DNA of 64,000 nucleotides from an uncultured Dehalococcoidia bacterium (GCA_903844845.1 CAIMVG010000008.1:12672-76671), one strand, 5' to 3'; positions 1 to 64,000 are shown, numbered from the stretch's first letter. Translations and numbers: made by a program. Notes: generated from the letters alone by a model not told the origin.

Positions 1-1
1 C

Positions 2-2485
2 GAAGTTCAATACGTGCAGTCCCTTTATGTTCACCCCGAATCTCGCGAAAAAGTAATCAGGGAACTTCAAGTCAATGGATGTTTTGGACCTGCGGAGTTT
101 GAAGTCCGGCGGCGGGATGGAACAACATTTTGGGTCCTGGTTTCGGCACAGCCGATCAAGGCGCCGGACGGCAGCCTTTTGCGATATCAGGCTACCCATA
201 TCGATATCACCGACCGTAAAAATGCTGCGGCCAAAATGGAATTCAGCGAGGAGCGTTTCCGGCTCCTTGCCGAGAGCTCACTGGTTGGATTCTACATACT
301 GCAGGACGGAAAATACACCTATGCCAACCCTGCGATGGCGGCGATATTCGGATATTCCGTCGAAGAATTTATCGGTTTAACCCCCAACCAGATAGTAGTC
401 CCGGACGATCAAGCAATGGTGACCGACAAGATAAAAGAGCAGTTCTCCGGCGAAGTGAAATCCACGCAATACCAAGTCAGGGTCAAGCGTAAAAATGGTT
501 CGCCAGGGTTCGTCGAGGTTTACGGCTCAGGAACAACAATCAACGGCAAGCCGGCTCTGATAGGGACATTGATAGACGTTACCGACCGAAAACGGGTTGA
601 GGCAGAGTTAGAAAAAAGCAACATCTGGTTCCGAGCTGCATTTATGACCGGTACGGACGCATACCTTATCGCCACGAGAGACGAAGGCCGAATAGTTGAA
701 GTCAATGACAGTTTATTGGAATTATATGGCTACAAGCGCGAAGAGATGGTCGGGCGAACGGGGATCGAACTCGGAATGTGGGCGTTTCCCGAGGCACGAC
801 AGGACTTTTTAAAGGAACTCCGCAAAACAGGAATCGCAAGGCACTTCGAACTGCTGGCACGGAAAAAATCAGGGGAAACGTTTTGGGTATTATACTCCGC
901 AAGCGAACTGGCGATACCCGGAGAACCGATGATATTGGGCGCGATCGAAGATACCACAAAAATCAAACTGGTCAACGAAATGTTAAAAGAGAACGAGGCA
1001 AAATTCAGATCAGCGTTCATGACCGGACCGGACGCTTTTTACCTCGCAACACTCGAAGAGGGTTTGATACTTGAGGTCAACGATAATTTTGAACAAGTTT
1101 TTGATTATCCCAGAAAAGAAGTAATCGGCAAAACCTCCTTGCAGCTTAACCTTTACGTTAATCCCGCTGACCGTACCAAAATGGTTTCAGAACTCAAAAC
1201 CAAAGGTTTCGTGAAAGACCTGGAACTCAAAGCACGGAAAAAATGCGGCGAAATAATAACCATCTCGATTTCTATCAGTACCCTGGCTCTATATGGCAAG
1301 GATCATATTTTGGGGATAATCAGGGACATCACTGAACGCAAGCAAGCTGAAGCAGAAAGCCTGCGGCTCAGAGAGAAAGCCGAGATGTCCAGCAGACTGG
1401 CGGCAGTTGGAGAGATGGCAGCGGGGATAGCCCACGAAATCAACAATCCGCTGACTTCGGTAATCGGTTATTCCGAGCTGTTGATGGATAATAAAAGCCT
1501 CCCCGAAGAACTCCTGGGAAGTCTAAAGATAATTTACGATGGAAGCCAGAGGGTGAAAGACATCGTCAAACGGATGCTCACGTTCGCGCGGCAGACCGAC
1601 GCCGTAAAAACCAGCGTCAGCGTCAATGAGCTAATCGAAAATACTCTCAGCCTGAGGTCTTACGTGCTGAGGACCGCCAACGTAAGGGTCAATAAAAACC
1701 TATCCCCAGCCCAGCCAATGATAACCGCCGACCCGGGGCAGATGCACCAGGTATTCCTCAACCTCATCGTGAACGCTGAATATTCAATGAAACAAGCCCA
1801 CGGCAAGGGCGTATTGTCTATCTCTACCACGGCAAATAACGGATCCGTGGACATCACGATAACGGACGATGGAACGGGGATGAGCGAAGAAGTCAGAGCA
1901 AGGCTCTTCAACCCGTTTTTCACCACTAAAGCCGAGGGTGAAGGCACCGGCCTGGGGTTGGCCCTGTCCAGAGCGATCATACTGGAACACGGCGGTACGA
2001 TCGACGTCGAGAGCCAACCCGGCGACGGGGCTTCTTTTATCATCAAGCTGCCTCTAAGCCCTACCGAGGAAGTGATGCCGCCTCAATCAGGCTATGATGC
2101 CCGCCCCTCAATGAAACCTGCCAGAACTGCGAAAATCATGGTCGTCGACGATGAGGAAGGCGTGAGGAAATATCTCACATCGATACTCTCAAGTGCAGGG
2201 CATGTTATTAACGCAACCGGAAACCCGGGTGAGGCTTTAAACTGGCTGAAGGAAAATAATTACGACGTTATCCTTTTGGACATACGCATGCCCGGGATGG
2301 GCGGTATGGAGATGTATACCAGGATCAAGACGAATTGGCCGGAAATGAAGGACAAAATCATCTTCATCACCGGCGACACGTCAGATGCCAATACGAAAGA
2401 ATTTCTCGAGAAGAATAACGTGCCCAGCCTGCTCAAACCCTTTGATAAACAATCACTCCTCGATAAAGTGAATAAGCTTCTCTAG
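2..2485 (+). CDS. Hybrid sensor histidine kinase / response regulator with several PAS domains (5' end cut by window edge)
   Basis: Frame is open back to base 2 (listed ORF begins at an internal GTG at 14). Repeated PAS-like modules each close with DIT(D/E)RK. H-box AGIAHEINNPLTSV. G2 box GTGLGLALSRAIILEHGG. C-terminal receiver KIMVVDDEEG...ILLDIRMPGMGG. Confidence 0.9.
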   Translation, partial: EVQYVQSLYVHPESREKVIRELQVNGCFGPAEFEVRRRDGTTFWVLVSAQPIKAPDGSLLRYQATHIDITDRKNAAAKMEFSEERFRLLAESSLVGFYILQDGKYTYANPAMAAIFGYSVEEFIGLTPNQIVVPDDQAMVTDKIKEQFSGEVKSTQYQVRVKRKNGSPGFVEVYGSGTTINGKPALIGTLIDVTDRKRVEAELEKSNIWFRAAFMTGTDAYLIATRDEGRIVEVNDSLLELYGYKREEMVGRTGIELGMWAFPEARQDFLKELRKTGIARHFELLARKKSGETFWVLYSASELAIPGEPMILGAIEDTTKIKLVNEMLKENEAKFRSAFMTGPDAFYLATLEEGLILEVNDNFEQVFDYPRKEVIGKTSLQLNLYVNPADRTKMVSELKTKGFVKDLELKARKKCGEIITISISISTLALYGKDHILGIIRDITERKQAEAESLRLREKAEMSSRLAAVGEMAAGIAHEINNPLTSVIGYSELLMDNKSLPEELLGSLKIIYDGSQRVKDIVKRMLTFARQTDAVKTSVSVNELIENTLSLRSYVLRTANVRVNKNLSPAQPMITADPGQMHQVFLNLIVNAEYSMKQAHGKGVLSISTTANNGSVDITITDDGTGMSEEVRARLFNPFFTTKAEGEGTGLGLALSRAIILEHGGTIDVESQPGDGASFIIKLPLSPTEEVMPPQSGYDARPSMKPARTAKIMVVDDEEGVRKYLTSILSSAGHVINATGNPGEALNWLKENNYDVILLDIRMPGMGGMEMYTRIKTNWPEMKDKIIFITGDTSDANTKEFLEKNNVPSLLKPFDKQSLLDKVNKLL

Positions 2486-2499
2486 CTAAACCCGTCCAT

Positions 2500-2990
2500 G
2501 CTCAAACAGCAACCACCCCATTTCCCCGGGGAGGAGACCCCGGGGAATACCCCGAAGCCCGACCCGCGAGCGGGGATAACAGGGTGAGAGGGGAGATTAC
2601 AGACGAATGGAACCGTATCGACTCTGGATTCCGGCTATCGCGCCGGAATGACAAATGAAGCGATGCACCCTCGAGGACACTGTAGAGGACAAGAACACTC
2701 GAGCCTCGAGTGCAAGAACCTCGGGGGACATCCCGAGGCGAGCCAGACAATGACAGGCGATGATACTTTGACTCTCTGCTCTGGCGCCGGAATGACTCGT
2801 TTTGTTTGCAGGTGTCCCTGCAAAGTCATGGAAATGGATTGTCGGGTCACCCGAGCCTCGAGTGCGAGAACCTCGGGGAACAGCCCGAGGCAAGCCCGAC
2901 AATGACAGTCGCTGAAATTTTGATCCGTCGAGGACAAGAACTCAGGCACCCGGCCCGCGGGCCGGGTATGACAACAGGGGCAATCACAGA
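2500..2990. repeat. Cluster of GC-rich hairpin (REP/MITE-like) repeats ending in AATGAC(A)
   Basis: 0.5 kb non-coding stretch after the kinase stop. Two 61-nt copies (2696-2756 and 2848-2908) are 55/61 identical by my count, each ending in (C)AGACAATGACAG. Shorter GCCGGAATGAC ends lie at 2642-2652 and 2786-2796, and GGGTATGACAAC at 2964-2975. ATTGTCGGG (2838-2846) is the inverted repeat of CCCGACAAT (2895-2903). The same termini occur in the tandem array at 36421-36597. Confidence 0.6.
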
Positions 2991-2993
2991 TAT

Positions 2994-3188
2994 TTATAAA
3001 ATACGTTTCAAGATTTTTACGGCGAATATGATAACCAGTAAAAGAACCAGCATGAGAACAATTTGAAAAACAAAAGGCAAAGCTATCCAGATCCAGTTTA
3101 ACCGGATAAACCTGAATATCTCCAATAACAGCAAGCCCGTTCCGATAAACGGGCAAATAAAAAATCCAACCAGCAGTTTCTTAAACAT
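2994..3188 (-). CDS. Hypothetical small membrane protein (64 aa)
   Basis: ORF only. Strongly hydrophobic two-helix sequence (LLVGFFICPFIGTGLLLL, VLMLVLLLVIIFAV). No strong RBS seen. Confidence 0.3.
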   Translation of the reverse strand: MFKKLLVGFFICPFIGTGLLLLEIFRFIRLNWIWIALPFVFQIVLMLVLLLVIIFAVKILKRIL

Positions 3189-3322
3189 TTATCGATACCT
3201 TATACCAGGAACGAAATGCCATAGCATTTCTCCACAATAATTGAACTACCACCTCAATATTAACGCATGTGAATCTTTTTAGATATCTTTCATCTTACAC
3301 GGCCATCACAATCGATATTATC

Positions 3323-3350
3323 AAGAGGGGAGCACGCGTGCTCCCCTCTT
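3323..3350. terminator. Perfect 28-nt palindrome downstream of hsp20
   Basis: AAGAGGGGAGCACG/CGTGCTCCCCTCTT, 27 nt after the hsp20 stop. No clear U-run. Confidence 0.5.
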
Positions 3351-3377
3351 ATCCATCGGCCTGATACGATCGCGGTT

Positions 3378-3851
3378 TTATCTCTTCTTCGATTCCGAAG
3401 TTTCAATCGCCTGCATGGTGTCCTGAACATGGACTTTGATTTGTTTCTTCTTTTTCTCCTCTGCCTTGGGCAACGCGATGGTCAATACCCCGTGCTCGTA
3501 AACAGGAGTGATTTTGTCGGTATCCACGCTGTCCGGCAGCCTTAGAGCTCTATAGAAGGTACCTGCCGAACGTTCCCGAATGAGATATCCCGATTCCTGG
3601 GACTCGCTCTCTTTAACACTTTCGGCTTTGAGAGTCAGCACATTGTCCTCAACCGTAATTTCGATCTCCTCCGGTTTAACACCGGGAAGGGAAGCCTTGA
3701 CGACGATTTCTTCCGGTTTTTGAACAACGTCTATCGGGATATTCCATTGCTCCGTTTCTCCGGGCCAGGTGCCCATGCCGCGCCACATCCGATTCATGGC
3801 CTGTTCCATCTGCCGCATGTCACGATAGGGGTCCCAAATTTGAAGTTCCAC
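3378..3851 (-). CDS. hsp20: Small heat-shock protein, Hsp20/alpha-crystallin family
   Basis: Alpha-crystallin domain (VVKASLPGVKPEEIEITVEDNVLTLKAE...GTFYRALRLPDSVD...YEHGVLTIALPKA). GTG start 6 nt after AAGGAGG. Confidence 0.95.
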   Translation of the reverse strand: MELQIWDPYRDMRQMEQAMNRMWRGMGTWPGETEQWNIPIDVVQKPEEIVVKASLPGVKPEEIEITVEDNVLTLKAESVKESESQESGYLIRERSAGTFYRALRLPDSVDTDKITPVYEHGVLTIALPKAEEKKKKQIKVHVQDTMQAIETSESKKR

Positions 3852-3881
3852 TTTTAACCTCCTTATATAATTCAGTTTAAA

Positions 3882-3908
3882 TTAGCAATCCCATCGTTAG
3901 ATTGCTAA
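3882..3908 (-). promoter_or_regulatory. CIRCE-like inverted repeat (putative HrcA operator)
   Basis: TTAGCAATC-N9-GATTGCTAA versus the CIRCE consensus TTAGCACTC-N9-GAGTGCTAA. Lies 31-57 nt upstream of the hsp20 start and 4 nt after the predicted -10. Confidence 0.6.
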
Positions 3909-3912
3909 TTAT

Positions 3913-3941
3913 TTTATATCACCGAATTATTTTTGTGGCAA
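3913..3941 (-). promoter_or_regulatory. Sigma70-type promoter of hsp20
   Basis: On the gene strand: TTGCCA, 17-nt spacer, TATAAA. Confidence 0.5.
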
Positions 3942-4204
3942 GTTCATTTAAAATTGTTTGGAGCAGTTTACGGGATAATAGAGGCATCTGAGACTGATTT
4001 ATGATGTCAAAATACAGCCGTTTTTGTTAAATCCTGAATTTTTCTGATATTTTAGATGGTGTATATTTGCTCAATTTTTCTTAAACGAAACATCCCTAAA
4101 GCAACAAGATAAATAAACGCCATCATGTGGTTTGCCCATTGACATGCATCGTATAATTTGAATAATATTTTGGCACATCCTGAGACAGATTGAAGAGGCT
4201 GAGA

Positions 4205-4879
4205 ATGAATAAACTGGCAATCGCATCGGCTATGTTAATTATTGCAGTGAGTGTATCCTCCAGCAGCTGCACATGCGGCGACAGCACCGCCAGAACCACA
4301 CAGGTACCAACTACCACCACTCAGGCATCAAAGACTACGACGCAGCCGCCGGCAACAACAGCGCCGGCGACAACTTCAAACAGCAACTTACCCGCTACAA
4401 CCACCCCTGCCCCGCTGACAACCACACAGGCTATACCCACAACAACTCAAGCGCCTGCGACCACGACACAAATATCATCTTCAATAACCGTTATCACGAC
4501 AACATTCCCTCCTGCATCCACAACAACGCCATCGACTTCACAACCCCCAACTGTCACACCGACAGCTACCGTCAGCAACCTGGCCGGGCGATGGGCAGGC
4601 CCATGGTCAAATTCCCTGGGAGAGTCCGGCAATGATACTTTGGTAATAACGGATGGCCTATCCGGCAATTTTCAAGGGATTTGGTCCGGTTCGATAAATA
4701 TCACGGGTAAATGGCTGACGCAAACGAGTTTTCAATTCAGCGGCTCAACCAGCAACCGCGCTTATCAATCACAGGGAACGATCCAGGGCAATACGGTAAC
4801 CATCACCTATACAGCCGCGCGCCTCGATAGTTCGGGAACATATACCGGGCAAGAAACATTGACACGCGTCACGGCATAA
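4205..4879 (+). CDS. Secreted/lipoprotein with long Thr/Pro-rich linker, function unknown
   Basis: ATG at 4205 preceded by GAGG (listed ORF starts at TTG 4190). Signal peptide ending SSSSC. About 100 aa of T/P/A-rich low complexity, then a globular C-terminal domain. Confidence 0.7.
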   Translation: MNKLAIASAMLIIAVSVSSSSCTCGDSTARTTQVPTTTTQASKTTTQPPATTAPATTSNSNLPATTTPAPLTTTQAIPTTTQAPATTTQISSSITVITTTFPPASTTTPSTSQPPTVTPTATVSNLAGRWAGPWSNSLGESGNDTLVITDGLSGNFQGIWSGSINITGKWLTQTSFQFSGSTSNRAYQSQGTIQGNTVTITYTAARLDSSGTYTGQETLTRVTA

Positions 4880-4958
4880 CAAACTCAAATCAAATAAATC
4901 CGGTTAACCGGCGCTGACCGTTTAGGTACGGGCCGGTTGCGACTAACCCCATACCGAT

Positions 4959-5414
4959 CTAAGAAGCAACCGGAATGGTACCAACAGGCGCGATGTTTAT
5001 ATCGATCATAAATATCGAGTGAAGGTCTTTGTTAAAGTAATTATTGAATTCCTGTTCAGTCGAATTGAACTTTAGGGTTTGTATCTCCGATGAGCTTAAC
5101 TGCGCCGGCGTCCACGAAATGACGGTATCGCTCCTCTTACTTCCATTTTCATATAGATCGACTTGATAAACGATGCCTGCTTTGGCCAATGAACCAGGCT
5201 CTAACTCCACGTTGATCGTGAAGGTCGCGATTTCATGATAATAATCGTTAGAACCATAAACCGGGATGCAATCAACATAAATATTTTTTGGGGTCACAGT
5301 CGTCGCGGGTTGGCTGGTAATTTCAGTAATTCCAGTGGTGTTTGAGGACCCGCCACAGGCGCTGAGAATAAGCAGCGCTGAGGCAAATATGAATAAACCA
5401 ATCTTAGCGGCCAT
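4959..5414 (-). CDS. Lipoprotein, function unknown
   Basis: Signal peptide with lipobox LLILSAC. No recognisable family. Confidence 0.7.
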   Translation of the reverse strand: MAAKIGLFIFASALLILSACGGSSNTTGITEITSQPATTVTPKNIYVDCIPVYGSNDYYHEIATFTINVELEPGSLAKAGIVYQVDLYENGSKRSDTVISWTPAQLSSSEIQTLKFNSTEQEFNNYFNKDLHSIFMIDINIAPVGTIPVAS

Positions 5415-5525
5415 AATTTCTCCTTTAAGAAACCGACATTTTCACAGATTGCCACACTTTGAAAAGCCGGACGCGATACTACCATACACAGATCGCAATC
5501 TTCCTACGCAATCCCCACTTGTTTT

Positions 5526-5545
5526 ATGAACATATGCTCATTATA
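5526..5545. promoter_or_regulatory. Copy 1 of identical 20-nt promoter/operator block ATGAACATATGCTCATTATA
   Basis: Exact 20/20 match to 24670-24689. Contains the quasi-palindrome TGAACATATGCTCA. The minus strand reads TTGATG-17-TATAAT toward the lipoprotein gene, and the plus strand reads TTGTTT-17-TATAGC toward the 5790 operon. Confidence 0.55.
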
Positions 5546-5789
5546 GCCATCAAAGGATTCAACATCAAGTAGTTTAACCTACCCAAACCCGTAAAAAGAG
5601 AGCCACGAAAACCAACCCGAGCGCTCTTTTCCCTCTGGTCGATATCATATATTTCATAATATCAAAATACTCTTTAAGTTCCATAAGAGCATTGACATTG
5701 ACTTGCCTTATAAGAAGGTTTATCTTATCATTAAAATGCTTAATAGCGCATTTAGGCTTATTTAAGTTAAACCACTTAAAAGGACATCC

Positions 5790-6326
5790 ATGGCTATCAA
5801 ATCGAAAAATAGCGATTCGGTTGGCGATGGTCTCGTTACGTTCCGCGACGTCGCCAGTGCGATGAAGGGCGAGCGTGTCCTAAGAAGTTCAGGCTACGAG
5901 GTCAAACTGGTAGCACCTCCCGCTGAACTGCGCCTGGGCTGCGACCTGGCGCTGGAGGTCAACCTGGTCGAGCAGGCGGGCATCGAGAGGGTCTTCACAG
6001 ATGAGGATGTAACCTTTGTAAGTTTCACACCCCTTTCCACTCATTCCTCACCGATGTGCGACATCGTCAAGGTGACCGATTTCGGCCAGTGGGTGATGAT
6101 TAAGTGCGGCAATATGAAGCTCTCTTTTGAGAAAGCCACCGGGAAAATCGTGAACGTCTCGGGCGGCGGCTGCCCCGACATACCCTACCTCAACGCCGAA
6201 ATGGTTGACAAGACCCTTACCGCTGCGCCGCATCCCAACGAACTGGGTTATACCCTGTGCGCCACCATGCTTGAGCGTGCCTACGAAGAAGCTCTGAACA
6301 TCTATAATGGAGATACCCGCTCATGA
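5790..6326 (+). CDS. DUF3343-like (putative S/Se carrier fold) protein with extra C-terminal domain
   Basis: N-terminal FRDVASAMKGERVLRSSGYEVKLVAPPAELRLGCDLAL resembles DUF3343. C-terminal half (GGGCPD) is unassigned. RBS AAGGA. The stop overlaps the next start (ATGA). Confidence 0.6.
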   Translation: MAIKSKNSDSVGDGLVTFRDVASAMKGERVLRSSGYEVKLVAPPAELRLGCDLALEVNLVEQAGIERVFTDEDVTFVSFTPLSTHSSPMCDIVKVTDFGQWVMIKCGNMKLSFEKATGKIVNVSGGGCPDIPYLNAEMVDKTLTAAPHPNELGYTLCATMLERAYEEALNIYNGDTRS

Positions 6327-7207
6327 TGCTGCTTTTCGGAACCATCCCGGATAAAAACCTGCCGATGACTTATGGCCAGGTGCGCCAGGAAGGCGATTAC
6401 CTCTACGCGGACGGCCAACGTTTTTCTCGCACCCAGGGCACAGGCGCCATGATCAGCGCGGCGCTGGCCATATGCAACTATTTCAAACTGGATCCCCCGC
6501 ATGTGCTGGTGGCAGGCGACATCGGAGACGGCAAAGGCACACGGGACATCTACAAATACCTGACCGAACATGTGGTCGAACTGGCACCCGCAGTGATCAC
6601 CATGCATTACAGCCTGCCTATCATGGCACTGCTGAAAAAATTGTGCGACACCATAAAAGGTTGCGAAAAGCGTCCATTCATGATCGCCGACGCCGGGGCG
6701 ATGTACGCTGCCAAGGGCGCCGGGTTGGCAACGGAATTCGATATCTTTACACCTGACACGTCCGAAATTGCTTTCCTGGCTGATCCGCAAGCTACACATC
6801 CGGCCTATATCTCGCATCATCTTCTTGCTTGCGATGCAGATAAAATTCCAGGCCAGATTGCAGATGCCTTCAAGAACAATAGCGCAGCCAAATTGCTTCT
6901 GGTGAAAGGCAAGACGGATTACGTGGCGCAGGCCAGAGAAATACTGGCTACCATCGATGAGCCCAACGTTCCTACCCTGGAACCTATAGGCGGCACGGGG
7001 GACACCATCACCGGCCTGGTTTCCGGCCTGGTATATGCCGGGATGGAACCCAAGAACGCTGCGATTTTTGCCTGCCGCACCAACCGCACGGCAGGGATTT
7101 TGGCCCGACCGACTCCCGCCACCAAAGTGAAGGATATAATAGACCAGTTCCCGGTGGTCTGCAGGGACTATTACGATGCATGGAACAAAAATGTAAAAAT
7201 ACTTTAG
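6323..7207 (+). CDS. YjeF_C / ribokinase-like small-molecule kinase or dehydratase homologue
   Basis: GGTGDTITGLVSGL resembles the GG(S/T)GDxLxG lid of NAD(P)HX-dehydratase-type kinases. Translationally coupled to the upstream gene. Confidence 0.55.
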   Translation: MMLLFGTIPDKNLPMTYGQVRQEGDYLYADGQRFSRTQGTGAMISAALAICNYFKLDPPHVLVAGDIGDGKGTRDIYKYLTEHVVELAPAVITMHYSLPIMALLKKLCDTIKGCEKRPFMIADAGAMYAAKGAGLATEFDIFTPDTSEIAFLADPQATHPAYISHHLLACDADKIPGQIADAFKNNSAAKLLLVKGKTDYVAQAREILATIDEPNVPTLEPIGGTGDTITGLVSGLVYAGMEPKNAAIFACRTNRTAGILARPTPATKVKDIIDQFPVVCRDYYDAWNKNVKIL

Positions 7208-7232
7208 TATTTTTGATAAAGGAGGGAAATAG

Positions 7233-7838
7233 ATGGCCAGATGGTTATCGAAAAAAGACCCCACCCCTTCGGCTCCCAAAAAGATACATACCAGCAAAAA
7301 CACGATGCCAACCCCTTTCATTCTTGTCAGCGCTTTTGCCTTGATATTGGGTCTGATCAGCTTCCCCAAATTCCCTTGCCCGACTTGCGACGGCACAGGG
7401 ATACTGGCTTCATCCCAGGGTTTAAAAGCCACGGTAGCCGCCTGTAATTTGATCGAAAGCTACATCCCCTTGACATGTTGCGACCACCCGCAGGTCCAAT
7501 ACGCTTATGATGTCAGTCTTTTGATAGAGAACGATGGAGCGAAAACTATTAACGGCACCGTAACCGTGAGTTTTTATGATATCGAGCCAGCACTCACTTC
7601 AAGCAAGGATGTAAATACAGCCGCGGAAGGTGTTTTCCCGGTACAAGTTGATGTACCCGGAGGCACAACTGTAACAGTTGACCAGCAACTTACATTCATC
7701 TCCGTATCTGATATATTGAACCAGCCGCATAGAGTGACGGTCCAATCCGGAAACGTAGAAACAAAGAACGCCTGTCCATTGTGCAACGGGACAGGCAAGC
7801 TGCCTTTTTATAGCTGGTTAGAGGCCCATATCAGATGA
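7233..7838 (+). CDS. Single-pass membrane protein with two DnaJ-type zinc-knuckle motifs
   Basis: AAGGAGGG RBS. TM helix PFILVSAFALILGLISF. CPTCDGTG near the helix and CPLCNGTG near the C-terminus. The stop overlaps the next start. Confidence 0.65.
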   Translation: MARWLSKKDPTPSAPKKIHTSKNTMPTPFILVSAFALILGLISFPKFPCPTCDGTGILASSQGLKATVAACNLIESYIPLTCCDHPQVQYAYDVSLLIENDGAKTINGTVTVSFYDIEPALTSSKDVNTAAEGVFPVQVDVPGGTTVTVDQQLTFISVSDILNQPHRVTVQSGNVETKNACPLCNGTGKLPFYSWLEAHIR

Positions 7839-8320
7839 AACTCAAGATAAACCCTAACTATATTGTCATCACAGGGTTCACAATCGGAATTGCTGCGGCG
7901 GCAGCCCAGGCTTTCTTTGATGTACAACCTCCGCAGGCATATGGAGTCTGTTTGATCGGTCATCCATCAATACTGGTCAAATGGTTTATGAACCACATCT
8001 TCGGAATGCATTTGCCAATAAGCACGGCATTTTTAGTTTATCCGTCTTTGCTGGTAGCAGGCATAACAGGTGGAGCTCTATTTTCATCTATAAAGAGCGG
8101 GGAATTCAAGACAACATTAAAGATGAAACCTGCCAGCACACGCAGCAAGTTCAATGCCATACTTTTTGGTTTTCTTGTGGCTAACTTTGGATTGATCGTC
8201 GGCGCCTGTCCCATACGAACCGCGCTCCTGGTAAGTTACGGAAGCGTATTAGGGGGCATAATGCTGGCAGCTATCATTTTTGGGGTTTTTCTGGCAACAC
8301 TCCGTTTACGTCGATCATAG
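7835..8320 (+). CDS. YeeE/YedE-family sulfur/selenium transport protein, N-terminal half of a split transporter
   Basis: Polytopic. Cys-containing motifs AYGVCLIGH and VGACPIRT. Confidence 0.7.
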   Translation: MKLKINPNYIVITGFTIGIAAAAAQAFFDVQPPQAYGVCLIGHPSILVKWFMNHIFGMHLPISTAFLVYPSLLVAGITGGALFSSIKSGEFKTTLKMKPASTRSKFNAILFGFLVANFGLIVGACPIRTALLVSYGSVLGGIMLAAIIFGVFLATLRLRRS

Positions 8321-8335
8321 AAAGGACCAATTATT

Positions 8336-8773
8336 ATGTTGGCTTTTATAGCGACTTTGGTGATAGGTTTGGTTCTGGGATATCTCGGGCAAAGGTCTCG
8401 TTTTTGCGCAGTAAGCGGTTTCCGGGATTGGTTTTTAATCCGTGATACTCGCCTGCTTAAAGGATATGGGGCGCTTTTAGCCGGCGGAGTGCTAGGGTAT
8501 GCATTTTTTAAACTTATAGGCGGGAAAATACTCAATTACCCCCTTGGAATGGATATAGGTACCGCAGGGGGAGCCGCAGTAATCGCCATTGCCGCAATCG
8601 GGATGGCATATTTTTCTACGCTGGCTGATGGCTGTCCATTCAGGCAACATGTAGCAGCAGCAACAGGCAGTACAACCAGCCTTTTATATTTGCTGGGTTT
8701 TTACACAGGCATAGTCTACTTTTTCCTGGTGACTACAAATATAGTGAGCATTATCTCGAAGTTAATAACCTGA
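8336..8773 (+). CDS. YeeE/YedE-family sulfur/selenium transport protein, C-terminal half
   Basis: RSRFCAVSGF and ADGCPFRQ motifs typical of the YeeE/YedE sulphur-transport domain. Polytopic. Confidence 0.75.
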   Translation: MLAFIATLVIGLVLGYLGQRSRFCAVSGFRDWFLIRDTRLLKGYGALLAGGVLGYAFFKLIGGKILNYPLGMDIGTAGGAAVIAIAAIGMAYFSTLADGCPFRQHVAAATGSTTSLLYLLGFYTGIVYFFLVTTNIVSIISKLIT

Positions 8774-8937
8774 CAATTTTACCCTGTAAATGCAATATCC
8801 AAAAGCGTTGACCGGGCTATTTAGCAGGTCAAGCGAGTTTAAACTACAAGGAAAAGGGCATCCCATTGAGGCCGGCGGCGATCCAGCCGCCATGAGGCAT
8901 TGTGGAAAGAATGCGCCAGGATGCGGCGGACCCTGCG

Positions 8938-10329
8938 TTATTCCCAGCCGAACGGCGGGAGATCCAGGTCCCAGAATTCATCAGGGTTTTTATTCAGGCC
9001 ATTTCCCATCAAGCCATCTAACATTTTGACAGCTTTGTCGAGAGACGGTGCGGTCGCGATTGCATTATTCAAGATATTCCTGAAAATGGTCCCGTTTATA
9101 CCCCGGGAAAGCGGGCAAACTGCGAAACAGGTACTACAGCCCTCGGAATAGCCCATGATCTTTATATTGGTTAAACACGCTGCTTCATCGCGATGCCAGC
9201 TCTTGATGCCTGTTTGCTGATAATCCCCCCGGATATTCCACGATGTTTCCGTGTCTTTGGGAATCGCCCCAGACGGGCAATGATCGGCGCATTTCTTACA
9301 TATGCGGCAAAAACGCATGACTCCGAAATCAACCGGTTTACCCGGAGCGAGCGGGAGGTCGGTGATAAGTTTGAACACCCTCTGTCTGACTCCATACACA
9401 GGGGTCACCATGTGCATCGTTCGGCTATGCTCTCCAAGTCCGGCCATAATACCGAACCCAACAGAGGAACCGAGGGAGTCATAAGGATTGGCTTCTCCCA
9501 AACCCATATAACCAAGCCCCCGAAGAAAAAGTTGCAACTGGCCCTGGATGATGCTTTTAAGGTTATATGCATTTTCGGTCGGCGCCATAATCATCTGCGT
9601 GGGGGCGCTTTGTACTAGCTGATCGGCCATGCGTATCGTGTAGACTATTACCCATCGTGCCTTCCTGGGTATGATCCGTTCGGTTTTTGTTTCCGACGCC
9701 TGTGTCGCATCCGAGAAGGTCAGCTTCAAGCCCTGCGACGCGCCGGTGCCTGTGTCATACGAATATACCAGCTTTTCCGTGGTAAGCGAGTCAAGTTCCA
9801 CGAAACCGACTTCGGCCGCCCCGTGAAAACGCATAAAAGCGCGAATCATCCTGGCGTTTTCCTCCGGTTTTCCTTCGTAGACGGGGACTCCGAGGTCCCC
9901 TGGTGTCTGGTTTGTCGTTGGCCCGATGAAGCTGGTCGGCGCGAAGTATGTCGCATTGACGAAAGCATCGTCTTTCAGAGTATAGCCAGGCGTATTTGCC
10001 TTGAGACGACTTAACCGGTTGTTTCTCTGGGCCTCCATGACGTGGAGATATTGTGAAGTTCCCAGGGCTTTCTGCAGGCCGCTGGCCCAGACTACCTTGC
10101 TGTAGTCGAAGCGGTTCATTGCAGTCCAGTCAATATCTACCGTCGGCTTTTCTACCTCTCGTATATAAGAGGGCCGCATGGAAACAGCCGCCGGGGATGC
10201 CATGATTTCGTCAAGGTCATGTACCGCCCGGGCAGGGAAAAGCACCGGCGCAGCACCGCATGCCAATGCTCCCAAACCGAGCGATTTGAGGAAATCCCGT
10301 CTGCTGATGCTCGAATGGTATTTATTCAA
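8938..10329 (-). CDS. rdhA: Reductive dehalogenase homologue, catalytic subunit (RdhA)
   Basis: Twin-arginine signal SRRDFLKSLGLGALACGA. C-terminal Fe-S motifs CRICKKCADHCP and CSTCFAVCP. 463 aa. Confidence 0.85.
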   Translation of the reverse strand: MNKYHSSISRRDFLKSLGLGALACGAAPVLFPARAVHDLDEIMASPAAVSMRPSYIREVEKPTVDIDWTAMNRFDYSKVVWASGLQKALGTSQYLHVMEAQRNNRLSRLKANTPGYTLKDDAFVNATYFAPTSFIGPTTNQTPGDLGVPVYEGKPEENARMIRAFMRFHGAAEVGFVELDSLTTEKLVYSYDTGTGASQGLKLTFSDATQASETKTERIIPRKARWVIVYTIRMADQLVQSAPTQMIMAPTENAYNLKSIIQGQLQLFLRGLGYMGLGEANPYDSLGSSVGFGIMAGLGEHSRTMHMVTPVYGVRQRVFKLITDLPLAPGKPVDFGVMRFCRICKKCADHCPSGAIPKDTETSWNIRGDYQQTGIKSWHRDEAACLTNIKIMGYSEGCSTCFAVCPLSRGINGTIFRNILNNAIATAPSLDKAVKMLDGLMGNGLNKNPDEFWDLDLPPFGWE

Positions 10330-10416
10330 GTTTATTCCGCCGGTCCTGTATTATCGCAGATTATCGGTCTTACGTCCCCTTTCAGATGCTTATCGAGGTT
10401 TGACTAACGACCTAAG

Positions 10417-10439
10417 TATATATTAGTATATATGCATAT
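10417..10439 (-). promoter_or_regulatory. AT-rich promoter block containing the palindrome ATATGCATAT, upstream of rdhA
   Basis: Gene-strand ATATGCATATATACTAATATATA follows TTGAAA. Near-identical block at 12993-13016 upstream of the FTR-like gene. Confidence 0.4.
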
Positions 10440-10641
10440 TTCAATATTAAATCCGAAAAATACCTCAGTTGCGGAGGGGGCTCCCTTCAAAACAAGGAGA
10501 CCATTAGTGCGAGCAATTTACAATATGCCGCTGATCAGTTAAAGGCGCAGGTAAGTACGCCCTATGTATATTTGACCAGCTTAGTTGAAACTTCCAATCG
10601 TCGCTGGATAGAATGTGGAATCAGAATCAAGAGAGAGAATT

Positions 10642-11238
10642 ATGCAATTTCGAAAATTTTTCACGGTAGTAGTTATAATGCTTGCAACTGTTTTAACAAG
10701 TGAGGCTTGCGGTGCGAATACTTCCATTGCCCCCACTACGCCCCAACCGACCGCCAAAACCGGTACGACGACATCAATTACTACAAAATCCGCTTCGCCT
10801 TCGACTCTTTCAGAAACAGTGGCGAATGTGACTCCGGTCCCGTCCAGTTCCGAACCCATCCCAACTGCCACCCCCTCGACAACACCGCCGGTTTCATCAA
10901 TCGAATTTTCAACTTACTCCACGCTTTCGACCAAGGGCACGACAGTCTATTACAACTACTGCGCACCTTGCCATGGGAGCACAGGGCAGGGAGCGAACGG
11001 GCCGGCCCTATGGAAGCCCGGCGGCACCCTGGGGCGAAGCGACAACGCGGTCTTCTTCGCCAATAACGCGGCGGACATGCTGGATTTTATTTCATATTTC
11101 ATGCCGCTGTATGCCCCGGGCAGCCTGTCGCGCAGTGATTACATCAATGTGACTTGTTTTCTTTTGATTCAATCTGCGGATGTTCAGCCGATGGACACAT
11201 TTGTCGAGAACCAGCTGAAAAATATCATTTTAAAATAA
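10642..11238 (+). CDS. Monohaem c-type cytochrome lipoprotein
   Basis: Signal peptide with lipobox LTSEAC. Thr/Pro-rich linker. Haem motif CAPCH with a Met ligand candidate (YFMPLY). ATG at 10642 after GAGAGAG (listed ORF starts at 10615). Confidence 0.8.
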   Translation: MQFRKFFTVVVIMLATVLTSEACGANTSIAPTTPQPTAKTGTTTSITTKSASPSTLSETVANVTPVPSSSEPIPTATPSTTPPVSSIEFSTYSTLSTKGTTVYYNYCAPCHGSTGQGANGPALWKPGGTLGRSDNAVFFANNAADMLDFISYFMPLYAPGSLSRSDYINVTCFLLIQSADVQPMDTFVENQLKNIILK

Positions 11239-11318
11239 TTGATGCATGTGATTTAATCGGCCGGCAATATGAGCACGTCTTTCAACGCTTTGCTGTAACT
11301 GAGGATTCTACTTCAAGG

Positions 11319-11945
11319 TTATACCATTTTAGGGGGTAACGTCTTCCGGGCTAGAATCAAAGTGATATTTCCATCTGAAACTAGCGTGGATTTCAGCATA
11401 GTCAATCCGTTTTTATCCAATATACGCATCAACCCTCCGTTGTTCAAAAAACCTTTGAAATTACGGAAATGCGCGACTCCGGCTATTCGCTCAATGATAC
11501 GGATTAGGAAACCAGTCAGCCTTCGAGGTAAGGGGACGCTGTAATCCATGAAAACAAGAAATCCATCCGGGCAAGTTACTCGTTTCATCTCGCTTACAAT
11601 CGCATCCACCAACGTCAACTCCTTATCATGCAAGGCCAGGGAGACAGAGGTGAAATCGAAGCTAGCGTCATCAAAGGGCATATGGGATGCGTCCCCTAAT
11701 ATGAATGTTTCCGAGGCCGCATCAGAATGTGCATAATATCGACGCGCTAAGTCGAGCATATGCGGATCGATGTCCACTCCAATGGCTATGATCCCTTTGC
11801 GGAGGTATTCATATACTTGCGCCCCGGTGCCGCAGCACACGTCCAGCACGCGATCATCAGGACGCATCCCACCGAACTCCGGCAGAAGTTTTCGCGCATC
11901 CCTTAGAATCGGATCTATTATGGTGGCGTAGTTGATGTGTAACAA
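11319..11945 (-). CDS. Class I SAM-dependent methyltransferase
   Basis: Motif I VLDVCCGTGAQ. UbiE/Methyltransf_11-like length. Confidence 0.85.
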   Translation of the reverse strand: MLHINYATIIDPILRDARKLLPEFGGMRPDDRVLDVCCGTGAQVYEYLRKGIIAIGVDIDPHMLDLARRYYAHSDAASETFILGDASHMPFDDASFDFTSVSLALHDKELTLVDAIVSEMKRVTCPDGFLVFMDYSVPLPRRLTGFLIRIIERIAGVAHFRNFKGFLNNGGLMRILDKNGLTMLKSTLVSDGNITLILARKTLPPKMV

Positions 11946-12051
11946 TCTAGCTTCTTACACTATACGTTATCCAATTACAGATCGAAGGGGTTTGCGAAGG
12001 CTCGATGTCTAGCGTTTCAAATATATCCACCATTCCCCCCTACCTATCATG

Positions 12052-12204
12052 TTATTTCCCGTACTGTTTCATGGTTATATCATCTTTGGCCCATCCCGTA
12101 TCTACCAGCACCAGCAGTGATTCTCCAGGATGTTGTCTCATAGCTTTTTGAGTCCTGACGATTGGAATGCCCCTGGAATAGCCCCTGACATTTACCTCTA
12201 ACAT
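12052..12204 (-). CDS. Small TusA/SirA-like ORF (50 aa) lacking the catalytic Cys
   Basis: Not in the ORF track because it is under 60 aa. GGAGG sits 6 nt before the ATG. VNVRGYSRGIPIVRTQKAMRQHPGESLLVLVD aligns with TusA [33 protein letters not shown], with CP replaced by RG. C-terminally short. Confidence 0.35.
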   Translation of the reverse strand: MLEVNVRGYSRGIPIVRTQKAMRQHPGESLLVLVDTGWAKDDITMKQYGK

Positions 12205-12298
12205 GTTAAGCCTCCGAAGTTATGCAGATACCAAAATATTTAAAATCAAGTAAATTAAATGTGCAATTGATGCGCGTCAACGACGCGCTAATCCGCTA

Positions 12299-12946
12299 TC
12301 AAGCTGTGGCCCTTGGAATTAATTCGACATGCCAGGTGTCACCCACCTTGGAACTACGAAAATTTAGCCCCTGTTTTCCGGCGAACTTACCGAGGTTTTC
12401 AACTTCAACATTGGTTTCTACTATCACTTCAAGCGTTTGGCCTCTCGCTTTGTTCAAGGCACGTTTGACCTGGTGTAGACTGTCCGGTACCGGCAGTCCT
12501 CGCGCCGGATCGATATGGGCACCGCGGGTATCCAGTATCCCGTTTTCCAGGTTGAGCGGGGTTCCCCGATATTCTTGCATCAGGCGTGTTTCGCCTTCCT
12601 TGAACCCCTCATCGGTTAAATCTCCTCTACCGAACAGCACACAATGGCATGAGCCGTGCTTTTGAATATCCTCTTGGGCAAATTTACAAGGGCACAGCAG
12701 CCGTTTATTTACCTCGGCATTTTCGCCAGGCTCGAAGCATGGGCAATAGCGTTTGCCAAACATACTTTCACTTTCTGCGATCCATATCTTCAGGTTGGTA
12801 TAAAACATCCAGTGCGGGTTTACCTTTAACCCTTTGGTAGCTGCATATTTCTTTATCCACACATCATGTTTCTTGATTTCCTTATGGTAGTCAATGTATC
12901 CGGAAAAGAACTCTTTCATCATGGGTGCCATTTCTTTTAATTTCAA
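12299..12946 (-). CDS. Ferredoxin:thioredoxin reductase catalytic-subunit-like protein fused to a Cys-less TusA-like domain
   Basis: CPC...CPC...CHC triad (RYCPCF, LLCPCKF, GSCHCVLF). C-terminal GLPVPDSLHQVKRAL...TLEVIVE resembles TusA without the CP cysteine. TTG start 7 nt after GGAGGAG. Confidence 0.75.
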   Translation of the reverse strand: MKLKEMAPMMKEFFSGYIDYHKEIKKHDVWIKKYAATKGLKVNPHWMFYTNLKIWIAESESMFGKRYCPCFEPGENAEVNKRLLCPCKFAQEDIQKHGSCHCVLFGRGDLTDEGFKEGETRLMQEYRGTPLNLENGILDTRGAHIDPARGLPVPDSLHQVKRALNKARGQTLEVIVETNVEVENLGKFAGKQGLNFRSSKVGDTWHVELIPRATA

Positions 12947-12992
12947 AGTTGTTCTCCTCCTAGATGTTTATCAAGCCCGACCAGATACTTAT

Positions 12993-13016
12993 TATATATT
13001 TAGAATATATGCATAT
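12993..13016 (-). promoter_or_regulatory. AT-rich promoter block containing the palindrome ATATGCATAT, upstream of the FTR-like gene
   Basis: Gene-strand ATATGCATATATTCTAAATATATA. One mismatch and one 1-nt indel over about 24 nt versus 10417-10439. Confidence 0.4.
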
Positions 13017-13108
13017 ATGAGTCATGTTGGCTCATGTCGAAAACAGTAGAGATTTGGTTAACGGGAATTTTCATTTCTCTTTTTATACGTAAACGATATT
13101 CCCCTTTA

Positions 13109-13627
13109 TCACTTTATCTTGTTCAGTGCGTTCTGAAGCTCGTTCTGAGTTTGGAACGCGCCGCGTCCGATGTACTGGATAATCCCATCTCGGTTGATGA
13201 AAATAGCAGTGGGGATGGCAGAGACGCCATATTCCAGCGCCACCGAGGAAGCGGTGTCCAACAGAACAGGCACGTCATATTTGTGGGACTGCATAAAAGC
13301 CGAAATGACCTTACTCGAATCATTAATACCAACGGTGAGTATAACTACCCCATCGGCTTTGGATGCTTCCTGATCGTATGCGGTTTGAATAAGGGGAAAC
13401 TCCCCTATGCAGTACCCTCACGTTGTGGACCAGAAGTTTATCATTACGGGTTGCCCGAGCAGGGCTGATAGCGTTAGCGTGTTTCCATCCAAATCCTTGA
13501 GCGTGAAATCGCTGGCCTTGTTGCCAACGCGGTTTCCGAATTCCGTGCTGCTTCCTGTGGTGGCACACCCCGGAATAAGCGAAATTAAAATCGATACTCC
13601 TATCAATGCAGCAACTATTTTTCTCAT
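13109..13627 (-). CDS. ResA/TlpA-family thiol:disulfide oxidoreductase lipoprotein with predicted selenocysteine (UxxC)
   Basis: ORFs 13418-13627 and 13109-13294 share one frame, and the 123 nt between them are open. The only interruption is TGA at 13418-13420 (complement). Read-through gives INFWSTT-U-GYCIGEFP, aligning with ResA NFWGTWCEPCKKEFP. Lipobox LIPGC. Lies 7 nt downstream of ccdA. Confidence 0.8.
13388..13408 (-). other. SECIS-like hairpin downstream of the in-frame UGA
   Basis: RNA: UGA-GGGUACUGC-AUAGGGG-AGUUU-CCCCU(U)AU. The apical loop begins 16 nt after the UGA and has G at loop position 2. Confidence 0.5.
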
Positions 13628-13634
13628 TATTATC

Positions 13635-14324
13635 CTAACCTTTCAGGTAGAGGAAGCTGAGCTTGCCGAGTGATATTAGTACCCCAGCAACCACCAGCAA
13701 CCCTCCACTGCCAAAATAAATCCAGCGGCTATAGCGGCCGATGCGTTTTAGCATGGGTGTTAATCTGCTGAAAAATGCTCCTATCAATAAAAATGGCAGC
13801 CCCATTCCCAAGGAATAGGCCGCGAGGAGCAAAGCTCCTCGCCCTGCCGTACTGGAATTTAAGGCCAGGGTAAGCACGCTGCCCAGTAAGGGGCTCAGGC
13901 ATGGTGTCCAGGCCACGGTGAAAGCTGCTCCTACAATGAAAGAACGGATATAACCGCTCCTACGGCCCGTTTCCGGTGAAAGGCGTTTTTCGAAATTGAG
14001 CCACGGGATAAAACCAGCTCCCAGCATGAAAAGCCCAAAGAAGATTAACAGACCTCCAGATATCTTCTTCACCACCGCTGAATTTGGATTGATGCTAATG
14101 CCAGCCAGCCCAGCCAATGCGCCTGTTAAAGTGAACACCAGGCTCATTCCGACAACGAAACTGAGGGCGTGTAAGAAGAGAGGCCAGCGGCTTTCATCTT
14201 TCCTCTCCAAAACGTCGGGGCCGGCCAGACTGGCGAGGTATATCGGCACCATGGGGAGAACGCAAGGCGTTATAAAAGAGGCAATGCCTGCAGCGAATGC
14301 GGCCCAGACGGTGATGTTATCCAT
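13635..14324 (-). CDS. ccdA: Cytochrome c biogenesis / thiol-reductant transfer protein CcdA (DsbD family)
   Basis: Six-TM protein with the two conserved Cys in TPCVLPMVP and TPCLSPLL. Confidence 0.9.
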   Translation of the reverse strand: MDNITVWAAFAAGIASFITPCVLPMVPIYLASLAGPDVLERKDESRWPLFLHALSFVVGMSLVFTLTGALAGLAGISINPNSAVVKKISGGLLIFFGLFMLGAGFIPWLNFEKRLSPETGRRSGYIRSFIVGAAFTVAWTPCLSPLLGSVLTLALNSSTAGRGALLLAAYSLGMGLPFLLIGAFFSRLTPMLKRIGRYSRWIYFGSGGLLVVAGVLISLGKLSFLYLKG

Positions 14325-14364
14325 CTATGCAATATCCCAACGAAACACTGTTTTTAGTCTGCAT

Positions 14365-16782
14365 TTAATCGGTCTTAAATTTGCGTATTAAAAGTACCTT
14401 AACCTGGTCGTTGATCAGGAAAGTCACTAACAGTGTATAAGCGAGTATCGTAAACGTAGGCGCAAAGCCCAACGGCGCGAGTTCCAGAACGCCTACGAGT
14501 GATATTAACAGCACCAGCAAGACTTCGGTCAAAACCGTGATGCCGAGCATCCTGCTGGGACGTGACTCCCAGAAATGGCCGCGTTCGCGCACGACCATGA
14601 TAGTAAATATTCCCGCCAGGTTAAGATAAGTGAACCCGAAAGTGTAGATTTTGTCAGCGTTCCCCTTCAAGTGGAACATTGCCAGTGATGCCATCGTTAG
14701 AATAACCCCTTCGATGATCATCAGAACGCCGAGCCATCCGCCAACTCCGAACAATCTCGCGACTTTAAATGAATCGGGCTTCGCAGAAAGCCTCACCTTA
14801 TCGGACGATATCGCCATCGAGCCGAAGTCTCCCAAGAATAACATTATAACCGTGCCGGTTATCGATAGCATGAACGAGCGGGTCAATAGCAGCATTATGA
14901 CGATGTACCCGATGATGTTCGACTTTCGGGCGACCATCATCAATGCCCAGCTGTATATCCGCTGGTAGATAGTTCTGGATATGTTGACCATCGTAATTAT
15001 CCCGCCGAGCCCGTCTGCGGTTAGAATGGCGCTCGCGGAGTCTTTGGCCACGTCTGCAGAGTTCTTAACGGCTATGCCGACTTCCGCCTGACCCAGAGCG
15101 GGAGCGTCATTCACCCCGTCGCCCGTCATACCGACGATGTGCCCCAGGCGCTGGAGAGCCTTGACTATTGTGAACTTATCCTCCGGGTAAATCTGTGCGA
15201 TCCCATGGGTGTCTTCAATCATCAAGTCGACTCTTTTGGCCAGCCCTTCACCTTCCACGACTTTCGGCATCGTTGTGATATTGTCGCCTAATCCTATTTG
15301 GCGCGCGATGTTTTTTGCGATGGGTAGCGCGTCGCCGGTAAGCATTTTAACGGATATCCCGAGTTCCCGAAGCTTATCGAGTGTTTCGCGTGTATCGGGT
15401 CTTATTCTGTCCGCCACCCCCACCAAGCCGACAATCTCAAGACTGGCCCTTTCATCGCCTCTGGCCACTGCAATGACCCGTAGACCATTTTCGGAAAGCG
15501 CTTCAGCCTGTTTGGTGAGTGCTTCCGCATCCTTTTCCGCAACATGGCAGACAACGCACAGACTATCGACCGAACCCTTACCTACGTAGAAGGTTTTGCC
15601 ATTGTTTTCGATTTTGGCTTCGGTCATCCTGTTCTTGGGGTTAAAAGGCACGAATCCGGTTTGAACGTAAGGTTCCAGAGAGACACCGGACTCTTTCGCA
15701 GCTTTAAGAAACGCGATATCGATGGGGTCGTGATTTGCCTCTTTCGAAGATAGTGAGCCGAAGAGTAACACATCGGAATTGGTGAACCCATTCAGTGGGA
15801 CGGTCTCTTCTACAAAAAGCTTGTTCATCGTGACAGTACCGGTCTTGTCTACGCATAGCACGTCCATGGTGGCCGCGTCTTCACTGGCGCTGAGTCTTGT
15901 CACCAGTACACCACGTTTGGCAAGCACGCCTGAACCCAGCGCCATGTTAACGGTAAACATGGTCGGCATGGCTACCGGCACGGACGCTACGAGCAATACC
16001 CCTGCCAGGGGTAACAGCAAAGTCATTTTGAAGCCTGCAAACAGCGCAAATATGAACACTACCAAGATCGATGCAAGCACTATCATGGCTAGCCGACGCG
16101 CAACCCGAGCCGTTATCTCCTCCATGTGGAGTTTTGGTTTGGCCTGTTGAAGCAGCGAGATCGTCTTCCCGAAATATGTCTTGGTTCCGATGGCATGGAC
16201 GACTCCAGTGGCTTCTCCGTTCTTGATGGCTGACCCCGAATAGGCTATCTCACCAACCGATTTCTCCACGTTTATGGATTCACCGGTGAGGGCCGACTGG
16301 TCGAGCCCAAGGAAACCGTCCATTATCTTTATATCCGCCGGCAGGAAGTCACCTATCCTGACGCGGACGACGTCTCCGGGGACGAGTTCTCTGGCCGGGA
16401 CAGTCACCCACTTCCCATCTCTTTTCACGCGGCTTTGGATGCGCAGTTTTTGCTTTAATAGGCCCATTGCTGCTTTTGCTTTACCTTCGCGCCAGAGGGA
16501 CATCCCGGCGTTGAACAATAGAAGCCCCAGAATAACCAGCGCGTCTACATACTTACCGAGTATCAGTGTGACAATTGTTGTGGCCTCGAGCATCCAGGGC
16601 ACAATGCCCCAGAACCGCTTTTTAAGTCTTGAGAGGAAGCTTTCTTTCTTTTCAGGTACCTCGTTGTAACCATGACCGGCAAGTCTCTTTTGGACTTCCT
16701 GAGTTGTTAAACCATTTTCCAGATCCGTATCTTCTAATCCTGTTTGGGTTTCCAAATTATTCAAAAGCTCACTCCCATCCAA
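14365..16782 (-). CDS. P-type cation-transporting ATPase (type III H+/Mg2+-pump-like)
   Basis: TGES, phosphorylation site CVDKTGTVT, and hinge MTGDGVNDAPAL. 805 aa. Confidence 0.9.
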   Translation of the reverse strand: MDGSELLNNLETQTGLEDTDLENGLTTQEVQKRLAGHGYNEVPEKKESFLSRLKKRFWGIVPWMLEATTIVTLILGKYVDALVILGLLLFNAGMSLWREGKAKAAMGLLKQKLRIQSRVKRDGKWVTVPARELVPGDVVRVRIGDFLPADIKIMDGFLGLDQSALTGESINVEKSVGEIAYSGSAIKNGEATGVVHAIGTKTYFGKTISLLQQAKPKLHMEEITARVARRLAMIVLASILVVFIFALFAGFKMTLLLPLAGVLLVASVPVAMPTMFTVNMALGSGVLAKRGVLVTRLSASEDAATMDVLCVDKTGTVTMNKLFVEETVPLNGFTNSDVLLFGSLSSKEANHDPIDIAFLKAAKESGVSLEPYVQTGFVPFNPKNRMTEAKIENNGKTFYVGKGSVDSLCVVCHVAEKDAEALTKQAEALSENGLRVIAVARGDERASLEIVGLVGVADRIRPDTRETLDKLRELGISVKMLTGDALPIAKNIARQIGLGDNITTMPKVVEGEGLAKRVDLMIEDTHGIAQIYPEDKFTIVKALQRLGHIVGMTGDGVNDAPALGQAEVGIAVKNSADVAKDSASAILTADGLGGIITMVNISRTIYQRIYSWALMMVARKSNIIGYIVIMLLLTRSFMLSITGTVIMLFLGDFGSMAISSDKVRLSAKPDSFKVARLFGVGGWLGVLMIIEGVILTMASLAMFHLKGNADKIYTFGFTYLNLAGIFTIMVVRERGHFWESRPSRMLGITVLTEVLLVLLISLVGVLELAPLGFAPTFTILAYTLLVTFLINDQVKVLLIRKFKTD

Positions 16783-16851
16783 CTGTTGTCAAAGCGTAAA
16801 TTATTCATTAGCTACTCAGCAGCTTTATCTGCGGTGCAGCCCCGGCAATAT

Positions 16852-16890
16852 GGCAAGGCAGATTTTGTAATAAATAAAATCTGCCTTGCC
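16852..16890 (-). terminator. Hairpin terminator after the DUF2892 gene
   Basis: GGCAAGGCAGATTTT-loop-AAAATCTGCCTTGCC, a 15-bp stem about 95 nt past the stop at 16985. Confidence 0.5.
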
Positions 16891-16984
16891 CAAGTCCACA
16901 GCTATTTTCTACCTGTCAGTACTGCCGCGTTTAATATTTGCTATTCGGCAGTTTGTATAAAAACCATGCTAGCCGCAGGTGGTG

Positions 16985-17197
16985 TTATTTCTTGGTAGAA
17001 ATATGAAATGGCATGTAAGCCGGACAAACGCCTATTGCTGATGTAATGAGCATTAACGCACTCACCACCCAGAGTACTATTTGCCAGGCTAAAGACGGGA
17101 CCAAGAATGAAACCACCAGTGCTGCAATGCCAACGATAGCTCTTATTACCCGGTCAGTCGTTCCCATATTCTTTTTCATGTTTTGCTCCTTTATCAA
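16985..17197 (-). CDS. DUF2892 (YgaP-like) small membrane protein
   Basis: GTTDRVIRAIVG...two TM helices...CPAYMPF. Confidence 0.7.
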   Translation of the reverse strand: MIKEQNMKKNMGTTDRVIRAIVGIAALVVSFLVPSLAWQIVLWVVSALMLITSAIGVCPAYMPFHISTKK

Positions 17198-17227
17198 TTT
17201 ATTCGAATTTACTAGAGGAAGGTGTTA

Positions 17228-17545
17228 CTAGACCAGGGCTTCAATCTTGGGTTTCAGGGTACTTTCAGGGAGTGCGCCGACAGTCGTGTCTTTCTTAATC
17301 CCGTTCTTGAAGAAGACCATGGTCGGTATGCTCCTTACCCCGTATTTCTGTGACATTGCAGGATTGTCATCGACATTTATTTTGCAGAATTTCACTTTAC
17401 CGCTATATTCGCCTGCCAGCTTTTCGGTTACAGGCGCAAGCATGCGGCAGGGGCCGCACCAGGGCGCCCAGAAGTCGACGACTACGGGAGTAGTTGATTT
17501 TATTACCTCAGTTTCAAAGTTCTGATCGTTGATTTCCAGTACCAT
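17228..17545 (-). CDS. trxA: Thioredoxin
   Basis: WAPWCGPC active site. 105 aa. Confidence 0.9.
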   Translation of the reverse strand: MVLEINDQNFETEVIKSTTPVVVDFWAPWCGPCRMLAPVTEKLAGEYSGKVKFCKINVDDNPAMSQKYGVRSIPTMVFFKNGIKKDTTVGALPESTLKPKIEALV

Positions 17546-17630
17546 TTATTTCTCCTTTAGTTTTAATTTCAATTTCAATAACTGCCGAGTAATACGCTTA
17601 ATAATTTTCAATCAACCATCCGATCACCTT

Positions 17631-17891
17631 TTACGTTTTGGATATTCTTATCGCAAACAAAGGACACGCTCGCAAACACTCTCCACAACCCCTGCAGGTA
17701 AATAATCCAGTTGTAGGTATCTCATACAAGTTATCTTGTTTAATCAGCCTGTAACTGCAAGCCAAACTCGCCTTGCATATGCCGCCTTCGCATTGATCAG
17801 GGTGGCATTTACTATAATCTAATAAAGCCACCTTACCAGGCACTGTCTTTCCCTGGTTTATCCTTCGAGCATTTCGTGCAATAACCTTCAA
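17631..17891 (-). CDS. Small 4Fe-4S ferredoxin-like protein
   Basis: Cys patterns CHPDQCEGGICKASLAC and CRGCGECLRACP. The listed ATG overlaps the fur-family gene by 59 nt. A GTG at 17831, 1 nt after that gene's stop, is an alternative start. Confidence 0.6.
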   Translation of the reverse strand: MKVIARNARRINQGKTVPGKVALLDYSKCHPDQCEGGICKASLACSYRLIKQDNLYEIPTTGLFTCRGCGECLRACPLFAIRISKT

Positions 17892-18276
17892 GGTAAAGCT
17901 CGGCTTTGGTTACAGAAAAGCCTTGTTCTTCTTTCACTTTATCAACAAGTTCGCTCAGCGGGCATTCAAAATCAACCACTTTACCGCAACCTCCGCAAAC
18001 CAGATGCTGGTGCTGTTTAGCATGCTTGATCTCATAGGAGCAACGCGCCTGTCCCAACCTCTTCTCATCTATGAGGCCTAACTTGCTAAAGAGATGAAGG
18101 TTACGATAAACCGTGGCAGTGCTGATGCTATTATCCCTATCATTGGCCAGTGTGAATAATTTCTTGGCATCAAGATGACCATCGGCTTCGCGAATAATTT
18201 GCAGCAACAAATCTCTCTGTCTAGTTTGAGGATGTCCTTGCATTTCGTTTGCTTTGCGAATGATTCTCTTTCTCAT
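17833..18276 (-). CDS. Fur-family (Fur/PerR/Zur) transcriptional regulator
   Basis: Winged-helix N-domain. HQHLVCGGCGKV...CTKC structural zinc site. Confidence 0.85.
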   Translation of the reverse strand: MRKRIIRKANEMQGHPQTRQRDLLLQIIREADGHLDAKKLFTLANDRDNSISTATVYRNLHLFSKLGLIDEKRLGQARCSYEIKHAKQHQHLVCGGCGKVVDFECPLSELVDKVKEEQGFSVTKAELYLEGYCTKCSKDKPGKDSAW

Positions 18277-18282
18277 TTATTT

Positions 18283-18311
18283 ATCATAATACTAATCCCG
18301 TAGTCTGTCAA
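18283..18311 (-). promoter_or_regulatory. Near-consensus promoter giving a leaderless fur-family mRNA
   Basis: Gene strand: TTGACA, 17 nt, TATGAT, AAATAA, ATG. The -10 ends 6 nt before the start codon. The overlapping ATTATGATAAAT resembles half a Fur box. Confidence 0.45.
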
Positions 18312-18568
18312 CAGGAAAAAGCATCCAATAGACTAAGTATGATGGATATAATATTTTAGCTTTAGCTTTAGAATGAAGGTTTATCGGTATCAAGCCCGGA
18401 GTAAACCGAGCGATTGAAAGGGGCAGTTATTTTGTATCATTTTAACCCAAAATAGCAATAGGGGCCTTGTTTAATAGGGCCAATTTATATCCAACCAAAG
18501 AGAACATAGGCCTCTTTATCAAACGTCAGGCTGGCTATCGGAAGCGAAGCCCACCATATTTAGCATCT

Positions 18569-19591
18569 CTATTTGCAGAACGGGCAAATGGGATAATTGC
18601 ACGGCTTGCATCCGAGGCATAGCCCACCATGCCCCAGCGCCACCGTATCCGCCCGGGTGATATTTTCGCCGGCCAGCATGCGCGGCAACAGCGCTTCTAC
18701 AAAAGTAGCCTTGTTCCAGATGGCACAAGCAGGCGCACCCAGTATTGGAATGCCATCCAGGTCGCCCACCAAACACATCGTGCCAGGCATAACAGGGACT
18801 CCGTAGGAAATGATTCTGGCACCGCTCTGCTCCACACCCTCGACGGTTACGTCATCCGGATCAACCGAAAAGCCGCCGCATGCGAAAATCATCTCCGCCC
18901 CTCGTGCCTTCATATCCAGCACAGCATCGGCAATCATCTTCTCATCGTCCGGCACAATAGCGCTGTGTATGATATGCGCACCCAGCGCTTCTACCTTGGC
19001 GCGGATAGCATCAGTAAACTTATCTTCAATCAACCCCTTGTACACCTCGCTGCCGGTGACCACTACGCCAACCTTCTTGAGGATGAATGGCAAGATTTCA
19101 AGCACTTTGCCCTTGCGCCGGCATAGATCTTCAACCCTGACTAATTCACCCTCCGCTATATACAGAGGCACAATCTTGGTGCCAGCCAACAGCGTACCGG
19201 GTTGACAAACCGTATTATTATGCCTTGTGGACAGCGCAATGCCATCGATGGAATTGATTTCGTTAAGTAAGGGAACATTGACCTTAAAAAGACCGCTGAT
19301 TGTGGAGATAAGGTCTATGCGCCCTTCTTTGACGCCCGATTGACTGAACTCAGGCCCGGTAAAAGCCGCCGCCAGCCTTCTTGCCGCATCTTCCTCATGC
19401 ACATCGGTGCCCGTGTCCTCGATAACATAGATATGCTCTTTGCCTATCTTGAGGAATTCAGGGATATCATCCCCTTTGATAACATGCCCTCGGCGGAAAG
19501 CAACTTCCTTGCACTTACCCGGAACGACGCGTGTCATATCGTGCCCAAGCGTCATACCAACCGCTTGTTCTACTCGTATTTTCTGAAACAT
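18569..19591 (-). CDS. Molybdopterin-binding (MoCF_BD, MoaB/MogA/MoeA-like) domain protein with C-terminal Cys cluster
   Basis: VGVVVTGSEV...FACGGFSVDPDD core. C-terminal CLGCKPCNYPICPFC. Confidence 0.7.
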   Translation of the reverse strand: MFQKIRVEQAVGMTLGHDMTRVVPGKCKEVAFRRGHVIKGDDIPEFLKIGKEHIYVIEDTGTDVHEEDAARRLAAAFTGPEFSQSGVKEGRIDLISTISGLFKVNVPLLNEINSIDGIALSTRHNNTVCQPGTLLAGTKIVPLYIAEGELVRVEDLCRRKGKVLEILPFILKKVGVVVTGSEVYKGLIEDKFTDAIRAKVEALGAHIIHSAIVPDDEKMIADAVLDMKARGAEMIFACGGFSVDPDDVTVEGVEQSGARIISYGVPVMPGTMCLVGDLDGIPILGAPACAIWNKATFVEALLPRMLAGENITRADTVALGHGGLCLGCKPCNYPICPFCK

Positions 19592-19719
19592 ATTAAAATC
19601 TCCACCTGCGAAATTCTAAACTTATTTGGAAGCAGGCAGTTATACATCCGGCATCGACGAGGTCAATATGATGCTTCTCGTATTAATTCTGCCTGTTTAC
19701 CGGTCCGAGTGTTCATAGG

Positions 19720-20367
19720 TCAGTCTTTGCTGTAATAGGTCATCAGGGCTTGCGTGCCGGCATCCAGGCTATGTTGCATGGCACGTATATCAAGTACCCC
19801 TCGCATTGGAGCCCCATCGGTGATGGCACCTTTTACTAGATGTGTCATCTCTGCCACAGGGAACTTCACTTTGCTCCAATCTATGCATGGATGCCCGCAG
19901 ATCTCGCTTGCCCTGGCCAATAAAAGGCTGCTTACGTGTGTAAGATGCGAATGTTTTGCCAGGTCACAGGCGAACTGCTGTTCAAAATGCAGGTAGTCGT
20001 CCATGCCTTGTTTTTGATCCCCAGCGAAAATACTAGCAATAAGATTGACGTTAACTGCCGGGGGAATCGTGGCGGTCATATCTTCAGGAGGGTTTTCCCT
20101 GACCCATCGGTAAAGCTGGCTCAGCATGATGAGCGAAAACAGCTGGGTGAGTTGTCTCGCCGCAGAATCGCTGCCTTCTCCCCAGTACGTCCGGACACCA
20201 TCGCAAGTGGAAATCACCGACTCGGCGACAACGCTTCCTGCCATGGATAGCGATTTCAAAAAACGGCGTTCGTCAACATTCTCCGAAAGCTTATCGATTT
20301 TCGCACAGGCTTTCTGCCAGACGTTTTCAAAAAGTTGTCCATTAAGCATTTCATCACCAGGCGCCAT
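19720..20367 (-). CDS. Hypothetical protein (helical, no recognised family)
   Basis: Clean 215-aa ORF in the same-strand cluster between the MoCF-binding gene and the YqeB-like gene. Confidence 0.55.
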   Translation of the reverse strand: MAPGDEMLNGQLFENVWQKACAKIDKLSENVDERRFLKSLSMAGSVVAESVISTCDGVRTYWGEGSDSAARQLTQLFSLIMLSQLYRWVRENPPEDMTATIPPAVNVNLIASIFAGDQKQGMDDYLHFEQQFACDLAKHSHLTHVSSLLLARASEICGHPCIDWSKVKFPVAEMTHLVKGAITDGAPMRGVLDIRAMQHSLDAGTQALMTYYSKD

Positions 20368-20453
20368 GAAAATCTCCTTTTAATTATTACCGAAGTATAC
20401 GAAACTAGGCCCCACCGCCGCAGACACAATTCCCGCCGCTTTTTGATCGCAGG

Positions 20454-21257
20454 TCAAGTCTTGTTGTAATAGGCTAAAATGGCTTCTAATACTCCCCCGG
20501 AGATAGTCCTGCCTTTATCTGAAATTGTGTTGCAATACTCTTTATTCCCCCTCGGATCAACATCGCCGGATTTGAAACCTTTGGTAACGGGGGTGCCGTC
20601 GCGCAATAACCCTCGTATGATGCCTGGTATTGTAGCCTTAACGGGCTGGCCTTCGACGTAAGCTACAACATCGCCGGCTTTGACCATGTCGCCGATTTTT
20701 TTCTCTGCCCTGAATATGCCTTCACAGGGCGAGCGCATTACCCGCTCGGTAGTATACCCGCCGATGTTGCCGGGGTTTCCCGTATCTGCTTCAGCTATGC
20801 CTTCACGCAGCACTCGCCCCAGATTATGGCCGCGGTTGGTTTCAATAACGACATGCGAGTCTTTCCCTGCTTCGAAACCGATGCCCAGTCCAATGACCAA
20901 TCCAGCATCCGTAATACGCGTGCCTAAGTTTTTTTTGGCAATCATCGCATCAATTTCTATATCAGGTTTCAATTCAGTGAGAATATTGTTTTCCGGATCC
21001 ACAATAATTGCGAGATCGCCCGCTTCCCAGGCAATCCTGGCTTCATACGCCGAAGTAACCAGCCTGGCAGTTTTACCTTCAACCGTTTTTTTCCCTTCGT
21101 ATACCGCCTCACAGAAAGCGACGTTACGCCTCACCGCTTGGGGTTGGCCAACTTCAGTCAGAATAACGTTAAAATGGCCTTCCGCCATACGGCAAGCCAC
21201 GGCGCTTGCCAACTCGCCCCCTCCCCGTATCAGTACTGTCAGGTTTTTGACGGTCAT
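20454..21257 (-). CDS. YqeB/EF2563-like protein (family linked to selenium-dependent molybdenum hydroxylases)
   Basis: VLIRGGGELASAVACRM...QPQAVRRNVAFCEAVYEGKKTVEG matches my recollection of this family. Needs HMM confirmation. Confidence 0.6.
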   Translation of the reverse strand: MTVKNLTVLIRGGGELASAVACRMAEGHFNVILTEVGQPQAVRRNVAFCEAVYEGKKTVEGKTARLVTSAYEARIAWEAGDLAIIVDPENNILTELKPDIEIDAMIAKKNLGTRITDAGLVIGLGIGFEAGKDSHVVIETNRGHNLGRVLREGIAEADTGNPGNIGGYTTERVMRSPCEGIFRAEKKIGDMVKAGDVVAYVEGQPVKATIPGIIRGLLRDGTPVTKGFKSGDVDPRGNKEYCNTISDKGRTISGGVLEAILAYYNKT

Positions 21258-21412
21258 TTCGCTCTCCTATCTATTTCGATAAAAAAACTAACGATTATGT
21301 TAAGTTGGTATTTTATGGGTCAGTTGTGATAGAGGTATAACCATGTTTGTTCACCCCCAGGCGTGGATGTGTTCTAACAATGTCAAATTCTCACACCAGC
21401 CATATTATTGCC

Positions 21413-22258
21413 CTATATGGGTAGCGTGAAATGCGATCCAGCCGAGTTCAATAAACAGTGTTCGCCAAACGCCCGTTTCAATCGCTCCGAGGCCGGCAAT
21501 CCGGTGCAATGGGAGACAATAATTCGCTGAACGCCTATTTCCTTTAGCCCGTTAATTGTGCTTTCAATTCGTTCTTCAGCAGCTCGACCGAGGTGCATGC
21601 CTCCGATAACCATCGCAACTTGTTGAATCCCGGTCAATCTGCGGGCATGGAGCAGCGTGTTAACCACACCGCGGTGGGCACAACCAAGGACAACTACGAG
21701 ACCTTCACACGTATCAATCATTAAAGACGTATCATCAAATATTTTATCTTGTTCAAAAAACCCATCGTTTTTGACAAGGAGGTTCTCATCAACATCTTCA
21801 TAAGTTGTCATCAGGGGAATCGTCCCGCTGGTGAAAATACCTGAGGCTATTCCAAACGATTCTCTGTCCAATATGAAGCTTGCGCCGCATTTTTCAAGCT
21901 CTGACCTCGAATATGGCAAGCCGATCGAGCGGCAGTTTTCTTCACCGGGGCGATGCACGTACCTGGGTTTAAATATATCAGGATGGGCGATGATTGTTGT
22001 CGGCCCGGCATCCCTGAGCACATCGAGCAGCCCCCCTGTGTGGTCAGCATGCCCGTGGCTTAACACTATGGCATCCAGTCGTTTAAGCTCGATATTGAGC
22101 AGTTTGGCGTTCTTGGCCACAATATCACTGGCACCCGTGTCGAATAGAATACGTTTCCCATCTGCTTCGATAAGCAGGCTGAGACCCCACTCGGCGTGAA
22201 AACCTTCGCCGGCGATATTATCGCTTAAAGTTGTAATCCGAAGCTGAGAAACCATCAT
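21413..22258 (-). CDS. MBL-fold metallo-hydrolase
   Basis: LSHGHADHTGG motif. Start placed at ATG 22258, 4 nt after the upstream stop (listed ORF extends to 22339). Confidence 0.8.
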   Translation of the reverse strand: MMVSQLRITTLSDNIAGEGFHAEWGLSLLIEADGKRILFDTGASDIVAKNAKLLNIELKRLDAIVLSHGHADHTGGLLDVLRDAGPTTIIAHPDIFKPRYVHRPGEENCRSIGLPYSRSELEKCGASFILDRESFGIASGIFTSGTIPLMTTYEDVDENLLVKNDGFFEQDKIFDDTSLMIDTCEGLVVVLGCAHRGVVNTLLHARRLTGIQQVAMVIGGMHLGRAAEERIESTINGLKEIGVQRIIVSHCTGLPASERLKRAFGEHCLLNSAGSHFTLPI

Positions 22259-22262
22259 TTTG

Positions 22263-22679
22263 TCAATCTGAACGCGGATGTAAATAATCAGCCAGGGCGA
22301 GTTGCAGTGTCCCGACCGCCAGCGAGGCGCAGTGCTCATGGTCTACAGGCAATCCGCCCAGGGCCTGAGAAATGTTCTCAGGAACAATGCCGCGAACCTC
22401 TTCTACTGTTTTACCCCTGGCAATTTCAGTCGCCATGCTTCCGCTGGCTATGCTTGGGCCACAGCCATCTGTATGGAAAGTGACATCTTTTACAATATTC
22501 TGCTCAATCAAAATCCACATGCTCATCATGTCCCCGCAGTAGCCGTCATTGATAGCAAAACCATTGTAGGCTTCAGGGAGTTTCATATTGCGCGGGTTAC
22601 GGGCATGATCTATGAGTATGGCAGAGTACTTGAACCCCTCGGCATTAACAGCACTGCCAGGCAGGGAAGCATCAGTCAT
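22263..22679 (-). CDS. IscU/NifU-like Fe-S cluster scaffold
   Basis: Cluster ligand regions GYCGD, TDGCGP and HCASLA. Confidence 0.85.
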   Translation of the reverse strand: MTDASLPGSAVNAEGFKYSAILIDHARNPRNMKLPEAYNGFAINDGYCGDMMSMWILIEQNIVKDVTFHTDGCGPSIASGSMATEIARGKTVEEVRGIVPENISQALGGLPVDHEHCASLAVGTLQLALADYLHPRSD

Positions 22680-22699
22680 GATTTTCTCTCCATATTACG

Positions 22700-23692
22700 T
22701 TATTTTTCCAAAAGATCTGCAACCAAAGCGAGTTTCTTTACGGCATCAAGTTGACAATCCTCGATATGGCCCGAATCGCAGAGCGCGGCCAGGTTAGGAT
22801 CGATGGGGATCTGTGCCAGTAACGGGGCGCCTGCATCCCGGGCAAGCTCCGCTCCGCGGCTTGGGCCAAAGACTGCAATCTTGCGGTCGATATCGCCCAG
22901 ATAGAGGTAACTCATATTCTCAACTACTCCGAGGATGCGGCTGTGAGCTTGCTGAGCCATGCTTATCGCCTTCCTGACAATCATGGAAGCCAGTTCCTGG
23001 GGTGTGGAAACTATCACAATACCATTGAGCGGAAGAGATTGAATCACAGTGAGAGGCGCATCGGCCGTACCGGGCGGCAGATCTACTATGAGGTAATCCA
23101 GTTTACCCCAGAATACCTCTTCCCAGAATTGTTTGATAGCCTTGCCGATAAGCGGACCGCGCCAAATGACCGCGTCGCCCTCGTTACCCAGCAAGAGGTT
23201 GACGGACATCACTGCGATACCTGAAGCCGACAGCACAGGGAAAAGCCCTTCCGCACAGGCTGAGGGTTTTTGGGTTAGACCAAACATCCTGGGGATGCTG
23301 GGACCGGTGATGTCGGCATCCAGTATGCCAACGCTATAGCCTTTTCGCTTCAAACCGATCGCTATCAATCCGCTCACCAGGGACTTCCCCACTCCGCCTT
23401 TGCCGCTCATCACGGCAACGACGTGACTGATTTCATTGAGTTCGGATGGCCTCCCCGGGACGAAAGTCAACTCAACCTTGTCTATCCCGGGCAGTTTTTT
23501 AAGTTCTTTAACGATCCGGGTTTTCAAAGCGTGTTGCTCGGGTTCGTTCATGGCAACAGCAGCCATTTGAAGTTCGACCCCGCTGTCGCTAAGCCGCACT
23601 GCACGAATCAGATTCAGGCTGCTCACGCAGCGTCCAAACGCGGGCAGGACAATGGCTCCCAATGCCCGGCGCACTTCCCCTTCGCTTGACAT
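22700..23692 (-). CDS. Mrp/NBP35/ApbC-type Fe-S cluster carrier ATPase
   Basis: Deviant Walker A SGKGGVGKS. N-terminal DUF59-like region. Confidence 0.9.
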   Translation of the reverse strand: MSSEGEVRRALGAIVLPAFGRCVSSLNLIRAVRLSDSGVELQMAAVAMNEPEQHALKTRIVKELKKLPGIDKVELTFVPGRPSELNEISHVVAVMSGKGGVGKSLVSGLIAIGLKRKGYSVGILDADITGPSIPRMFGLTQKPSACAEGLFPVLSASGIAVMSVNLLLGNEGDAVIWRGPLIGKAIKQFWEEVFWGKLDYLIVDLPPGTADAPLTVIQSLPLNGIVIVSTPQELASMIVRKAISMAQQAHSRILGVVENMSYLYLGDIDRKIAVFGPSRGAELARDAGAPLLAQIPIDPNLAALCDSGHIEDCQLDAVKKLALVADLLEK

Positions 23693-23711
23693 GCTGCGCT
23701 CTGCTCAGGGA

Positions 23712-24107
23712 TTAATGACAACTACCGTGTTGTTCTGCATGGTGCTCGCCCGCGTGGTCGCAAATTTCGTCTGGGTGTCCGCAGACGTTCTGTCCAATGA
23801 CAAGCGTATGATTTATGTTGGCCAGCACTGCTTTTTCAGGGTCCATTTCGGCGACCCCCAGTACTACGTCTATCCCCTTGCTTTCGAAAGCCATCCTCGG
23901 CCCCATTCCCATGCCACCTGCCAAGACTGTTTTCACACCGAGTTCCGAAAGCAATTGAGGCAGGCTCCCGCAGTTGTGAGCTATGGTGGACACCGTCTTC
24001 TTGCCGGATATTTCCCCGTTTTTGTCGGTATCGATGATCATGAATTCGGTCGACTGCCCGAAGTGTTGTGATAATTTACCGTTGCTGGTAGGAATGGCGT
24101 ATTTCAT
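23712..24107 (-). CDS. NifX/NifB-C-like (Fe-Mo cofactor-binding fold) protein with His-rich tail
   Basis: AIPTSNGKLSQHFGQSTEFMIID...VLAGGMGMG. C-terminal HAGEHHAEQHGSCH. Confidence 0.8.
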   Translation of the reverse strand: MKYAIPTSNGKLSQHFGQSTEFMIIDTDKNGEISGKKTVSTIAHNCGSLPQLLSELGVKTVLAGGMGMGPRMAFESKGIDVVLGVAEMDPEKAVLANINHTLVIGQNVCGHPDEICDHAGEHHAEQHGSCH

Positions 24108-24209
24108 GTTCTCTCTCCTTCTGGATATATTATTTTACTAACGGCCGCTATTCAGCCGGTTAATACTTGAATTTATTGGATGGAAATAAATTTATATCCA
24201 CAATCTGCA

Positions 24210-24653
24210 TTATGACCCATTATTTTCTGCCGTATCTCGGAGGGGGACATCGGATGGTTGGTCGAGTGCTTCGGTTTTGGCGCAAAAGGGGCATTTAGCA
24301 CTCTGTTTGCGGGGAGCATCGATTTGCGGGAGATGTTTCTCCAGGCAACCAGGGCTTGTGCTGATTATCTGGAAGCTGCCCCCCTCTATCCGTATTGCCT
24401 TGCCGTTCAGGAGCGCATCAGCTACTTTTGTCCTTGCCGAGGATAGAACCCGCTGGAATGTGGAACGGGAGATTTCCATACTGGCGGCGCCTTCAACCTG
24501 CTCCAACCCCTCGAGGTCTTTCAACCTAAGCGCTTCGGCTTCTTCAATGGAAAGGTGGATTTCAGTTAAAAAATGCAGAGGTATCCCCGCTGGCTTAAAA
24601 TAAGTGACATCGGGTAATGCAGACACCATGCGGCATTTCTTAGATTTAACCAT
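24210..24653 (-). CDS. DUF134 (UPF0251) predicted DNA-binding protein
   Basis: YFKPAGIP...LSIEEAEALRLKDLEGLEQVEGAASMEISRSTFQRVL (sigma70 region-4-like HTH). C-terminal CPFC. Confidence 0.8.
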   Translation of the reverse strand: MVKSKKCRMVSALPDVTYFKPAGIPLHFLTEIHLSIEEAEALRLKDLEGLEQVEGAASMEISRSTFQRVLSSARTKVADALLNGKAIRIEGGSFQIISTSPGCLEKHLPQIDAPRKQSAKCPFCAKTEALDQPSDVPLRDTAENNGS

Positions 24654-24662
24654 ATATTAGCC

Positions 24663-24691
24663 TTGACTAATGAACATATGCTCATTATAAT
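24663..24691 (+). promoter_or_regulatory. Consensus promoter (TTGACT-17-TATAAT) containing copy 2 of the 20-nt block
   Basis: The plus-strand promoter faces the DsrE-like gene. The 20-mer at 24670-24689 fills the spacer and -10. The minus strand also reads TATAAT (24689-24684), 31 nt upstream of the DUF134 ATG. Confidence 0.6.
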
Positions 24692-24755
24692 AAGCTGAAT
24701 CAGGTCCAATGTCAACCTTTGGTTCCCTGAAAATAACGATGGAGGAATTTAAACC

Positions 24756-25109
24756 ATGAAGCTGCTTATTATTCTGAATGGGAATCCCTACGACGGTTCG
24801 GATGTAACCCGGAATGCTCTTCGACTTGCTGACTTCACCCTCAAAGCATTAGATAACGTGTCTCTCTTCTTGATGAATGATGCGGTGGACCTGGCAAGGG
24901 AAGGCGTCTTACCAGGAGCGTATGATACCAATCTTGGAGGTATGCTGGCTGAGTTGATAGCTAAAGGTGTCCCGGTCAAAGTGTGCGGCACGTGTCTGAC
25001 TCGTTGCGGAACGGCCAGAAATCTGCCGCTGATGCGTGGAGCTATCCAGGCCAAAATGCCTGAATTAGTAGTCTGGCTTCAAGAAGCGGATAAAGTTATC
25101 TCGTTCTAA
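24756..25109 (+). CDS. DsrE/DsrF-like sulfur-relay family protein
   Basis: MKLLIILNGNPYDG...VKVCGTCL. 117 aa. Confidence 0.75.
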   Translation: MKLLIILNGNPYDGSDVTRNALRLADFTLKALDNVSLFLMNDAVDLAREGVLPGAYDTNLGGMLAELIAKGVPVKVCGTCLTRCGTARNLPLMRGAIQAKMPELVVWLQEADKVISF

Positions 25110-25163
25110 TCTATGCCGACGGAGTCCATTACAAACTTTTCAATAACCTCGGGTGATTAGAAT

Positions 25164-25664
25164 ATGGTTGTTAGACTTATCAGATGCTTGCCCGATCCCG
25201 TATTGCGCAAAAAAGCAAGGCGGATTGCGGTGGTTGACAAATCGGTCCTTAACCTCATTGAGGATATGATAGACACATTGAAAGATAGAAATGGTGTTGG
25301 TCTGGCAGCTCCGCAGATTGGGGTAACTCTACGGGTAATAGTCCTGTCCATGCCTGATGAAGTGCCATTTGCCGTGATCAATCCAGCCATTGTGAAGCGC
25401 ATCGGTGAGCGAGAGTTGGTGGAGGGTTGTCTCAGCATACCCGGTTACCAGGGTAGGATAAAACGCGCAGTTTCAGTAACAGTCAAAGGACTGGACATCC
25501 AGGGTAAACCGCAGAGAACAAAGGCCACGGGGATGCTTTCCCAGGCATTAGAGCATGAGATTGACCATCTTGATGGCATCCTTTATATCGATCATCTGGA
25601 AAGCCCGAATAAGCTTTATAAATTTGACTTCGAACAATCCGAAGCCGCAGTCGATAACCTGTAA
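25164..25664 (+). CDS. def: Peptide deformylase
   Basis: GVGLAAPQIG, EGCLSIPG and HEIDHLDG. Confidence 0.95.
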   Translation: MVVRLIRCLPDPVLRKKARRIAVVDKSVLNLIEDMIDTLKDRNGVGLAAPQIGVTLRVIVLSMPDEVPFAVINPAIVKRIGERELVEGCLSIPGYQGRIKRAVSVTVKGLDIQGKPQRTKATGMLSQALEHEIDHLDGILYIDHLESPNKLYKFDFEQSEAAVDNL

Positions 25665-25796
25665 AATGGCTTCAGGGATTGATCTATTATTTCAGATTGG
25701 CAGCGGGGGCATATCTGGAATAAATAAATTGGATCACATTAGATTATGAGGCTACCGGATGAGACAAAACCAGCGTCGAACGACAGGCCTAGCAAG

Positions 25797-26010
25797 ATGA
25801 CAGAAAAAGATAGTGCCCACCAAATACCAATTGCAATAATCAGAGTTGGGTGGCTTTCCCTAGGCGTAAATATAGGATTAGTTGCCGTTAAACTCACCCT
25901 GTCTTTCGCGACAGGCAGCCTGGCGCTCCGCGCTGACTCTATTCACTCAATGGTTGACGTTTTTGTCTCCATCGCTCTGATTGTTGGTCTCTTTATTTCC
26001 GGCCGCAGGT
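25797..26010 (+). pseudogene. N-terminal stub of a cation diffusion facilitator (CDF) transporter
   Basis: GSLALRADSIHSMVDVFVSIALIVGLFISGR is CDF TM2-TM3-like. Similarity stops near 26007, and the ORF then runs into unrelated sequence. Confidence 0.5.
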
Positions 26011-26049
26011 ATTGTGATGCCAGCTTGACGATATCTGCTCGAAGCCGCT

Positions 26050-26257
26050 CCCCTAATACACCGGGTTCGTTGTAGTCCGCCGCTCCGTGGTAGAGAAACT
26101 CCATCGCGAACATCGTTTTACCGGTGCCCGCCGCTCCGCACAGGAGGGTCGGCCTGCCTTTGGGCAAGCCGCCTTGAGTGACATCGTCCAGCCCATAAAT
26201 ACCGGTGGGGGATTTTGGCAGAGCGGTGGAATTGGCAGAGGTTTTGGCTTTAGGCAT
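26050..26257 (-). pseudogene. N-terminal stub of a KaiC/RecA-superfamily ATPase
   Basis: GGAGG RBS. TGIYGLDDVTQGGLPKGRPTLLCGAAGTGKTMFAMEFLYHGAADYNEPGV is KaiC-like with a Walker A. Similarity ends after about 68 aa, where the ORF becomes antisense of the CDF stub. Confidence 0.5.
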
Positions 26258-26486
26258 AAATCACACCTCCAGTTAAACGGCAAGCATAAGTTAACCGCAT
26301 AAGAATATAGCACGTGCCCAGAGCAAGGACCATAGACTTTTGCGGATAAATTGGAAAGTTCACACCAACTGATACGCCAGTCGGGGATCCTATTGAACTG
26401 CGATGTGATTCCCTATATAATTGCCCAATTCCATCCCGGCTCGCCTTGAAAGAGCGGAAATTCTCCGGTTTTATGAGAGGTGCATC

Positions 26487-28706
26487 ATGGCAGCTATGCG
26501 GACAAGGCCTAAATCACTCGCAGGACGCGTCAAGTGGCTTTTCACCATGGACGGACTCCCCGCATTAATCTCCCTGATCCTGGGTATCGTCATCGGGTAT
26601 TTCCTCAACGGTATCGTGGGGCTTGTGGTGGGAACTCTTACCGGCCTGGCCGTGTTGAAACTTTTCAAGCGCCTGCCTTTACGTTTTTCGCCCTGGCAGG
26701 CGGTGGTGATCGATTGGTCACCTGTACTGGCGAAGCTGTGTTTTTCACTGGCGTTTCTTTTACCGTTCGCCGACTACATGATGCTGCCGGACAACATCCA
26801 TAACCCCAATACCCTGCCCAAATACCTCAGCATCATCTTCGTGATACCCAAGAACCTCTTTCTGAAACCGACAGGGGATATATTCCCGGGTTTCGTTTTC
26901 ATCGTCATAATCGCCGTGGTCCTCATGTACTGGGGCAGCCTGAACCTCGGCAAGGTGAAGGGCCTGATCCTGGCATTGCTGGGCCTGCTGCTTTACACGA
27001 TGTCCCCGACGATCACATCGACGATCAACGGCGACGCGCGCCTGCGCATCATCGGCGCATTTTTCGGGATCGGCTACTATTTCGCATGGATAGCCATACT
27101 GCTGATTCTCGCTTCCAAAATACTGAAGCGCTTCCTTAAGGTCAGGCACGCCCCCGCAAAAATGGCCGGCGTGCTGAACCTTTTACCTCCCGTGGTAGCC
27201 CTGGGCGCATTGAGCCACTTCATGCACGGCCCGTCCGGGCATTCTTCCTTGTTCGCGATGTTCGATTTTGAAAGCGAGCATCATATGTGGGCGTCTTTTA
27301 TATCTGCCGGCGTTTCCGGCTTCAGCTCATCCGCCATCGTGGACGGGGCCGATGAAGGGGATGATTCCGGCGATTCAGATGATTCGTCCGATTCTGAAGA
27401 TTCGGCCCCTCCCTACCAGGCGCCTGAAGACTATGGCCCGTCGATCTCCACCAATCCCAATGACCCGCCGGGAACCACCGTCCAGGAGCATCCCGACGGC
27501 AGCATCACGAAGGTAAGGCCCGACGGCACTACTTCAACTCTCTTCCCTGATGGAACAGGCGTGGCGACACTCCCGGACGGCACCAAAGGCGTCCTGAGCA
27601 ATGACGGGGCCGCGGTTTTCACGCTCCCCGACGGAACCAAGCAAACACAGTATACCGACGGAACTGTTTACGTAGAAGGCACCGATGGGGAAAAGTACGT
27701 CGAGTACCCCGACGGCACCAAGAAGGATTGGACCCCCGATGGGACCCTAACCGTCGAAAAGCCCAATGGTGATTATGAAATCACCACCGCAGACGGCAAA
27801 ACCGGCGGCGTCAAGCAAAACGAAGACGGCAGTACAGATGTTACCTCTCCTTTCGGCGGCACTCTTCATTGCCCGAAAGAAGGCAATCCCGAAGGCACCC
27901 TCACCACCAAAGATGGAGACGTCATCTCTATGAATGGGGACGGCACGGGAAGCGTGACTTCCTCCAATGGCAAGCTGGATATAGACAAAGACGGGAATGT
28001 GTCCGGAACCTACGATGACGGTAAGGGCACCACGGCGACCTGGGGGAAAGACGGCTCCGAAGAGATCCATACTGCGGATGGCGACAATATCATCTCCAAT
28101 CAAGACGGCATAAAAGCCAATTTCCATGACGGTTCGTACATCAACGGCGATGCCGACGGCAATATCACAAGTGCCCACGTCAATACCCCCGAGGGTACCA
28201 TCGACGTCAACACGGACGGGCAGGGTGTCACCCACATCAAAGACGACAAGGGCAACTGGGTCGATGTAAAGGACGGCGCCGCCAGCGGCGCACATATCAA
28301 AGACGAGCAGGGCACCGTTGACATCAATACCGACGATAAGGGCGGGGTACACGTAAAAGACGACAAGGGCAACACGATGGACGTCAACAAGGACGGCTCC
28401 GGCCAAACCAAAGACGCCGACGGAAACGTTGCCGAACAGGATAAGGACGGAAACGCGTCTTTAACTACTAAAGACGGCGTCAAGTGGGTTGCGCCGAAAG
28501 ACGGCTCCGGTTTCATCACCGACAAGAAAGGCAACAGGATCGACATGGGCAAAGACGGGTCGCTGGACGTTAAAGACTCCAGCGGGAAAGTAACACACTA
28601 TACCGCCGACGATGTTGGGCAGATGACGGCACAGGCAGTCAAAGACAACCCGGGAGTCGTCAACCCCTTCGACATTTTTAAGGGAGGTAAAAACAATGGG
28701 AAATAG
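26487..28706 (+). CDS. Large polytopic membrane protein with acidic linker and about 400 aa of PDGT/KDG beta-strand repeats
   Basis: ATG at 26487 after GAGAGG. About 7 TM helices. DEGDDSGDSDDSSDSEDS linker. Dozens of 9-11-aa repeats (PDGSITKVRPDGTTSTLFPDGTGVATLPDGTKGV...KDDKGNWVDVKDG...). Confidence 0.8.
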   Translation: MAAMRTRPKSLAGRVKWLFTMDGLPALISLILGIVIGYFLNGIVGLVVGTLTGLAVLKLFKRLPLRFSPWQAVVIDWSPVLAKLCFSLAFLLPFADYMMLPDNIHNPNTLPKYLSIIFVIPKNLFLKPTGDIFPGFVFIVIIAVVLMYWGSLNLGKVKGLILALLGLLLYTMSPTITSTINGDARLRIIGAFFGIGYYFAWIAILLILASKILKRFLKVRHAPAKMAGVLNLLPPVVALGALSHFMHGPSGHSSLFAMFDFESEHHMWASFISAGVSGFSSSAIVDGADEGDDSGDSDDSSDSEDSAPPYQAPEDYGPSISTNPNDPPGTTVQEHPDGSITKVRPDGTTSTLFPDGTGVATLPDGTKGVLSNDGAAVFTLPDGTKQTQYTDGTVYVEGTDGEKYVEYPDGTKKDWTPDGTLTVEKPNGDYEITTADGKTGGVKQNEDGSTDVTSPFGGTLHCPKEGNPEGTLTTKDGDVISMNGDGTGSVTSSNGKLDIDKDGNVSGTYDDGKGTTATWGKDGSEEIHTADGDNIISNQDGIKANFHDGSYINGDADGNITSAHVNTPEGTIDVNTDGQGVTHIKDDKGNWVDVKDGAASGAHIKDEQGTVDINTDDKGGVHVKDDKGNTMDVNKDGSGQTKDADGNVAEQDKDGNASLTTKDGVKWVAPKDGSGFITDKKGNRIDMGKDGSLDVKDSSGKVTHYTADDVGQMTAQAVKDNPGVVNPFDIFKGGKNNGK

Positions 28707-29037
28707 CTCGGACCAGGAAATCATCAAGCTACTCCTGCAAACGAAACACATCAGAGAGAAGCTGTATAACCTTCACGGTAAAACGATAAAAAGAGCTGCC
28801 GCGATGGATAGCACGGCCAAAGCGAAATTAACACAAGTGCATGAAACGGCCAGACTTGGTAACCTGCTGGAACAAAGCGCCAGGCTACATCCCAGAAACA
28901 CTGCGGGGGCAAGAGGAATATTATCATCGGTGATGCAAACAAGGGCGGCGCAAGCCACAACGTGCCCAAAATGCGGGGCCAAAATAGTAGAGGGTAACGC
29001 CTTCTGCGCAGCTTGCGGGGGCAAATTAAAAACTTAG
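28696..29037 (+). CDS. Zinc-ribbon protein
   Basis: C-terminal CPKCGAKIVEGNAFCAACGGKL. The start overlaps the upstream stop by 11 nt. Confidence 0.6.
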   Translation: MGNSSDQEIIKLLLQTKHIREKLYNLHGKTIKRAAAMDSTAKAKLTQVHETARLGNLLEQSARLHPRNTAGARGILSSVMQTRAAQATTCPKCGAKIVEGNAFCAACGGKLKT

Positions 29038-29167
29038 CCAGTGCGATTGATTATCAGCATTTAAGAATTAAACCCGCTTCCTCATGGAAAAGTGTCAGAA
29101 ACAATCGTGAACTACGTTCTATATGGTTTGATGAATAACAAATAAGCCATAAAAAGGGGTGGCGCCT

Positions 29168-29914
29168 ATGCCTGACCAAGCTATAAGTATAGAGAAACTC
29201 ACTTTCAATTATGGCCGTCTCAAGGTAATTAACGACATCTCCCTGGAAATTCCCAAGGGAAGCAGTTTCGGATTATTAGGTCCCAACGGCGCAGGCAAAA
29301 CCACTCTGATCAGGCTCCTGACAGGGTTATTGAAACCCTCCAGCGGCAGCATTTCATGCTCGGGTAATCCTCCTTCGCCAGCCAACGCCAAAAACATCGG
29401 TTATATGCCCCAGATGCCATCACTGTACTCAGAACTGACAGTTAAACAAAATATTGATTTCTTTGCACGCATCTATGGCATGAGGGAAAAACACCAGCGA
29501 TTTCAGAGAGTTGATGAAGTTATCAAACTGGTTGAACTATGGGCCAAACGCAACATCTCAATAACCCAGTTAAGCGGCGGCATGAAACAGCGGGCCAGCC
29601 TGGCCTGCGCCATTGTGCATCAGCCTCCTTTATTGTTTCTGGATGAACCAACCGTTGGTCTTGACCCGGAACTCAGGGCCCATTTCTGGGAATATTTCGC
29701 ACGCCTCACCAGCGCGGGTGCTACTTTAATCATATCCAGCCACACCATGGATGATGCCGCACACTGCGAAAAACTGGCTTTCATGCGTGAGGGGAAGATA
29801 ATTGCTATGGGGTCACCATCCGAACTCAAAGCATCAACCGGAAAACCGGATGCTAATCTGGAAGATGCATTTCTCTATTTTGTGAGACTCGGGGAGGTGA
29901 CGGCCAATGTATAA
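29168..29914 (+). CDS. ABC transporter ATP-binding protein
   Basis: Walker A GPNGAGKTT, signature LSGGMKQR, Walker B LLFLDEPT. Confidence 0.9.
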   Translation: MPDQAISIEKLTFNYGRLKVINDISLEIPKGSSFGLLGPNGAGKTTLIRLLTGLLKPSSGSISCSGNPPSPANAKNIGYMPQMPSLYSELTVKQNIDFFARIYGMREKHQRFQRVDEVIKLVELWAKRNISITQLSGGMKQRASLACAIVHQPPLLFLDEPTVGLDPELRAHFWEYFARLTSAGATLIISSHTMDDAAHCEKLAFMREGKIIAMGSPSELKASTGKPDANLEDAFLYFVRLGEVTANV

Positions 29915-30638
29915 CATGTTGACGATCGCCCAAAGGACGATTACACAACTGCTGCGCGATCCACGAACCCTGGCCCTGATATTGATCGTTCCACTGGTGA
30001 TTTCCAGCCTGATAGGCTATTCTATGCCTTCCAAGGACCTGCTGAATTCCACGTTACCAGCCATCCTGGCGATGTTGGTTCTGTTTTTTGGGTTTCTTCT
30101 CAGCGGCATCGCCTTTCTAAGAGAACGTTCTCAAGGGACCCGCGAACGGTTAATGGCTTCACCGGTATCCAGGCAAGACATCCTTATAGGTTATCTTCTT
30201 GGTTTCCTGCTTTTTACCATGATTCAAACCCTGATACTCTTTTTCTTTTCCATATGGGTGCTCAAAGCCGATTTCACCGGCAGCCTGTGGCAGATTATCG
30301 TCTTCCAGATCTTGATAGGCATACTGGCAGTTTGCCTGGGAATCTTCATTTCTGCCTTTGCCGGAAATGAATTCCAGATGATACAGTTCATACCTCTTAT
30401 AATCGTGCCTCAGATATTTGTTTGCGGATTATTGTTCCCGGTGGACCAGATGCCGATTTTCCTGCAGTGGGTATCCAGATTTCTGCCCCTGACTTATGGT
30501 GTGGATGGCCTCCGGGCTATGATGTTGCAGGGAAAAAGTCTGACCAATATAGGCAAAGATATCGGAGTCTTGGGCGCTTATGCTGTCGGCTTGATGCTCC
30601 TGGCAGGGATCAGCTTAAGACGAGGCCATGGTGCTTAG
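29907..30638 (+). CDS. ABC-2 type transporter permease
   Basis: Six-TM protein. The start overlaps the ATPase gene. Confidence 0.85.
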   Translation: MYNMLTIAQRTITQLLRDPRTLALILIVPLVISSLIGYSMPSKDLLNSTLPAILAMLVLFFGFLLSGIAFLRERSQGTRERLMASPVSRQDILIGYLLGFLLFTMIQTLILFFFSIWVLKADFTGSLWQIIVFQILIGILAVCLGIFISAFAGNEFQMIQFIPLIIVPQIFVCGLLFPVDQMPIFLQWVSRFLPLTYGVDGLRAMMLQGKSLTNIGKDIGVLGAYAVGLMLLAGISLRRGHGA

Positions 30639-30690
30639 AGTTGAACAAAATACAATAACAGGAAGAATGGATTCATTGGGAATAAACAAG

Positions 30691-31380
30691 ATGAAAACCG
30701 TTGGACTAATCGGCGGTATGAGCTGGGAAAGCACAGTGACTTATTATCAAGTCATAAACGATACAGTAAATAAAAGGCTGGGGGGCTTTCATTCTGCAAA
30801 GATAATACTTTGTAGTGTTGATTTTGCAGAGATTCAAGAATGCCAGGCCATTGGTGATTGGGATAAGAGCGCAGATATTTTGGCGGATGCTGCACAACAA
30901 CTGGAAAAAGCCGGCGCTGATTTTATTTTGATTTGCACAAATACTATGCATAAAGTCGCTCCACAAATTCAACAGCGAATCAACGTTCCAATTATGCATA
31001 TTGCAGATTCAACGGCAGATGAATTGGTGAAGAACAATATTAAAAAAGTAGCGCTCCTTGGCACAAAGTACACGATGACGCAGGACTTTTATAAAGAGAG
31101 GCTCGTAGCCAGAGGAATTTCAGTTATCATTCCGGATGCAGAAAGTGTTGAGTTTATAAATCACGTTATTTACGATGAACTCTGTCTTGGAATTATATCA
31201 GACGAATCTCGAAAGCAGTTCGTACATATCATCGAAACATTGAAGGCATGCGGTGCGGAAGGCGTTATTCTTGGTTGTACCGAAATTGGTTTATTGATTC
31301 ATCAAGCGAATGTCTCATTGCCCGTGTTTGATACTACGCGAATTCACGCACTATTGGCCGCTGCAAAACTGATTAGTTGA
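30691..31380 (+). CDS. Aspartate/glutamate racemase family protein
   Basis: GLIGGMSWEST. Catalytic Cys regions ILICTNTMH and VILGCTEI. Start uncertain (30628, 30667 or 30691). Confidence 0.85.
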   Translation: MKTVGLIGGMSWESTVTYYQVINDTVNKRLGGFHSAKIILCSVDFAEIQECQAIGDWDKSADILADAAQQLEKAGADFILICTNTMHKVAPQIQQRINVPIMHIADSTADELVKNNIKKVALLGTKYTMTQDFYKERLVARGISVIIPDAESVEFINHVIYDELCLGIISDESRKQFVHIIETLKACGAEGVILGCTEIGLLIHQANVSLPVFDTTRIHALLAAAKLIS

Positions 31381-31404
31381 ACCGGTGTTTTCATAAATAC
31401 CACA

Positions 31405-31430
31405 GAAGGACGGAGCTATCCCCGTCCTTC
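31405..31430 (+). terminator. Hairpin after the racemase gene
   Basis: GAAGGACGG-N8-CCGTCCTTC. No U-run. Confidence 0.4.
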
Positions 31431-31450
31431 CGTGTGCAAAAGATCAGTTT

Positions 31451-31672
31451 TTAAGTCTTCTGATTTTGGCCTGTCACATCTCTCTTATGGAATAAGTAGT
31501 AACCCAGTGCGATGAAAACCAGTGAATAAACTCCCAGCGTAATGAAAGCGTGGACCACGCCGGGATTCACGTTGGTCTCGCCACCGGACATACCGAAACC
31601 CTGCGGCAGTTTGTTAGGGGCAGTGATGGCCGTATAAAACCATGACCCTCCAGTATCAGTAACGTGAACCTG
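31451..31672 (-). pseudogene. Possible C-terminal remnant of an ABC-2 permease
   Basis: Open frame ...SWFYTAITAPNKLPQGFGMSGGETNVNPGVVHAFITLGVYSLVFIALGYYLFHKRDV resembles the last helix and tail of ABC-2 permeases. No upstream body. The internal ATG at 31591 would give only 46 aa. Confidence 0.3.
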
Positions 31673-31733
31673 CTATATCTTAACAAAACCTGCGCTTTAC
31701 CTCAGACTGGTCATTGAGTTATATCCAGGTGAG

Positions 31734-34385
31734 GTGTATCCGTTGGCTGAACCTTCGAATACAGATGTAAATCAAAGGCCCGGTTCAAAAACCGTGCGCA
31801 AGGTATTTTTAACTTCAGGCGCGGGGATATTAGTCCTGGGTGGCATCTTGCTTACCAGACTCCAAGGTTACCTGTTGTTTCACGGCGTCGCGGAAGTATT
31901 CAGCATCGTAATCGCCTGTGCCGTTTTCATCTATGCGTGGAATGCCCGCAAACTTCTGCACAACAGTTATCTTATGGTAATCGGTATTTCGTTTGTATGC
32001 TACAGCCTAATCGCGCTGGTTCACACTTTGTCATTCAAGGGCATGGGCGTATTCCCGGCCAATTCCGCCAACCTGCCGACACAGCTTTGGATAGCCGGGC
32101 GTTATCTGCTGGCTGTCAGCTTCCTGGCAGCCCCCTCTGTTGCAGGAAAATCTGTCAAGCCCTGGGCCATCTTTGCAGTATATTCCATCGTTACTTCGCT
32201 GGTGTTTTTGTCGATTTTTCACTGGCACATATTCCCTGCCTGTTATGTCGATGGAAAAGGTTTGACGCAGTTCAAGATCTACAGCGAGTATATTATCTCG
32301 GCTGTTTTCCTTCTCTCTATCCTGGCCTTGTTCAGGAAACGCACCATTTTTGAAACAAGCATATTCTGGCTGATAGTGACTGCCATATTCGTTACCATAT
32401 CTTCCGAAATAGCTTTCACCCGTTATGTCGGGGTTTACAGTTCTGCGAATCTGATTGGGCACCTGTTGAATATCGTGGCCTTTTATCTGTTTTACGAAGC
32501 CATATTGGTCACCGGTTTCCAGACGCCCATCGATACGCTCTTCAAAGACAAGAATCAAGCTATCGAAAAACTGAATGAGAGCAACGATTGGTTGCGTCAG
32601 AGTAATGCAAAACTTGATCTTGCATTGCATTCTGCCCACATGGGTGTGTGGCAATGGGATATTGTTACCGGAAAGCGCACTTTCGATGTCCATACCTGTG
32701 CTATGTTGGGACTGGATCCTGCGAAATTCAGCGGTGAAGCTGCTGAATTTTTTGCGGTAATTCATCCGGATGATCGTCAAAATATCAAAGCTGCTCTGGA
32801 ACGCGCCATCAAAGAGGGAGTGATGTACGAGTCTGACTATCGCGCGGTCTGGCCCGACGGCAGCATACATTATATATCTTCCCGCGGACGCCCAGTGCGT
32901 GACAAAGAGGGGGTTCCTCGAAGCATTAGTGGCATCGCCTGGGACATCACCGGCAGCAAGCATACCGAAGAAATGTTACGGGATAGCCAAGAACGCTTTC
33001 GCTACGTTTTGGAAAACGTTCTGGATGCTGTCTGGTCTGCCAATCTATCGGGGCGATACGAGTTTTTGAGCCCGCGTATGGCGGATATCTACGGTCTACC
33101 GATAACGGAGATGACAAATAATTCGAACTTCTGGCTCGAGGCCGTCTACCCGGAGGATAAAGCTTTAGTTTCCCCTTCCGCCAAGGCTCTTTTTAGGGAT
33201 GGTCGCGTTGAAATTGAATATCGCATCATTCTTCCGGGCGGTACGGTAAAATGGATCCTTGATCGTAAAACTCTTGTTCGAAACACACGCGGAGAACCAT
33301 CGGGAATGGCTGGCATTGTATCGGACATCACCAAACGCAAGCAGGCCGAAGATATACTGCGAACGAGCCAGGAACGCTTTCAAGAGGTGCTGGATAATTC
33401 GCAGGATGCGGCTTATAAACGCAGCCTGACGAGCAACTCTTATGAATATTTAAGCCCTGTTTTCGCCAAAATCACCGGCTTTACGCCGAACGAGATGAAT
33501 GTTCTGCCGGTTGAATCGGTAGTGGAGTTAATGCACCCTGATGACCGGGCGAATGTCGAAAGCTCACTCGGCCATGCCATTGCCAATGCCCATGGCACAG
33601 CATACACAACCGAGTATCGTTTCAAGCGCAAAGACGGGCAATACTGCTGGCTTCAGGATAGCTTTACTGTTATGGGAGATGCGAATGGAAAGCCCTTGGC
33701 GCTTATCGGGAGCGTAAGCGACATCACAGTGCGCAAGCAGTCCGAGGAGAAAATCAAGGCTTCGTTGGCCGAAAAGGAAGTGCTCCTCAAGGAAATCCAC
33801 CACCGCGTCAAGAACAACATGCAGGTCATCTCGAGTTTGCTACGTATGCAGTCCGGTTTCCTCAAGGACGCAGACGATAAACGCATGTTCCAGGAAAGCC
33901 AGGAACGCATCCAGTCCATGTCTCTCGTTTATAACAAGCTCTACCAGTCTGAAAACCTTGCCAGCATCAGCTTCGGAGGATACGTCGATGACCTGGTGGG
34001 CAACCTGATAAAGTCCCATAATTCCAGGGATGTGCCTCCCCGTGTGCTTATAGATATTGATGGTATCGAGCTTTCTCTGGACTTCGCCATACCCTGCGGT
34101 CTCATCATCAACGAGGTTGTCACCAACGCTCTGAAATACGCTTTCCCGCAGGGACAGGTGGGCCAGATCCACATCATCATCCGTCAGAAAGAAGACCGCA
34201 TCGAGATGTCTCTTGGGGATGACGGCATAGGTCTGCCCGAGGGTTTAACCATCGGCAGTACCAAATCGCTGGGTATGGTGCTCATTCAGACCCTTGCCGT
34301 GCATCAGTTGGGCGGGACACTTGAATTAAAGCGGGAGAAAGGCACGGAGTACTGCATCAATTTCCCGCTGGTATTTGAGGGGTAG
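31734..34385 (+). CDS. Membrane sensor histidine kinase (polytopic N-domain, 3 PAS, HisKA_2, HATPase_c)
   Basis: 7-8 TM helices. PAS modules closed by DIT..K. H-box [17 protein letters not shown]. GTG start (a TTG at 31743 is also possible). Confidence 0.9.
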   Translation: [883 protein letters not shown]

Positions 34386-34602
34386 GACATTGTCCAAACT
34401 TCCGAATCAAACGCATTCGGTCAGGAAGAGGGGATTCCTTCAAAGCTGACCGTGAGTGCTGCGAGCTATCTTCCAATAAAATTGACAGACATGTAACGGC
34501 AGATATTCTGATGCTTTATTCCAGGTTATAGTCACGAAGCTTTTGTGATGTTATACTCTGATTGTTTAGTGGTACCAGATCTGGAAGAAGCATTGAAAAG
34601 TA

Positions 34603-34815
34603 ATGAAATTTAGCGAATTGGTTCGGCTTCTCGAACGTAATGGATTTGAGATCGTTAAAGAGAAAGGCTCGATTCGTTACTACGGGAAAAGCGATTGTGA
34701 TAAGCTGGTTCGTATAGATTATCATGGTTCTAAAAAAATACCGACCGGGACTTCGAACGCGATATTGAAGGCTGCAGGCTTGAAACGTGAAGGTGGAGAG
34801 AAAGCGAATGATTGA
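34603..34815 (+). CDS. hicA: HicA-family toxin homologue
   Basis: MKFSELVRLLERNGFEIVKEKGS...ILKAAGLK (YcfA/HicA fold). The usual GSH His is Ile here (KGSIRYY). Confidence 0.75.
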   Translation: MKFSELVRLLERNGFEIVKEKGSIRYYGKSDCDKLVRIDYHGSKKIPTGTSNAILKAAGLKREGGEKAND

Positions 34816-35050
34816 TATAAAATATTCCCTGATAGTTGAAGCCACTGAAGATCCTTCATTCTTTTCTTTCTATTCGCCGGATCTAGAAGGATTTACCGGA
34901 GTCGGTAGCTCTGTTGAAGATTGCCTCTATAAAGCTAAATGGGGGATGGAAGAACACATCACTCTACTTAAATCACGCAAAATACCGGTACCGACGAGAA
35001 GCCCCAATCCAACTGTCACGATAAAAAATACAACCTTCTCAGCGGTCTAG
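34808..35050 (+). CDS. hicB: HicB-family antitoxin homologue (no obvious C-terminal DNA-binding domain)
   Basis: YSLIVEATEDPSFFSFYSPDLEGFTGVGSSVEDCLYKAKWGMEEHI. The ATG at 34808 overlaps hicA by 8 nt. Confidence 0.7.
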   Translation: MIDIKYSLIVEATEDPSFFSFYSPDLEGFTGVGSSVEDCLYKAKWGMEEHITLLKSRKIPVPTRSPNPTVTIKNTTFSAV

Positions 35051-35332
35051 GTCGTTTGCGCCCCGGTTCAGTTTCTGGCAGATGGGGACTGACTGCTGAT
35101 TTCCTTTCCCACCGCCCTCCCCCTAGTTCTGAAACCTGACCGCTTATTGCCCTCACACATCCCTCTCCTCCCGACAAAACCCCCGGTATGTTCTTCCCAC
35201 CAGCTGATACTCCACTTTTTATTCATATCAACCTCCAGGATACCGAACAGTCCGAATACTTACCCTGATAGCTATATTATACCAACACCAGTTATACTGT
35301 CCTACATTCATCAGGGACAACAGGAGCGGTAA

Positions 35333-35929
35333 ATGAGTAAACGAGTACAAATTTCGGTATTTGGCGCAATCGCAATTGGCACACTTCTGTTGAGCAGCAT
35401 CAATCTTTCTGCCGTCACATTCACGACTTCGACAGGGCCACCTATCACCAGCCAGCATGGCGCTGCCGGGTTTACGACACCCACCGATACAACGCCCCCG
35501 CCGTCATCGACAGTGCCGCCTCCCGCTACAACTACAACCGCTGCTCCCGCTACAACGGCTGCTCCCACTACAACTGCGGTGCCAACCGCTGCGACGGTAA
35601 CCCAGACCATAACAATACCTGTTACAACCACTGCGACGGTGACACTGACCGTAACTATGCCCGTGACAACCACTGCGATGGCGACACAGACGACAACTAT
35701 GTCTGTGACGACCACAACCACCGTGATTTCCACATCAACTATTTACACACCGGTGACGGCCGTTGTGACACTGCCCGTAACAAAGGTCATGACCGAAGTT
35801 ACGACGATCACATCCAAGCCCAATAATGGAACTTCACTGACGCCATTTCTTTCTATAGCAATTATTCTTCTGATATTGGCATTTGCAGTATCAACTCGGC
35901 TTATTCTGAAACGCTCGAACAAAAAATAA
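35333..35929 (+). CDS. Thr-rich surface protein with N-terminal signal and C-terminal TM anchor plus basic tail
   Basis: Signal-like N-terminus. About 110 aa of T/A/V/P repeats. C-terminal LSIAIILLILAFAVSTRLILKRSNKK. Confidence 0.65.
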   Translation: MSKRVQISVFGAIAIGTLLLSSINLSAVTFTTSTGPPITSQHGAAGFTTPTDTTPPPSSTVPPPATTTTAAPATTAAPTTTAVPTAATVTQTITIPVTTTATVTLTVTMPVTTTAMATQTTTMSVTTTTTVISTSTIYTPVTAVVTLPVTKVMTEVTTITSKPNNGTSLTPFLSIAIILLILAFAVSTRLILKRSNKK

Positions 35930-36066
35930 CAGACCTGAACCGTAATGGATCTATGCCGAAACAGACCTTTGACCAGGCGGTGGCGGCAACAATTATCGGA
36001 TCAAGCCGGAGACGCGGCTAGAATACCACTTATCGACAAACACACAAAGAATCCCAGCTAAACAAC

Positions 36067-36098
36067 ACAGCGCCCACTGCTAATGTAGTGGGCGCTGT
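36067..36098. terminator. Perfect 12-bp stem hairpin
   Basis: ACAGCGCCCACT-GCTAATGT-AGTGGGCGCTGT. Abuts the stop of the unassigned minus-strand ORF 36099-36320. Confidence 0.4.
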
Positions 36099-36420
36099 CT
36101 ATATGTTTACCCGAAGCCTGATAGTATGAAAAAACATAATTCCTGAAAATCCAAACACGAGATCCGTATCAACTGAATTACCAACGGCAATCCCCTGCAG
36201 GTCGGGCTGACGATGTCTATGATTGCCAGTGGCAAATCCGGGTAATAAAACACCCTCGAGTTTCAACCCTTGCGCTTTCGTGCCTTGCAATTTCATCGTA
36301 AAAAGGAACGAGTATGCCAAGCGGGTTTTTCTGTCGCAATCCGATAACAGTGACGGGCCCCGCTAAATACATGGCCCCGTGGGCGACAAGCCCGTAAAGG
36401 CTAACCTGACGTGTAAGGTG

Positions 36421-36597
36421 GATGGGGAACGGGATTGCCGCGCTACGCTCGCAATGACAACGACGATGAGGACCGGGATTGTCGGGTCAAGTCCGACAAT
36501 GACAACGACGATAAGGGACGGGATTGCCGGGCCAAGTCCGACAATGACAACGACGATGGGGAACGGGATTGCCGCGCTACGCCCGCAATGACAACGG
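36421..36597. repeat. Four contiguous 43-45-nt tandem hairpin repeats ending in AATGACAACG
   Basis: Units at 36421-36464, 36465-36509, 36510-36554 and 36555-36597. Units 1 and 4 carry GGGATTGCCGCGCTACGC(T/C)CGCAATGACAACG. Units 2 and 3 carry GGGATTG(T/C)CGGG(T/C)CAAGTCCGACAATGACAACG. ATTGTCGG/CCGACAAT forms a perfect inverted repeat. Confidence 0.75.
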
Positions 36598-36790
36598 TGG
36601 AGATCAGTTCATGTTTTCAGTTTCAACAGCGGCGCCAAGCAGGACCTCCTCCAGGCAATTCCAAAGGATGGCGTCATTAAACGGCTTTTGGATGTACCCG
36701 CAGGGTTTGGTACCTGCGGCCTACCGTACTCCAGCCAGCCAAAACGGCACCTGGCTAAAAGTAGCAAAATCGGATGCTGTATGATGTTAA

Positions 36791-37741
36791 TTGAATGGGA
36801 TGGTTATGACGATAAAATTAAAAACTGCTTTCCTGGCGATTCTTTGCATCGTAATATCTATGGGCGCATGCAGAGCCACAACCAACACGGGCCCAAATAC
36901 GCCTTCGACAACTGCACCCGCGTATATTTCTAAACTGGGAAGCATTGAAAAAAACTTGTCCTATAGCAATACGGACTTTATCAACCTCAAGTTGGATATA
37001 TATTATCCACAGACAGCCCCGGGGCCCATGCCAGTTGTGATATACCTTCACGGAGGCGCCTGGATCGGAGGCGACAAGTCGGATGCGGCCGCCTCTCCTG
37101 AAATAGCCGAAATGGTCAAAAGAGGTTTTCTCGTTGCAGCCGTTAACTACGGTCTGGCGCCGCAATATACGATAACAGGCCAGGTAGAAAACGCTAAATG
37201 CGCGGTGCGTTTTCTGCGGGCCAACTCTGCATATTTTGGCATCAACCCGGACAAAATAGGCGCCTTCGGTGACAGCGCCGGCGGGCACCTGGCCTCCTTG
37301 CTTGGGACTTCCGATAAAAGTGCAGGGATGGATGTTGCAGGCGGTTTTCTGGGCCAATCCAGCCGCGTTCAGTGTGTGGTGGACTTCTATGGCCCAACGG
37401 ACCTGAGAGCCCTGTTCAACGGATACCCGGCCATCGTCCTTCAAGAGTTGGTCGGCGTTTCTGACCCCAAATCAGGGATCCTGGACAAAATCAACCCCTT
37501 GAATTATGTTTCCACCGATGATCCGCCTTTCCTGATCCTGCATGGAGACAAGGACACCGTAGTGCCACTAAGCCAATCGCAGTTGCTCTATCAAAGCCTG
37601 ATAGCGGCCGGTGTCCCGGCAACCCTGGTGGTGGTGAAAAACGGAGATCATGGTTTTGGGCCGGTAGGGGGCCCGATATCGCCTACCCGGACAGAAATAA
37701 CCGCAAACGCAGCTGATTTTTTTGAAAGCCACCTCCAATAA
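36791..37741 (+). CDS. Alpha/beta-hydrolase fold-3 esterase/lipase lipoprotein
   Basis: Lipobox ISMGAC. HGGAW oxyanion motif. GDSAGG nucleophile elbow. Confidence 0.85.
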   Translation: MNGMVMTIKLKTAFLAILCIVISMGACRATTNTGPNTPSTTAPAYISKLGSIEKNLSYSNTDFINLKLDIYYPQTAPGPMPVVIYLHGGAWIGGDKSDAAASPEIAEMVKRGFLVAAVNYGLAPQYTITGQVENAKCAVRFLRANSAYFGINPDKIGAFGDSAGGHLASLLGTSDKSAGMDVAGGFLGQSSRVQCVVDFYGPTDLRALFNGYPAIVLQELVGVSDPKSGILDKINPLNYVSTDDPPFLILHGDKDTVVPLSQSQLLYQSLIAAGVPATLVVVKNGDHGFGPVGGPISPTRTEITANAADFFESHLQ

Positions 37742-37825
37742 AGGTATGCGTACGTTCAGAGTAACCAGGTTGAAAGGAAACGTTATGACAACCGGATCCC
37801 AAATATCATTATGGCGGGACATTAA

Positions 37826-38659
37826 ATGACGGTCAGAATCGTAACCGACAGCACTTCAGACATACCATCGTCTTTGATCGGGGAACTGGGCATCAAGGTG
37901 GTCCCGGTCATCGTACGTTTTGGCAAACAGGAATTCCGGTCCGGGATCGACCTGACCCCGCAGGAGTTTTACACAAGGCTGGCGTCAGAGATACATCCGC
38001 ATACTTCACAGCCCGCACCCGAGGATTTTGCAAAGGTATTCCGGGAACCAGGCCCCGATTGCGAAGGTATAATCTGCGTCAACATATCTGCCAAATTGTC
38101 GGGCGCAGTCAATTCGGCCAACCAGGGGAAAATACTGGCAGAAGGCAAATGCCCAATCGAGGTCGTCGACTCCCGTTTTAACTCCATCGGTTTGGGGATC
38201 ATCGTTATCAAGGCAGCGAAACTGGCCAGAAGCGGAGCCAGCCTGCCGCAAATAGTCGACGCGGTCAAGTCGGATATCGAAAAGATAAGGATGCTGGGCA
38301 TCTTCGACACCATGAAATACCTGGTCCGGGGCGGAAGGGTGAGCCTTATCAGGGCGAGCGCGGCCCGAATCTTAAATGTTAAACCTATGCTCACGTTCCG
38401 TGACGGCGAGGTGGCCCAGGCAGGGCTGGTGCGTTCCTACGACAAGGGGATCAGCAAGATAGTCGACTTCGTCAGAAATCAGGGGAAAATCCTGGACCTG
38501 GCCATAGCCCATAGCATGGTGCCGGAAAGGGCAGCAGAATTGAAATCCAGGCTGGGAGAATTGTTTCCGGCGGATAACATCCTTGTCACCGAACTCGGGC
38601 CTGCACTGGGCGTACACGGCGGCCCGGGCGTGCTCCTGGTGGCTTTGCGCAAGGATTAA
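37826..38659 (+). CDS. DegV-family fatty-acid-binding protein
   Basis: VRIVTDSTSDIP N-terminus. 277 aa. Confidence 0.85.
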   Translation: MTVRIVTDSTSDIPSSLIGELGIKVVPVIVRFGKQEFRSGIDLTPQEFYTRLASEIHPHTSQPAPEDFAKVFREPGPDCEGIICVNISAKLSGAVNSANQGKILAEGKCPIEVVDSRFNSIGLGIIVIKAAKLARSGASLPQIVDAVKSDIEKIRMLGIFDTMKYLVRGGRVSLIRASAARILNVKPMLTFRDGEVAQAGLVRSYDKGISKIVDFVRNQGKILDLAIAHSMVPERAAELKSRLGELFPADNILVTELGPALGVHGGPGVLLVALRKD

Positions 38660-38682
38660 CCGGGATATAAGGAGGTAACCCA

Positions 38683-39231
38683 ATGTCCATCGAAAGCCCG
38701 AAATACAAAGTAGTCGAGCGCGATAACAAATTCGAGATCCGGGATTATTCAAAATATATCGCGGCAGAAGTCGATGTGGAGGCCGGATACAACGACGCTC
38801 TGAATACGGGATTCGGGATACTGGCAGGTTACATCTTCGGGGGCAACAGCGCCAGGGCCAGCATCGCCATGACTGCTCCGGTAACAGAAAAATCGGAGAA
38901 AATCCCGATGACCAAGCCGGTTTCAGCCTATCACAAGCAGGGGCAGGTCTATACAATCAGCTTCAGTATGCCCCGTAAATACTCGCTGGATACCCTGCCG
39001 CAACCGAATGACGCAAATATCCGTCTCAGGGAGGTCCCTGCCGCCAGGGTGGCTGCCCTGAGGTTTTCCGGCAGCCTGAACGAGAGACTGGTAACAAAGA
39101 AAACCTCTGAATTGACGGAATGGCTGAAACAGAAAAACCTGCATCCCAAGTCAACCGTAGCTTCATGCCAGTATAATCCTCCGTGGATACCCGGCCCTTT
39201 CAGAACAAACGAGGTCATGGTCAACATCTGA
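38683..39231 (+). CDS. SOUL/HEBP haem-binding family protein
   Basis: IESPKYKVVERDNKFEIRDY... over the full 182 aa. Confidence 0.75.
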   Translation: MSIESPKYKVVERDNKFEIRDYSKYIAAEVDVEAGYNDALNTGFGILAGYIFGGNSARASIAMTAPVTEKSEKIPMTKPVSAYHKQGQVYTISFSMPRKYSLDTLPQPNDANIRLREVPAARVAALRFSGSLNERLVTKKTSELTEWLKQKNLHPKSTVASCQYNPPWIPGPFRTNEVMVNI

Positions 39232-39310
39232 TCTATCATCATTGCAGAAAAGGCGCGGCATATCCAGGCAAGAACAAAGTGATTATGGAATCAGACGTTT
39301 GAGGTTCAAA

Positions 39311-40111
39311 ATGAAAGAAGCAACACCCCTGGAAAAACTAATATCATTGCAAGGCAGAACCGCTATAGTTACCGGCGCGGCCGCAGGGATAGGACGGGCT
39401 ATAGCCACCAGATTTGCCGAGGCAGGCGCGGACCTGGAACTGGTGGATATCAACCTGAAAGGGCTTGAAAACCTGAAGCAGGAATTGTCGAAAATGGGCC
39501 GCAGCATCAACCTCTACCAATTCGATATGTCTGTCAGTGAAAACATAACTGCGCTCTGGCAAAAATGGCAAGACGCACCACCTGATATCCTGGTAAACAA
39601 CGTGGGCATATATCCGCCCCAGGATTTTCTGACGCTGGAACACAGCGTGTGGCAAAAAGTGATGGACACCAACCTGAACTCAACCCAGCACATGTGCCGT
39701 TACATGCTCAAATCCAGGGGAAATAAAGGCGGGGTGATAATCAACCTGGGATCCATCGAAGCCATCCTGCCCTTTGCCGATGACCTGGCACATTACGACG
39801 TAAGCAAGGCTGGCATCATCGCTTTAACCAGGGCACTGGCCAAGGAATTCGGCAAAAAAGGCTTTAAGATCAATGCCATCCTGCCCGGAGGGATCGATAC
39901 CCCGGGCACCCAGGCGGTGGCAGCCCGCATACTGACCAAATTTGACGTCGGCCTTATCCCAAGCGGTATAAAATACCTGAGCAGGATACCGTTAGGCAGG
40001 CGCGGCCAGGCGGATGAGGTGGCACGCATAGCGCTTTTCCTGGCATGCGACCTATCGTCTTACGTCCAGGGGGCATTGATCCCTGCAGACGGGGGCTTTT
40101 TATCCAGTTGA
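39311..40111 (+). CDS. Short-chain dehydrogenase/reductase (SDR)
   Basis: TGAAAGIGRA Rossmann motif. Catalytic YDVSKAG. ATG at 39311 is 6 nt after GAGG. Confidence 0.85.
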   Translation: MKEATPLEKLISLQGRTAIVTGAAAGIGRAIATRFAEAGADLELVDINLKGLENLKQELSKMGRSINLYQFDMSVSENITALWQKWQDAPPDILVNNVGIYPPQDFLTLEHSVWQKVMDTNLNSTQHMCRYMLKSRGNKGGVIINLGSIEAILPFADDLAHYDVSKAGIIALTRALAKEFGKKGFKINAILPGGIDTPGTQAVAARILTKFDVGLIPSGIKYLSRIPLGRRGQADEVARIALFLACDLSSYVQGALIPADGGFLSS

Positions 40112-40145
40112 GCGCTGTAAAAGACTTCAGGTTTAAGGAGGGAGC

Positions 40146-40676
40146 ATGAACGCTACAAGGCTGGTCCTGCTGATAATCAATATCATCGGCGGAGCCGCGG
40201 TATTGGGAAGCTATATACTGGGCCTAAAGACCCACTCCGGAGGCGCCGATGTGCTCTGGGGGGGTACACCCCAACGCATACGTTCCGCCTACGGTTTCTC
40301 GATGATACTGTCCGCCGTCGGATACCTTGCTTTTGCCTATTTCATCATCTTCAGGCTTGACCCCGCCAATACCCTGATAGCGGGAAAAACGGATTATGGC
40401 ATTTTCCCCCTTCTTTTCGTGTTGATCCTGTCCGCCTCGGCGTTGTGGATGCCCCTGACATATGTTTATATCGGGCATTCCACAGCGGCATTATGGGTCG
40501 GAATCCGCATCGTCCTTTTGACAGTGGGGATATCATCCTGCGCCCTGGTCTGGGCGCTGCTCAACCTTAAAAACGGAGAGGGTTATACATACTGGCTGGC
40601 GGTTAGCGGCGCAGCCTATTTTGCCTTCCATACCCTGGTTTTAGACGCTTTGACCTGGCCGGCGCTGTTCCGTTAG
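40146..40676 (+). CDS. Polytopic membrane protein, unknown function
   Basis: GGAGGGAG RBS. 5-6 hydrophobic helices. Confidence 0.6.
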   Translation: MNATRLVLLIINIIGGAAVLGSYILGLKTHSGGADVLWGGTPQRIRSAYGFSMILSAVGYLAFAYFIIFRLDPANTLIAGKTDYGIFPLLFVLILSASALWMPLTYVYIGHSTAALWVGIRIVLLTVGISSCALVWALLNLKNGEGYTYWLAVSGAAYFAFHTLVLDALTWPALFR

Positions 40677-40767
40677 CCCGCACCGGACGCTCTCAATTTC
40701 ACCATAAAACAAGGCCGGCTCCTTTTACGGAAGCCGGCCTGCTTCTTACCTGGACTTATTGTTCAGC

Positions 40768-41535
40768 CTACTTGATAACCAGCACGGGGAAAAAGATCTG
40801 CCAGGCCAATAGCGCCTTGGCGGTCAGGCTGAGGATGATATACACCTTTTCACCGAAGAGATAATCGCGCCAAGGCCCCACCTTTTTGTACTGCAAGATC
40901 ATATTGACGGCGAAGCAGTTGAAGAAGATGAAGAGCGAGATGATGATGCCGTAGACGAATCCGGGAGGCGATACGTTCAGGCCCGGAGCGATAGTGTAGA
41001 TGACGACCGCCACCCAGGGGATGGCCCCGGCGAAGCAGCCCATCCAGAAGGGCAGAAGGTTTTTGTTGCCCGGCTTCTCATATTTCTCCTGCAGAGCGCC
41101 AAAGAGTATCATGCTGGCGTTGACTCCGAAGATGCCCAGCAGGGCGGCGATATCGCTGATGCCCACGATCTGGGAGATGAGCACTATCATCAAAGACGAA
41201 CTGAAGAAATACTCTATCCAGCGCCCGTAGTTGCGGCTCTCCAGCAGGTTTCGCTTGTACCAGGGGAAAACCCAGGGAGAGGCGATGCTCAATAAGGCCA
41301 GGGCCGATATGGTCAGGAAGGCGAAAACGCCCCAGCCGGTGGCGATATTGAATAACTGGTGAAGCGCAGGAGCAGTGCCGGGAGGCCCGGCCATGAAGGT
41401 GGCGGTCACCGGCAGGGAGAAATTGTTGGTGAGTACGGCGATCATGACCGCTTGAACGGCGAGTATCAAACCGACCACGATGTTCCAGACACGCAACTTC
41501 TTGACTTGCTTTTCTACAGATTGATCAACATCCAT
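40768..41535 (-). CDS. Heliorhodopsin
   Basis: Collinear with heliorhodopsin 48C12 as I remember it: RWIEYFFSSS (counter-ion Glu), FGVNASMILFGALQEKY, LLPFWMGC, PGFVYGIIISLF, and the Schiff-base Lys in ILSLTAKALLAWQIF. ATG at 41535 is 6 nt after AAGGAGGG. Confidence 0.9.
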   Translation of the reverse strand: MDVDQSVEKQVKKLRVWNIVVGLILAVQAVMIAVLTNNFSLPVTATFMAGPPGTAPALHQLFNIATGWGVFAFLTISALALLSIASPWVFPWYKRNLLESRNYGRWIEYFFSSSLMIVLISQIVGISDIAALLGIFGVNASMILFGALQEKYEKPGNKNLLPFWMGCFAGAIPWVAVVIYTIAPGLNVSPPGFVYGIIISLFIFFNCFAVNMILQYKKVGPWRDYLFGEKVYIILSLTAKALLAWQIFFPVLVIK

Positions 41536-41591
41536 ACTTTTCCCTCCTTTTGACGAAACTCTACCACACATTGAAACATTTTATATCGGAA

Positions 41592-41999
41592 CTATGATAT
41601 TGCCCTGGCGATAAAATAGCCTGCCGATGCGACCGCGGCTGAAAGTACGGTGCCCCACGCGATATCAACGACGGTCAGTATAGCCGGCCAGTTATTAAGG
41701 GTTGCCAGATTGCTGAGGTCATAGGTGGCATAGGCCACCATCCCGAGGAGCCCTCCGGCCAGCATGGCGCGCAGCCATGAGCCTTTATCGACGGCCGGAA
41801 GAACGACCAGCACCAGCATCCCGACTATAAAGATAAAATAAAATAATATCGCCGGCGCCCAGTTTACTTTGTCGCTCATCAATCCTGCCAAACGGGGCTT
41901 GTAAAAACGTGAATTCATCACGCTGAGCCATATCAAGTCGATGCCGAAACAAACCGCGAGTGTGGAGAAATATAACACGAGTGTTTTAAAAAAACCCAT
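41592..41999 (-). CDS. DUF2177 membrane protein
   Basis: YDLSNLATLNNWPAILTVVDIAWGTVLSA is typical of DUF2177. Lies 56 nt upstream of the heliorhodopsin gene on the same strand. Confidence 0.8.
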   Translation of the reverse strand: MGFFKTLVLYFSTLAVCFGIDLIWLSVMNSRFYKPRLAGLMSDKVNWAPAILFYFIFIVGMLVLVVLPAVDKGSWLRAMLAGGLLGMVAYATYDLSNLATLNNWPAILTVVDIAWGTVLSAAVASAGYFIARAIS

Positions 42000-42036
42000 A
42001 TCTCCAAGCCCCCTTCAAGGATGTTTTTGCATCATT

Positions 42037-42065
42037 ATATTACTTATGAGTATCCGGATAGTCAA
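42037..42065 (-). promoter_or_regulatory. Promoter of the DUF2177-heliorhodopsin pair
   Basis: Gene strand: TTGACT, 17 nt, TAATAT, about 37 nt before the DUF2177 ATG. Confidence 0.45.
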
Positions 42066-42273
42066 TGGTTACAATCTATAGGTTCGCAGCATCCTGTATT
42101 ACCTCACCGTTATACCAAGCGCCCCCCATACTGCCCGACCCACCCGAGGACTTTTATCCGTAATAATTTATAAAAATGTCATAATTACTGAACTATTGTT
42201 ATGACTCCTTGATACACCCGGGCATATTATTTATCCAAACTTATTTGAAAAAATGAGGAAAAGAAGGTGCTGG

Positions 42274-42807
42274 ATGAAAAACAGATTTGGTCAAAAATTG
42301 TTTAAAGGATTGGTTCTGAGTTTGGTGTGTTTGATTGTGTCAGGAACATTAATTATCGGCGGCTGTTCGAACGCCGGGCCTTCGAAGACCTCGACTTCTT
42401 CAACTCCAACAACGCAATCTAATACCACCAGCGCAGCCCCTGCGACAAGCAGCACACAAAGTACCACCAGTCCTGCAACCACCAAGATCAACACCCCAAC
42501 TACCAGTATCACCAATCCGGCGACGAGCAGCAGTAAGCCCCCTACTTCAACTCCCTCCTCAACATCGCCTCAAATTGTCGCAAAGGAATTTTCTTTCATC
42601 CCGCAAACCATAACCGTTGCCGTTGGCACAACAATCACATGGATCAACGACGGCTCCGAAGAGCATACTGTGTCGAGTGACACCGGTATATTTTCAGGCG
42701 TTATAAGCCCGGGGAAAACTTTCAGCTACACGTTTACAACCGCTGGAGTGTTTAACTACCATTGCGGCATCCACCCGGAGATGATCGGGACAGTGACCGT
42801 TAAGTGA
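42274..42807 (+). CDS. Type-1 copper (plastocyanin/amicyanin-like cupredoxin) lipoprotein
   Basis: Lipobox IIGGC. T/S/P linker. Cu ligands H (EEHTV) and C-x2-H-x2-M (YHCGIHPEM). Confidence 0.85.
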   Translation: MKNRFGQKLFKGLVLSLVCLIVSGTLIIGGCSNAGPSKTSTSSTPTTQSNTTSAAPATSSTQSTTSPATTKINTPTTSITNPATSSSKPPTSTPSSTSPQIVAKEFSFIPQTITVAVGTTITWINDGSEEHTVSSDTGIFSGVISPGKTFSYTFTTAGVFNYHCGIHPEMIGTVTVK

Positions 42808-42835
42808 TAGTCCCTTAGGACTTTGAGGCAGAAAT

Positions 42836-43231
42836 ATGAAAAAGGTGAACTGGCCGATTTTGACGGCCGCCATGTTTTGCGCGGTGTTCTTTACCAATGC
42901 CTGTAACGCAAACGCGACGACGGTGTCGACCAGCACTGCTCCGATCAGCGCCAGCGTGTGCCTTACAACCGCAGGCAGCGCTACTGTTAACATCATGAAC
43001 AACGCATTTCAACCCCAGATGATGACAGCCAGAGTCGGCACTACGGTCACCTTTAACAATAAGATGGGCCCGCTTACCCTTATAGGGAACAGCGGTTTTA
43101 TGATGGGGACCTTCGGCGGGATGATGATGCAGACCGGGGGAACTTATCAGTACACATTCAGTTCTCCAGGTGTTTACGTGATTTCCGCGGAGGGCCAAAG
43201 CTTTGTATGTACGATCACGGTTATCGCATAG
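42836..43231 (+). CDS. Cupredoxin-like protein lacking the type-1 Cu ligands, Met-rich
   Basis: Same fold register as the upstream gene (VGTTVTFNN versus VGTTITWIN), but the His/Cys/His/Met set is absent. Met-rich loop GFMMGTFGGMMMQTGG. Confidence 0.65.
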   Translation: MKKVNWPILTAAMFCAVFFTNACNANATTVSTSTAPISASVCLTTAGSATVNIMNNAFQPQMMTARVGTTVTFNNKMGPLTLIGNSGFMMGTFGGMMMQTGGTYQYTFSSPGVYVISAEGQSFVCTITVIA

Positions 43232-43342
43232 CCCTGGTAAACGCTGATTAAAATAAGTTGTCCAAAGATGCGAGAAAATCGACAGGCCGCATCTTGAAAA
43301 CCTGCTGATTTTTGATTTGGGATAACGCGACCGGAGGGGAAA

Positions 43343-43738
43343 ATGCGCTGGGTATTTTGGACGATAGGAGCGGCTTTACTGATAACAGCCGCCGTTTTTA
43401 TACGGCACCCGACAGCTCTGTACGACTACAAAGGCTTTGCGGTAGTCACAGTAGAGAAAGCGCTCCAGATCGAGGCTGAACGCGGAAACCAGATAGTCAC
43501 TTTCGACAAAGCAACCGATACTGCGTCTTTATATTATGATTTCTCCGACACCAAGCAAGGAGACTATGGATTTACCGGGGTACTGCATTACAATCCCTCC
43601 GGTTGGTTAATCATATTCGGGGTATTCGGTCTGTTCTCAACCGGGTTTGGATTCATAACCTGGGATGAGAGCCGGGCGTTTATTTTAAGGTGTTTACCCG
43701 GCGGAAAGAATAGAGGAGGCAAGTCTTGTTCCGAATGA
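43343..43738 (+). CDS. Hypothetical membrane protein
   Basis: ORF with N-terminal and central TM helices. GGAGGGG RBS. Confidence 0.5.
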   Translation: MRWVFWTIGAALLITAAVFIRHPTALYDYKGFAVVTVEKALQIEAERGNQIVTFDKATDTASLYYDFSDTKQGDYGFTGVLHYNPSGWLIIFGVFGLFSTGFGFITWDESRAFILRCLPGGKNRGGKSCSE

Positions 43739-43755
43739 TTGGACCGGATTTATAA

Positions 43756-44199
43756 ATGATGTATTGCTGTAAAACCAAATGGCTGCTTTCCATAGCGATT
43801 GCCGGATGCATACTGGTCGTGCCAGGTCTCAATGCCGGTTGCCAGCATTCCACAACGACGTCTAACAACACCGCATCGACATCACCGCCGGCAACGACCT
43901 CTATCGTCCGCATCCCTGCCCAACAGTTGTATGACGAATATCATTCCGACAAAGCGCAGGCCGACCTGCGATATAAGGAGAAAACCATCCAGGTGACCGG
44001 CGTGATAACCGAAGTTTCCGATGCAAGCCACCAGGAATTCTCAATGGGTGTAAACGGCGGGTCGATAGAATTTTTCGCCAGTTCGATAACAGCATTTGTC
44101 AAAGCAGTTAAAGGGAAGACAGTAACTGCCCAGGGTATCTGCCAGGGGATTTCACTAAACGGAAACCCGAGCCTGGCCTATGTGTCGATAGTTTCCTGA
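43756..44199 (+). CDS. OB-fold (tRNA_anti-like) surface lipoprotein
   Basis: Lipobox LNAGC. QLYDEYHSDKAQADLRYKEKTIQVTGVI is typical of this family. Confidence 0.65.
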   Translation: MMYCCKTKWLLSIAIAGCILVVPGLNAGCQHSTTTSNNTASTSPPATTSIVRIPAQQLYDEYHSDKAQADLRYKEKTIQVTGVITEVSDASHQEFSMGVNGGSIEFFASSITAFVKAVKGKTVTAQGICQGISLNGNPSLAYVSIVS

Positions 44200-44283
44200 G
44201 CCGACATCGAATCATCTGGCAGGAACATCAGTTTAAACGATATGCGCCAAAGGCATAGCTGCGTAAAGGGACGGTGAGCTAAG

Positions 44284-45630
44284 ATGGCAAAACGTTCATA
44301 CCTGATCACCAGAAGGGACTTTTTAAAAGCCATGGCGGCTGCGGCAGTTGCAGCTGCTGCAGGGGGAAGCCTGACGTTTCAGGGATCCTGTAAAAAAGCC
44401 CCGGCCATCCCCAAGGGCCTGGAAAAAATCGACCACTTCATATTCATCATGCAGGAGAACCAGAGTTTCGACCACTACTTCGGCACTTACCCCGGCGCCG
44501 ACGGCCCCCCTCCCGGCACCGCACTCCTCGATCCTACCGACAACACCATGGTTCCCTTTTACCACCTGACCTCTGACGTAGATTTTGATGCGCCGCATGA
44601 TTGGTTCAACGCCCAGGCGGACATCAATGGCGGCAAGATGGACGGTTTCCTGGCCCAGGCTTACACTCGGTATGCTCTGACAGTTCCTTCCTACAGCACT
44701 CAACCAGGGTACAATCCCAAGGAAATCATGGGATATTACGACGGCAGCGACATCCCCAACTTCTGGAACTACGCGCGCCTTTACACGCTTCAGGACCATA
44801 TGTTCGAATCGGTTGCGGCCTACAGCCTGCCTTCACACCTTTACATGATGGCGGCCCAGGCAGGAGGCTACCTGGGGACACCGCAGCCTTATCCCACAGA
44901 GTTCGATTTCCCCGAGATAACAGAACTTCTGGCGAATGAGAATATTTCGTGGAATTATTACGTGACATCAGGCAAGAGCCTCGACAGCCAGGGCCAGGCC
45001 ATCGGCTCAGCAGCAGACCAGGCGAACGACCCCGACCAGTTCACGTTGTGGAACCCTCTGCCCGCGTTCCCCAAAGTCCAGAACGACGACAGCCAGAGGG
45101 TGCGGATGGTCGACACCGCACAGTTCTATCTCGATGCCAAGGCCGGGACGCTGCCTTCAGTAAGCTGGATTTGCCCATTCTTCCTGAATCCGCTCAGCGA
45201 CCATCCGGCTTTCAAGGGCGGCACCCGCAACTGCATGGCCTATGTCACCGGATTAATAAACGCGGTGCAGCAGAGCCCCAACTGGGAGTCCAGCGCCATT
45301 TTCGTCTCTTGGGACGATTGGGGCGGCTATTACGACCACGTGCCGCCACCCAAAGTTGACATCTACGGGTACGGCCTCAGGGTGCCGAGCTTCGTCGTCA
45401 GCCCGTACGCCAAACAGGGTTATATAGACAAAAAGGTTTATTCCTTCGATTCCTGGCTTAAAACGATCGAACAACGCTGGGGCATCGCCTCGATGACAAA
45501 ACGCGACCAGAATGCCCTCGACATGATGGACTGTTTCGACTTCACCCAGCTGCCCCGCTCACCCGTCATCTTCGACCCGACGACAAAGGGAACGCCTTAC
45601 CCTTGCCCGCTGCAAACGATAAAACACTGA
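44284..45630 (+). CDS. Tat-exported phosphoesterase family protein (phospholipase C / acid phosphatase AcpA-like)
   Basis: TRRDFLKAMAAAAV Tat signal. IDHFIFIMQENQSFDHYFGTYPG. Confidence 0.85.
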   Translation: MAKRSYLITRRDFLKAMAAAAVAAAAGGSLTFQGSCKKAPAIPKGLEKIDHFIFIMQENQSFDHYFGTYPGADGPPPGTALLDPTDNTMVPFYHLTSDVDFDAPHDWFNAQADINGGKMDGFLAQAYTRYALTVPSYSTQPGYNPKEIMGYYDGSDIPNFWNYARLYTLQDHMFESVAAYSLPSHLYMMAAQAGGYLGTPQPYPTEFDFPEITELLANENISWNYYVTSGKSLDSQGQAIGSAADQANDPDQFTLWNPLPAFPKVQNDDSQRVRMVDTAQFYLDAKAGTLPSVSWICPFFLNPLSDHPAFKGGTRNCMAYVTGLINAVQQSPNWESSAIFVSWDDWGGYYDHVPPPKVDIYGYGLRVPSFVVSPYAKQGYIDKKVYSFDSWLKTIEQRWGIASMTKRDQNALDMMDCFDFTQLPRSPVIFDPTTKGTPYPCPLQTIKH

Positions 45631-45642
45631 GATATACCGAAC

Positions 45643-46245
45643 ATGCGCACCATAACAGCACCCAAACCCAAGGTCCAGCGGCAAAAAACATTTAAAGCGG
45701 CTGTTGCGGTCATGTGTGTGTGCGTCGGCATACTGGCTACGTTTTTTGCAGCAGAGGGATGCAAGTCCAACGATGAAAGCGCCGCGCCCTCCAGCAGAAT
45801 CCTGATGTTCGACAACGTCACGCTTGCAACCGGGGACCTGCCGGAAATTTACGCCGACAGCGAAATCCCCACAGGGTCGTTCAACGAAGAGGGATATTAC
45901 TTAAGCCCGCGTTTCTACCTATTTACCGGAGACACCATCGAAGTCCGCATCACCAGCGACGCGCCGGTTAAGCTGTCGGCCAACTATTCGGATTCGGAAG
46001 GTTCCATACAAACCGGTCTGAACTCCATCAGTGAAGAGAACGAACCTTCGGCGAATATCAGCCTGGAGTATTTCGATGTCATCCAGGATACCAGCAGCGG
46101 CACTCTGTGGCAGTTAACCTATATCTTTCCGTCCAGCAAACTGCCGTCGAGCTACTACCAGATACCTTCCGGCTTCTACCAGTTGAGTATCTATAACGGC
46201 ACCGGGAAAGCCGCGCACTGCGAGTTCACTATCACGCTGGAATAA
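45643..46245 (+). CDS. Hypothetical secreted/lipoprotein
   Basis: Signal-like VGILATFFAAEGC. No family recognised. Confidence 0.55.
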   Translation: MRTITAPKPKVQRQKTFKAAVAVMCVCVGILATFFAAEGCKSNDESAAPSSRILMFDNVTLATGDLPEIYADSEIPTGSFNEEGYYLSPRFYLFTGDTIEVRITSDAPVKLSANYSDSEGSIQTGLNSISEENEPSANISLEYFDVIQDTSSGTLWQLTYIFPSSKLPSSYYQIPSGFYQLSIYNGTGKAAHCEFTITLE

Positions 46246-46294
46246 AAACGGTGAAAAGCTTCCTTCTTGCAGGCGAATCGAAAGTGGGGGTTAT

Positions 46295-46723
46295 ATGAAA
46301 AAAATATTGTTTGCGGGCGTCATTCTTTCGCTGGTGCTGCCATGGGCTGTCATCGGCGGCTGCAAGTCAACGACGGTGACAATGACAATCGTATCCGTAG
46401 ACACTTTCGCTTTCGCCAGGCAACCGGCCGGGGCAGTCGCCGGTGCCAAATTTTCCACCCAACCGGTTGTACATGTCACCGATGAAAACGGGATACTCGA
46501 TGTCAAATACAACAGCTTTGTGACTTTATCGATAGCATCGAACCTGGATCCTACCGGGGCCGAACTGAAAGGCACTACAACAGTAATCGCCGTAGACGGG
46601 GTCGCCACTTTTACCGACCTGTCTATCGACCTGCCCGGGAACGGATATGCCCTAATGGTGACCAACGAAAGTATGACCCCAATCCTGAGCGAGGTCTTCA
46701 ACGTGGGCCCTGCCACAACCTAA
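46295..46723 (+). CDS. Ig-like surface lipoprotein
   Basis: Lipobox VIGGC. QPAGAVAGAKFSTQPVVHVTDENG...AVDGVATFTDLSIDLPGNGYAL resembles Ig-like cell-surface repeats. Confidence 0.6.
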   Translation: MKKILFAGVILSLVLPWAVIGGCKSTTVTMTIVSVDTFAFARQPAGAVAGAKFSTQPVVHVTDENGILDVKYNSFVTLSIASNLDPTGAELKGTTTVIAVDGVATFTDLSIDLPGNGYALMVTNESMTPILSEVFNVGPATT

Positions 46724-46741
46724 CGGACCGATTTTCCCGTT

Positions 46742-46921
46742 TTAGTTCACTTCAGCAGTAGCACAACAAGGGGGCAATACATCACCGCTATTGTCCGCCA
46801 CCATGCCGCATCCGCAGCACTGGGAGCTTTTGGGCGAAACCGCAAAAAAGACGAACAAACCAAGGACAGCGACGATAACGACACTACCGCAGACCGTTAA
46901 TATTGTTTTGACCATCTCCAT
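46742..46921 (-). CDS. Small membrane-anchored Cys-rich peptide (59 aa)
   Basis: ATG at 46921 sits just after AGAGGA, which overlaps the upstream stop. One TM helix, then SQCCGCGMVADNSGDVLPPCCATAEVN. Confidence 0.5.
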   Translation of the reverse strand: MEMVKTILTVCGSVVIVAVLGLFVFFAVSPKSSQCCGCGMVADNSGDVLPPCCATAEVN

Positions 46922-46926
46922 GTCCT

Positions 46927-47202
46927 CTAGCTGAAAAACGGGCGTTGAAAAAGGTAGCGCACCCATCTGACCGTCAATATGACGATGTCCAGCAGCGAGC
47001 CTATGACGCCCATGACCCCCAGCTGTTTGAGGAACTCGGTGAGGGCTTGCCGGGTGTTGGGCAACATGTTGTAATGATCGACCATCCGGTCATAAGCCCC
47101 CAGTGTGTTCAAAGCGTAAAAAGCGGTCAGCAGGGCAAATATGACGAGACTTCCCTGAACGATTCCCCAGAACAACTTCACGTTTTTATTCATAACGCAC
47201 AA
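46927..47202 (-). CDS. Small two-TM membrane protein, unknown
   Basis: ORF with two hydrophobic helices, immediately upstream of the Cys-rich peptide gene. Start may be ATG 47193. Confidence 0.5.
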   Translation of the reverse strand: MCVMNKNVKLFWGIVQGSLVIFALLTAFYALNTLGAYDRMVDHYNMLPNTRQALTEFLKQLGVMGVIGSLLDIVILTVRWVRYLFQRPFFS

Positions 47203-47503
47203 ATTAGCATCGAAATGGCCTCATGTCAATATAAACAGAACGGACCTGAACTTACGAATCGGACCACTATATATATTATTGTGTAATGTTATTATACATT
47301 TTTGTTGTTATAACGCCTGGTCCATTCGTAGAAAGTACTTGCAAAAATCCAAATTCTATATTATTATCTTATAGAGTATATAAAATTAACTATGGTTTAC
47401 GATTCGTTGCAGGAGGTGCCGCTATTTTAATAAAAGCCATCTCAACACCATTCGAAAGAAAATATTGATCGGTATAATAAATAGAAGGAGGAACGATCCC
47501 GTT

Positions 47504-48214
47504 ATGAAACTCGTCCAAAACAAATGGCTGTTAACCGCCGCCCTGGCCCTGGTACTGGTTGTTACTATTTTGCCCGCCTGTTCCAAATCTGACACCGTTA
47601 CCGTGACCGGCGCGAACGCCACAGTCACCGTCACCGCCACCGGCGACGTTCAACCCACCGAAGCCAATCCCGTGGTATTCGATCCCGCAAAACAAGAATT
47701 ACGCCTGGCTGCCAAAGTCAATGGCGTGGCCTTCACCCAACCCACGTGGCATGCCGTCGTATACACCGGCGGCAAGGCGGCCGGAGCCGCCCTTTTCCAG
47801 GCCTTCATCACACCTGACCAGTTCTATGCGTTCCTCACCTACTTCGGCGGAATCCCAGGCAATAACATGCCGGCACCCACCGACAACTACAACGATACCT
47901 ACGTAAAAGGTTCCAATGTATCAATCAGCGTAACATGGGCCGGCGCTGCCAAGACTTATGCTCTTAACGACGTGGTCAAGAATCCGGCTACCAAAGCCAT
48001 CCAGATGAAATTCGGCGGCAACCTTGCCGTCAACCAGGGTGCAGGTACCGGCTGCATCGCCTGCTTCTACAGCTGCCCCATCGGCATCGTCAGCAACGCA
48101 TCCTATAACGGTACAGACCTGAAAGGACAATCAACGGCTGGGTTCCTTGGCAACAGTACCATCTTACCCAAGGACGGTTCCATCGTCGTTCTCACCTTCA
48201 AAGTAACTGCCTAG
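47504..48214 (+). CDS. Lipoprotein with CxxCxxxC motif (possibly YdjY-like)
   Basis: AGGAGGA RBS. Lipobox ILPAC. GTGCIACFYSCPIG near the C-terminus. The YdjY similarity comes from memory of the family name only. Confidence 0.6.
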   Translation: MKLVQNKWLLTAALALVLVVTILPACSKSDTVTVTGANATVTVTATGDVQPTEANPVVFDPAKQELRLAAKVNGVAFTQPTWHAVVYTGGKAAGAALFQAFITPDQFYAFLTYFGGIPGNNMPAPTDNYNDTYVKGSNVSISVTWAGAAKTYALNDVVKNPATKAIQMKFGGNLAVNQGAGTGCIACFYSCPIGIVSNASYNGTDLKGQSTAGFLGNSTILPKDGSIVVLTFKVTA

Positions 48215-48243
48215 CCTCCATTTTTCTCCGTAAAATAAGGAAA

Positions 48244-48270
48244 TAGCAGCCCGCCTGAGGCGGGCTGCTA
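48244..48270 (+). terminator. Hairpin after the lipoprotein gene
   Basis: TAGCAGCCCGC-CTGAG-GCGGGCTGCTA, an 11-bp stem. Confidence 0.5.
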
Positions 48271-48292
48271 AATCCCTTAAAAGGACTTTCAA

Positions 48293-48925
48293 ATGTCGGA
48301 AGACGCAATTGCAGTCGGCCGTAAACTTCAGGATTACCTGGGCATGCCCGACCGCCCGGTCGGAGTTAAAGTTCTGCGTTTCGGGGAATTGCCGGACACC
48401 TCCCTTTTCGACAAGCTGCCGGCCCGCGCGCCGTTTTGCCGCTATGTCTCTGAGGCCGCCAAAGGCAAGAACTTTATCATGGCGCTGAACGACCTCAAGT
48501 GCAATAACGCGGAACTCACGCTGGGTTTACGCGAACCGCACTACGGCGAAGTAGAACTGCGCATCCCCGGCAAGGTAGCCGCACTGCGCATCGGCCCGCT
48601 GGAAGGGTCGGACGTGGTCATGATGGTGCTGCAGCCGGGGCATGTGATGACGGCATCCCTGATTATCGAGGACATCCAGATGCGTTTCCGGCGCAACCGT
48701 GCGGTGTGCGGAGACAGTATGACCGAGGTTTTCAACAGCGGTAAGCCCCGCATCACCTTCCTGTGCGTCGGCTCGCGCACATCGGGCGGTCTCAATAACG
48801 ACGAAATGGTCTTATCGTTGCCTTATTCGCAATTTATGGAACTCCCGTCTAAAATGAGCAAACTGGCCCAGATGAGCCGGAAAGCGCAGGACAGCCTGAC
48901 GCACCGGCTGGCCAAAATACATTAG
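48293..48925 (+). CDS. DUF169 protein
   Basis: PVGVKVL...APFCRYV...LKCNNAELTLGL pattern of DUF169. Confidence 0.7.
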   Translation: MSEDAIAVGRKLQDYLGMPDRPVGVKVLRFGELPDTSLFDKLPARAPFCRYVSEAAKGKNFIMALNDLKCNNAELTLGLREPHYGEVELRIPGKVAALRIGPLEGSDVVMMVLQPGHVMTASLIIEDIQMRFRRNRAVCGDSMTEVFNSGKPRITFLCVGSRTSGGLNNDEMVLSLPYSQFMELPSKMSKLAQMSRKAQDSLTHRLAKIH

Positions 48926-48942
48926 GATTGCAGCAGCCCTGA

Positions 48943-50517
48943 ATGAACAATATTACCTGCGATAACAAGGCAGACTCCCGCCGCCGCCTGGGGCAGGGGA
49001 GCATATTATATTCCCCGGCACTGGTGCAGCACGAGAGGGACAGCGTATTCCTGCTAATCGATCCGGCCTCTCCCAACTGGGCCAGCGCCAACAAATTGGG
49101 ATCGGCCATCATCCGCAGCTGCGACGCGAAACACACCTTGCGTGAGATCGCAGAGCGCGCCAGCCTGGAGTACGGACTGCCGGAACACACCGTAGTTTCT
49201 TTTATCGAGCAGGCAGCGCAGGCCGGCTTTGTGTCGGAAAGCCCGGATACCTCCCCGGCTTATGCCGGCCGCGCCGGCGTCATCGCCCCGTCAGCCCTTG
49301 AAGAATTATGGATCTATACCAACACCTCCTGCCCTTTGCGCTGCCGCCACTGCCTGGTGGACGGCGGGGAGGGATCCGCATCGATTATGGGTGCGGACGA
49401 AATTATAAAACTGGTGGATGACGCCGTCGCACTGGGCTGCGGGCGTATCTATTTCACCGGCGGCGAGCCCTTCATGCGGGGAGATATCCTCAAGCTCGCC
49501 GATTATGTCACGGCACGCGCCCAGCTCGTCATACTGACCAGCGGGGTGCTTATCAACGACGAACTGGCTGCCAGTCTGAAATCGCTGTCCCGCGGCAACC
49601 TGATAATACAGGTCAGCCTGGAGGGGCCCGACACGGAAACCAACGACGCCATACGCGGCACAGGCAGTTTTGCGCGGGCGGTGAGCGGAATCACGTCACT
49701 CATCCGCACCGGAATCGTGCCGGTAGTGACCACAACACTAACGCGGCTGAACTATTTGAAAGCCCCGGAAACGACGCGGTTCCTGGCGACACTGGGAGTC
49801 AAAGACCACCATATCCTCTGGCTGCACCAGTGCGGGCGCATGCGCACGTCCAACGCCGAACTGATCCTCAGCGGGGAGGAAATAGCGCATATCATGGGCC
49901 TGCTGCGTGAAGCCGCCCTGGAAACGGGCATGGTAGTAGACAATCTGGAATCGCTGGCGGCGCGCATCAAGGGCCGAGGCCACAAGAACGACCTTTGCAA
50001 TTCCTGCTACGGAGTGCTGGCGGTGGGCACGGAGGGGCATGTTTATCCCTGTGCCTCGCTGGTAGGCACGCCGGAGTTCGACTGCGGTTCGGTCAAAGAC
50101 GAGGGGCTGAAGAATATCTGGCTCAGGTCGCCTAAAACCAACTGGATCCGCAGCAACTCGGTGCAGAAGAAAGCGGGCTGCAGTTCTTGCTATCTGAAAT
50201 TCTTCTGCGGCGGAGGGTGCTTCGCGCAGTCCTATTTCAATCATGAGATGACAACCGGTTCAGGCTGCATCATGGCCGGCGACCCTTATTGCGAGGTGTA
50301 TCGCTCGCAACTGCTGGAAGCCATGTGGCAATCGGCCATGCCGCCAGAGACAGAGAAGACCGAAGACCTGCCTTTGCTTTACAGGGTGATGGAAGCGAAA
50401 CTGCCCGGGTGCGCCGGGGGGAATTACACGACCCTCGATGCGGCCCACGACGTCGGCACTTACCACTGTTCGTGCGTGCTGGCGATGGACGTCGCCAATG
50501 ATGGAGGAGGAAGTTAA
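48943..50517 (+). CDS. Radical SAM / SPASM-domain enzyme with N-terminal PqqD-like (RRE) domain
   Basis: CPLRCRHC (CxxxCxxC). Auxiliary-cluster Cys CNSCYGV...YPCASL...CSSCYLKFFCGGGC. The N-terminal 100 aa (LIDPASPNWASANKLGSAIIRSCDAKHTLREIAERASLEYGLPEHTVVSFIEQAAQAGFV) are PqqD-like. Confidence 0.85.
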   Translation: MNNITCDNKADSRRRLGQGSILYSPALVQHERDSVFLLIDPASPNWASANKLGSAIIRSCDAKHTLREIAERASLEYGLPEHTVVSFIEQAAQAGFVSESPDTSPAYAGRAGVIAPSALEELWIYTNTSCPLRCRHCLVDGGEGSASIMGADEIIKLVDDAVALGCGRIYFTGGEPFMRGDILKLADYVTARAQLVILTSGVLINDELAASLKSLSRGNLIIQVSLEGPDTETNDAIRGTGSFARAVSGITSLIRTGIVPVVTTTLTRLNYLKAPETTRFLATLGVKDHHILWLHQCGRMRTSNAELILSGEEIAHIMGLLREAALETGMVVDNLESLAARIKGRGHKNDLCNSCYGVLAVGTEGHVYPCASLVGTPEFDCGSVKDEGLKNIWLRSPKTNWIRSNSVQKKAGCSSCYLKFFCGGGCFAQSYFNHEMTTGSGCIMAGDPYCEVYRSQLLEAMWQSAMPPETEKTEDLPLLYRVMEAKLPGCAGGNYTTLDAAHDVGTYHCSCVLAMDVANDGGGS

Positions 50518-51326
50518 TGGCATCAGACGAAGAGAAAACCCCGGCAACGGAACCAGAGGCGACGGATAACAAAGCCAGATTCGATTATGGAAAGTGGCTG
50601 CGCAACATCGCGATAATCGGGGTGCTGGCAGGCATTTATCTGATCGTTTATTACAACAATGCCGAATTTAGATTCAATATACACCAGATCGCCGATATCC
50701 TGTCGCACCTGGACCTGCAGCGCCTGAAGTTTTACCTGCTGCATTTCGGCGTATGGGCCCCGGTCATATCCGCCCTCATCATGATGTTCCAATCTGTCGC
50801 CGCGCCACTGCCCGCCTTCGTGGTAACGCTGACCAACGGCCTGCTCTTCGGCGCATTCTGGGGCACGCTGCTTTCCTGGAGTTCCTCGATGGCCGGTGCG
50901 GTTTTGTGCTTTTATATCGCACGCTGGGCCGGCCGCCCCGCCGCCGAACGTATCGTCAGCAAACGCGCGCTCAATTATGTCGACCGGTTTTTTAAACGCT
51001 ACGGCAACAATGCGATCATACTCACCAGGCTCATGCCGTTCGTCTCTTTCGATGCCGTCAGCTATGCGGCAGGCCTTACCTCTATGTCATTCTGGGGATT
51101 CTTCTGGGCCAGCGCCATCGGGGAACTGCCTGCCACGATAGTATATTCCGTATTCGGCCAGAATATGCCCACAATCATCAAGTTCTGGTTCTGGGCCATC
51201 CTCGGGGTATTATCCCTTGTCGTGCTGACGCTAACAGTGAAGAAAGCCATCGATACCCGCATAGCCAACAAACAGAAAAAAGAGACAACTTCAGCCGGCG
51301 TGACCGAGACAGGCCCCGCGGCCTGA
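50517..51326 (+). CDS. TVP38/TMEM64 (DedA-superfamily, SNARE-associated) membrane protein
   Basis: ARWAGRPAAERIVSKRALNYVDRFFKRYGNNAIILTRLMPFVSFDAVSYAAGLT. The start overlaps the rSAM stop (TAATG). Confidence 0.85.
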   Translation: MASDEEKTPATEPEATDNKARFDYGKWLRNIAIIGVLAGIYLIVYYNNAEFRFNIHQIADILSHLDLQRLKFYLLHFGVWAPVISALIMMFQSVAAPLPAFVVTLTNGLLFGAFWGTLLSWSSSMAGAVLCFYIARWAGRPAAERIVSKRALNYVDRFFKRYGNNAIILTRLMPFVSFDAVSYAAGLTSMSFWGFFWASAIGELPATIVYSVFGQNMPTIIKFWFWAILGVLSLVVLTLTVKKAIDTRIANKQKKETTSAGVTETGPAA

Positions 51327-51345
51327 AACTCAAAATGATACAGGC

Positions 51346-52146
51346 ATGATTCATGTGTCAAACAGTAAAAGCGGGGGGGAGGCAGACCATCCCCGGGCCG
51401 ACGAGTCGAGGTTTCATTTCAGGTTAAACCTTTCTGTTCTGGCCGGTTTCACCCTGGCTTTTGTATTGCTTTACTTTTTGTGGGGGGATTTCGGCTGGGG
51501 AGTGCGCCACGTGACCTCCGAAATCGTGCACGGCGACCTTCAAGGCCTTAAAACTTACCTGCTGTCCTTCGGCGCCTGGGCACCCGTGGTTGCCGGACTC
51601 GTCATGGTGCTCCAGGCCGTGGTGGCGCCCCTGCCCGCCTTTGTGCCCGCCATGGCCAACGGACTCCTGTTCGGTGCCTTCTGGGGGACGCTGCTTACAT
51701 GGGCCACCTCCATAACCGGCGGCCTGATATGCTTTTACATAGCCCGTGCGCTGGGACGCCCGGCCGTGGAAAGGCTGGTGAGCCGCCGCGCCATGAACTC
51801 GGTGGATCGCTTCTTCAAACGCTACGGGAACAACTCCGTCCTGGTGGCGAGGCTTATCCCACTCTTCTCTTTCAGCGCCATCAGCTATGTCTCGGGGGTG
51901 ACCGCCATCGATTTTTGGGGCTATTTTTGGGCGACCGCCATCGGTATCCTGCCGGGCACTATAGTCTTCTGCGTGCTGGGCAACAATATGACCAGCCTCG
52001 TGCGCTTTGCCTGGTACGGCGTGACCGGCATCGCAGCCCTCATCGTGCTTGGTTTCAGCGTTAAACAAGCTTTGAACCGGCGATTGGCCGACCGTGAAAA
52101 AGGTGCGGAAGTTTCGCTCGAAAACAAACCCGCCCGGAAATCATAG
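51346..52146 (+). CDS. TVP38/TMEM64 (DedA-superfamily) membrane protein, paralogue of the upstream gene
   Basis: ARALGRPAVERLVSRRAMNSVDRFFKRYGNNSVLVARLIPLFSFSAISYVSGVT. Collinear with the previous gene. Confidence 0.85.
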   Translation: MIHVSNSKSGGEADHPRADESRFHFRLNLSVLAGFTLAFVLLYFLWGDFGWGVRHVTSEIVHGDLQGLKTYLLSFGAWAPVVAGLVMVLQAVVAPLPAFVPAMANGLLFGAFWGTLLTWATSITGGLICFYIARALGRPAVERLVSRRAMNSVDRFFKRYGNNSVLVARLIPLFSFSAISYVSGVTAIDFWGYFWATAIGILPGTIVFCVLGNNMTSLVRFAWYGVTGIAALIVLGFSVKQALNRRLADREKGAEVSLENKPARKS

Positions 52147-52163
52147 ACAAGTAGTGCTGCGCA

Positions 52164-52841
52164 ATGCTTATCAGCGTGATTATCCCCGTTCTCAACGAAG
52201 CCAGGACACTGGCCAAAACCCTGAAAACAGTTGATGCCTTGCCCGGCGACAAAGAGGTCATCGTGGTGGACGGGGGCAGTTCCGACAAGACCGTTGCGGT
52301 AGCCGAAAAATACTCCCGCGTACTCAACAGCGACCGGGGGCGGGCCATCCAAATGAACGCCGGAGCGGCGGCGGGCAGAGGGGAGGTTCTCCTCTTTTTA
52401 CACGCCGACACGCTTCTGCCCCCGGATGCGCTGCAAGCGATCGAAACCAGCCTTAAAGACGAATTCGTGGCCGGCGGCCGTTTCCGGTTAAAACTCAGCA
52501 ACCCGGGCTGGCGTTACCGCCTCGTGGGGTGGAGCATCAATACCCGCGACCGGATCCTGGGCGGGTTCACCGGCGACCAGGCGATTTTCGTGCGCAAAGA
52601 CGTGTTCAATGCCATCGGAGGATACCCGCAGATACCTCTTATGGAAGATCTGGAGTTCGGGAGGAGGATGCAGCAGGCGGGCGGGGTTTTACGCCTCCGG
52701 CAGAGGGTCATCACTTCCTCCCGGCGCTGGGAAAAACACGGAGTGCTGAAAACCGTATTCCTCATGGGGATGCTGCGCACGCTTTATTACGTGAATTTCC
52801 CGCCTTCCAGACTCCGCCGCTGGTATAATGACGCGAGATGA
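52164..52841 (+). CDS. Family-2 glycosyltransferase (rSAM/selenodomain-associated transferase-2-like)
   Basis: ISVIIPVLNE...VIVVDGGSSDKT...RAIQMNAGA...LLFLHADTLLP. Confidence 0.8.
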   Translation: MLISVIIPVLNEARTLAKTLKTVDALPGDKEVIVVDGGSSDKTVAVAEKYSRVLNSDRGRAIQMNAGAAAGRGEVLLFLHADTLLPPDALQAIETSLKDEFVAGGRFRLKLSNPGWRYRLVGWSINTRDRILGGFTGDQAIFVRKDVFNAIGGYPQIPLMEDLEFGRRMQQAGGVLRLRQRVITSSRRWEKHGVLKTVFLMGMLRTLYYVNFPPSRLRRWYNDAR

Positions 52842-53542
52842 ATAATGCGGCCCTGGTATTGATGGCGCGCGCGCCCGAAGAAGGCAAAGTGAAGACCCGC
52901 CTGCAGCCGGCCCTCACTCCCGCACAGTGCACCAGCCTTTACAAGGCGTTTCTGGGGGATGCTATCGCCCTGACCGCATACATACAAGAGTTTACCCCTT
53001 TCATGGCCTATACGCCGGTCTCGAGCGCTGCCATTTTTGAACAGCTCGCGCCCCCCGGCATGGAACTCCTTCCTCAAAGGGGCGACGGCCTCGGCGCTGT
53101 GATGGACAACATTATAAACGGCCTGCTCTCGCGGGGTTTCCCCCGGGTCGTTCTTATCGGCAGCGACATCCCGGCCCTTCAACCGCAGACGGTGCGGCGT
53201 TCCCTGGCCCTGCTGGAAAAATCCGATGTATGCCTGGGCCCGTCCCGCGACGGCGGCTACTACCTCATCGGAGCCCAAAAGCAGGTCAGCGCGCTATTTC
53301 AAGACGTGCCATGGAGCACTCCTCGCGTATTAAAGGTGACGCTCGACAGGGCGAAACAGGCGGGTTTGAGCGTCGAACTGCTGGAGGAGATGGGAGACGT
53401 GGACGTTCCGAAAAATCTCGAAATGCTCTCAAACGAAATCGCGGCCCTGCGCAGGTCAAAGGGCAGCCGCATACCGGAGAAAACAGAGACCTGGCTCAAA
53501 AATAACTACCTTGACTTTAAAGAAGGGCCGGGCTCTCTTTGA
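52838..53542 (+). CDS. DUF2064 nucleotidyl/glycosyl-transferase-like protein (rSAM/selenodomain-associated transferase-1-like)
   Basis: LVLMARAPEEGKVKTRL...LYKAFLGD...VLIGSDIP...GPSRDGGYYLIG. 4-nt overlaps on both sides. Confidence 0.8.
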   Translation: MNNAALVLMARAPEEGKVKTRLQPALTPAQCTSLYKAFLGDAIALTAYIQEFTPFMAYTPVSSAAIFEQLAPPGMELLPQRGDGLGAVMDNIINGLLSRGFPRVVLIGSDIPALQPQTVRRSLALLEKSDVCLGPSRDGGYYLIGAQKQVSALFQDVPWSTPRVLKVTLDRAKQAGLSVELLEEMGDVDVPKNLEMLSNEIAALRRSKGSRIPEKTETWLKNNYLDFKEGPGSL

Positions 53543-54123
53543 ACCTGGCCCTGTGGCTGACCCTATCGAGGTTCGTGATGCTGCCGCTGGCGGTTTTGCC
53601 CTTAGCGTTGGGGTGGCGCGACGGCGGCTTCATCGCGGCCGTCGTGACACAACTGGCCGGGTTGACCGATTTCGCCGACGGCATCGTAGCGCGAAAAATG
53701 GGGCAAACTACCCCACTGGGCACCAACCTGGATTTTTTCAGCGACAAAGTTTACGTGGGAGCCATGCTGGTGACGCTGGCTTCGCTCGGCTCGGTCCCCG
53801 CGTGGGTGCCCATAGTCATCATCGCACGTGAAGCGGCCGTGACGGGGCTGCGCTTCAAGCGATTCGGCTGGCTCACCCCATCGCCGGACCTGCCGGGCAA
53901 GCTAAAAACGATGGTGTCATTTGCGGCCATCATGTGGGTATCGATGCGGCATGATTTGAATTCCCTGGGCGCGATGTCCTCCCTAAATACCCGTTTCAAT
54001 GTCGCGGGGATACTATCGGCGGCCCCGTGGGTCGTCTATGCCGCAGTGGCGCTCACCATTATTTCGGGCATCAATTATTTCATCCAGTTCGGGGACAGGA
54101 CAAAAGGCGTGGCTCATAAATAA
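53539..54123 (+). CDS. CDP-alcohol phosphatidyltransferase
   Basis: DFADGIVARKMGQTTPLGTNLDFFSDKV matches D-x2-DG-x2-AR-x8-G-x3-D-x3-D. Polytopic. TTG start. Confidence 0.85.
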   Translation: MNLALWLTLSRFVMLPLAVLPLALGWRDGGFIAAVVTQLAGLTDFADGIVARKMGQTTPLGTNLDFFSDKVYVGAMLVTLASLGSVPAWVPIVIIAREAAVTGLRFKRFGWLTPSPDLPGKLKTMVSFAAIMWVSMRHDLNSLGAMSSLNTRFNVAGILSAAPWVVYAAVALTIISGINYFIQFGDRTKGVAHK

Positions 54124-54140
54124 ACGAGAAAGGGAAACAA

Positions 54141-54617
54141 ATGTTTAAATCGATGCGCTATTTCATACTCGTGTCGCAGGTACTTGCAGCTTTACTTTTT
54201 ACGATCATGCCGGGATGTAAAAGCCAGGCGACCGACTCGAACCTGGGGTTCCAGGTGGCACCGCGGGCCGAGGACGCCGTAATTTCACTGTACCTGATGC
54301 CGCGCGATACCGCCGGGAACATCATCAGCGAGAACGGGATGCTGAGCGTCAAGATGTGGGAAAAAACGAGTTCCAACCCGCCTGCCACCGGCGCGCTCAT
54401 CGGTAAATGGGACAACCTCGACCTGAGCGATCTTACATTTTCGACCGGTAAAGGAACCCTGGTAAACCTGGCGCCCAACGACGCCTTCATGGGCAAGACG
54501 GGACAGGTGGCCTACATCGAATTAAATATAACCGGCAAGGGGAATGCCGGCCCCGCGACAGGCATCGTCATTTTGGGAGACCTGCCGGCGTGCTGCGGTT
54601 CGGGACAGGCCGGTTAG
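54141..54617 (+). CDS. Lipoprotein with C-terminal CCGSG tail, unknown function
   Basis: Lipobox IMPGC. Ends ...GDLPACCGSGQAG. Lies 17 nt after the transferase gene. Confidence 0.6.
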   Translation: MFKSMRYFILVSQVLAALLFTIMPGCKSQATDSNLGFQVAPRAEDAVISLYLMPRDTAGNIISENGMLSVKMWEKTSSNPPATGALIGKWDNLDLSDLTFSTGKGTLVNLAPNDAFMGKTGQVAYIELNITGKGNAGPATGIVILGDLPACCGSGQAG

Positions 54618-54674
54618 GATGTGACGATCACGTCAGCATGCTAAAATAGTTGAAAATCACCTTACGGAGGCCAC

Positions 54675-55190
54675 ATGGACTTTTCCGAAATCATCAAAAA
54701 ACGCTATAGCGCCCGCGCATACCGCCCTGACGCCGTGGAGCAAGAGAAATTGGATGCCGTTCTGGAAGCGGCCCGGGTGGCGCCGACCGCTGCCAGCCGC
54801 CAGCCTTTCAAGATAATCGTAATCCACACCAAAGGGCGGCAGGAAGAGCTCAGCCGCCTTTATCCTGCACGCTGGTTCACCCAGGCGCCACTGCTTATCT
54901 GCATCTGTGTTACACCTGATAGCGCCTGGCTGAGGCGCGACCATAAAAACTACGCCGACGTGGACGCTGCCATCGTTATGGACCACCTGATCCTGGCGGC
55001 CACCGAACAGGGCCTCGGCACCTGCTGGGTGGCGGCTTTCGACCCGGCGGCGGCACGGGAGATACTGGCATTGCCCGCCGGCGTCGAACCCATAGTTTTC
55101 ACACCATTGGGCTATGCCGCCGATTCTGCCGGAACCAAATTACGACGCCCCCTGGCCGATCTTGTTTGTTATGAAAAGTGGCAGGGATAA
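54675..55190 (+). CDS. Nitroreductase-family flavoprotein
   Basis: IIKKRYSARAYRPD...LEAARVAPTAASRQPF. Confidence 0.85.
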   Translation: MDFSEIIKKRYSARAYRPDAVEQEKLDAVLEAARVAPTAASRQPFKIIVIHTKGRQEELSRLYPARWFTQAPLLICICVTPDSAWLRRDHKNYADVDAAIVMDHLILAATEQGLGTCWVAAFDPAAAREILALPAGVEPIVFTPLGYAADSAGTKLRRPLADLVCYEKWQG

Positions 55191-55305
55191 TACTTAAATA
55201 ATTTGGTGCTTCGTAACCCAAACAGGGCAGCGCTTCGCCGATATCAGGCACGACCAGAGATTCGCCCTCCATCACCATTGTGCTGACCTTAAAAATCTGA
55301 TTTGT

Positions 55306-58300
55306 TTAATTGAACGGGAAGGAGAAGCGGTACTCCGTGCCGTTCGTCCGGTTAAGCTCCAGTATTCCGCCCAGTTGATTCTCCACCAGGGTCTTGATAA
55401 GCACCATCCCCAATGAATTTGTGCTGCCGATAGTTAACCCTTCCGGCAAGCCCACCCCGTTGTCCCCCAGCGCCATCTCGATATGGTCTTCTATCTTTCG
55501 CATGATGACGTGGATCTGGCCTGTTTGACCGGGAGGGAAGGCGTATTTCAGCGAGTTGGTTATCACTTCGTTGATGATAAGCCCGCACGGCACGGCAAAA
55601 TCCAGCCCGAGTTCGATGTCCGTGACATCAATGAGTGTCGTGATAGTTTCAGTGCCGGAATTGTAGGCCTTGACCAGGCTGTTGACCAGGTCTCTCACGT
55701 ACTCGTTGAAGGATATATTGGCCAGGTCGGCCGACTGGTAAAGCTTGTTATACACCAGTGCCATGGAGTGGATGCGCCGCTGGCTTTCCATGAACATGAC
55801 TGCATCTTCTTCATTTTTGATAAATCCTGATTGCAATTGGAGCAGGCTTGATATCACCTGCATGTTGTTCTTGACGCGGTGATGTATCTCTTTGAGGATG
55901 ATTTCTTTTTCCGCCAGGGAAGCTTTTATTTTGCGTTCAGCTCCCTTGCGATCCGAAATATCGCGAACCACGGCCTGAAATATATCATCGGGGGATCCGA
56001 TTTTACGCACGCTGAGTTCAACATCTATCTCCGTACCGTCTTTCTTCCTGAACCTGGAATCAAACCTGACTGAACCTGTCCTGGACAGCGTATCAAAGGC
56101 GATTTCGGCATCTGCGACAAAATCCGGGGGATGATAGCTGATGGTAGGCATCGCAATCAGTTCCTCACGGCTGTATCCGAGCATTGCCATGGCCTGCCGG
56201 TTCACATCAAGCATATGGCCCTTGTCATCGTGGATGAAGATGGCATCGTTGGATTGCTCGAACAACGCCTGGAATCGCTGACCGCTGAGCCGTATGGCTT
56301 CCTGGGCCTCTTTTTGAGGCGTGATATCACGCATTATCATCCCCAGCATTTTGCGGTCAGAGGTTTGAATAACGAATGAAGACTCCTGCACCGTTTTCGT
56401 ACCACCTTCAGGGAGCTGTATCTGCCGCTCCGATGACTGACCTGACCATGTAGAACCCCCATACAATAGCTTGTAAATCCCGTTTCTTATGGACGTGGAA
56501 AGCTCTGGAGTCTTTGCATTATCAGGAAGCAAAAGAAATTGCATCTCCCAAAGGGGCCGGCCGATAGCATGGTCCCCGCTGATACCCGAGATGCCTGTCT
56601 GCGCACGATTCCATTCAGTTACGATACCGTTTCCATCGCACAGAATAATCCCATCTGCCGACTGTTCGATAAGGCTGCGGTACTTCCCTTCGCTTTTCCG
56701 CCTGGCTTCCTCCGCCTGTTTGTTCGCGGTGACATCATGGATGACGCCGAAAACCACGTTCCTGCCCGAATCGAACTCGGCCTTTGAACGGATATCCAGG
56801 ATTATACCGTCAGCCTCACGTCTGATTTTATACTCGACGTCGAAGGGTTCGTTGGATTTGACCAAAGCGTTCAACGCTTTATCAAGCATCTCCCTGTATT
56901 CAGGCAATCTGCAATTTTGGACATCCTGCAGGCTCAACGCTTCGCCATGCAACCCGTAAATATCCTGCGCCCCTTCCGAAGCAGTCATAATGGCTTTCGA
57001 CAGGTCAAGTTCCCAGTTACCGAAATTTGCCACCTTTTCGGCCCTGGCTAACCGATCTTGGCTTTGTTTTATGGCTTCTTCTGCTTTCTTGCGTCCGGTG
57101 ATATCGTGCACAACGGTATAACGGTATCTTTTGTCCTGAACAGTGATATTCTCTGCCGACAGCAGTACGCTCTTGATATCACCGTTTTTGGCCCTTAATT
57201 CCGCCTCGATGTTAGACATTGTGCCATCGGGGGACATCTTCAGGCGCAGGGCTTGATTATCTTCGGGTTTCAGGATGCCCAACTCGGCGGCTGATTTGCC
57301 GATAACCTCATCGGGGCTAAAACCGAGCAAGGTGTGAAAAGCTTCATTCACCTCGATATATTTCCCGGTCACAATATCGCTCAGCCCGCTGGCAGAAGGG
57401 TTGAGATAGAACACTTTGGAGAACTTCTCTTCGGATAATTTGATCTGCGAGATATCCTTCGATACCCAGAAGATGACCGGCTTGCCGTCCCAGGTCCCGT
57501 GCGACACCCTGGTTTCCACGGGTATCTGCATACCGGATTTTGTAACGACAGGAACGGAACCATGCCGGGTTGTACCGTTCAACATCCCATCGATTATCCC
57601 GGCGGATTCTTCGCGGCGTTCGGGAGGATGAACCATCAGAACCGGTTGTCCGGCAAGCTCTGGTTCGGTGTATACGAGACGTTCGATAACGGTAGAATTG
57701 GTGTGGATGATATCGCCATGTTCGTCAAGAACAAAGAGGAATTCATCGATGGTGTTAAAAAAAGTTTCGTAATTTTGACGGGTTTGCCATAGTGCTGCTT
57801 CCGCGTTCCCGCGTATAGTTATCTCTTGTTCCAGTTTGTCGCGGGATACGAGGTTTTCCTTTAGTTGCCCCGCCATAGCGGCGATCGAACGGGCCAGCCG
57901 GCCTATTTCACCCTTATTGGTGATATTTACATCGTAATCCAGATTACCTTTGCCGATTTCAACCGCGGCATTCTGCAATCGGCGAAGCGGGCGTGTGATG
58001 CCGATAACCAGTAAACACGTAAGAATACTTGCCGAGAGAATGATTAAAGCAGTCGCCATGACGGAATTTTGCGTCAAGGTTTTGAGCAACGAAAAGGCCG
58101 CAGCGCTTGGTGTGACGACGATCACGCCCCAGGGCAACCCCGGGACAGTGGCATAACCGGTTATGACCATCTCTCCACTGCTGTTTTTAGTCTCTATAGC
58201 CCCGCTTTCACCCGCCAATAACCGGGCAGTTGCTTCATTATTCCCTGAGACTGGCGTCATTATTCGTGTTGGATCGGGATGTGCGATAATCACACCGCCC

Positions 58301-58947
58301 CCACGGGTATCTACCAGTGCAGTACGGGCGGAATTCCCGTAATCTACGTTCACAATCATCTCAGACAACCTGGAGAGAGAAATAATACCGGTTAGCACAC
58401 CCACGACCTGCCCATCGATGCCCAGAATCGGGACAGAATATGGTATGGTGGGTTCCCCGGTGAGCGGTGAAACAACCGGAACGCCCAGATAGGGCAGGCC
58501 TGTAGAGATAACCTTTTGGAACCAATCGCGGTCAGAAAACGACTGGCCGATGTCAGCTGCGTTTTTTATGCTGTCCGCCGTCTGTATCCCTTTTGCATCG
58601 AATACAGAAAGGTTTTCCAGAGTTGATTGAACAGCGAGGGACTGGGCAAGCAAGGGTTGAAGAGTCTCAGGAGTATCGTTAAGAATTGCTGCGGTGAGAT
58701 CCGGGTGATCAGCTAACTCCCGTATATCTCCCTGAACCGAGGCCATATACTCAAACGTGAAATTGGCTGCCAATTCAGCATGAGACAGATTACTTTTAAA
58801 ATTATCCTGGCGGATGGAATCACGGCTGAGATTGATTGTTGTGATAGCCTGAATACCGCCAGTCAGCAAAACCAAAATCACCACCAAACTGAGCAGCTGG
58901 AACCCGAGGCTGAAGCGAAAAGCGAAAAGTTGAGTGTGTTTTACCAC
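55306..58947 (-). CDS. Large sensor histidine kinase (Cache-like periplasmic domain, HAMP, multiple PAS, HisKA_2, HATPase_c)
   Basis: N-terminal TM helix, about 260-aa extracytoplasmic domain and second TM. HAMP, then at least 5 PAS modules. H-box EIHHRVKNNMQVISSLL. The C-terminal 200 aa are paralogous to 31734-34385. Confidence 0.9.
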   Translation of the reverse strand: MVKHTQLFAFRFSLGFQLLSLVVILVLLTGGIQAITTINLSRDSIRQDNFKSNLSHAELAANFTFEYMASVQGDIRELADHPDLTAAILNDTPETLQPLLAQSLAVQSTLENLSVFDAKGIQTADSIKNAADIGQSFSDRDWFQKVISTGLPYLGVPVVSPLTGEPTIPYSVPILGIDGQVVGVLTGIISLSRLSEMIVNVDYGNSARTALVDTRGGGVIIAHPDPTRIMTPVSGNNEATARLLAGESGAIETKNSSGEMVITGYATVPGLPWGVIVVTPSAAAFSLLKTLTQNSVMATALIILSASILTCLLVIGITRPLRRLQNAAVEIGKGNLDYDVNITNKGEIGRLARSIAAMAGQLKENLVSRDKLEQEITIRGNAEAALWQTRQNYETFFNTIDEFLFVLDEHGDIIHTNSTVIERLVYTEPELAGQPVLMVHPPERREESAGIIDGMLNGTTRHGSVPVVTKSGMQIPVETRVSHGTWDGKPVIFWVSKDISQIKLSEEKFSKVFYLNPSASGLSDIVTGKYIEVNEAFHTLLGFSPDEVIGKSAAELGILKPEDNQALRLKMSPDGTMSNIEAELRAKNGDIKSVLLSAENITVQDKRYRYTVVHDITGRKKAEEAIKQSQDRLARAEKVANFGNWELDLSKAIMTASEGAQDIYGLHGEALSLQDVQNCRLPEYREMLDKALNALVKSNEPFDVEYKIRREADGIILDIRSKAEFDSGRNVVFGVIHDVTANKQAEEARRKSEGKYRSLIEQSADGIILCDGNGIVTEWNRAQTGISGISGDHAIGRPLWEMQFLLLPDNAKTPELSTSIRNGIYKLLYGGSTWSGQSSERQIQLPEGGTKTVQESSFVIQTSDRKMLGMIMRDITPQKEAQEAIRLSGQRFQALFEQSNDAIFIHDDKGHMLDVNRQAMAMLGYSREELIAMPTISYHPPDFVADAEIAFDTLSRTGSVRFDSRFRKKDGTEIDVELSVRKIGSPDDIFQAVVRDISDRKGAERKIKASLAEKEIILKEIHHRVKNNMQVISSLLQLQSGFIKNEEDAVMFMESQRRIHSMALVYNKLYQSADLANISFNEYVRDLVNSLVKAYNSGTETITTLIDVTDIELGLDFAVPCGLIINEVITNSLKYAFPPGQTGQIHVIMRKIEDHIEMALGDNGVGLPEGLTIGSTNSLGMVLIKTLVENQLGGILELNRTNGTEYRFSFPFN

Positions 58948-59432
58948 TTCTAAGTTGCCTTTTGTGCCGAATAACTTCTATTTTTAGCCACTATATGTCC
59001 TACTCAGGTTTTCGCACTAAACAGCAATATATCGACATGAAGCCTTCTCCGGCCTCTCGAAAGTACATCAATCGAAGCAAGCCGAGCGGATTGGTCGGCT
59101 TTTGCGGCAGGCCCGCCTCTGCGGAAAAGTTCCCCTCCGCCTGCCGTCGCAGCCTGGCGGTGCCGCTTTGTGAATTATCTGTAGTGGCCAAATCGAGATG
59201 CCTCAGTTTTATTGACCGGATTACCCCCTTTGAGGTTCAATAACCAGCGATGATAACGCAACATTCAAGAATTGTGAAGATAATAAAGCTTTAGTTATTG
59301 ACCCTTTTGGGCCATTGTTAAACGCACCAGCAAGGCAGGAAATGGATTTGGACCGATTCCGGTTAACCCAAAAGCAGGCATTACTCTGATTTCCTGCGAA
59401 TCAATGCCCGGGCAGATCTATTTTGATTGTAA

Positions 59433-59840
59433 TTACTTCAGCCCGTTTTTATTAAAGAAAGCGCTGTACTTTTTGTCGGTGCCCTTGATATGATTTTGCA
59501 GCCATTCGCTCAGGAATGACATGACTTCCAGTGAAAGCCCCACCTTGTCCGACTGAAAATCCGCCTTAAAAGAACCGACCTTTTCGATAAAAGCGCAGTG
59601 TTCTTTTTTATGACTCATGGTATAGGGGTATTGATATGTTTCGAAATATTTTTCTTCAGTCCCAAAATGGACAACCGTGTAGGACACGAGTTCATTGAGT
59701 ATCCTTGTTAACACTGTTTTGCCCCTGGCCTGCAACATGGCTTCGTTCAGATCATTGATCAGCGCCACCAGTTTCTGGTGCTGTAAATCTATCTCAACGA
59801 CGCCTACGCTGAAACTGTCGTTCCATTTGATAAGAGCCAT
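59433..59840 (-). CDS. Bacteriohemerythrin
   Basis: IKWNDSFSVGVVEIDLQHQKL...HFGTEEKYF...HKKEH...WLQNHIKGTDKKY. ATG at 59840 is 6 nt after GGAG. Confidence 0.85.
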   Translation of the reverse strand: MALIKWNDSFSVGVVEIDLQHQKLVALINDLNEAMLQARGKTVLTRILNELVSYTVVHFGTEEKYFETYQYPYTMSHKKEHCAFIEKVGSFKADFQSDKVGLSLEVMSFLSEWLQNHIKGTDKKYSAFFNKNGLK

Positions 59841-59966
59841 ATGTTTCTCCATCCCCCGTTGCGGCCGCACGTTCTGGCGCAATCAAGTTTTGATATGGGA
59901 TTGTATGCTTGAATGTTTAACTCTGAAAGGAACTGGGGGTCGGATTATTTGACCCACAGGTATCAA

Positions 59967-60737
59967 TTACCTTTCGGATAACGGTTTCCGGCCTATCAAC
60001 AAATACGAAAGAGGGATCCTGTTGCGGTCTATCTGACCGAATAACCCGGAAAGGTCTGCGTTGAACTCTTTCAGCTTACGGATATCGATGCCGCTCCCGA
60101 TGACGGCATTGATAATCATGTCGAACGTTTGCGAATAACTGAAAAATGTTTTCGAAGGGTAATTCTCCCCGGCTATATATTTCATCCCGTGGTTCTCAAT
60201 CCAGGGCTCGGTTTTAAAGTAGGAATTTACCGCTCGGTCGGGTGTGTTTTCCTCATAGTTATCTTCGCCTTTGGCGGCGAACATATTGGCCGCCGGGTGC
60301 ATCTCGTGGATCACCAGGGTGCCCCCCGGTTTGAGGCAATCCGAAACCTTCCGGAAGAAAGCGGGGAGGTCAGCAAACCAGCACAACGCACCGATGGTGA
60401 TGAATATGAAATCAAATGTATCGTTGAATTTCGGGCCTATTTCCAGGATATCCGAAGCCGCGAAACGGCAATTCAACCCGAGCTCGACCGCTTTCTTGTT
60501 CGCATAAGCGATCATGTTTTCCGCGATATCGAAGCCTGTTCCTGAAGCCGCACCAAGCTGTACGAGCGCCCGCAACTCCCTGCCGTCGTTACAGCAGAAT
60601 TGTGCGATATCTTTCCCCGCAATATCCAGCTCTTTCAATTCTGCAGTCAATTCGGGTTTAAGCACGGGTGCCGTACCCTTTCCCCAGTCTGCCGAACGGC
60701 GGGCAAAAGCTTCTTCCCATGCAGCCTTGTTTTCCAT
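59967..60737 (-). CDS. Class I SAM-dependent methyltransferase
   Basis: 256-aa ORF. DIAQFCCNDG... and GGTLVIHEM are motif I and post-I-like regions. Confidence 0.7.
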   Translation of the reverse strand: MENKAAWEEAFARRSADWGKGTAPVLKPELTAELKELDIAGKDIAQFCCNDGRELRALVQLGAASGTGFDIAENMIAYANKKAVELGLNCRFAASDILEIGPKFNDTFDFIFITIGALCWFADLPAFFRKVSDCLKPGGTLVIHEMHPAANMFAAKGEDNYEENTPDRAVNSYFKTEPWIENHGMKYIAGENYPSKTFFSYSQTFDMIINAVIGSGIDIRKLKEFNADLSGLFGQIDRNRIPLSYLLIGRKPLSER

Positions 60738-60787
60738 GGAATGGTCTATAATAATCTTCTCCGTTTAACCGCCACTTCCTTCGGGTA

Positions 60788-61888
60788 TCAGGCAATATCC
60801 CGTTTCTGTTTCGTCAACTGTTTGGAAGCCAGCGCAATCTTCTTGTATTTGCCTTTTTCGATAAGACGGGCGCCCTGTTCTTCCCGCGCAGTCAGGTATT
60901 CGATCTCTTTTTGCAATTTGCGATAGCTTTCCAGTCTCGAAGGGTCCAGGTCCCCCCGGTCGACAGCCGCCCGCACCGAGCAGCCGGATTCCTTCATATG
61001 GCTGCAATCGTTGAAACGGCACTCTCTTGCCAGGGCATCGACGTCGTCGAAAGTGTTTTTCAGGTCGTCCTCGACGGCCCAGAGCTGGAGTTCACGCATC
61101 CCCGGGGTATCGATGACCACCCCGCCGCCCGGCAGAAGGATAAGTTCCCGCCTGGTGGTAGTATGCCTGCCCATCGAATCGTTTTCACGGACTTTGCCGG
61201 TATCCTGCCTGTCTTCACCGAGTAGGGCGTTTATCAACGTGGACTTTCCGGCCCCGGAAGAACCGAGAAAGGCAACCGTTTTACCTTCGGCCAGATAGCG
61301 CAGCAGGGCATCCAGCCCGGTGCGTTCTTTGGCGCTTACCGCGAGTACGGGCACACCTTTGGTGACGGATTCAACGCTCCTGACCTGGGCGCCGGGATCG
61401 AGGCACGCGTCTATCTTGTTCAGAACGATGACGGGAGCGGCCCCGCTGCTTTGGGCTAAAATCAGGTAACGTTCGATCCGCCGCAGGTTGAAATTTCTCC
61501 CCCCGTCCAGGCCGTTCACGATAAAAACCGTATCGACGTTGGCGGAGATGACCTGCTCCCCAGCATTGCGGCCTGCTGCTTTCCTTGAAAACTTGCTTTT
61601 CCTGGGCAATATGCTGTGGATCACCCCGTTTTCTTCGCCGGCAAGGGGCTTCAATACCACCCAGTCGCCTACCGCCGGTTGAACGTTCATCTCCCGGGAG
61701 GTATAGCGCATCTTACCCGATAATTTAGCTGAGAGTTCACCGTCAGGGCTGAAGACACGGTACAGGCCCTTGGACTCCGAACTGACCCGTGCGGGGATGG
61801 AGCCGGGGACCTTTTGAAGTTCATATTGTTCTTCAAAAAATGGCTCCCAGCCCAATCGGTGCATGTATTCCCGGGTGTTATCTTCCAT
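60788..61888 (-). CDS. rsgA: Ribosome small-subunit-dependent GTPase A
   Basis: Circularly permuted GTPase: VLNKIDA, then GSSGAGKSTLINAL. Zinc knuckle CRFNDCSHMKESGC. Confidence 0.9.
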   Translation of the reverse strand: MEDNTREYMHRLGWEPFFEEQYELQKVPGSIPARVSSESKGLYRVFSPDGELSAKLSGKMRYTSREMNVQPAVGDWVVLKPLAGEENGVIHSILPRKSKFSRKAAGRNAGEQVISANVDTVFIVNGLDGGRNFNLRRIERYLILAQSSGAAPVIVLNKIDACLDPGAQVRSVESVTKGVPVLAVSAKERTGLDALLRYLAEGKTVAFLGSSGAGKSTLINALLGEDRQDTGKVRENDSMGRHTTTRRELILLPGGGVVIDTPGMRELQLWAVEDDLKNTFDDVDALARECRFNDCSHMKESGCSVRAAVDRGDLDPSRLESYRKLQKEIEYLTAREEQGARLIEKGKYKKIALASKQLTKQKRDIA

Positions 61889-62019
61889 CGCGTCCGCATT
61901 ATATATCCCCTACAGGTGTATATTCCACAGGGGCGAGGTTGAATCACATCCTCGAGATTTAATATCTTTTTTATGATTTCACACGGAATTTAATAACTAA
62001 TACACCTTACGGGCGCATA

Positions 62020-62418
62020 ATGGTAGATGATCGGCGACAGGAGGACTTAAGGCATATGGCCGCAATTGCAGACAATATCCTGATGTTCAATCTCGGCGTC
62101 AGCGACATGGAGAAATCTAAAGAATATTATGTAAACTTGTTGGGTCTGAAAGTCACCAGTGACATCGGGCATGGGAACATGCGCTGGGTCACACTGGGAT
62201 TCCCCGGCGGGGGCGCGTCGCTTGTCCTTACCACCGCCTTCGGCAACTTCAAACCCGGCACCATGTCGATTCAATTCTCCACTTCCGACATCCAGGGGGC
62301 CTACAAAAAATTAAAAGCGACCGGCCCTGTCATGGAGGATTTTCACGGCCCGGGGTCTGGGGTCAGCGGTTTTCAGGTAAACGACCCCGACGGGAATACG
62401 CTGTCTTTTGTGCATTAG
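62020..62418 (+). CDS. VOC/glyoxalase-family protein
   Basis: FNLGVSDMEKSKEYYVNLLGLKV...GFQVNDPDGNTLSF. Start may be ATG 62056. Confidence 0.75.
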   Translation: MVDDRRQEDLRHMAAIADNILMFNLGVSDMEKSKEYYVNLLGLKVTSDIGHGNMRWVTLGFPGGGASLVLTTAFGNFKPGTMSIQFSTSDIQGAYKKLKATGPVMEDFHGPGSGVSGFQVNDPDGNTLSFVH

Positions 62419-62492
62419 GAGGTTAAACGGGGCGCATATCTGGCGCCTTGCGCCCCGATGTTTATGAGCTGTTCGAAAGGGGTAACTAAGCG

Positions 62493-62927
62493 ATGATTGC
62501 GAACGAACCAAAAGATGAAGCATCCATAACGACACCCGACTGGAGGGAGAAAACCGTCGACCGTATCCGCAAAATCATCAAGGACGCCGACTCCGAGATA
62601 AAAGAGGAACCGAAATGGATGGGGTCCCCGGTCTGGTCAGACACTGGGATAGTTTGTGTCGCCGTCACCTGTAAAGACAAAGTGAAATTGACTTTCGAAC
62701 AGGGGGCGAACCTTCCCGACCCCGAAATGCTTTTCAATAACGGTCTCGGAAAACGGTGGCGCACCATCGATATACACGAGGACGACAAGGTCAATGAGAG
62801 TTCCCTGAAGGCCCTGGTCAAAGCCGCCGTGACCCGCAATAAAGCCAGAGTGAAACCCGCCAAACAAACTGCCGCGGCGCGAAGCGCCGTCAAGAAGAAA
62901 ACGACGAAGAAGCAGCCCATTATTTAA
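62493..62927 (+). CDS. DUF1801 (YdhG-like) domain protein with basic tail
   Basis: WREKTVDRIRKIIKDADSEIKEEPKWMGSPVWS...KLTFEQGANL. Confidence 0.7.
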   Translation: MIANEPKDEASITTPDWREKTVDRIRKIIKDADSEIKEEPKWMGSPVWSDTGIVCVAVTCKDKVKLTFEQGANLPDPEMLFNNGLGKRWRTIDIHEDDKVNESSLKALVKAAVTRNKARVKPAKQTAAARSAVKKKTTKKQPII

Positions 62928-63057
62928 ACCGCGTTTGCCCGGCACAAACCTCATCCCCGCGCTATCAATCGCGCCCTTCTCACTGTATAATGCTGAACCA
63001 TACACGGTCCTCCCCGGGCAACAACGCGGAGTATCGGAATAATCTCGGGAGCTACGC

Positions 63058-63726
63058 ATGAATTCCAGGCGCCTTATACCGTACTTTGTTATACCCATGG
63101 TCTTGGTCATCCTGGTAATCCCCTCGTTTTGTTCCTGCACTTGTGGCGAAAACGGCGGAAACCCGGCTACAACGGCGCAAACGGAGACCAGCGCGCCGGC
63201 TGCTCACATACCGCCTGTCACAACCCCGCCGGAGACACCTTCGACCACTCAGGCAACAGGCATAACCAGCACGACGCCAACCGCCGTGTCGAGCACCATC
63301 GTTCTCCCCCCTACCACGCCGGTTATGCCTGTTTCCACAACAGGCAGTACGACCGCGCCCACGGCAACCGCGCCCACGGCCGCCCCGCCTGCGTCGACCG
63401 CAAAACCGCCTGTCACATCTTATGCTTTGCCTCCGGCGCCGACCGCCGTCTCGACAGGCACAGATACAGCCCCCGGCCCATCTCTCGCATCGTTGACTCC
63501 GGCCTTGAAATGGAGCACGGTTACCGAAGCCGACAATTACGCCCTGTATATCTTCAAGGCCCCGTTCTCGGCTTCGGACCTGGTTTATAATCCACAGGTA
63601 ACCGGCACCTCCGCCACAGTGCCGGCCGGCACATTGACCGCCGGGGTACAATATAAATGGGCGGTCGCGGCACACGGGCCGGGAGGATGGAGTTACCTGT
63701 CCAATTTCCTGTTCTTTACCACTTGA
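63058..63726 (+). CDS. Secreted Pro/Thr-rich protein with C-terminal beta-sandwich-like domain
   Basis: Signal/lipobox-like PSFCSC. About 120-aa P/T/A linker. C-terminal LKWSTVTEADNYALYIF...YKWAVAAHGPGGWS. Confidence 0.65.
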   Translation: MNSRRLIPYFVIPMVLVILVIPSFCSCTCGENGGNPATTAQTETSAPAAHIPPVTTPPETPSTTQATGITSTTPTAVSSTIVLPPTTPVMPVSTTGSTTAPTATAPTAAPPASTAKPPVTSYALPPAPTAVSTGTDTAPGPSLASLTPALKWSTVTEADNYALYIFKAPFSASDLVYNPQVTGTSATVPAGTLTAGVQYKWAVAAHGPGGWSYLSNFLFFTT

Positions 63727-63769
63727 TTGAGGTTATAATAACCCGGGAATCTATATCGGAGAACCATGT

Positions 63770-64000
63770 ATGAACGAAGAAATCAAGGCACTGAGCGACG
63801 AATGGGACAACCACAAAAAGCTTCCTTTTCCGGATGCCCCGGCCGAAGGCTCACCCTTCAACGACCTATACGAACATTTAACCAAGTTTGACGGGCACGT
63901 TGCCGGGATGGTTTCGTCAGCGCTCAACGGGAAGCCGGTTGAGAAAATCGCTGTCGGCAACTCGCTCCTGATGATAAACAATTTATTTTATAAATTGAAT
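63770..64000 (+). CDS. Hypothetical protein, 3' end cut by window edge
   Basis: GGAGAA sits 6 nt before the ATG at 63770. The frame is open to base 64000 (MNEEIKALSDEWDNHKKLPFPDAPAEGSPF...). It competes with minus-strand ORF 63751-63981, which has no RBS. Confidence 0.4.
   Translation, partial: MNEEIKALSDEWDNHKKLPFPDAPAEGSPFNDLYEHLTKFDGHVAGMVSSALNGKPVEKIAVGNSLLMINNLFYKLN

Follow-up and report, generated by a model that had tools for sequence, protein, structure and literature searches.

An operon in the genome of an uncultured Dehalococcoidia bacterium (GCA_903844845.1 CAIMVG010000008.1:12672-76671) probably builds an unusual sugar lipid of the arsenic type, or of the sulfur or selenium type, by an undescribed route. 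Such a product is likely because transferases of the arsenosugar families are paired here with a radical SAM (rSAM) enzyme which, in most other lineages, is fused to the methyltransferase ArsM. The operon represents, as is largely shown, the Chloroflexota/Dehalococcoidia form of a pathway found in many phyla. According to the reading that we prefer, and to which we give somewhat less than an even chance, a 5'-deoxyadenosyl-heteroatom adduct would be converted to an NDP-ribose analogue and then to a glycosylated PG-type lipid flipped outward.

Organization and Conservation of the Operon

The window designates the whole stretch of 64,000 nt that was analysed. In an ORF listing of the window, all the operon genes were re-found on the + strand, at 47504-55190 (Table 1), separated by gaps of 17, 19, 17 and 17 nt, overlaps of 1, 4 and 4 nt and a final gap of 57 nt. 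The gene list, tight spacing, motifs and family calls of the initial annotation were all reproduced by this listing together with Pfam and NCBIfam searches. The hairpin preceding the DUF169 gene, which has no T-run 3' of it on the + strand, may serve as an attenuator or an RNA-stability element.

Table 1. Genes and sequence elements of the operon (positions counted from the first nucleotide of the window).
Feature	Position	Strand	Basis or remark
YdjY-domain lipoprotein	47504..48214; ORF opens TTG 47465	+	Probable start ATG 47504
12-bp G+C-rich palindromic hairpin	48244..48270	none	Between ydjY-like and DUF169 genes
DUF169 protein	48293..48925	+	PF02596 83 bits
PqqD-like (RRE) + radical SAM + SPASM enzyme, 524 aa	48943..50517	+	Pfam/NCBIfam
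PqqD/RRE-like N-terminal domain, aa 38-97	49054..49233	+	Pfam PqqD 23.5 bits
Radical SAM cluster motif CPLRCRHC (C130, C134, C137)	49330..49353	+	Invariant in family alignment
SPASM region	49996..50292	+	Pfam SPASM 33 bits
C-terminal HCSC motif (H508, C509, C511)	50464..50475	+	Family alignment
TVP38/VTT membrane protein copy 1 (VTT1)	50517..51326	+	VTT_dom 104 bits
TVP38/VTT membrane protein copy 2 (VTT2)	51346..52146	+	VTT_dom 94 bits
GT2 glycosyltransferase TIGR04283	52164..52841	+	259 bits, cut-off 182
DUF2064/TIGR04282 CofC-like (nucleotidyl)transferase	52838..53542	+	185 bits, cut-off 134
PgsA-like CDP-alcohol phosphatidyltransferase	53539..54123	+	PF01066 (CDP-OH_P_transf) 95 bits
158-aa lipoprotein ending ...LPACCGSGQAG	54141..54617	+	ORF, no family match
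Nitroreductase-family protein	54675..55190	+	PF00881 93 bits

In Chloroflexota, the core genes follow the order YdjY/rhodanese, DUF169, PqqD-rSAM-SPASM, VTT, VTT or LPG-synthase-TM, GT2 and DUF2064, with or without the PgsA-like CDP-alcohol transferase, and this order recurs at 50-85% identity (50-64% in other Chloroflexota). The rSAM protein is found unchanged in 114 blocks of a public collection, with the same neighbours in the three listed. Conservation of this kind far exceeds chance adjacency, and the co-occurrence extends well beyond this genome. The last two genes, which had initially been counted in the operon, fall outside the conserved set. The 158-aa lipoprotein, encoded in the same direction 17 nt 3' of the CDP-alcohol transferase gene, has no Pfam or NCBIfam match, no tblastn match in 84 loci and a 90% cluster of 4 members, and is probably a strain-level addition. 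The nitroreductase gene is not near the rSAM gene in any other locus (80 genome loci; tblastn of 84 loci), and its membership of the operon is doubtful.

The Radical SAM Enzyme

The rSAM enzyme scores 74 bits for Radical_SAM, 33 bits for SPASM and 23.5 bits for PqqD (cut-off 23.4). A DPxxPNW motif, with D40, P41, P44, N45 and W46 invariant in family alignment A1, occupies residues 40-46; it is found again in many distant loci and is widespread across the rSAM family. The CPLRCRHC motif, already pointed out in the initial annotation, is invariant as well. The SPASM cysteines C352, C355, C370, C413, C416, C422, C426 and C450 form a complete, (near-)invariant set, which implies the presence of two auxiliary Fe-S clusters. 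The HCSC motif takes the family-wide form H-x-x-C-V-L-[SA]: its second Cys is aligned in 20/20 sampled members, as C-V-L/I/M/V, its His differs in two of the sampled members (L031, L036), and its first Cys is shared by the Chloroflexota, Nitrospirota and Desulfobacterota clades. In the AlphaFold2 model of the enzyme (pLDDT 82, pTM 0.83), pLDDT is <55 for residues 489-524, consistent with a flexible C-terminal tail. The HCSC motif is a candidate thiolate site for a heteroatom substrate.

No named NCBIfam family fits the enzyme, the best one being MftC with 126 bits for a cut-off of 265, in keeping with the earlier view that the rSAM partner differs from ArsS, and no description of this rSAM enzyme was found in the literature searched. 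The enzyme has the architecture and the predicted fold of thioether-forming RiPP maturases; its top structural match, CteB 5WGG, covers it from end to end, RRE included (TM 0.72). Together with MftC as best NCBIfam match and a distant match of the GT2 to MftF, this resemblance recalls the second hypothesis of the initial annotation, a RiPP or mycofactocin-like peptide cofactor, for which the RRE-SPASM enzyme would act on a precursor encoded elsewhere and the GT2 and DUF2064 proteins would decorate the product. Such a cofactor is very improbable and is not supported, because a conserved precursor peptide is missing: the ORF scan agrees with the initial annotation in finding no free-standing ORF of at least 20 aa in the gaps inside the operon, and none of the small ORFs near the rSAM gene is conserved beyond two closely related loci among the 80 loci compared. 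The small protein h101 of locus L003 is a membrane protein rather than a precursor. In addition, both Mft matches stay far below cut-off (MftF 52 bits for 280), further Mft genes are absent, and the rSAM family has ArsM, TusA or DUF5714 as fusion partners rather than peptidases or transporters.

Relationship to ArsM and to the Arsenosugar Genes

The rSAM enzyme is a member of an unnamed family, spread over more than 10 phyla and normally ArsM-fused, which was sampled in 80 genome loci, the fusions being counted over 82 loci and tblastn run over 84. An ArsM-type methyltransferase domain is fused to the rSAM enzyme in 68 of the 82 loci, from >10 phyla. Against NF008823, for which the cut-off is 263 bits, the fused domain reaches 252; it can be aligned to two crystal structures of ArsM, 5EVJ and 4FS8 (E 1e-37), and has all four cysteines of the As(III) site intact. 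Judging from its sequence, the domain can be considered a bona fide ArsM.

In about 20 loci, the rSAM::ArsM fusion adjoins TIGR04283/TIGR04282/VTT genes, e.g., in L045, where the surrounding genes exceed both the TIGR04283 and the TIGR04282 cut-offs. Unbiased clustering of the neighbours identified DUF2064, VTT and TIGR04283-like GT2 genes as the commonest (16 loci each), followed by a PHO4/PiT transporter (12 loci), Pyr_redox_2 (10) and DUF547 (9); DUF2064 genes, like VTT genes, lie at most 7 kb from the rSAM gene in 15 of the 16 loci that possess them. A bona fide MTAP (522 bits, cut-off 437) adjoins VTT-GT2-DUF2064-VTT-rSAM::ArsM in L060. In L087, a canonical ArsS (TIGR04167, 373 bits for a cut-off of 300) is flanked by a member of the same TIGR04283 GT2 family, an LPG_synthase_TM protein and an MTAP-like phosphorylase, genes which also occur in SPASM-type loci.

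Owing to the ArsM fusion and to the ~20 loci with ArsS-type neighbours, the rSAM enzyme appears to be a non-orthologous substitute for ArsS; that it occupies the place of ArsS beside the TIGR04283/TIGR04282 pair and the TVP38/DedA-type proteins is largely shown. The initial annotation correctly distinguished its architecture from that of ArsS but could not reveal the ArsM fusion. Since most lineages of the family have this fusion, the arsenic or metalloid link is kept rather than broken.

The Transferases of the Operon

The HMM check placed the GT2 and DUF2064 proteins above the TIGR04283 and TIGR04282 cut-offs, respectively, as expected of rSAM-associated families. TIGR04283 is named 'arsenosugar biosynthesis glycosyltransferase', the arsenosugar roles of both families being derived from gene context and naming. 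The GT2 has >7,900 homologues, its AlphaFold2 model (pLDDT 92) displays a generic GT-A fold, and the fold search indicated no acceptor. The DUF2064 protein matches PDB 3CGX, a 'putative nucleotide-diphospho-sugar transferase' (E 7e-23). With 102 bits for the TIGR00560 pgsA cut-off of 109, PgsA 7DRJ as its sole PDB match (E 5e-17) and an intact D-x2-D-G-x2-A-R-x8-G-x3-D-x3-D motif read from its sequence, the CDP-alcohol transferase is PgsA-like. Its place in the operon, as annotated, holds for the window, L001, L003/L004 and L014; it is limited to the Chloroflexota branch and missing in L088.

The GT2 also resembles the polyprenyl-phosphate glycosyltransferases PcManGT, DPMS and ArnC, the undecaprenyl-phosphate flippase UptA is itself a DedA protein (a weak match, 41 bits for a cut-off of 250), and the best matches of the rSAM enzyme, by sequence as well as by structure, include BlsE, a sugar-nucleotide rSAM enzyme. 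These likenesses would suit an envelope glycolipid or polyprenyl-phosphate-sugar pathway devoid of any metalloid, with the DUF2064 protein activating an ordinary sugar phosphate, the GT2 loading undecaprenyl phosphate or a glycerolipid, the DedA-type proteins flipping or recycling the carrier, and the rSAM enzyme tailoring a sugar nucleotide, e.g., by a BlsE-like decarboxylation, dehydration or epimerisation. A pathway of this sort is decidedly unlikely, however, for it leaves unexplained the 68/82 ArsM fusions in which the As(III) cysteines are intact, the PiT transporter and MTAP genes that recur nearby, and the occurrence of the same GT2 family beside ArsS.

The ArsM-Less Chloroflexota Branch

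In an NJ tree with generic SPASM enzymes as the outgroup, the ArsM-less Chloroflexota clade is nested among ArsM-fused lineages; this branch has lost the fusion. No ArsM occurs in the 64-kb window, nor in any cluster of the Chloroflexota branch (tblastn of the loci). DUF169 accompanies the rSAM enzyme in a lineage-specific manner, being located directly upstream of that enzyme or of rhodaneses only in this branch (L001, L003, L005, L014, L076, L088). The DUF169 protein contains four cysteines; 21 close homologues were found, and no solved homologue was found in the structure search. TusA is adjacent and free-standing upstream in L003; in the Chloroflexia L018, L019 and L021, it forms a fusion with the rSAM enzyme (Pfam TusA 47.8 bits). 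Rhodanese lipoproteins adjoin DUF169 and the rSAM enzyme in L001, L003, L014 and L076; in two periplasmic rhodaneses of the branch, the codon for the catalytic Cys is an in-frame TGA, and the active-site loop CQTGQR, of the sulfurtransferase type, is Sec-encoded in L001.

Arsenic and sulfur or selenium are both candidate elements here, since this branch is devoid of the ArsM fusion and possesses TusA, rhodanese, DUF169 or YdjY. With sulfur or selenium in place of arsenic on the same scaffold, the rSAM enzyme would make a 5'-thio- or 5'-seleno-adenosine derivative leading to a thio- or seleno-sugar lipid, YdjY/rhodanese outside and TusA/DUF169 inside passing sulfane sulfur or selenium to it; in a variant, the relay would thiolate an arsenical to give a thio-arsenosugar lipid. 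The TusA and rhodanese genes, the lack of ArsM in the window and the E. coli case, where YdjY and YdjZ go together with YnjE, a periplasmic rhodanese, and with the AhpD-like YnjA, lend this alternative an appreciable, if minor, likelihood. Against it stand the canonical ArsM of every deeper branch of the rSAM family, the membership of the GT2 and DUF2064 proteins in ArsS-accompanying families, and the window's own cluster, which contains no rhodanese or TusA; moreover, MTA already gives cells a 5'-thio-ribose chemistry, so that a radical route seems needless.

Proposed Biosynthetic Route

The ArsM fusions of the relatives make arsenic the leading element candidate, even though the ArsM-less branch could instead handle sulfur or selenium, or make a thio-arsenical. 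The preferred pathway follows in outline the first hypothesis of the initial annotation, a polar-lipid head group that is nucleotide-activated, glycosylated and flipped, and we infer all of its steps. The rSAM enzyme would cleave SAM, the 5'-deoxyadenosyl radical would combine with a trivalent heteroatom that the HCxC tail binds as a thiolate adduct, and the SPASM clusters would regain the electron. An MTA-phosphorylase-type enzyme, in-cluster in some genomes and a putative housekeeping enzyme here, would strip adenine to leave a 5-substituted ribose-1-phosphate, from which the CofC-like DUF2064 protein would make an NDP-sugar. The GT2 would then move the modified ribose onto a glycerol-type acceptor, and the PgsA-like transferase would supply or attach the phosphatidyl-glycerol(phosphate) part. 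Arsenosugar phospholipids are ribosylated phosphatidylglycerol, and the product would similarly be a phosphatidylglycerol ribosylated on the head-group glycerol. Two YdjZ-like VTT proteins, replaced in sister loci by one VTT and an MprF-flippase-like protein, would carry the lipid to the outer leaflet, where the Cys-motif lipoprotein YdjY, or the Cys/Sec rhodanese lipoproteins of sister loci, would work. The DUF169 protein would be a cytoplasmic accessory, possibly a heteroatom carrier.

Several observations count against this model: no phosphorylase gene occurs among the operon genes or the annotated neighbours, the RRE domain is given no ligand, ArsM is lacking from both the window and the clusters of its branch, the TusA and rhodanese genes of that branch suggest a traffic in sulfur or selenium, and L088 has no CDP-alcohol transferase.

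Comparison with Known Systems

The likeness to E. coli ydjX-ydjY-ydjZ suggested in the initial annotation is real, and stronger than claimed. The upstream lipoprotein (236 aa, PF27149 in public gene calls) contains a YdjY domain (NF040466, 101 bits for a cut-off of 50), a lipobox LPAC and a C-terminal CxxCxxxC (GCIACFYSC), and is 37% identical to E. coli YdjY (E 7e-46); a similar gene precedes DUF169-rSAM in L005 and L088. The two VTT proteins, paralogues as proposed with 45% identity, are each 49% identical to E. coli YdjZ (E 8e-58 for copy 1), the VTT2 slot being filled by LPG_synthase_TM (MprF-flippase-like) in L001, L003 and L088. In E. coli, a rhodanese (ynjE), a CDP-alcohol transferase (ynjF) and the AhpD-like YnjA are likewise found near ydjXYZ.

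With respect to chemistry, ArsS adenosylates DMAs(III) to DDMAA (5'-deoxy-5'-dimethylarsinoyl-adenosine) (PMC13598754). This reaction, with dimethylarsenite as substrate, is analogous to the first step proposed here. The PqqD-rSAM-SPASM protein and ArsS are different enzymes which share, in their gene context, the same TIGR04283/TIGR04282/VTT partners.

Organization of the operon and family assignments

All ten co-directional open reading frames described by the initial annotation were recovered in the ORF list (Table), together with their tight packing by gaps of 17-19 nt or overlaps of 1-4 nt, and a 57-nt gap in front of the nitroreductase gene. A gap of 78 nt separates the YdjY-like gene from the DUF169 gene. 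Each family call made from the sequence was upheld by HMM scans: the GT2 glycosyltransferase matches TIGR04283 with 259 bits (cut-off 182), the DUF2064 protein matches TIGR04282 with 185 bits (cut-off 134), and the lipoprotein located upstream contains a YdjY domain (NF040466, 101 bits for a cut-off of 50). The two TVP38/DedA-superfamily membrane proteins (VTT proteins) share 45% identity, and both score ~41.5 bits against the UptA model NF052604 (cut-off 250), which places them outside UptA. The CDP-alcohol transferase reaches 102 bits against the pgsA model TIGR00560 (cut-off 109.1), possesses an intact DFADGIVAR-x8-G-x3-D-x3-D motif and finds its sole PDB match in PgsA (7DRJ). The DUF2064 protein is homologous to 3CGX, annotated as a nucleotide-diphospho-sugar transferase. 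A fold search performed with a high-quality model of the GT2 protein retrieved generic GT-A enzymes and nothing indicating the acceptor, and sequence searches yielded no solved homologues of DUF169 and YdjY. For DUF169, the homologue search returned only 21 close relatives, and published papers offer only weak hints, namely a connection to YedE in STRING and a TauE neighbour in Desulfovibrio. Scanning for promoters and terminators gave the same counts as shuffled sequence, a single hairpin being the sole feature that stood out.

The assignment of the host to the Dehalococcoidales comes from protein matches and from the reductive dehalogenase occurring in the window. Close to the latter are found FtrB-like and DsbD/TsoB-like proteins that weakly resemble selenoprotein families, and the same Dehalococcoidales-like fragment carries a heliorhodopsin gene. 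The G+C content amounts to 57-59% in the operon (48001-54000) as compared to ~48-55% in the flanks; this higher G+C content and the 49% identity with YdjZ of E. coli together suggest that the cluster was, at least in part, acquired horizontally.

Coordinates of the features discussed, in the window and in the loci compared
Feature	Location	Strand	Remarks
Reductive dehalogenase	window 8938-10329	-	TIGR02486, 237 bits
Class I methyltransferase	window 11319-11945	-	generic
FtrB-like protein	window 12299-12946		
DsbD/TsoB-like protein	window 13635-14324		
Heliorhodopsin	window 40768-41571	-	NF038020, 314 bits
Tat-signal phosphoesterase/phospholipase-C-like protein	window 44284-45630	+	PF04185, 228 bits; ~2 kb upstream
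Operon	window 47.5-55.2 kb	+	YdjY-like lipoprotein, DUF169, radical SAM enzyme, VTT, VTT, GT2, DUF2064, CDP-alcohol transferase, 158-aa lipoprotein, nitroreductase
Hairpin	window 48244-48270		
Radical SAM enzyme	window 48943-50517	+	524 aa
158-aa lipoprotein	window 54141-54617	+	C-terminus ...LPACCGSGQAG
Class I methyltransferase	window 59967-60737	-	generic
Rhodanese	L001:7735-8700		in-frame TGA
Rhodanese	L001:8795-9990		in-frame TGA
Rhodanese	L003:8558-9541		catalytic Cys, WAYCQTGQRS
Radical SAM-TusA fusion	L018:9908-12073		Chloroflexia
Radical SAM-ArsM-DUF5714 fusion	L083:9941-13255		Desulfobacterota
YdjY-domain gene and two GT2 genes	L086:7452-9678		Binatia MAG
DUF692 and DUF2063 pair	L045:5781-7482		Elusimicrobia

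Conservation of the operon in Chloroflexota

In the public collection, the identical radical SAM protein is found in 114 blocks, on contigs of as much as 162 kb, and its neighbours in the three places shown are YdjY, DUF169, the radical SAM gene itself and the two VTT genes. In the more distant Chloroflexota, the order recurs. The loci L001 and L003 (59% and 51% identity) consist of (TusA), DUF169, one or more rhodaneses, the radical SAM enzyme, VTT, the MprF-flippase-like protein LPG_synthase_TM, GT2, DUF2064 and the CDP-alcohol transferase; L014 contains the same set in a slightly altered order, and L088 comprises YdjY, DUF169, the radical SAM enzyme, VTT, LPG_synthase_TM, GT2 and DUF2064. 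A fortuitous adjacency of these genes is ruled out by their conserved order. The operon is thus real and conserved, and it is undescribed in the literature searched.

As to its extent, the core genes proposed initially were retained, whereas the 158-aa lipoprotein and the nitroreductase, like the phospholipase-C-like phosphoesterase located upstream, turned up at no other locus compared and were rejected as conserved members. The phosphoesterase gene is followed by several small lipoprotein genes, none of which is kept near the radical SAM gene elsewhere. The 158-aa lipoprotein matches no family and is restricted to its own population; its C-terminal tail is reminiscent of the GGCGG swinging-arm carrier motif of SoxY.

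The radical SAM family

The window enzyme is composed of PqqD, Radical_SAM and SPASM domains. The PqqD-like (RRE) domain is borderline in the window protein (23.5 bits for a Pfam cut-off of 23.4) and scores 35.5 bits in relatives; the SPASM domain (33 bits, Pfam) shows the seven-Cys motif. In the alignment of the family, seven SPASM cysteines (C352, C370, C413, C416, C422, C426 and C450) do not vary, while C355 is almost invariant. Besides this complete set, the family conserves the CxxxCxxC motif and a C-terminal H-x-x-C-V-L-[SA] motif, which reads HCSC in the window protein. An N-terminal DPxxPNW motif is invariant in alignment A1 and occurs in many, not all, distant members. In the AlphaFold2 model (pLDDT 82, pTM 0.83) the C-terminal tail is predicted at low confidence, which is consistent with a flexible arm. 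None of the curated families is reached by the window enzyme, the best NCBIfam match being MftC (126 bits for a cut-off of 265), and the absence of any TIGR04167 match among the NCBIfam results agrees with the distinction from ArsS drawn initially.

The closest solved structure is that of the thioether-forming maturase CteB, which aligns over the full length including the RRE domain. A function in the maturation of a ribosomal peptide or of a mycofactocin-like cofactor is kept alive by the RRE domain. However, the exhaustive ORF list contains no intergenic ORF of at least 20 aa in the operon, as had been claimed for its gaps, the clustering of small intergenic ORFs across 80 loci revealed no conserved small ORF near the radical SAM gene, and the mycofactocin-like hypothesis lost ground since MftF (52 bits versus 280), like MftC, scores far under its cut-off and no other Mft family occurs among the cluster proteins. 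Such a function is accordingly considered very improbable.

By a homologue search and by scanning a single genome for each species, the family was identified in Dehalococcoidia, Chloroflexia, Nitrospirota, anammox Planctomycetota, Acidobacteriota, Elusimicrobiota, Gemmatimonadota, Desulfobacterota, Myxococcota, Spirochaetia and one archaeon. The family is of modest size, since an exhaustive HMMER search gave only 271 clusters at 50% identity (E <= 1e-30), the Dehalococcoidia clade forming a single one. No paper dealing with this family was found in the literature searched (ArsS/arsenosugar, SPASM and arsenic, arsM metagenomics).

In 68 of the 82 loci, the enzyme is C-terminally fused to a methyltransferase. 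The fused domain scores 252 bits against the arsenite-methyltransferase model (cut-off 263), aligns with crystallized ArsM proteins (5EVJ and 4FS8, E 1e-37) and keeps the four cysteine motifs of the As(III) site, CC/CP, YGCGxP, SNCVxNL and CxxGA. These ArsM fusions are left unexplained by an envelope-glycolipid pathway devoid of any metalloid, in which the enzyme would act as a BlsE-like tailoring radical SAM, and such a pathway is regarded as unlikely. A few members of the family are fused to a UbiG-like methyltransferase. In Chloroflexia (L018, L019 and L021) the C-terminal fusion partner is TusA (Pfam, 47.8 bits), not ArsM, and the Desulfobacterota loci L079-L084 contain triple fusions (radical SAM, ArsM and DUF5714) of ~1,040-1,100 aa.

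Gene neighbourhoods shared with ArsS

When all ORFs of the loci, which are MAG contigs and many of them incomplete, were clustered without bias, the most frequent neighbours of the radical SAM family proved to be DUF2064, VTT and TIGR04283-like GT2 proteins (16 loci each), PHO4/PiT transporters (12 loci), Pyr_redox_2 oxidoreductases (10), DUF547 proteins (9) and, exclusively in Nitrospirota, B12-binding radical SAM proteins (8). The B12-type gene directly follows the ArsM-fused one in L002, L008-L013 and L017, usually with neither GT2 nor DUF2064 nearby, and this pairing may correspond to a different downstream chemistry.

In the Elusimicrobia locus L045, the genes located 3' of the ArsM-fused enzyme exceed the TIGR04283 and TIGR04282 cut-offs, and in a Longimicrobiales locus (L060) a bona fide MTA phosphorylase adjoins a VTT-GT2-DUF2064-VTT cluster leading to the ArsM-fused enzyme. 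Conversely, sampling around a TIGR04283 homologue in an actinobacterial MAG (L087) revealed a true ArsS (TIGR04167, 373 bits) amid LPG_synthase_TM, a C_GCAxxG_C_C protein and an MTAP-like phosphorylase. Since the GT2 family, LPG_synthase_TM and the MTAP-like phosphorylase are found with ArsS in one case and with the SPASM-type enzyme in the other, the latter appears, as judged from gene context, to be a non-orthologous replacement of ArsS. The roles of TIGR04282 and TIGR04283 in arsenosugar synthesis are putative and read from gene context as well; the literature searched yielded no account of what the GT2/DUF2064 pair does.

In the Binatia locus, which has no radical SAM gene nearby, the YdjY-domain gene stands directly 5' of two GT2 genes, one of the TIGR04283 type, which points to an association of YdjY with this GT2 family that does not depend on the radical SAM enzyme. 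Upstream of the PiT and ArsM-fusion cluster of L045 lies an MbnB/TglH/ChrH (DUF692) and DUF2063 pair, which probably represents a separate RiPP-type cluster.

The ArsM-less branch and its possible sulfur and selenium partners

The Chloroflexota clusters are devoid of ArsM and carry DUF169 and, L088 excepted, the PgsA-like CDP-alcohol transferase. A tblastn search of the 64-kb window with the ArsM domain retrieved only a generic methyltransferase (E 0.017), and two class I methyltransferases considered as ArsM candidates both proved generic. In a rough NJ tree devoid of bootstrap support and rooted with generic SPASM enzymes, the ArsM-less Chloroflexota clade sits among the ArsM-fused lineages, and this nesting makes a secondary loss or unlinking of the fusion probable.

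YdjY is present in the clusters of the window, L005 and L088, whereas L001, L003, L014 and L076 contain periplasmic rhodanese lipoproteins instead; TusA occurs in some Chloroflexota clusters. Both rhodanese genes located beside the radical SAM gene of L001 exhibit an in-frame TGA (HAY*QTGQRS and VVY*QGGIRS), and their frames run on for ~45 codons to the true stop. As the TGA falls exactly at the catalytic Cys of L003, both are probably selenocysteine lipoproteins shortened by gene callers. Another L003 product (h101), considered as a candidate small protein, is actually a membrane protein homologous to the rhodanese N-terminus.

With TusA, rhodaneses and selenocysteine present and ArsM absent, a heteroatom other than arsenic, namely sulfur or selenium, has to be taken as a serious alternative for this branch, though a rather improbable one. 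A thio-arsenical product would reconcile the arsenic clues with the sulfur and selenium ones. The TusA fusions and the Sec-rhodaneses suggest that part of the family may be re-tooled for sulfur or selenium.

Proposed pathway and significance

Major organoarsenicals of the environment include arsenosugars and arsenosugar phospholipids, and to our knowledge ArsM and ArsS are the only enzymes experimentally assigned to their synthesis; we know of no genes assigned to the conversion of the adenosyl-arsenical into sugars and lipids. Chemically, arsenosugar phospholipids are ribosylated phosphatidylglycerol, to which the enzyme set of the operon thus fits.

ArsS adenosylates dimethylarsenite to 5'-deoxy-5'-dimethylarsinoyl-adenosine (PMC13598754). 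The pathway proposed here rests on analogy with this reaction, and we infer each of its steps. The SPASM enzyme would couple the 5'-deoxyadenosyl radical to a trivalent heteroatom, thiolate-bound on its own Cys tail, and an MTAP-type phosphorylase would free a 5-substituted ribose-1-phosphate, from which the CofC-like DUF2064 protein would produce an NDP-sugar. The GT2 enzyme would transfer the sugar to a glycerol-type acceptor, the phosphatidyl-glycerol scaffold being supplied by the PgsA-like enzyme. Finally, the lipid would be exposed by the VTT pair, or by VTT together with the MprF-flippase-like protein, and acted upon at the outer face by the YdjY or rhodanese proteins. The recurrent PiT transporters beside the ArsM fusions would fit a deliberate uptake of arsenate.

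At its fullest, this arsenic-based reading would make the PqqD-radical SAM-SPASM-HxxCVL family a second, independently evolved type of radical SAM enzyme forming C-As bonds, one that carries the substrate on a cysteine tail of its own and is widespread among the anaerobes of more than ten phyla. The Dehalococcoidales operon would be the first route to an arsenosugar-phospholipid-like membrane lipid to be defined genetically, and the E. coli ydjXYZ-ynj locus would be a remnant of the same membrane module; we advance this reading tentatively, as a possibility well short of an even chance. The operon offers a compact candidate set for the later arsenolipid steps, with a nucleotidyltransferase, a GT2, a PgsA-like transferase and flippase-type proteins. 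Moreover, ArsS appears to be replaced by a hitherto unstudied family of radical SAM enzymes in anaerobes, among them Dehalococcoidia, Nitrospirota, anammox bacteria, Acidobacteriota, Elusimicrobiota, Gemmatimonadota and Desulfobacterota. This replacement can be tested directly, both in vitro and in a heterologous host, and is relevant to the arsenic cycle of aquifers, sediments and paddy soils. The orphan YdjY and YdjZ of E. coli would also acquire a first functional context.

Comparison with known systems

The mycofactocin system (MftA-F) resembles the operon by a radical SAM-SPASM enzyme with RRE function occurring alongside a GT2, and TIGR04283 bears the TIGRFAMs name glyco_like_mftF. However, the cluster is devoid of MftA, MftB, MftD and MftE genes, and the MftC and MftF scores lie far under the cut-offs. 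The RRE-SPASM thioether-forming RiPP maturases, e.g., CteB (PDB codes 5WGG/5WHY), SkfB, SuiB and also PqqE, share the RRE-radical SAM-SPASM order and the full SPASM cysteine set, and represent the best sequence and structure matches at an identity of only 15-21%. They differ by the precursor peptide, of which none was found here, by the fusion partners of the present family, ArsM or TusA, and by its extra conserved Cys-bearing C-terminal tail.

With PgsA/MprF-type head-group modification, the window shares a PgsA-like transferase, and in sister loci the MprF-flippase-like LPG_synthase_TM fills the slot of the second VTT; the aminoacyl-transferase domain is lacking, however, and the window transferase falls slightly under the PgsA cut-off. 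The resemblance to E. coli ydjX-ydjY-ydjZ noticed initially is borne out by a YdjY orthologue (37% identity) and two YdjZ-like TVP38 proteins (49%). The E. coli ydjXYZ-ynjABCD-ynjE locus also comprises a periplasmic rhodanese (ynjE), homologous to those of L001, L003 and L076, and a neighbouring CDP-alcohol transferase (ynjF), to which the PgsA-like window enzyme is barely similar (E 0.009). In contrast to the operon, the E. coli locus has no radical SAM enzyme, GT2 or DUF2064 protein, and has an ABC transporter and an AhpD-like YnjA; no specific match to YnjA, the YnjBCD transporter or the YnjE rhodanese occurs in the window, and no published function of the locus was found in the literature searched.

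Finally, the ArsM/ArsS arsenosugar pathway (Synechocystis type; TIGR04167 with TIGR04283 and TIGR04282) shares the GT2 and DUF2064 families with the window operon, and accessory types, i.e., LPG_synthase_TM or VTT and an MTAP-like phosphorylase, with the radical SAM loci; both systems show a functional coupling of a radical SAM enzyme with ArsM, achieved by gene fusion in the relatives of the window enzyme. In contrast to ArsS, the window enzyme has neither the DUF3641 Cys/Sec domain nor a TIGR04167 match and is a PqqD-radical SAM-SPASM protein with a C-terminal HxxCVL tail, and the Chloroflexota clusters have no ArsM but additional PgsA-like transferase, DUF169 and YdjY genes. The operon is most appropriately classified as a variant of the organoarsenical pathway of the ArsM/ArsS type, built around a different radical SAM enzyme, with an added phospholipid module and an added YdjY/YdjZ module.
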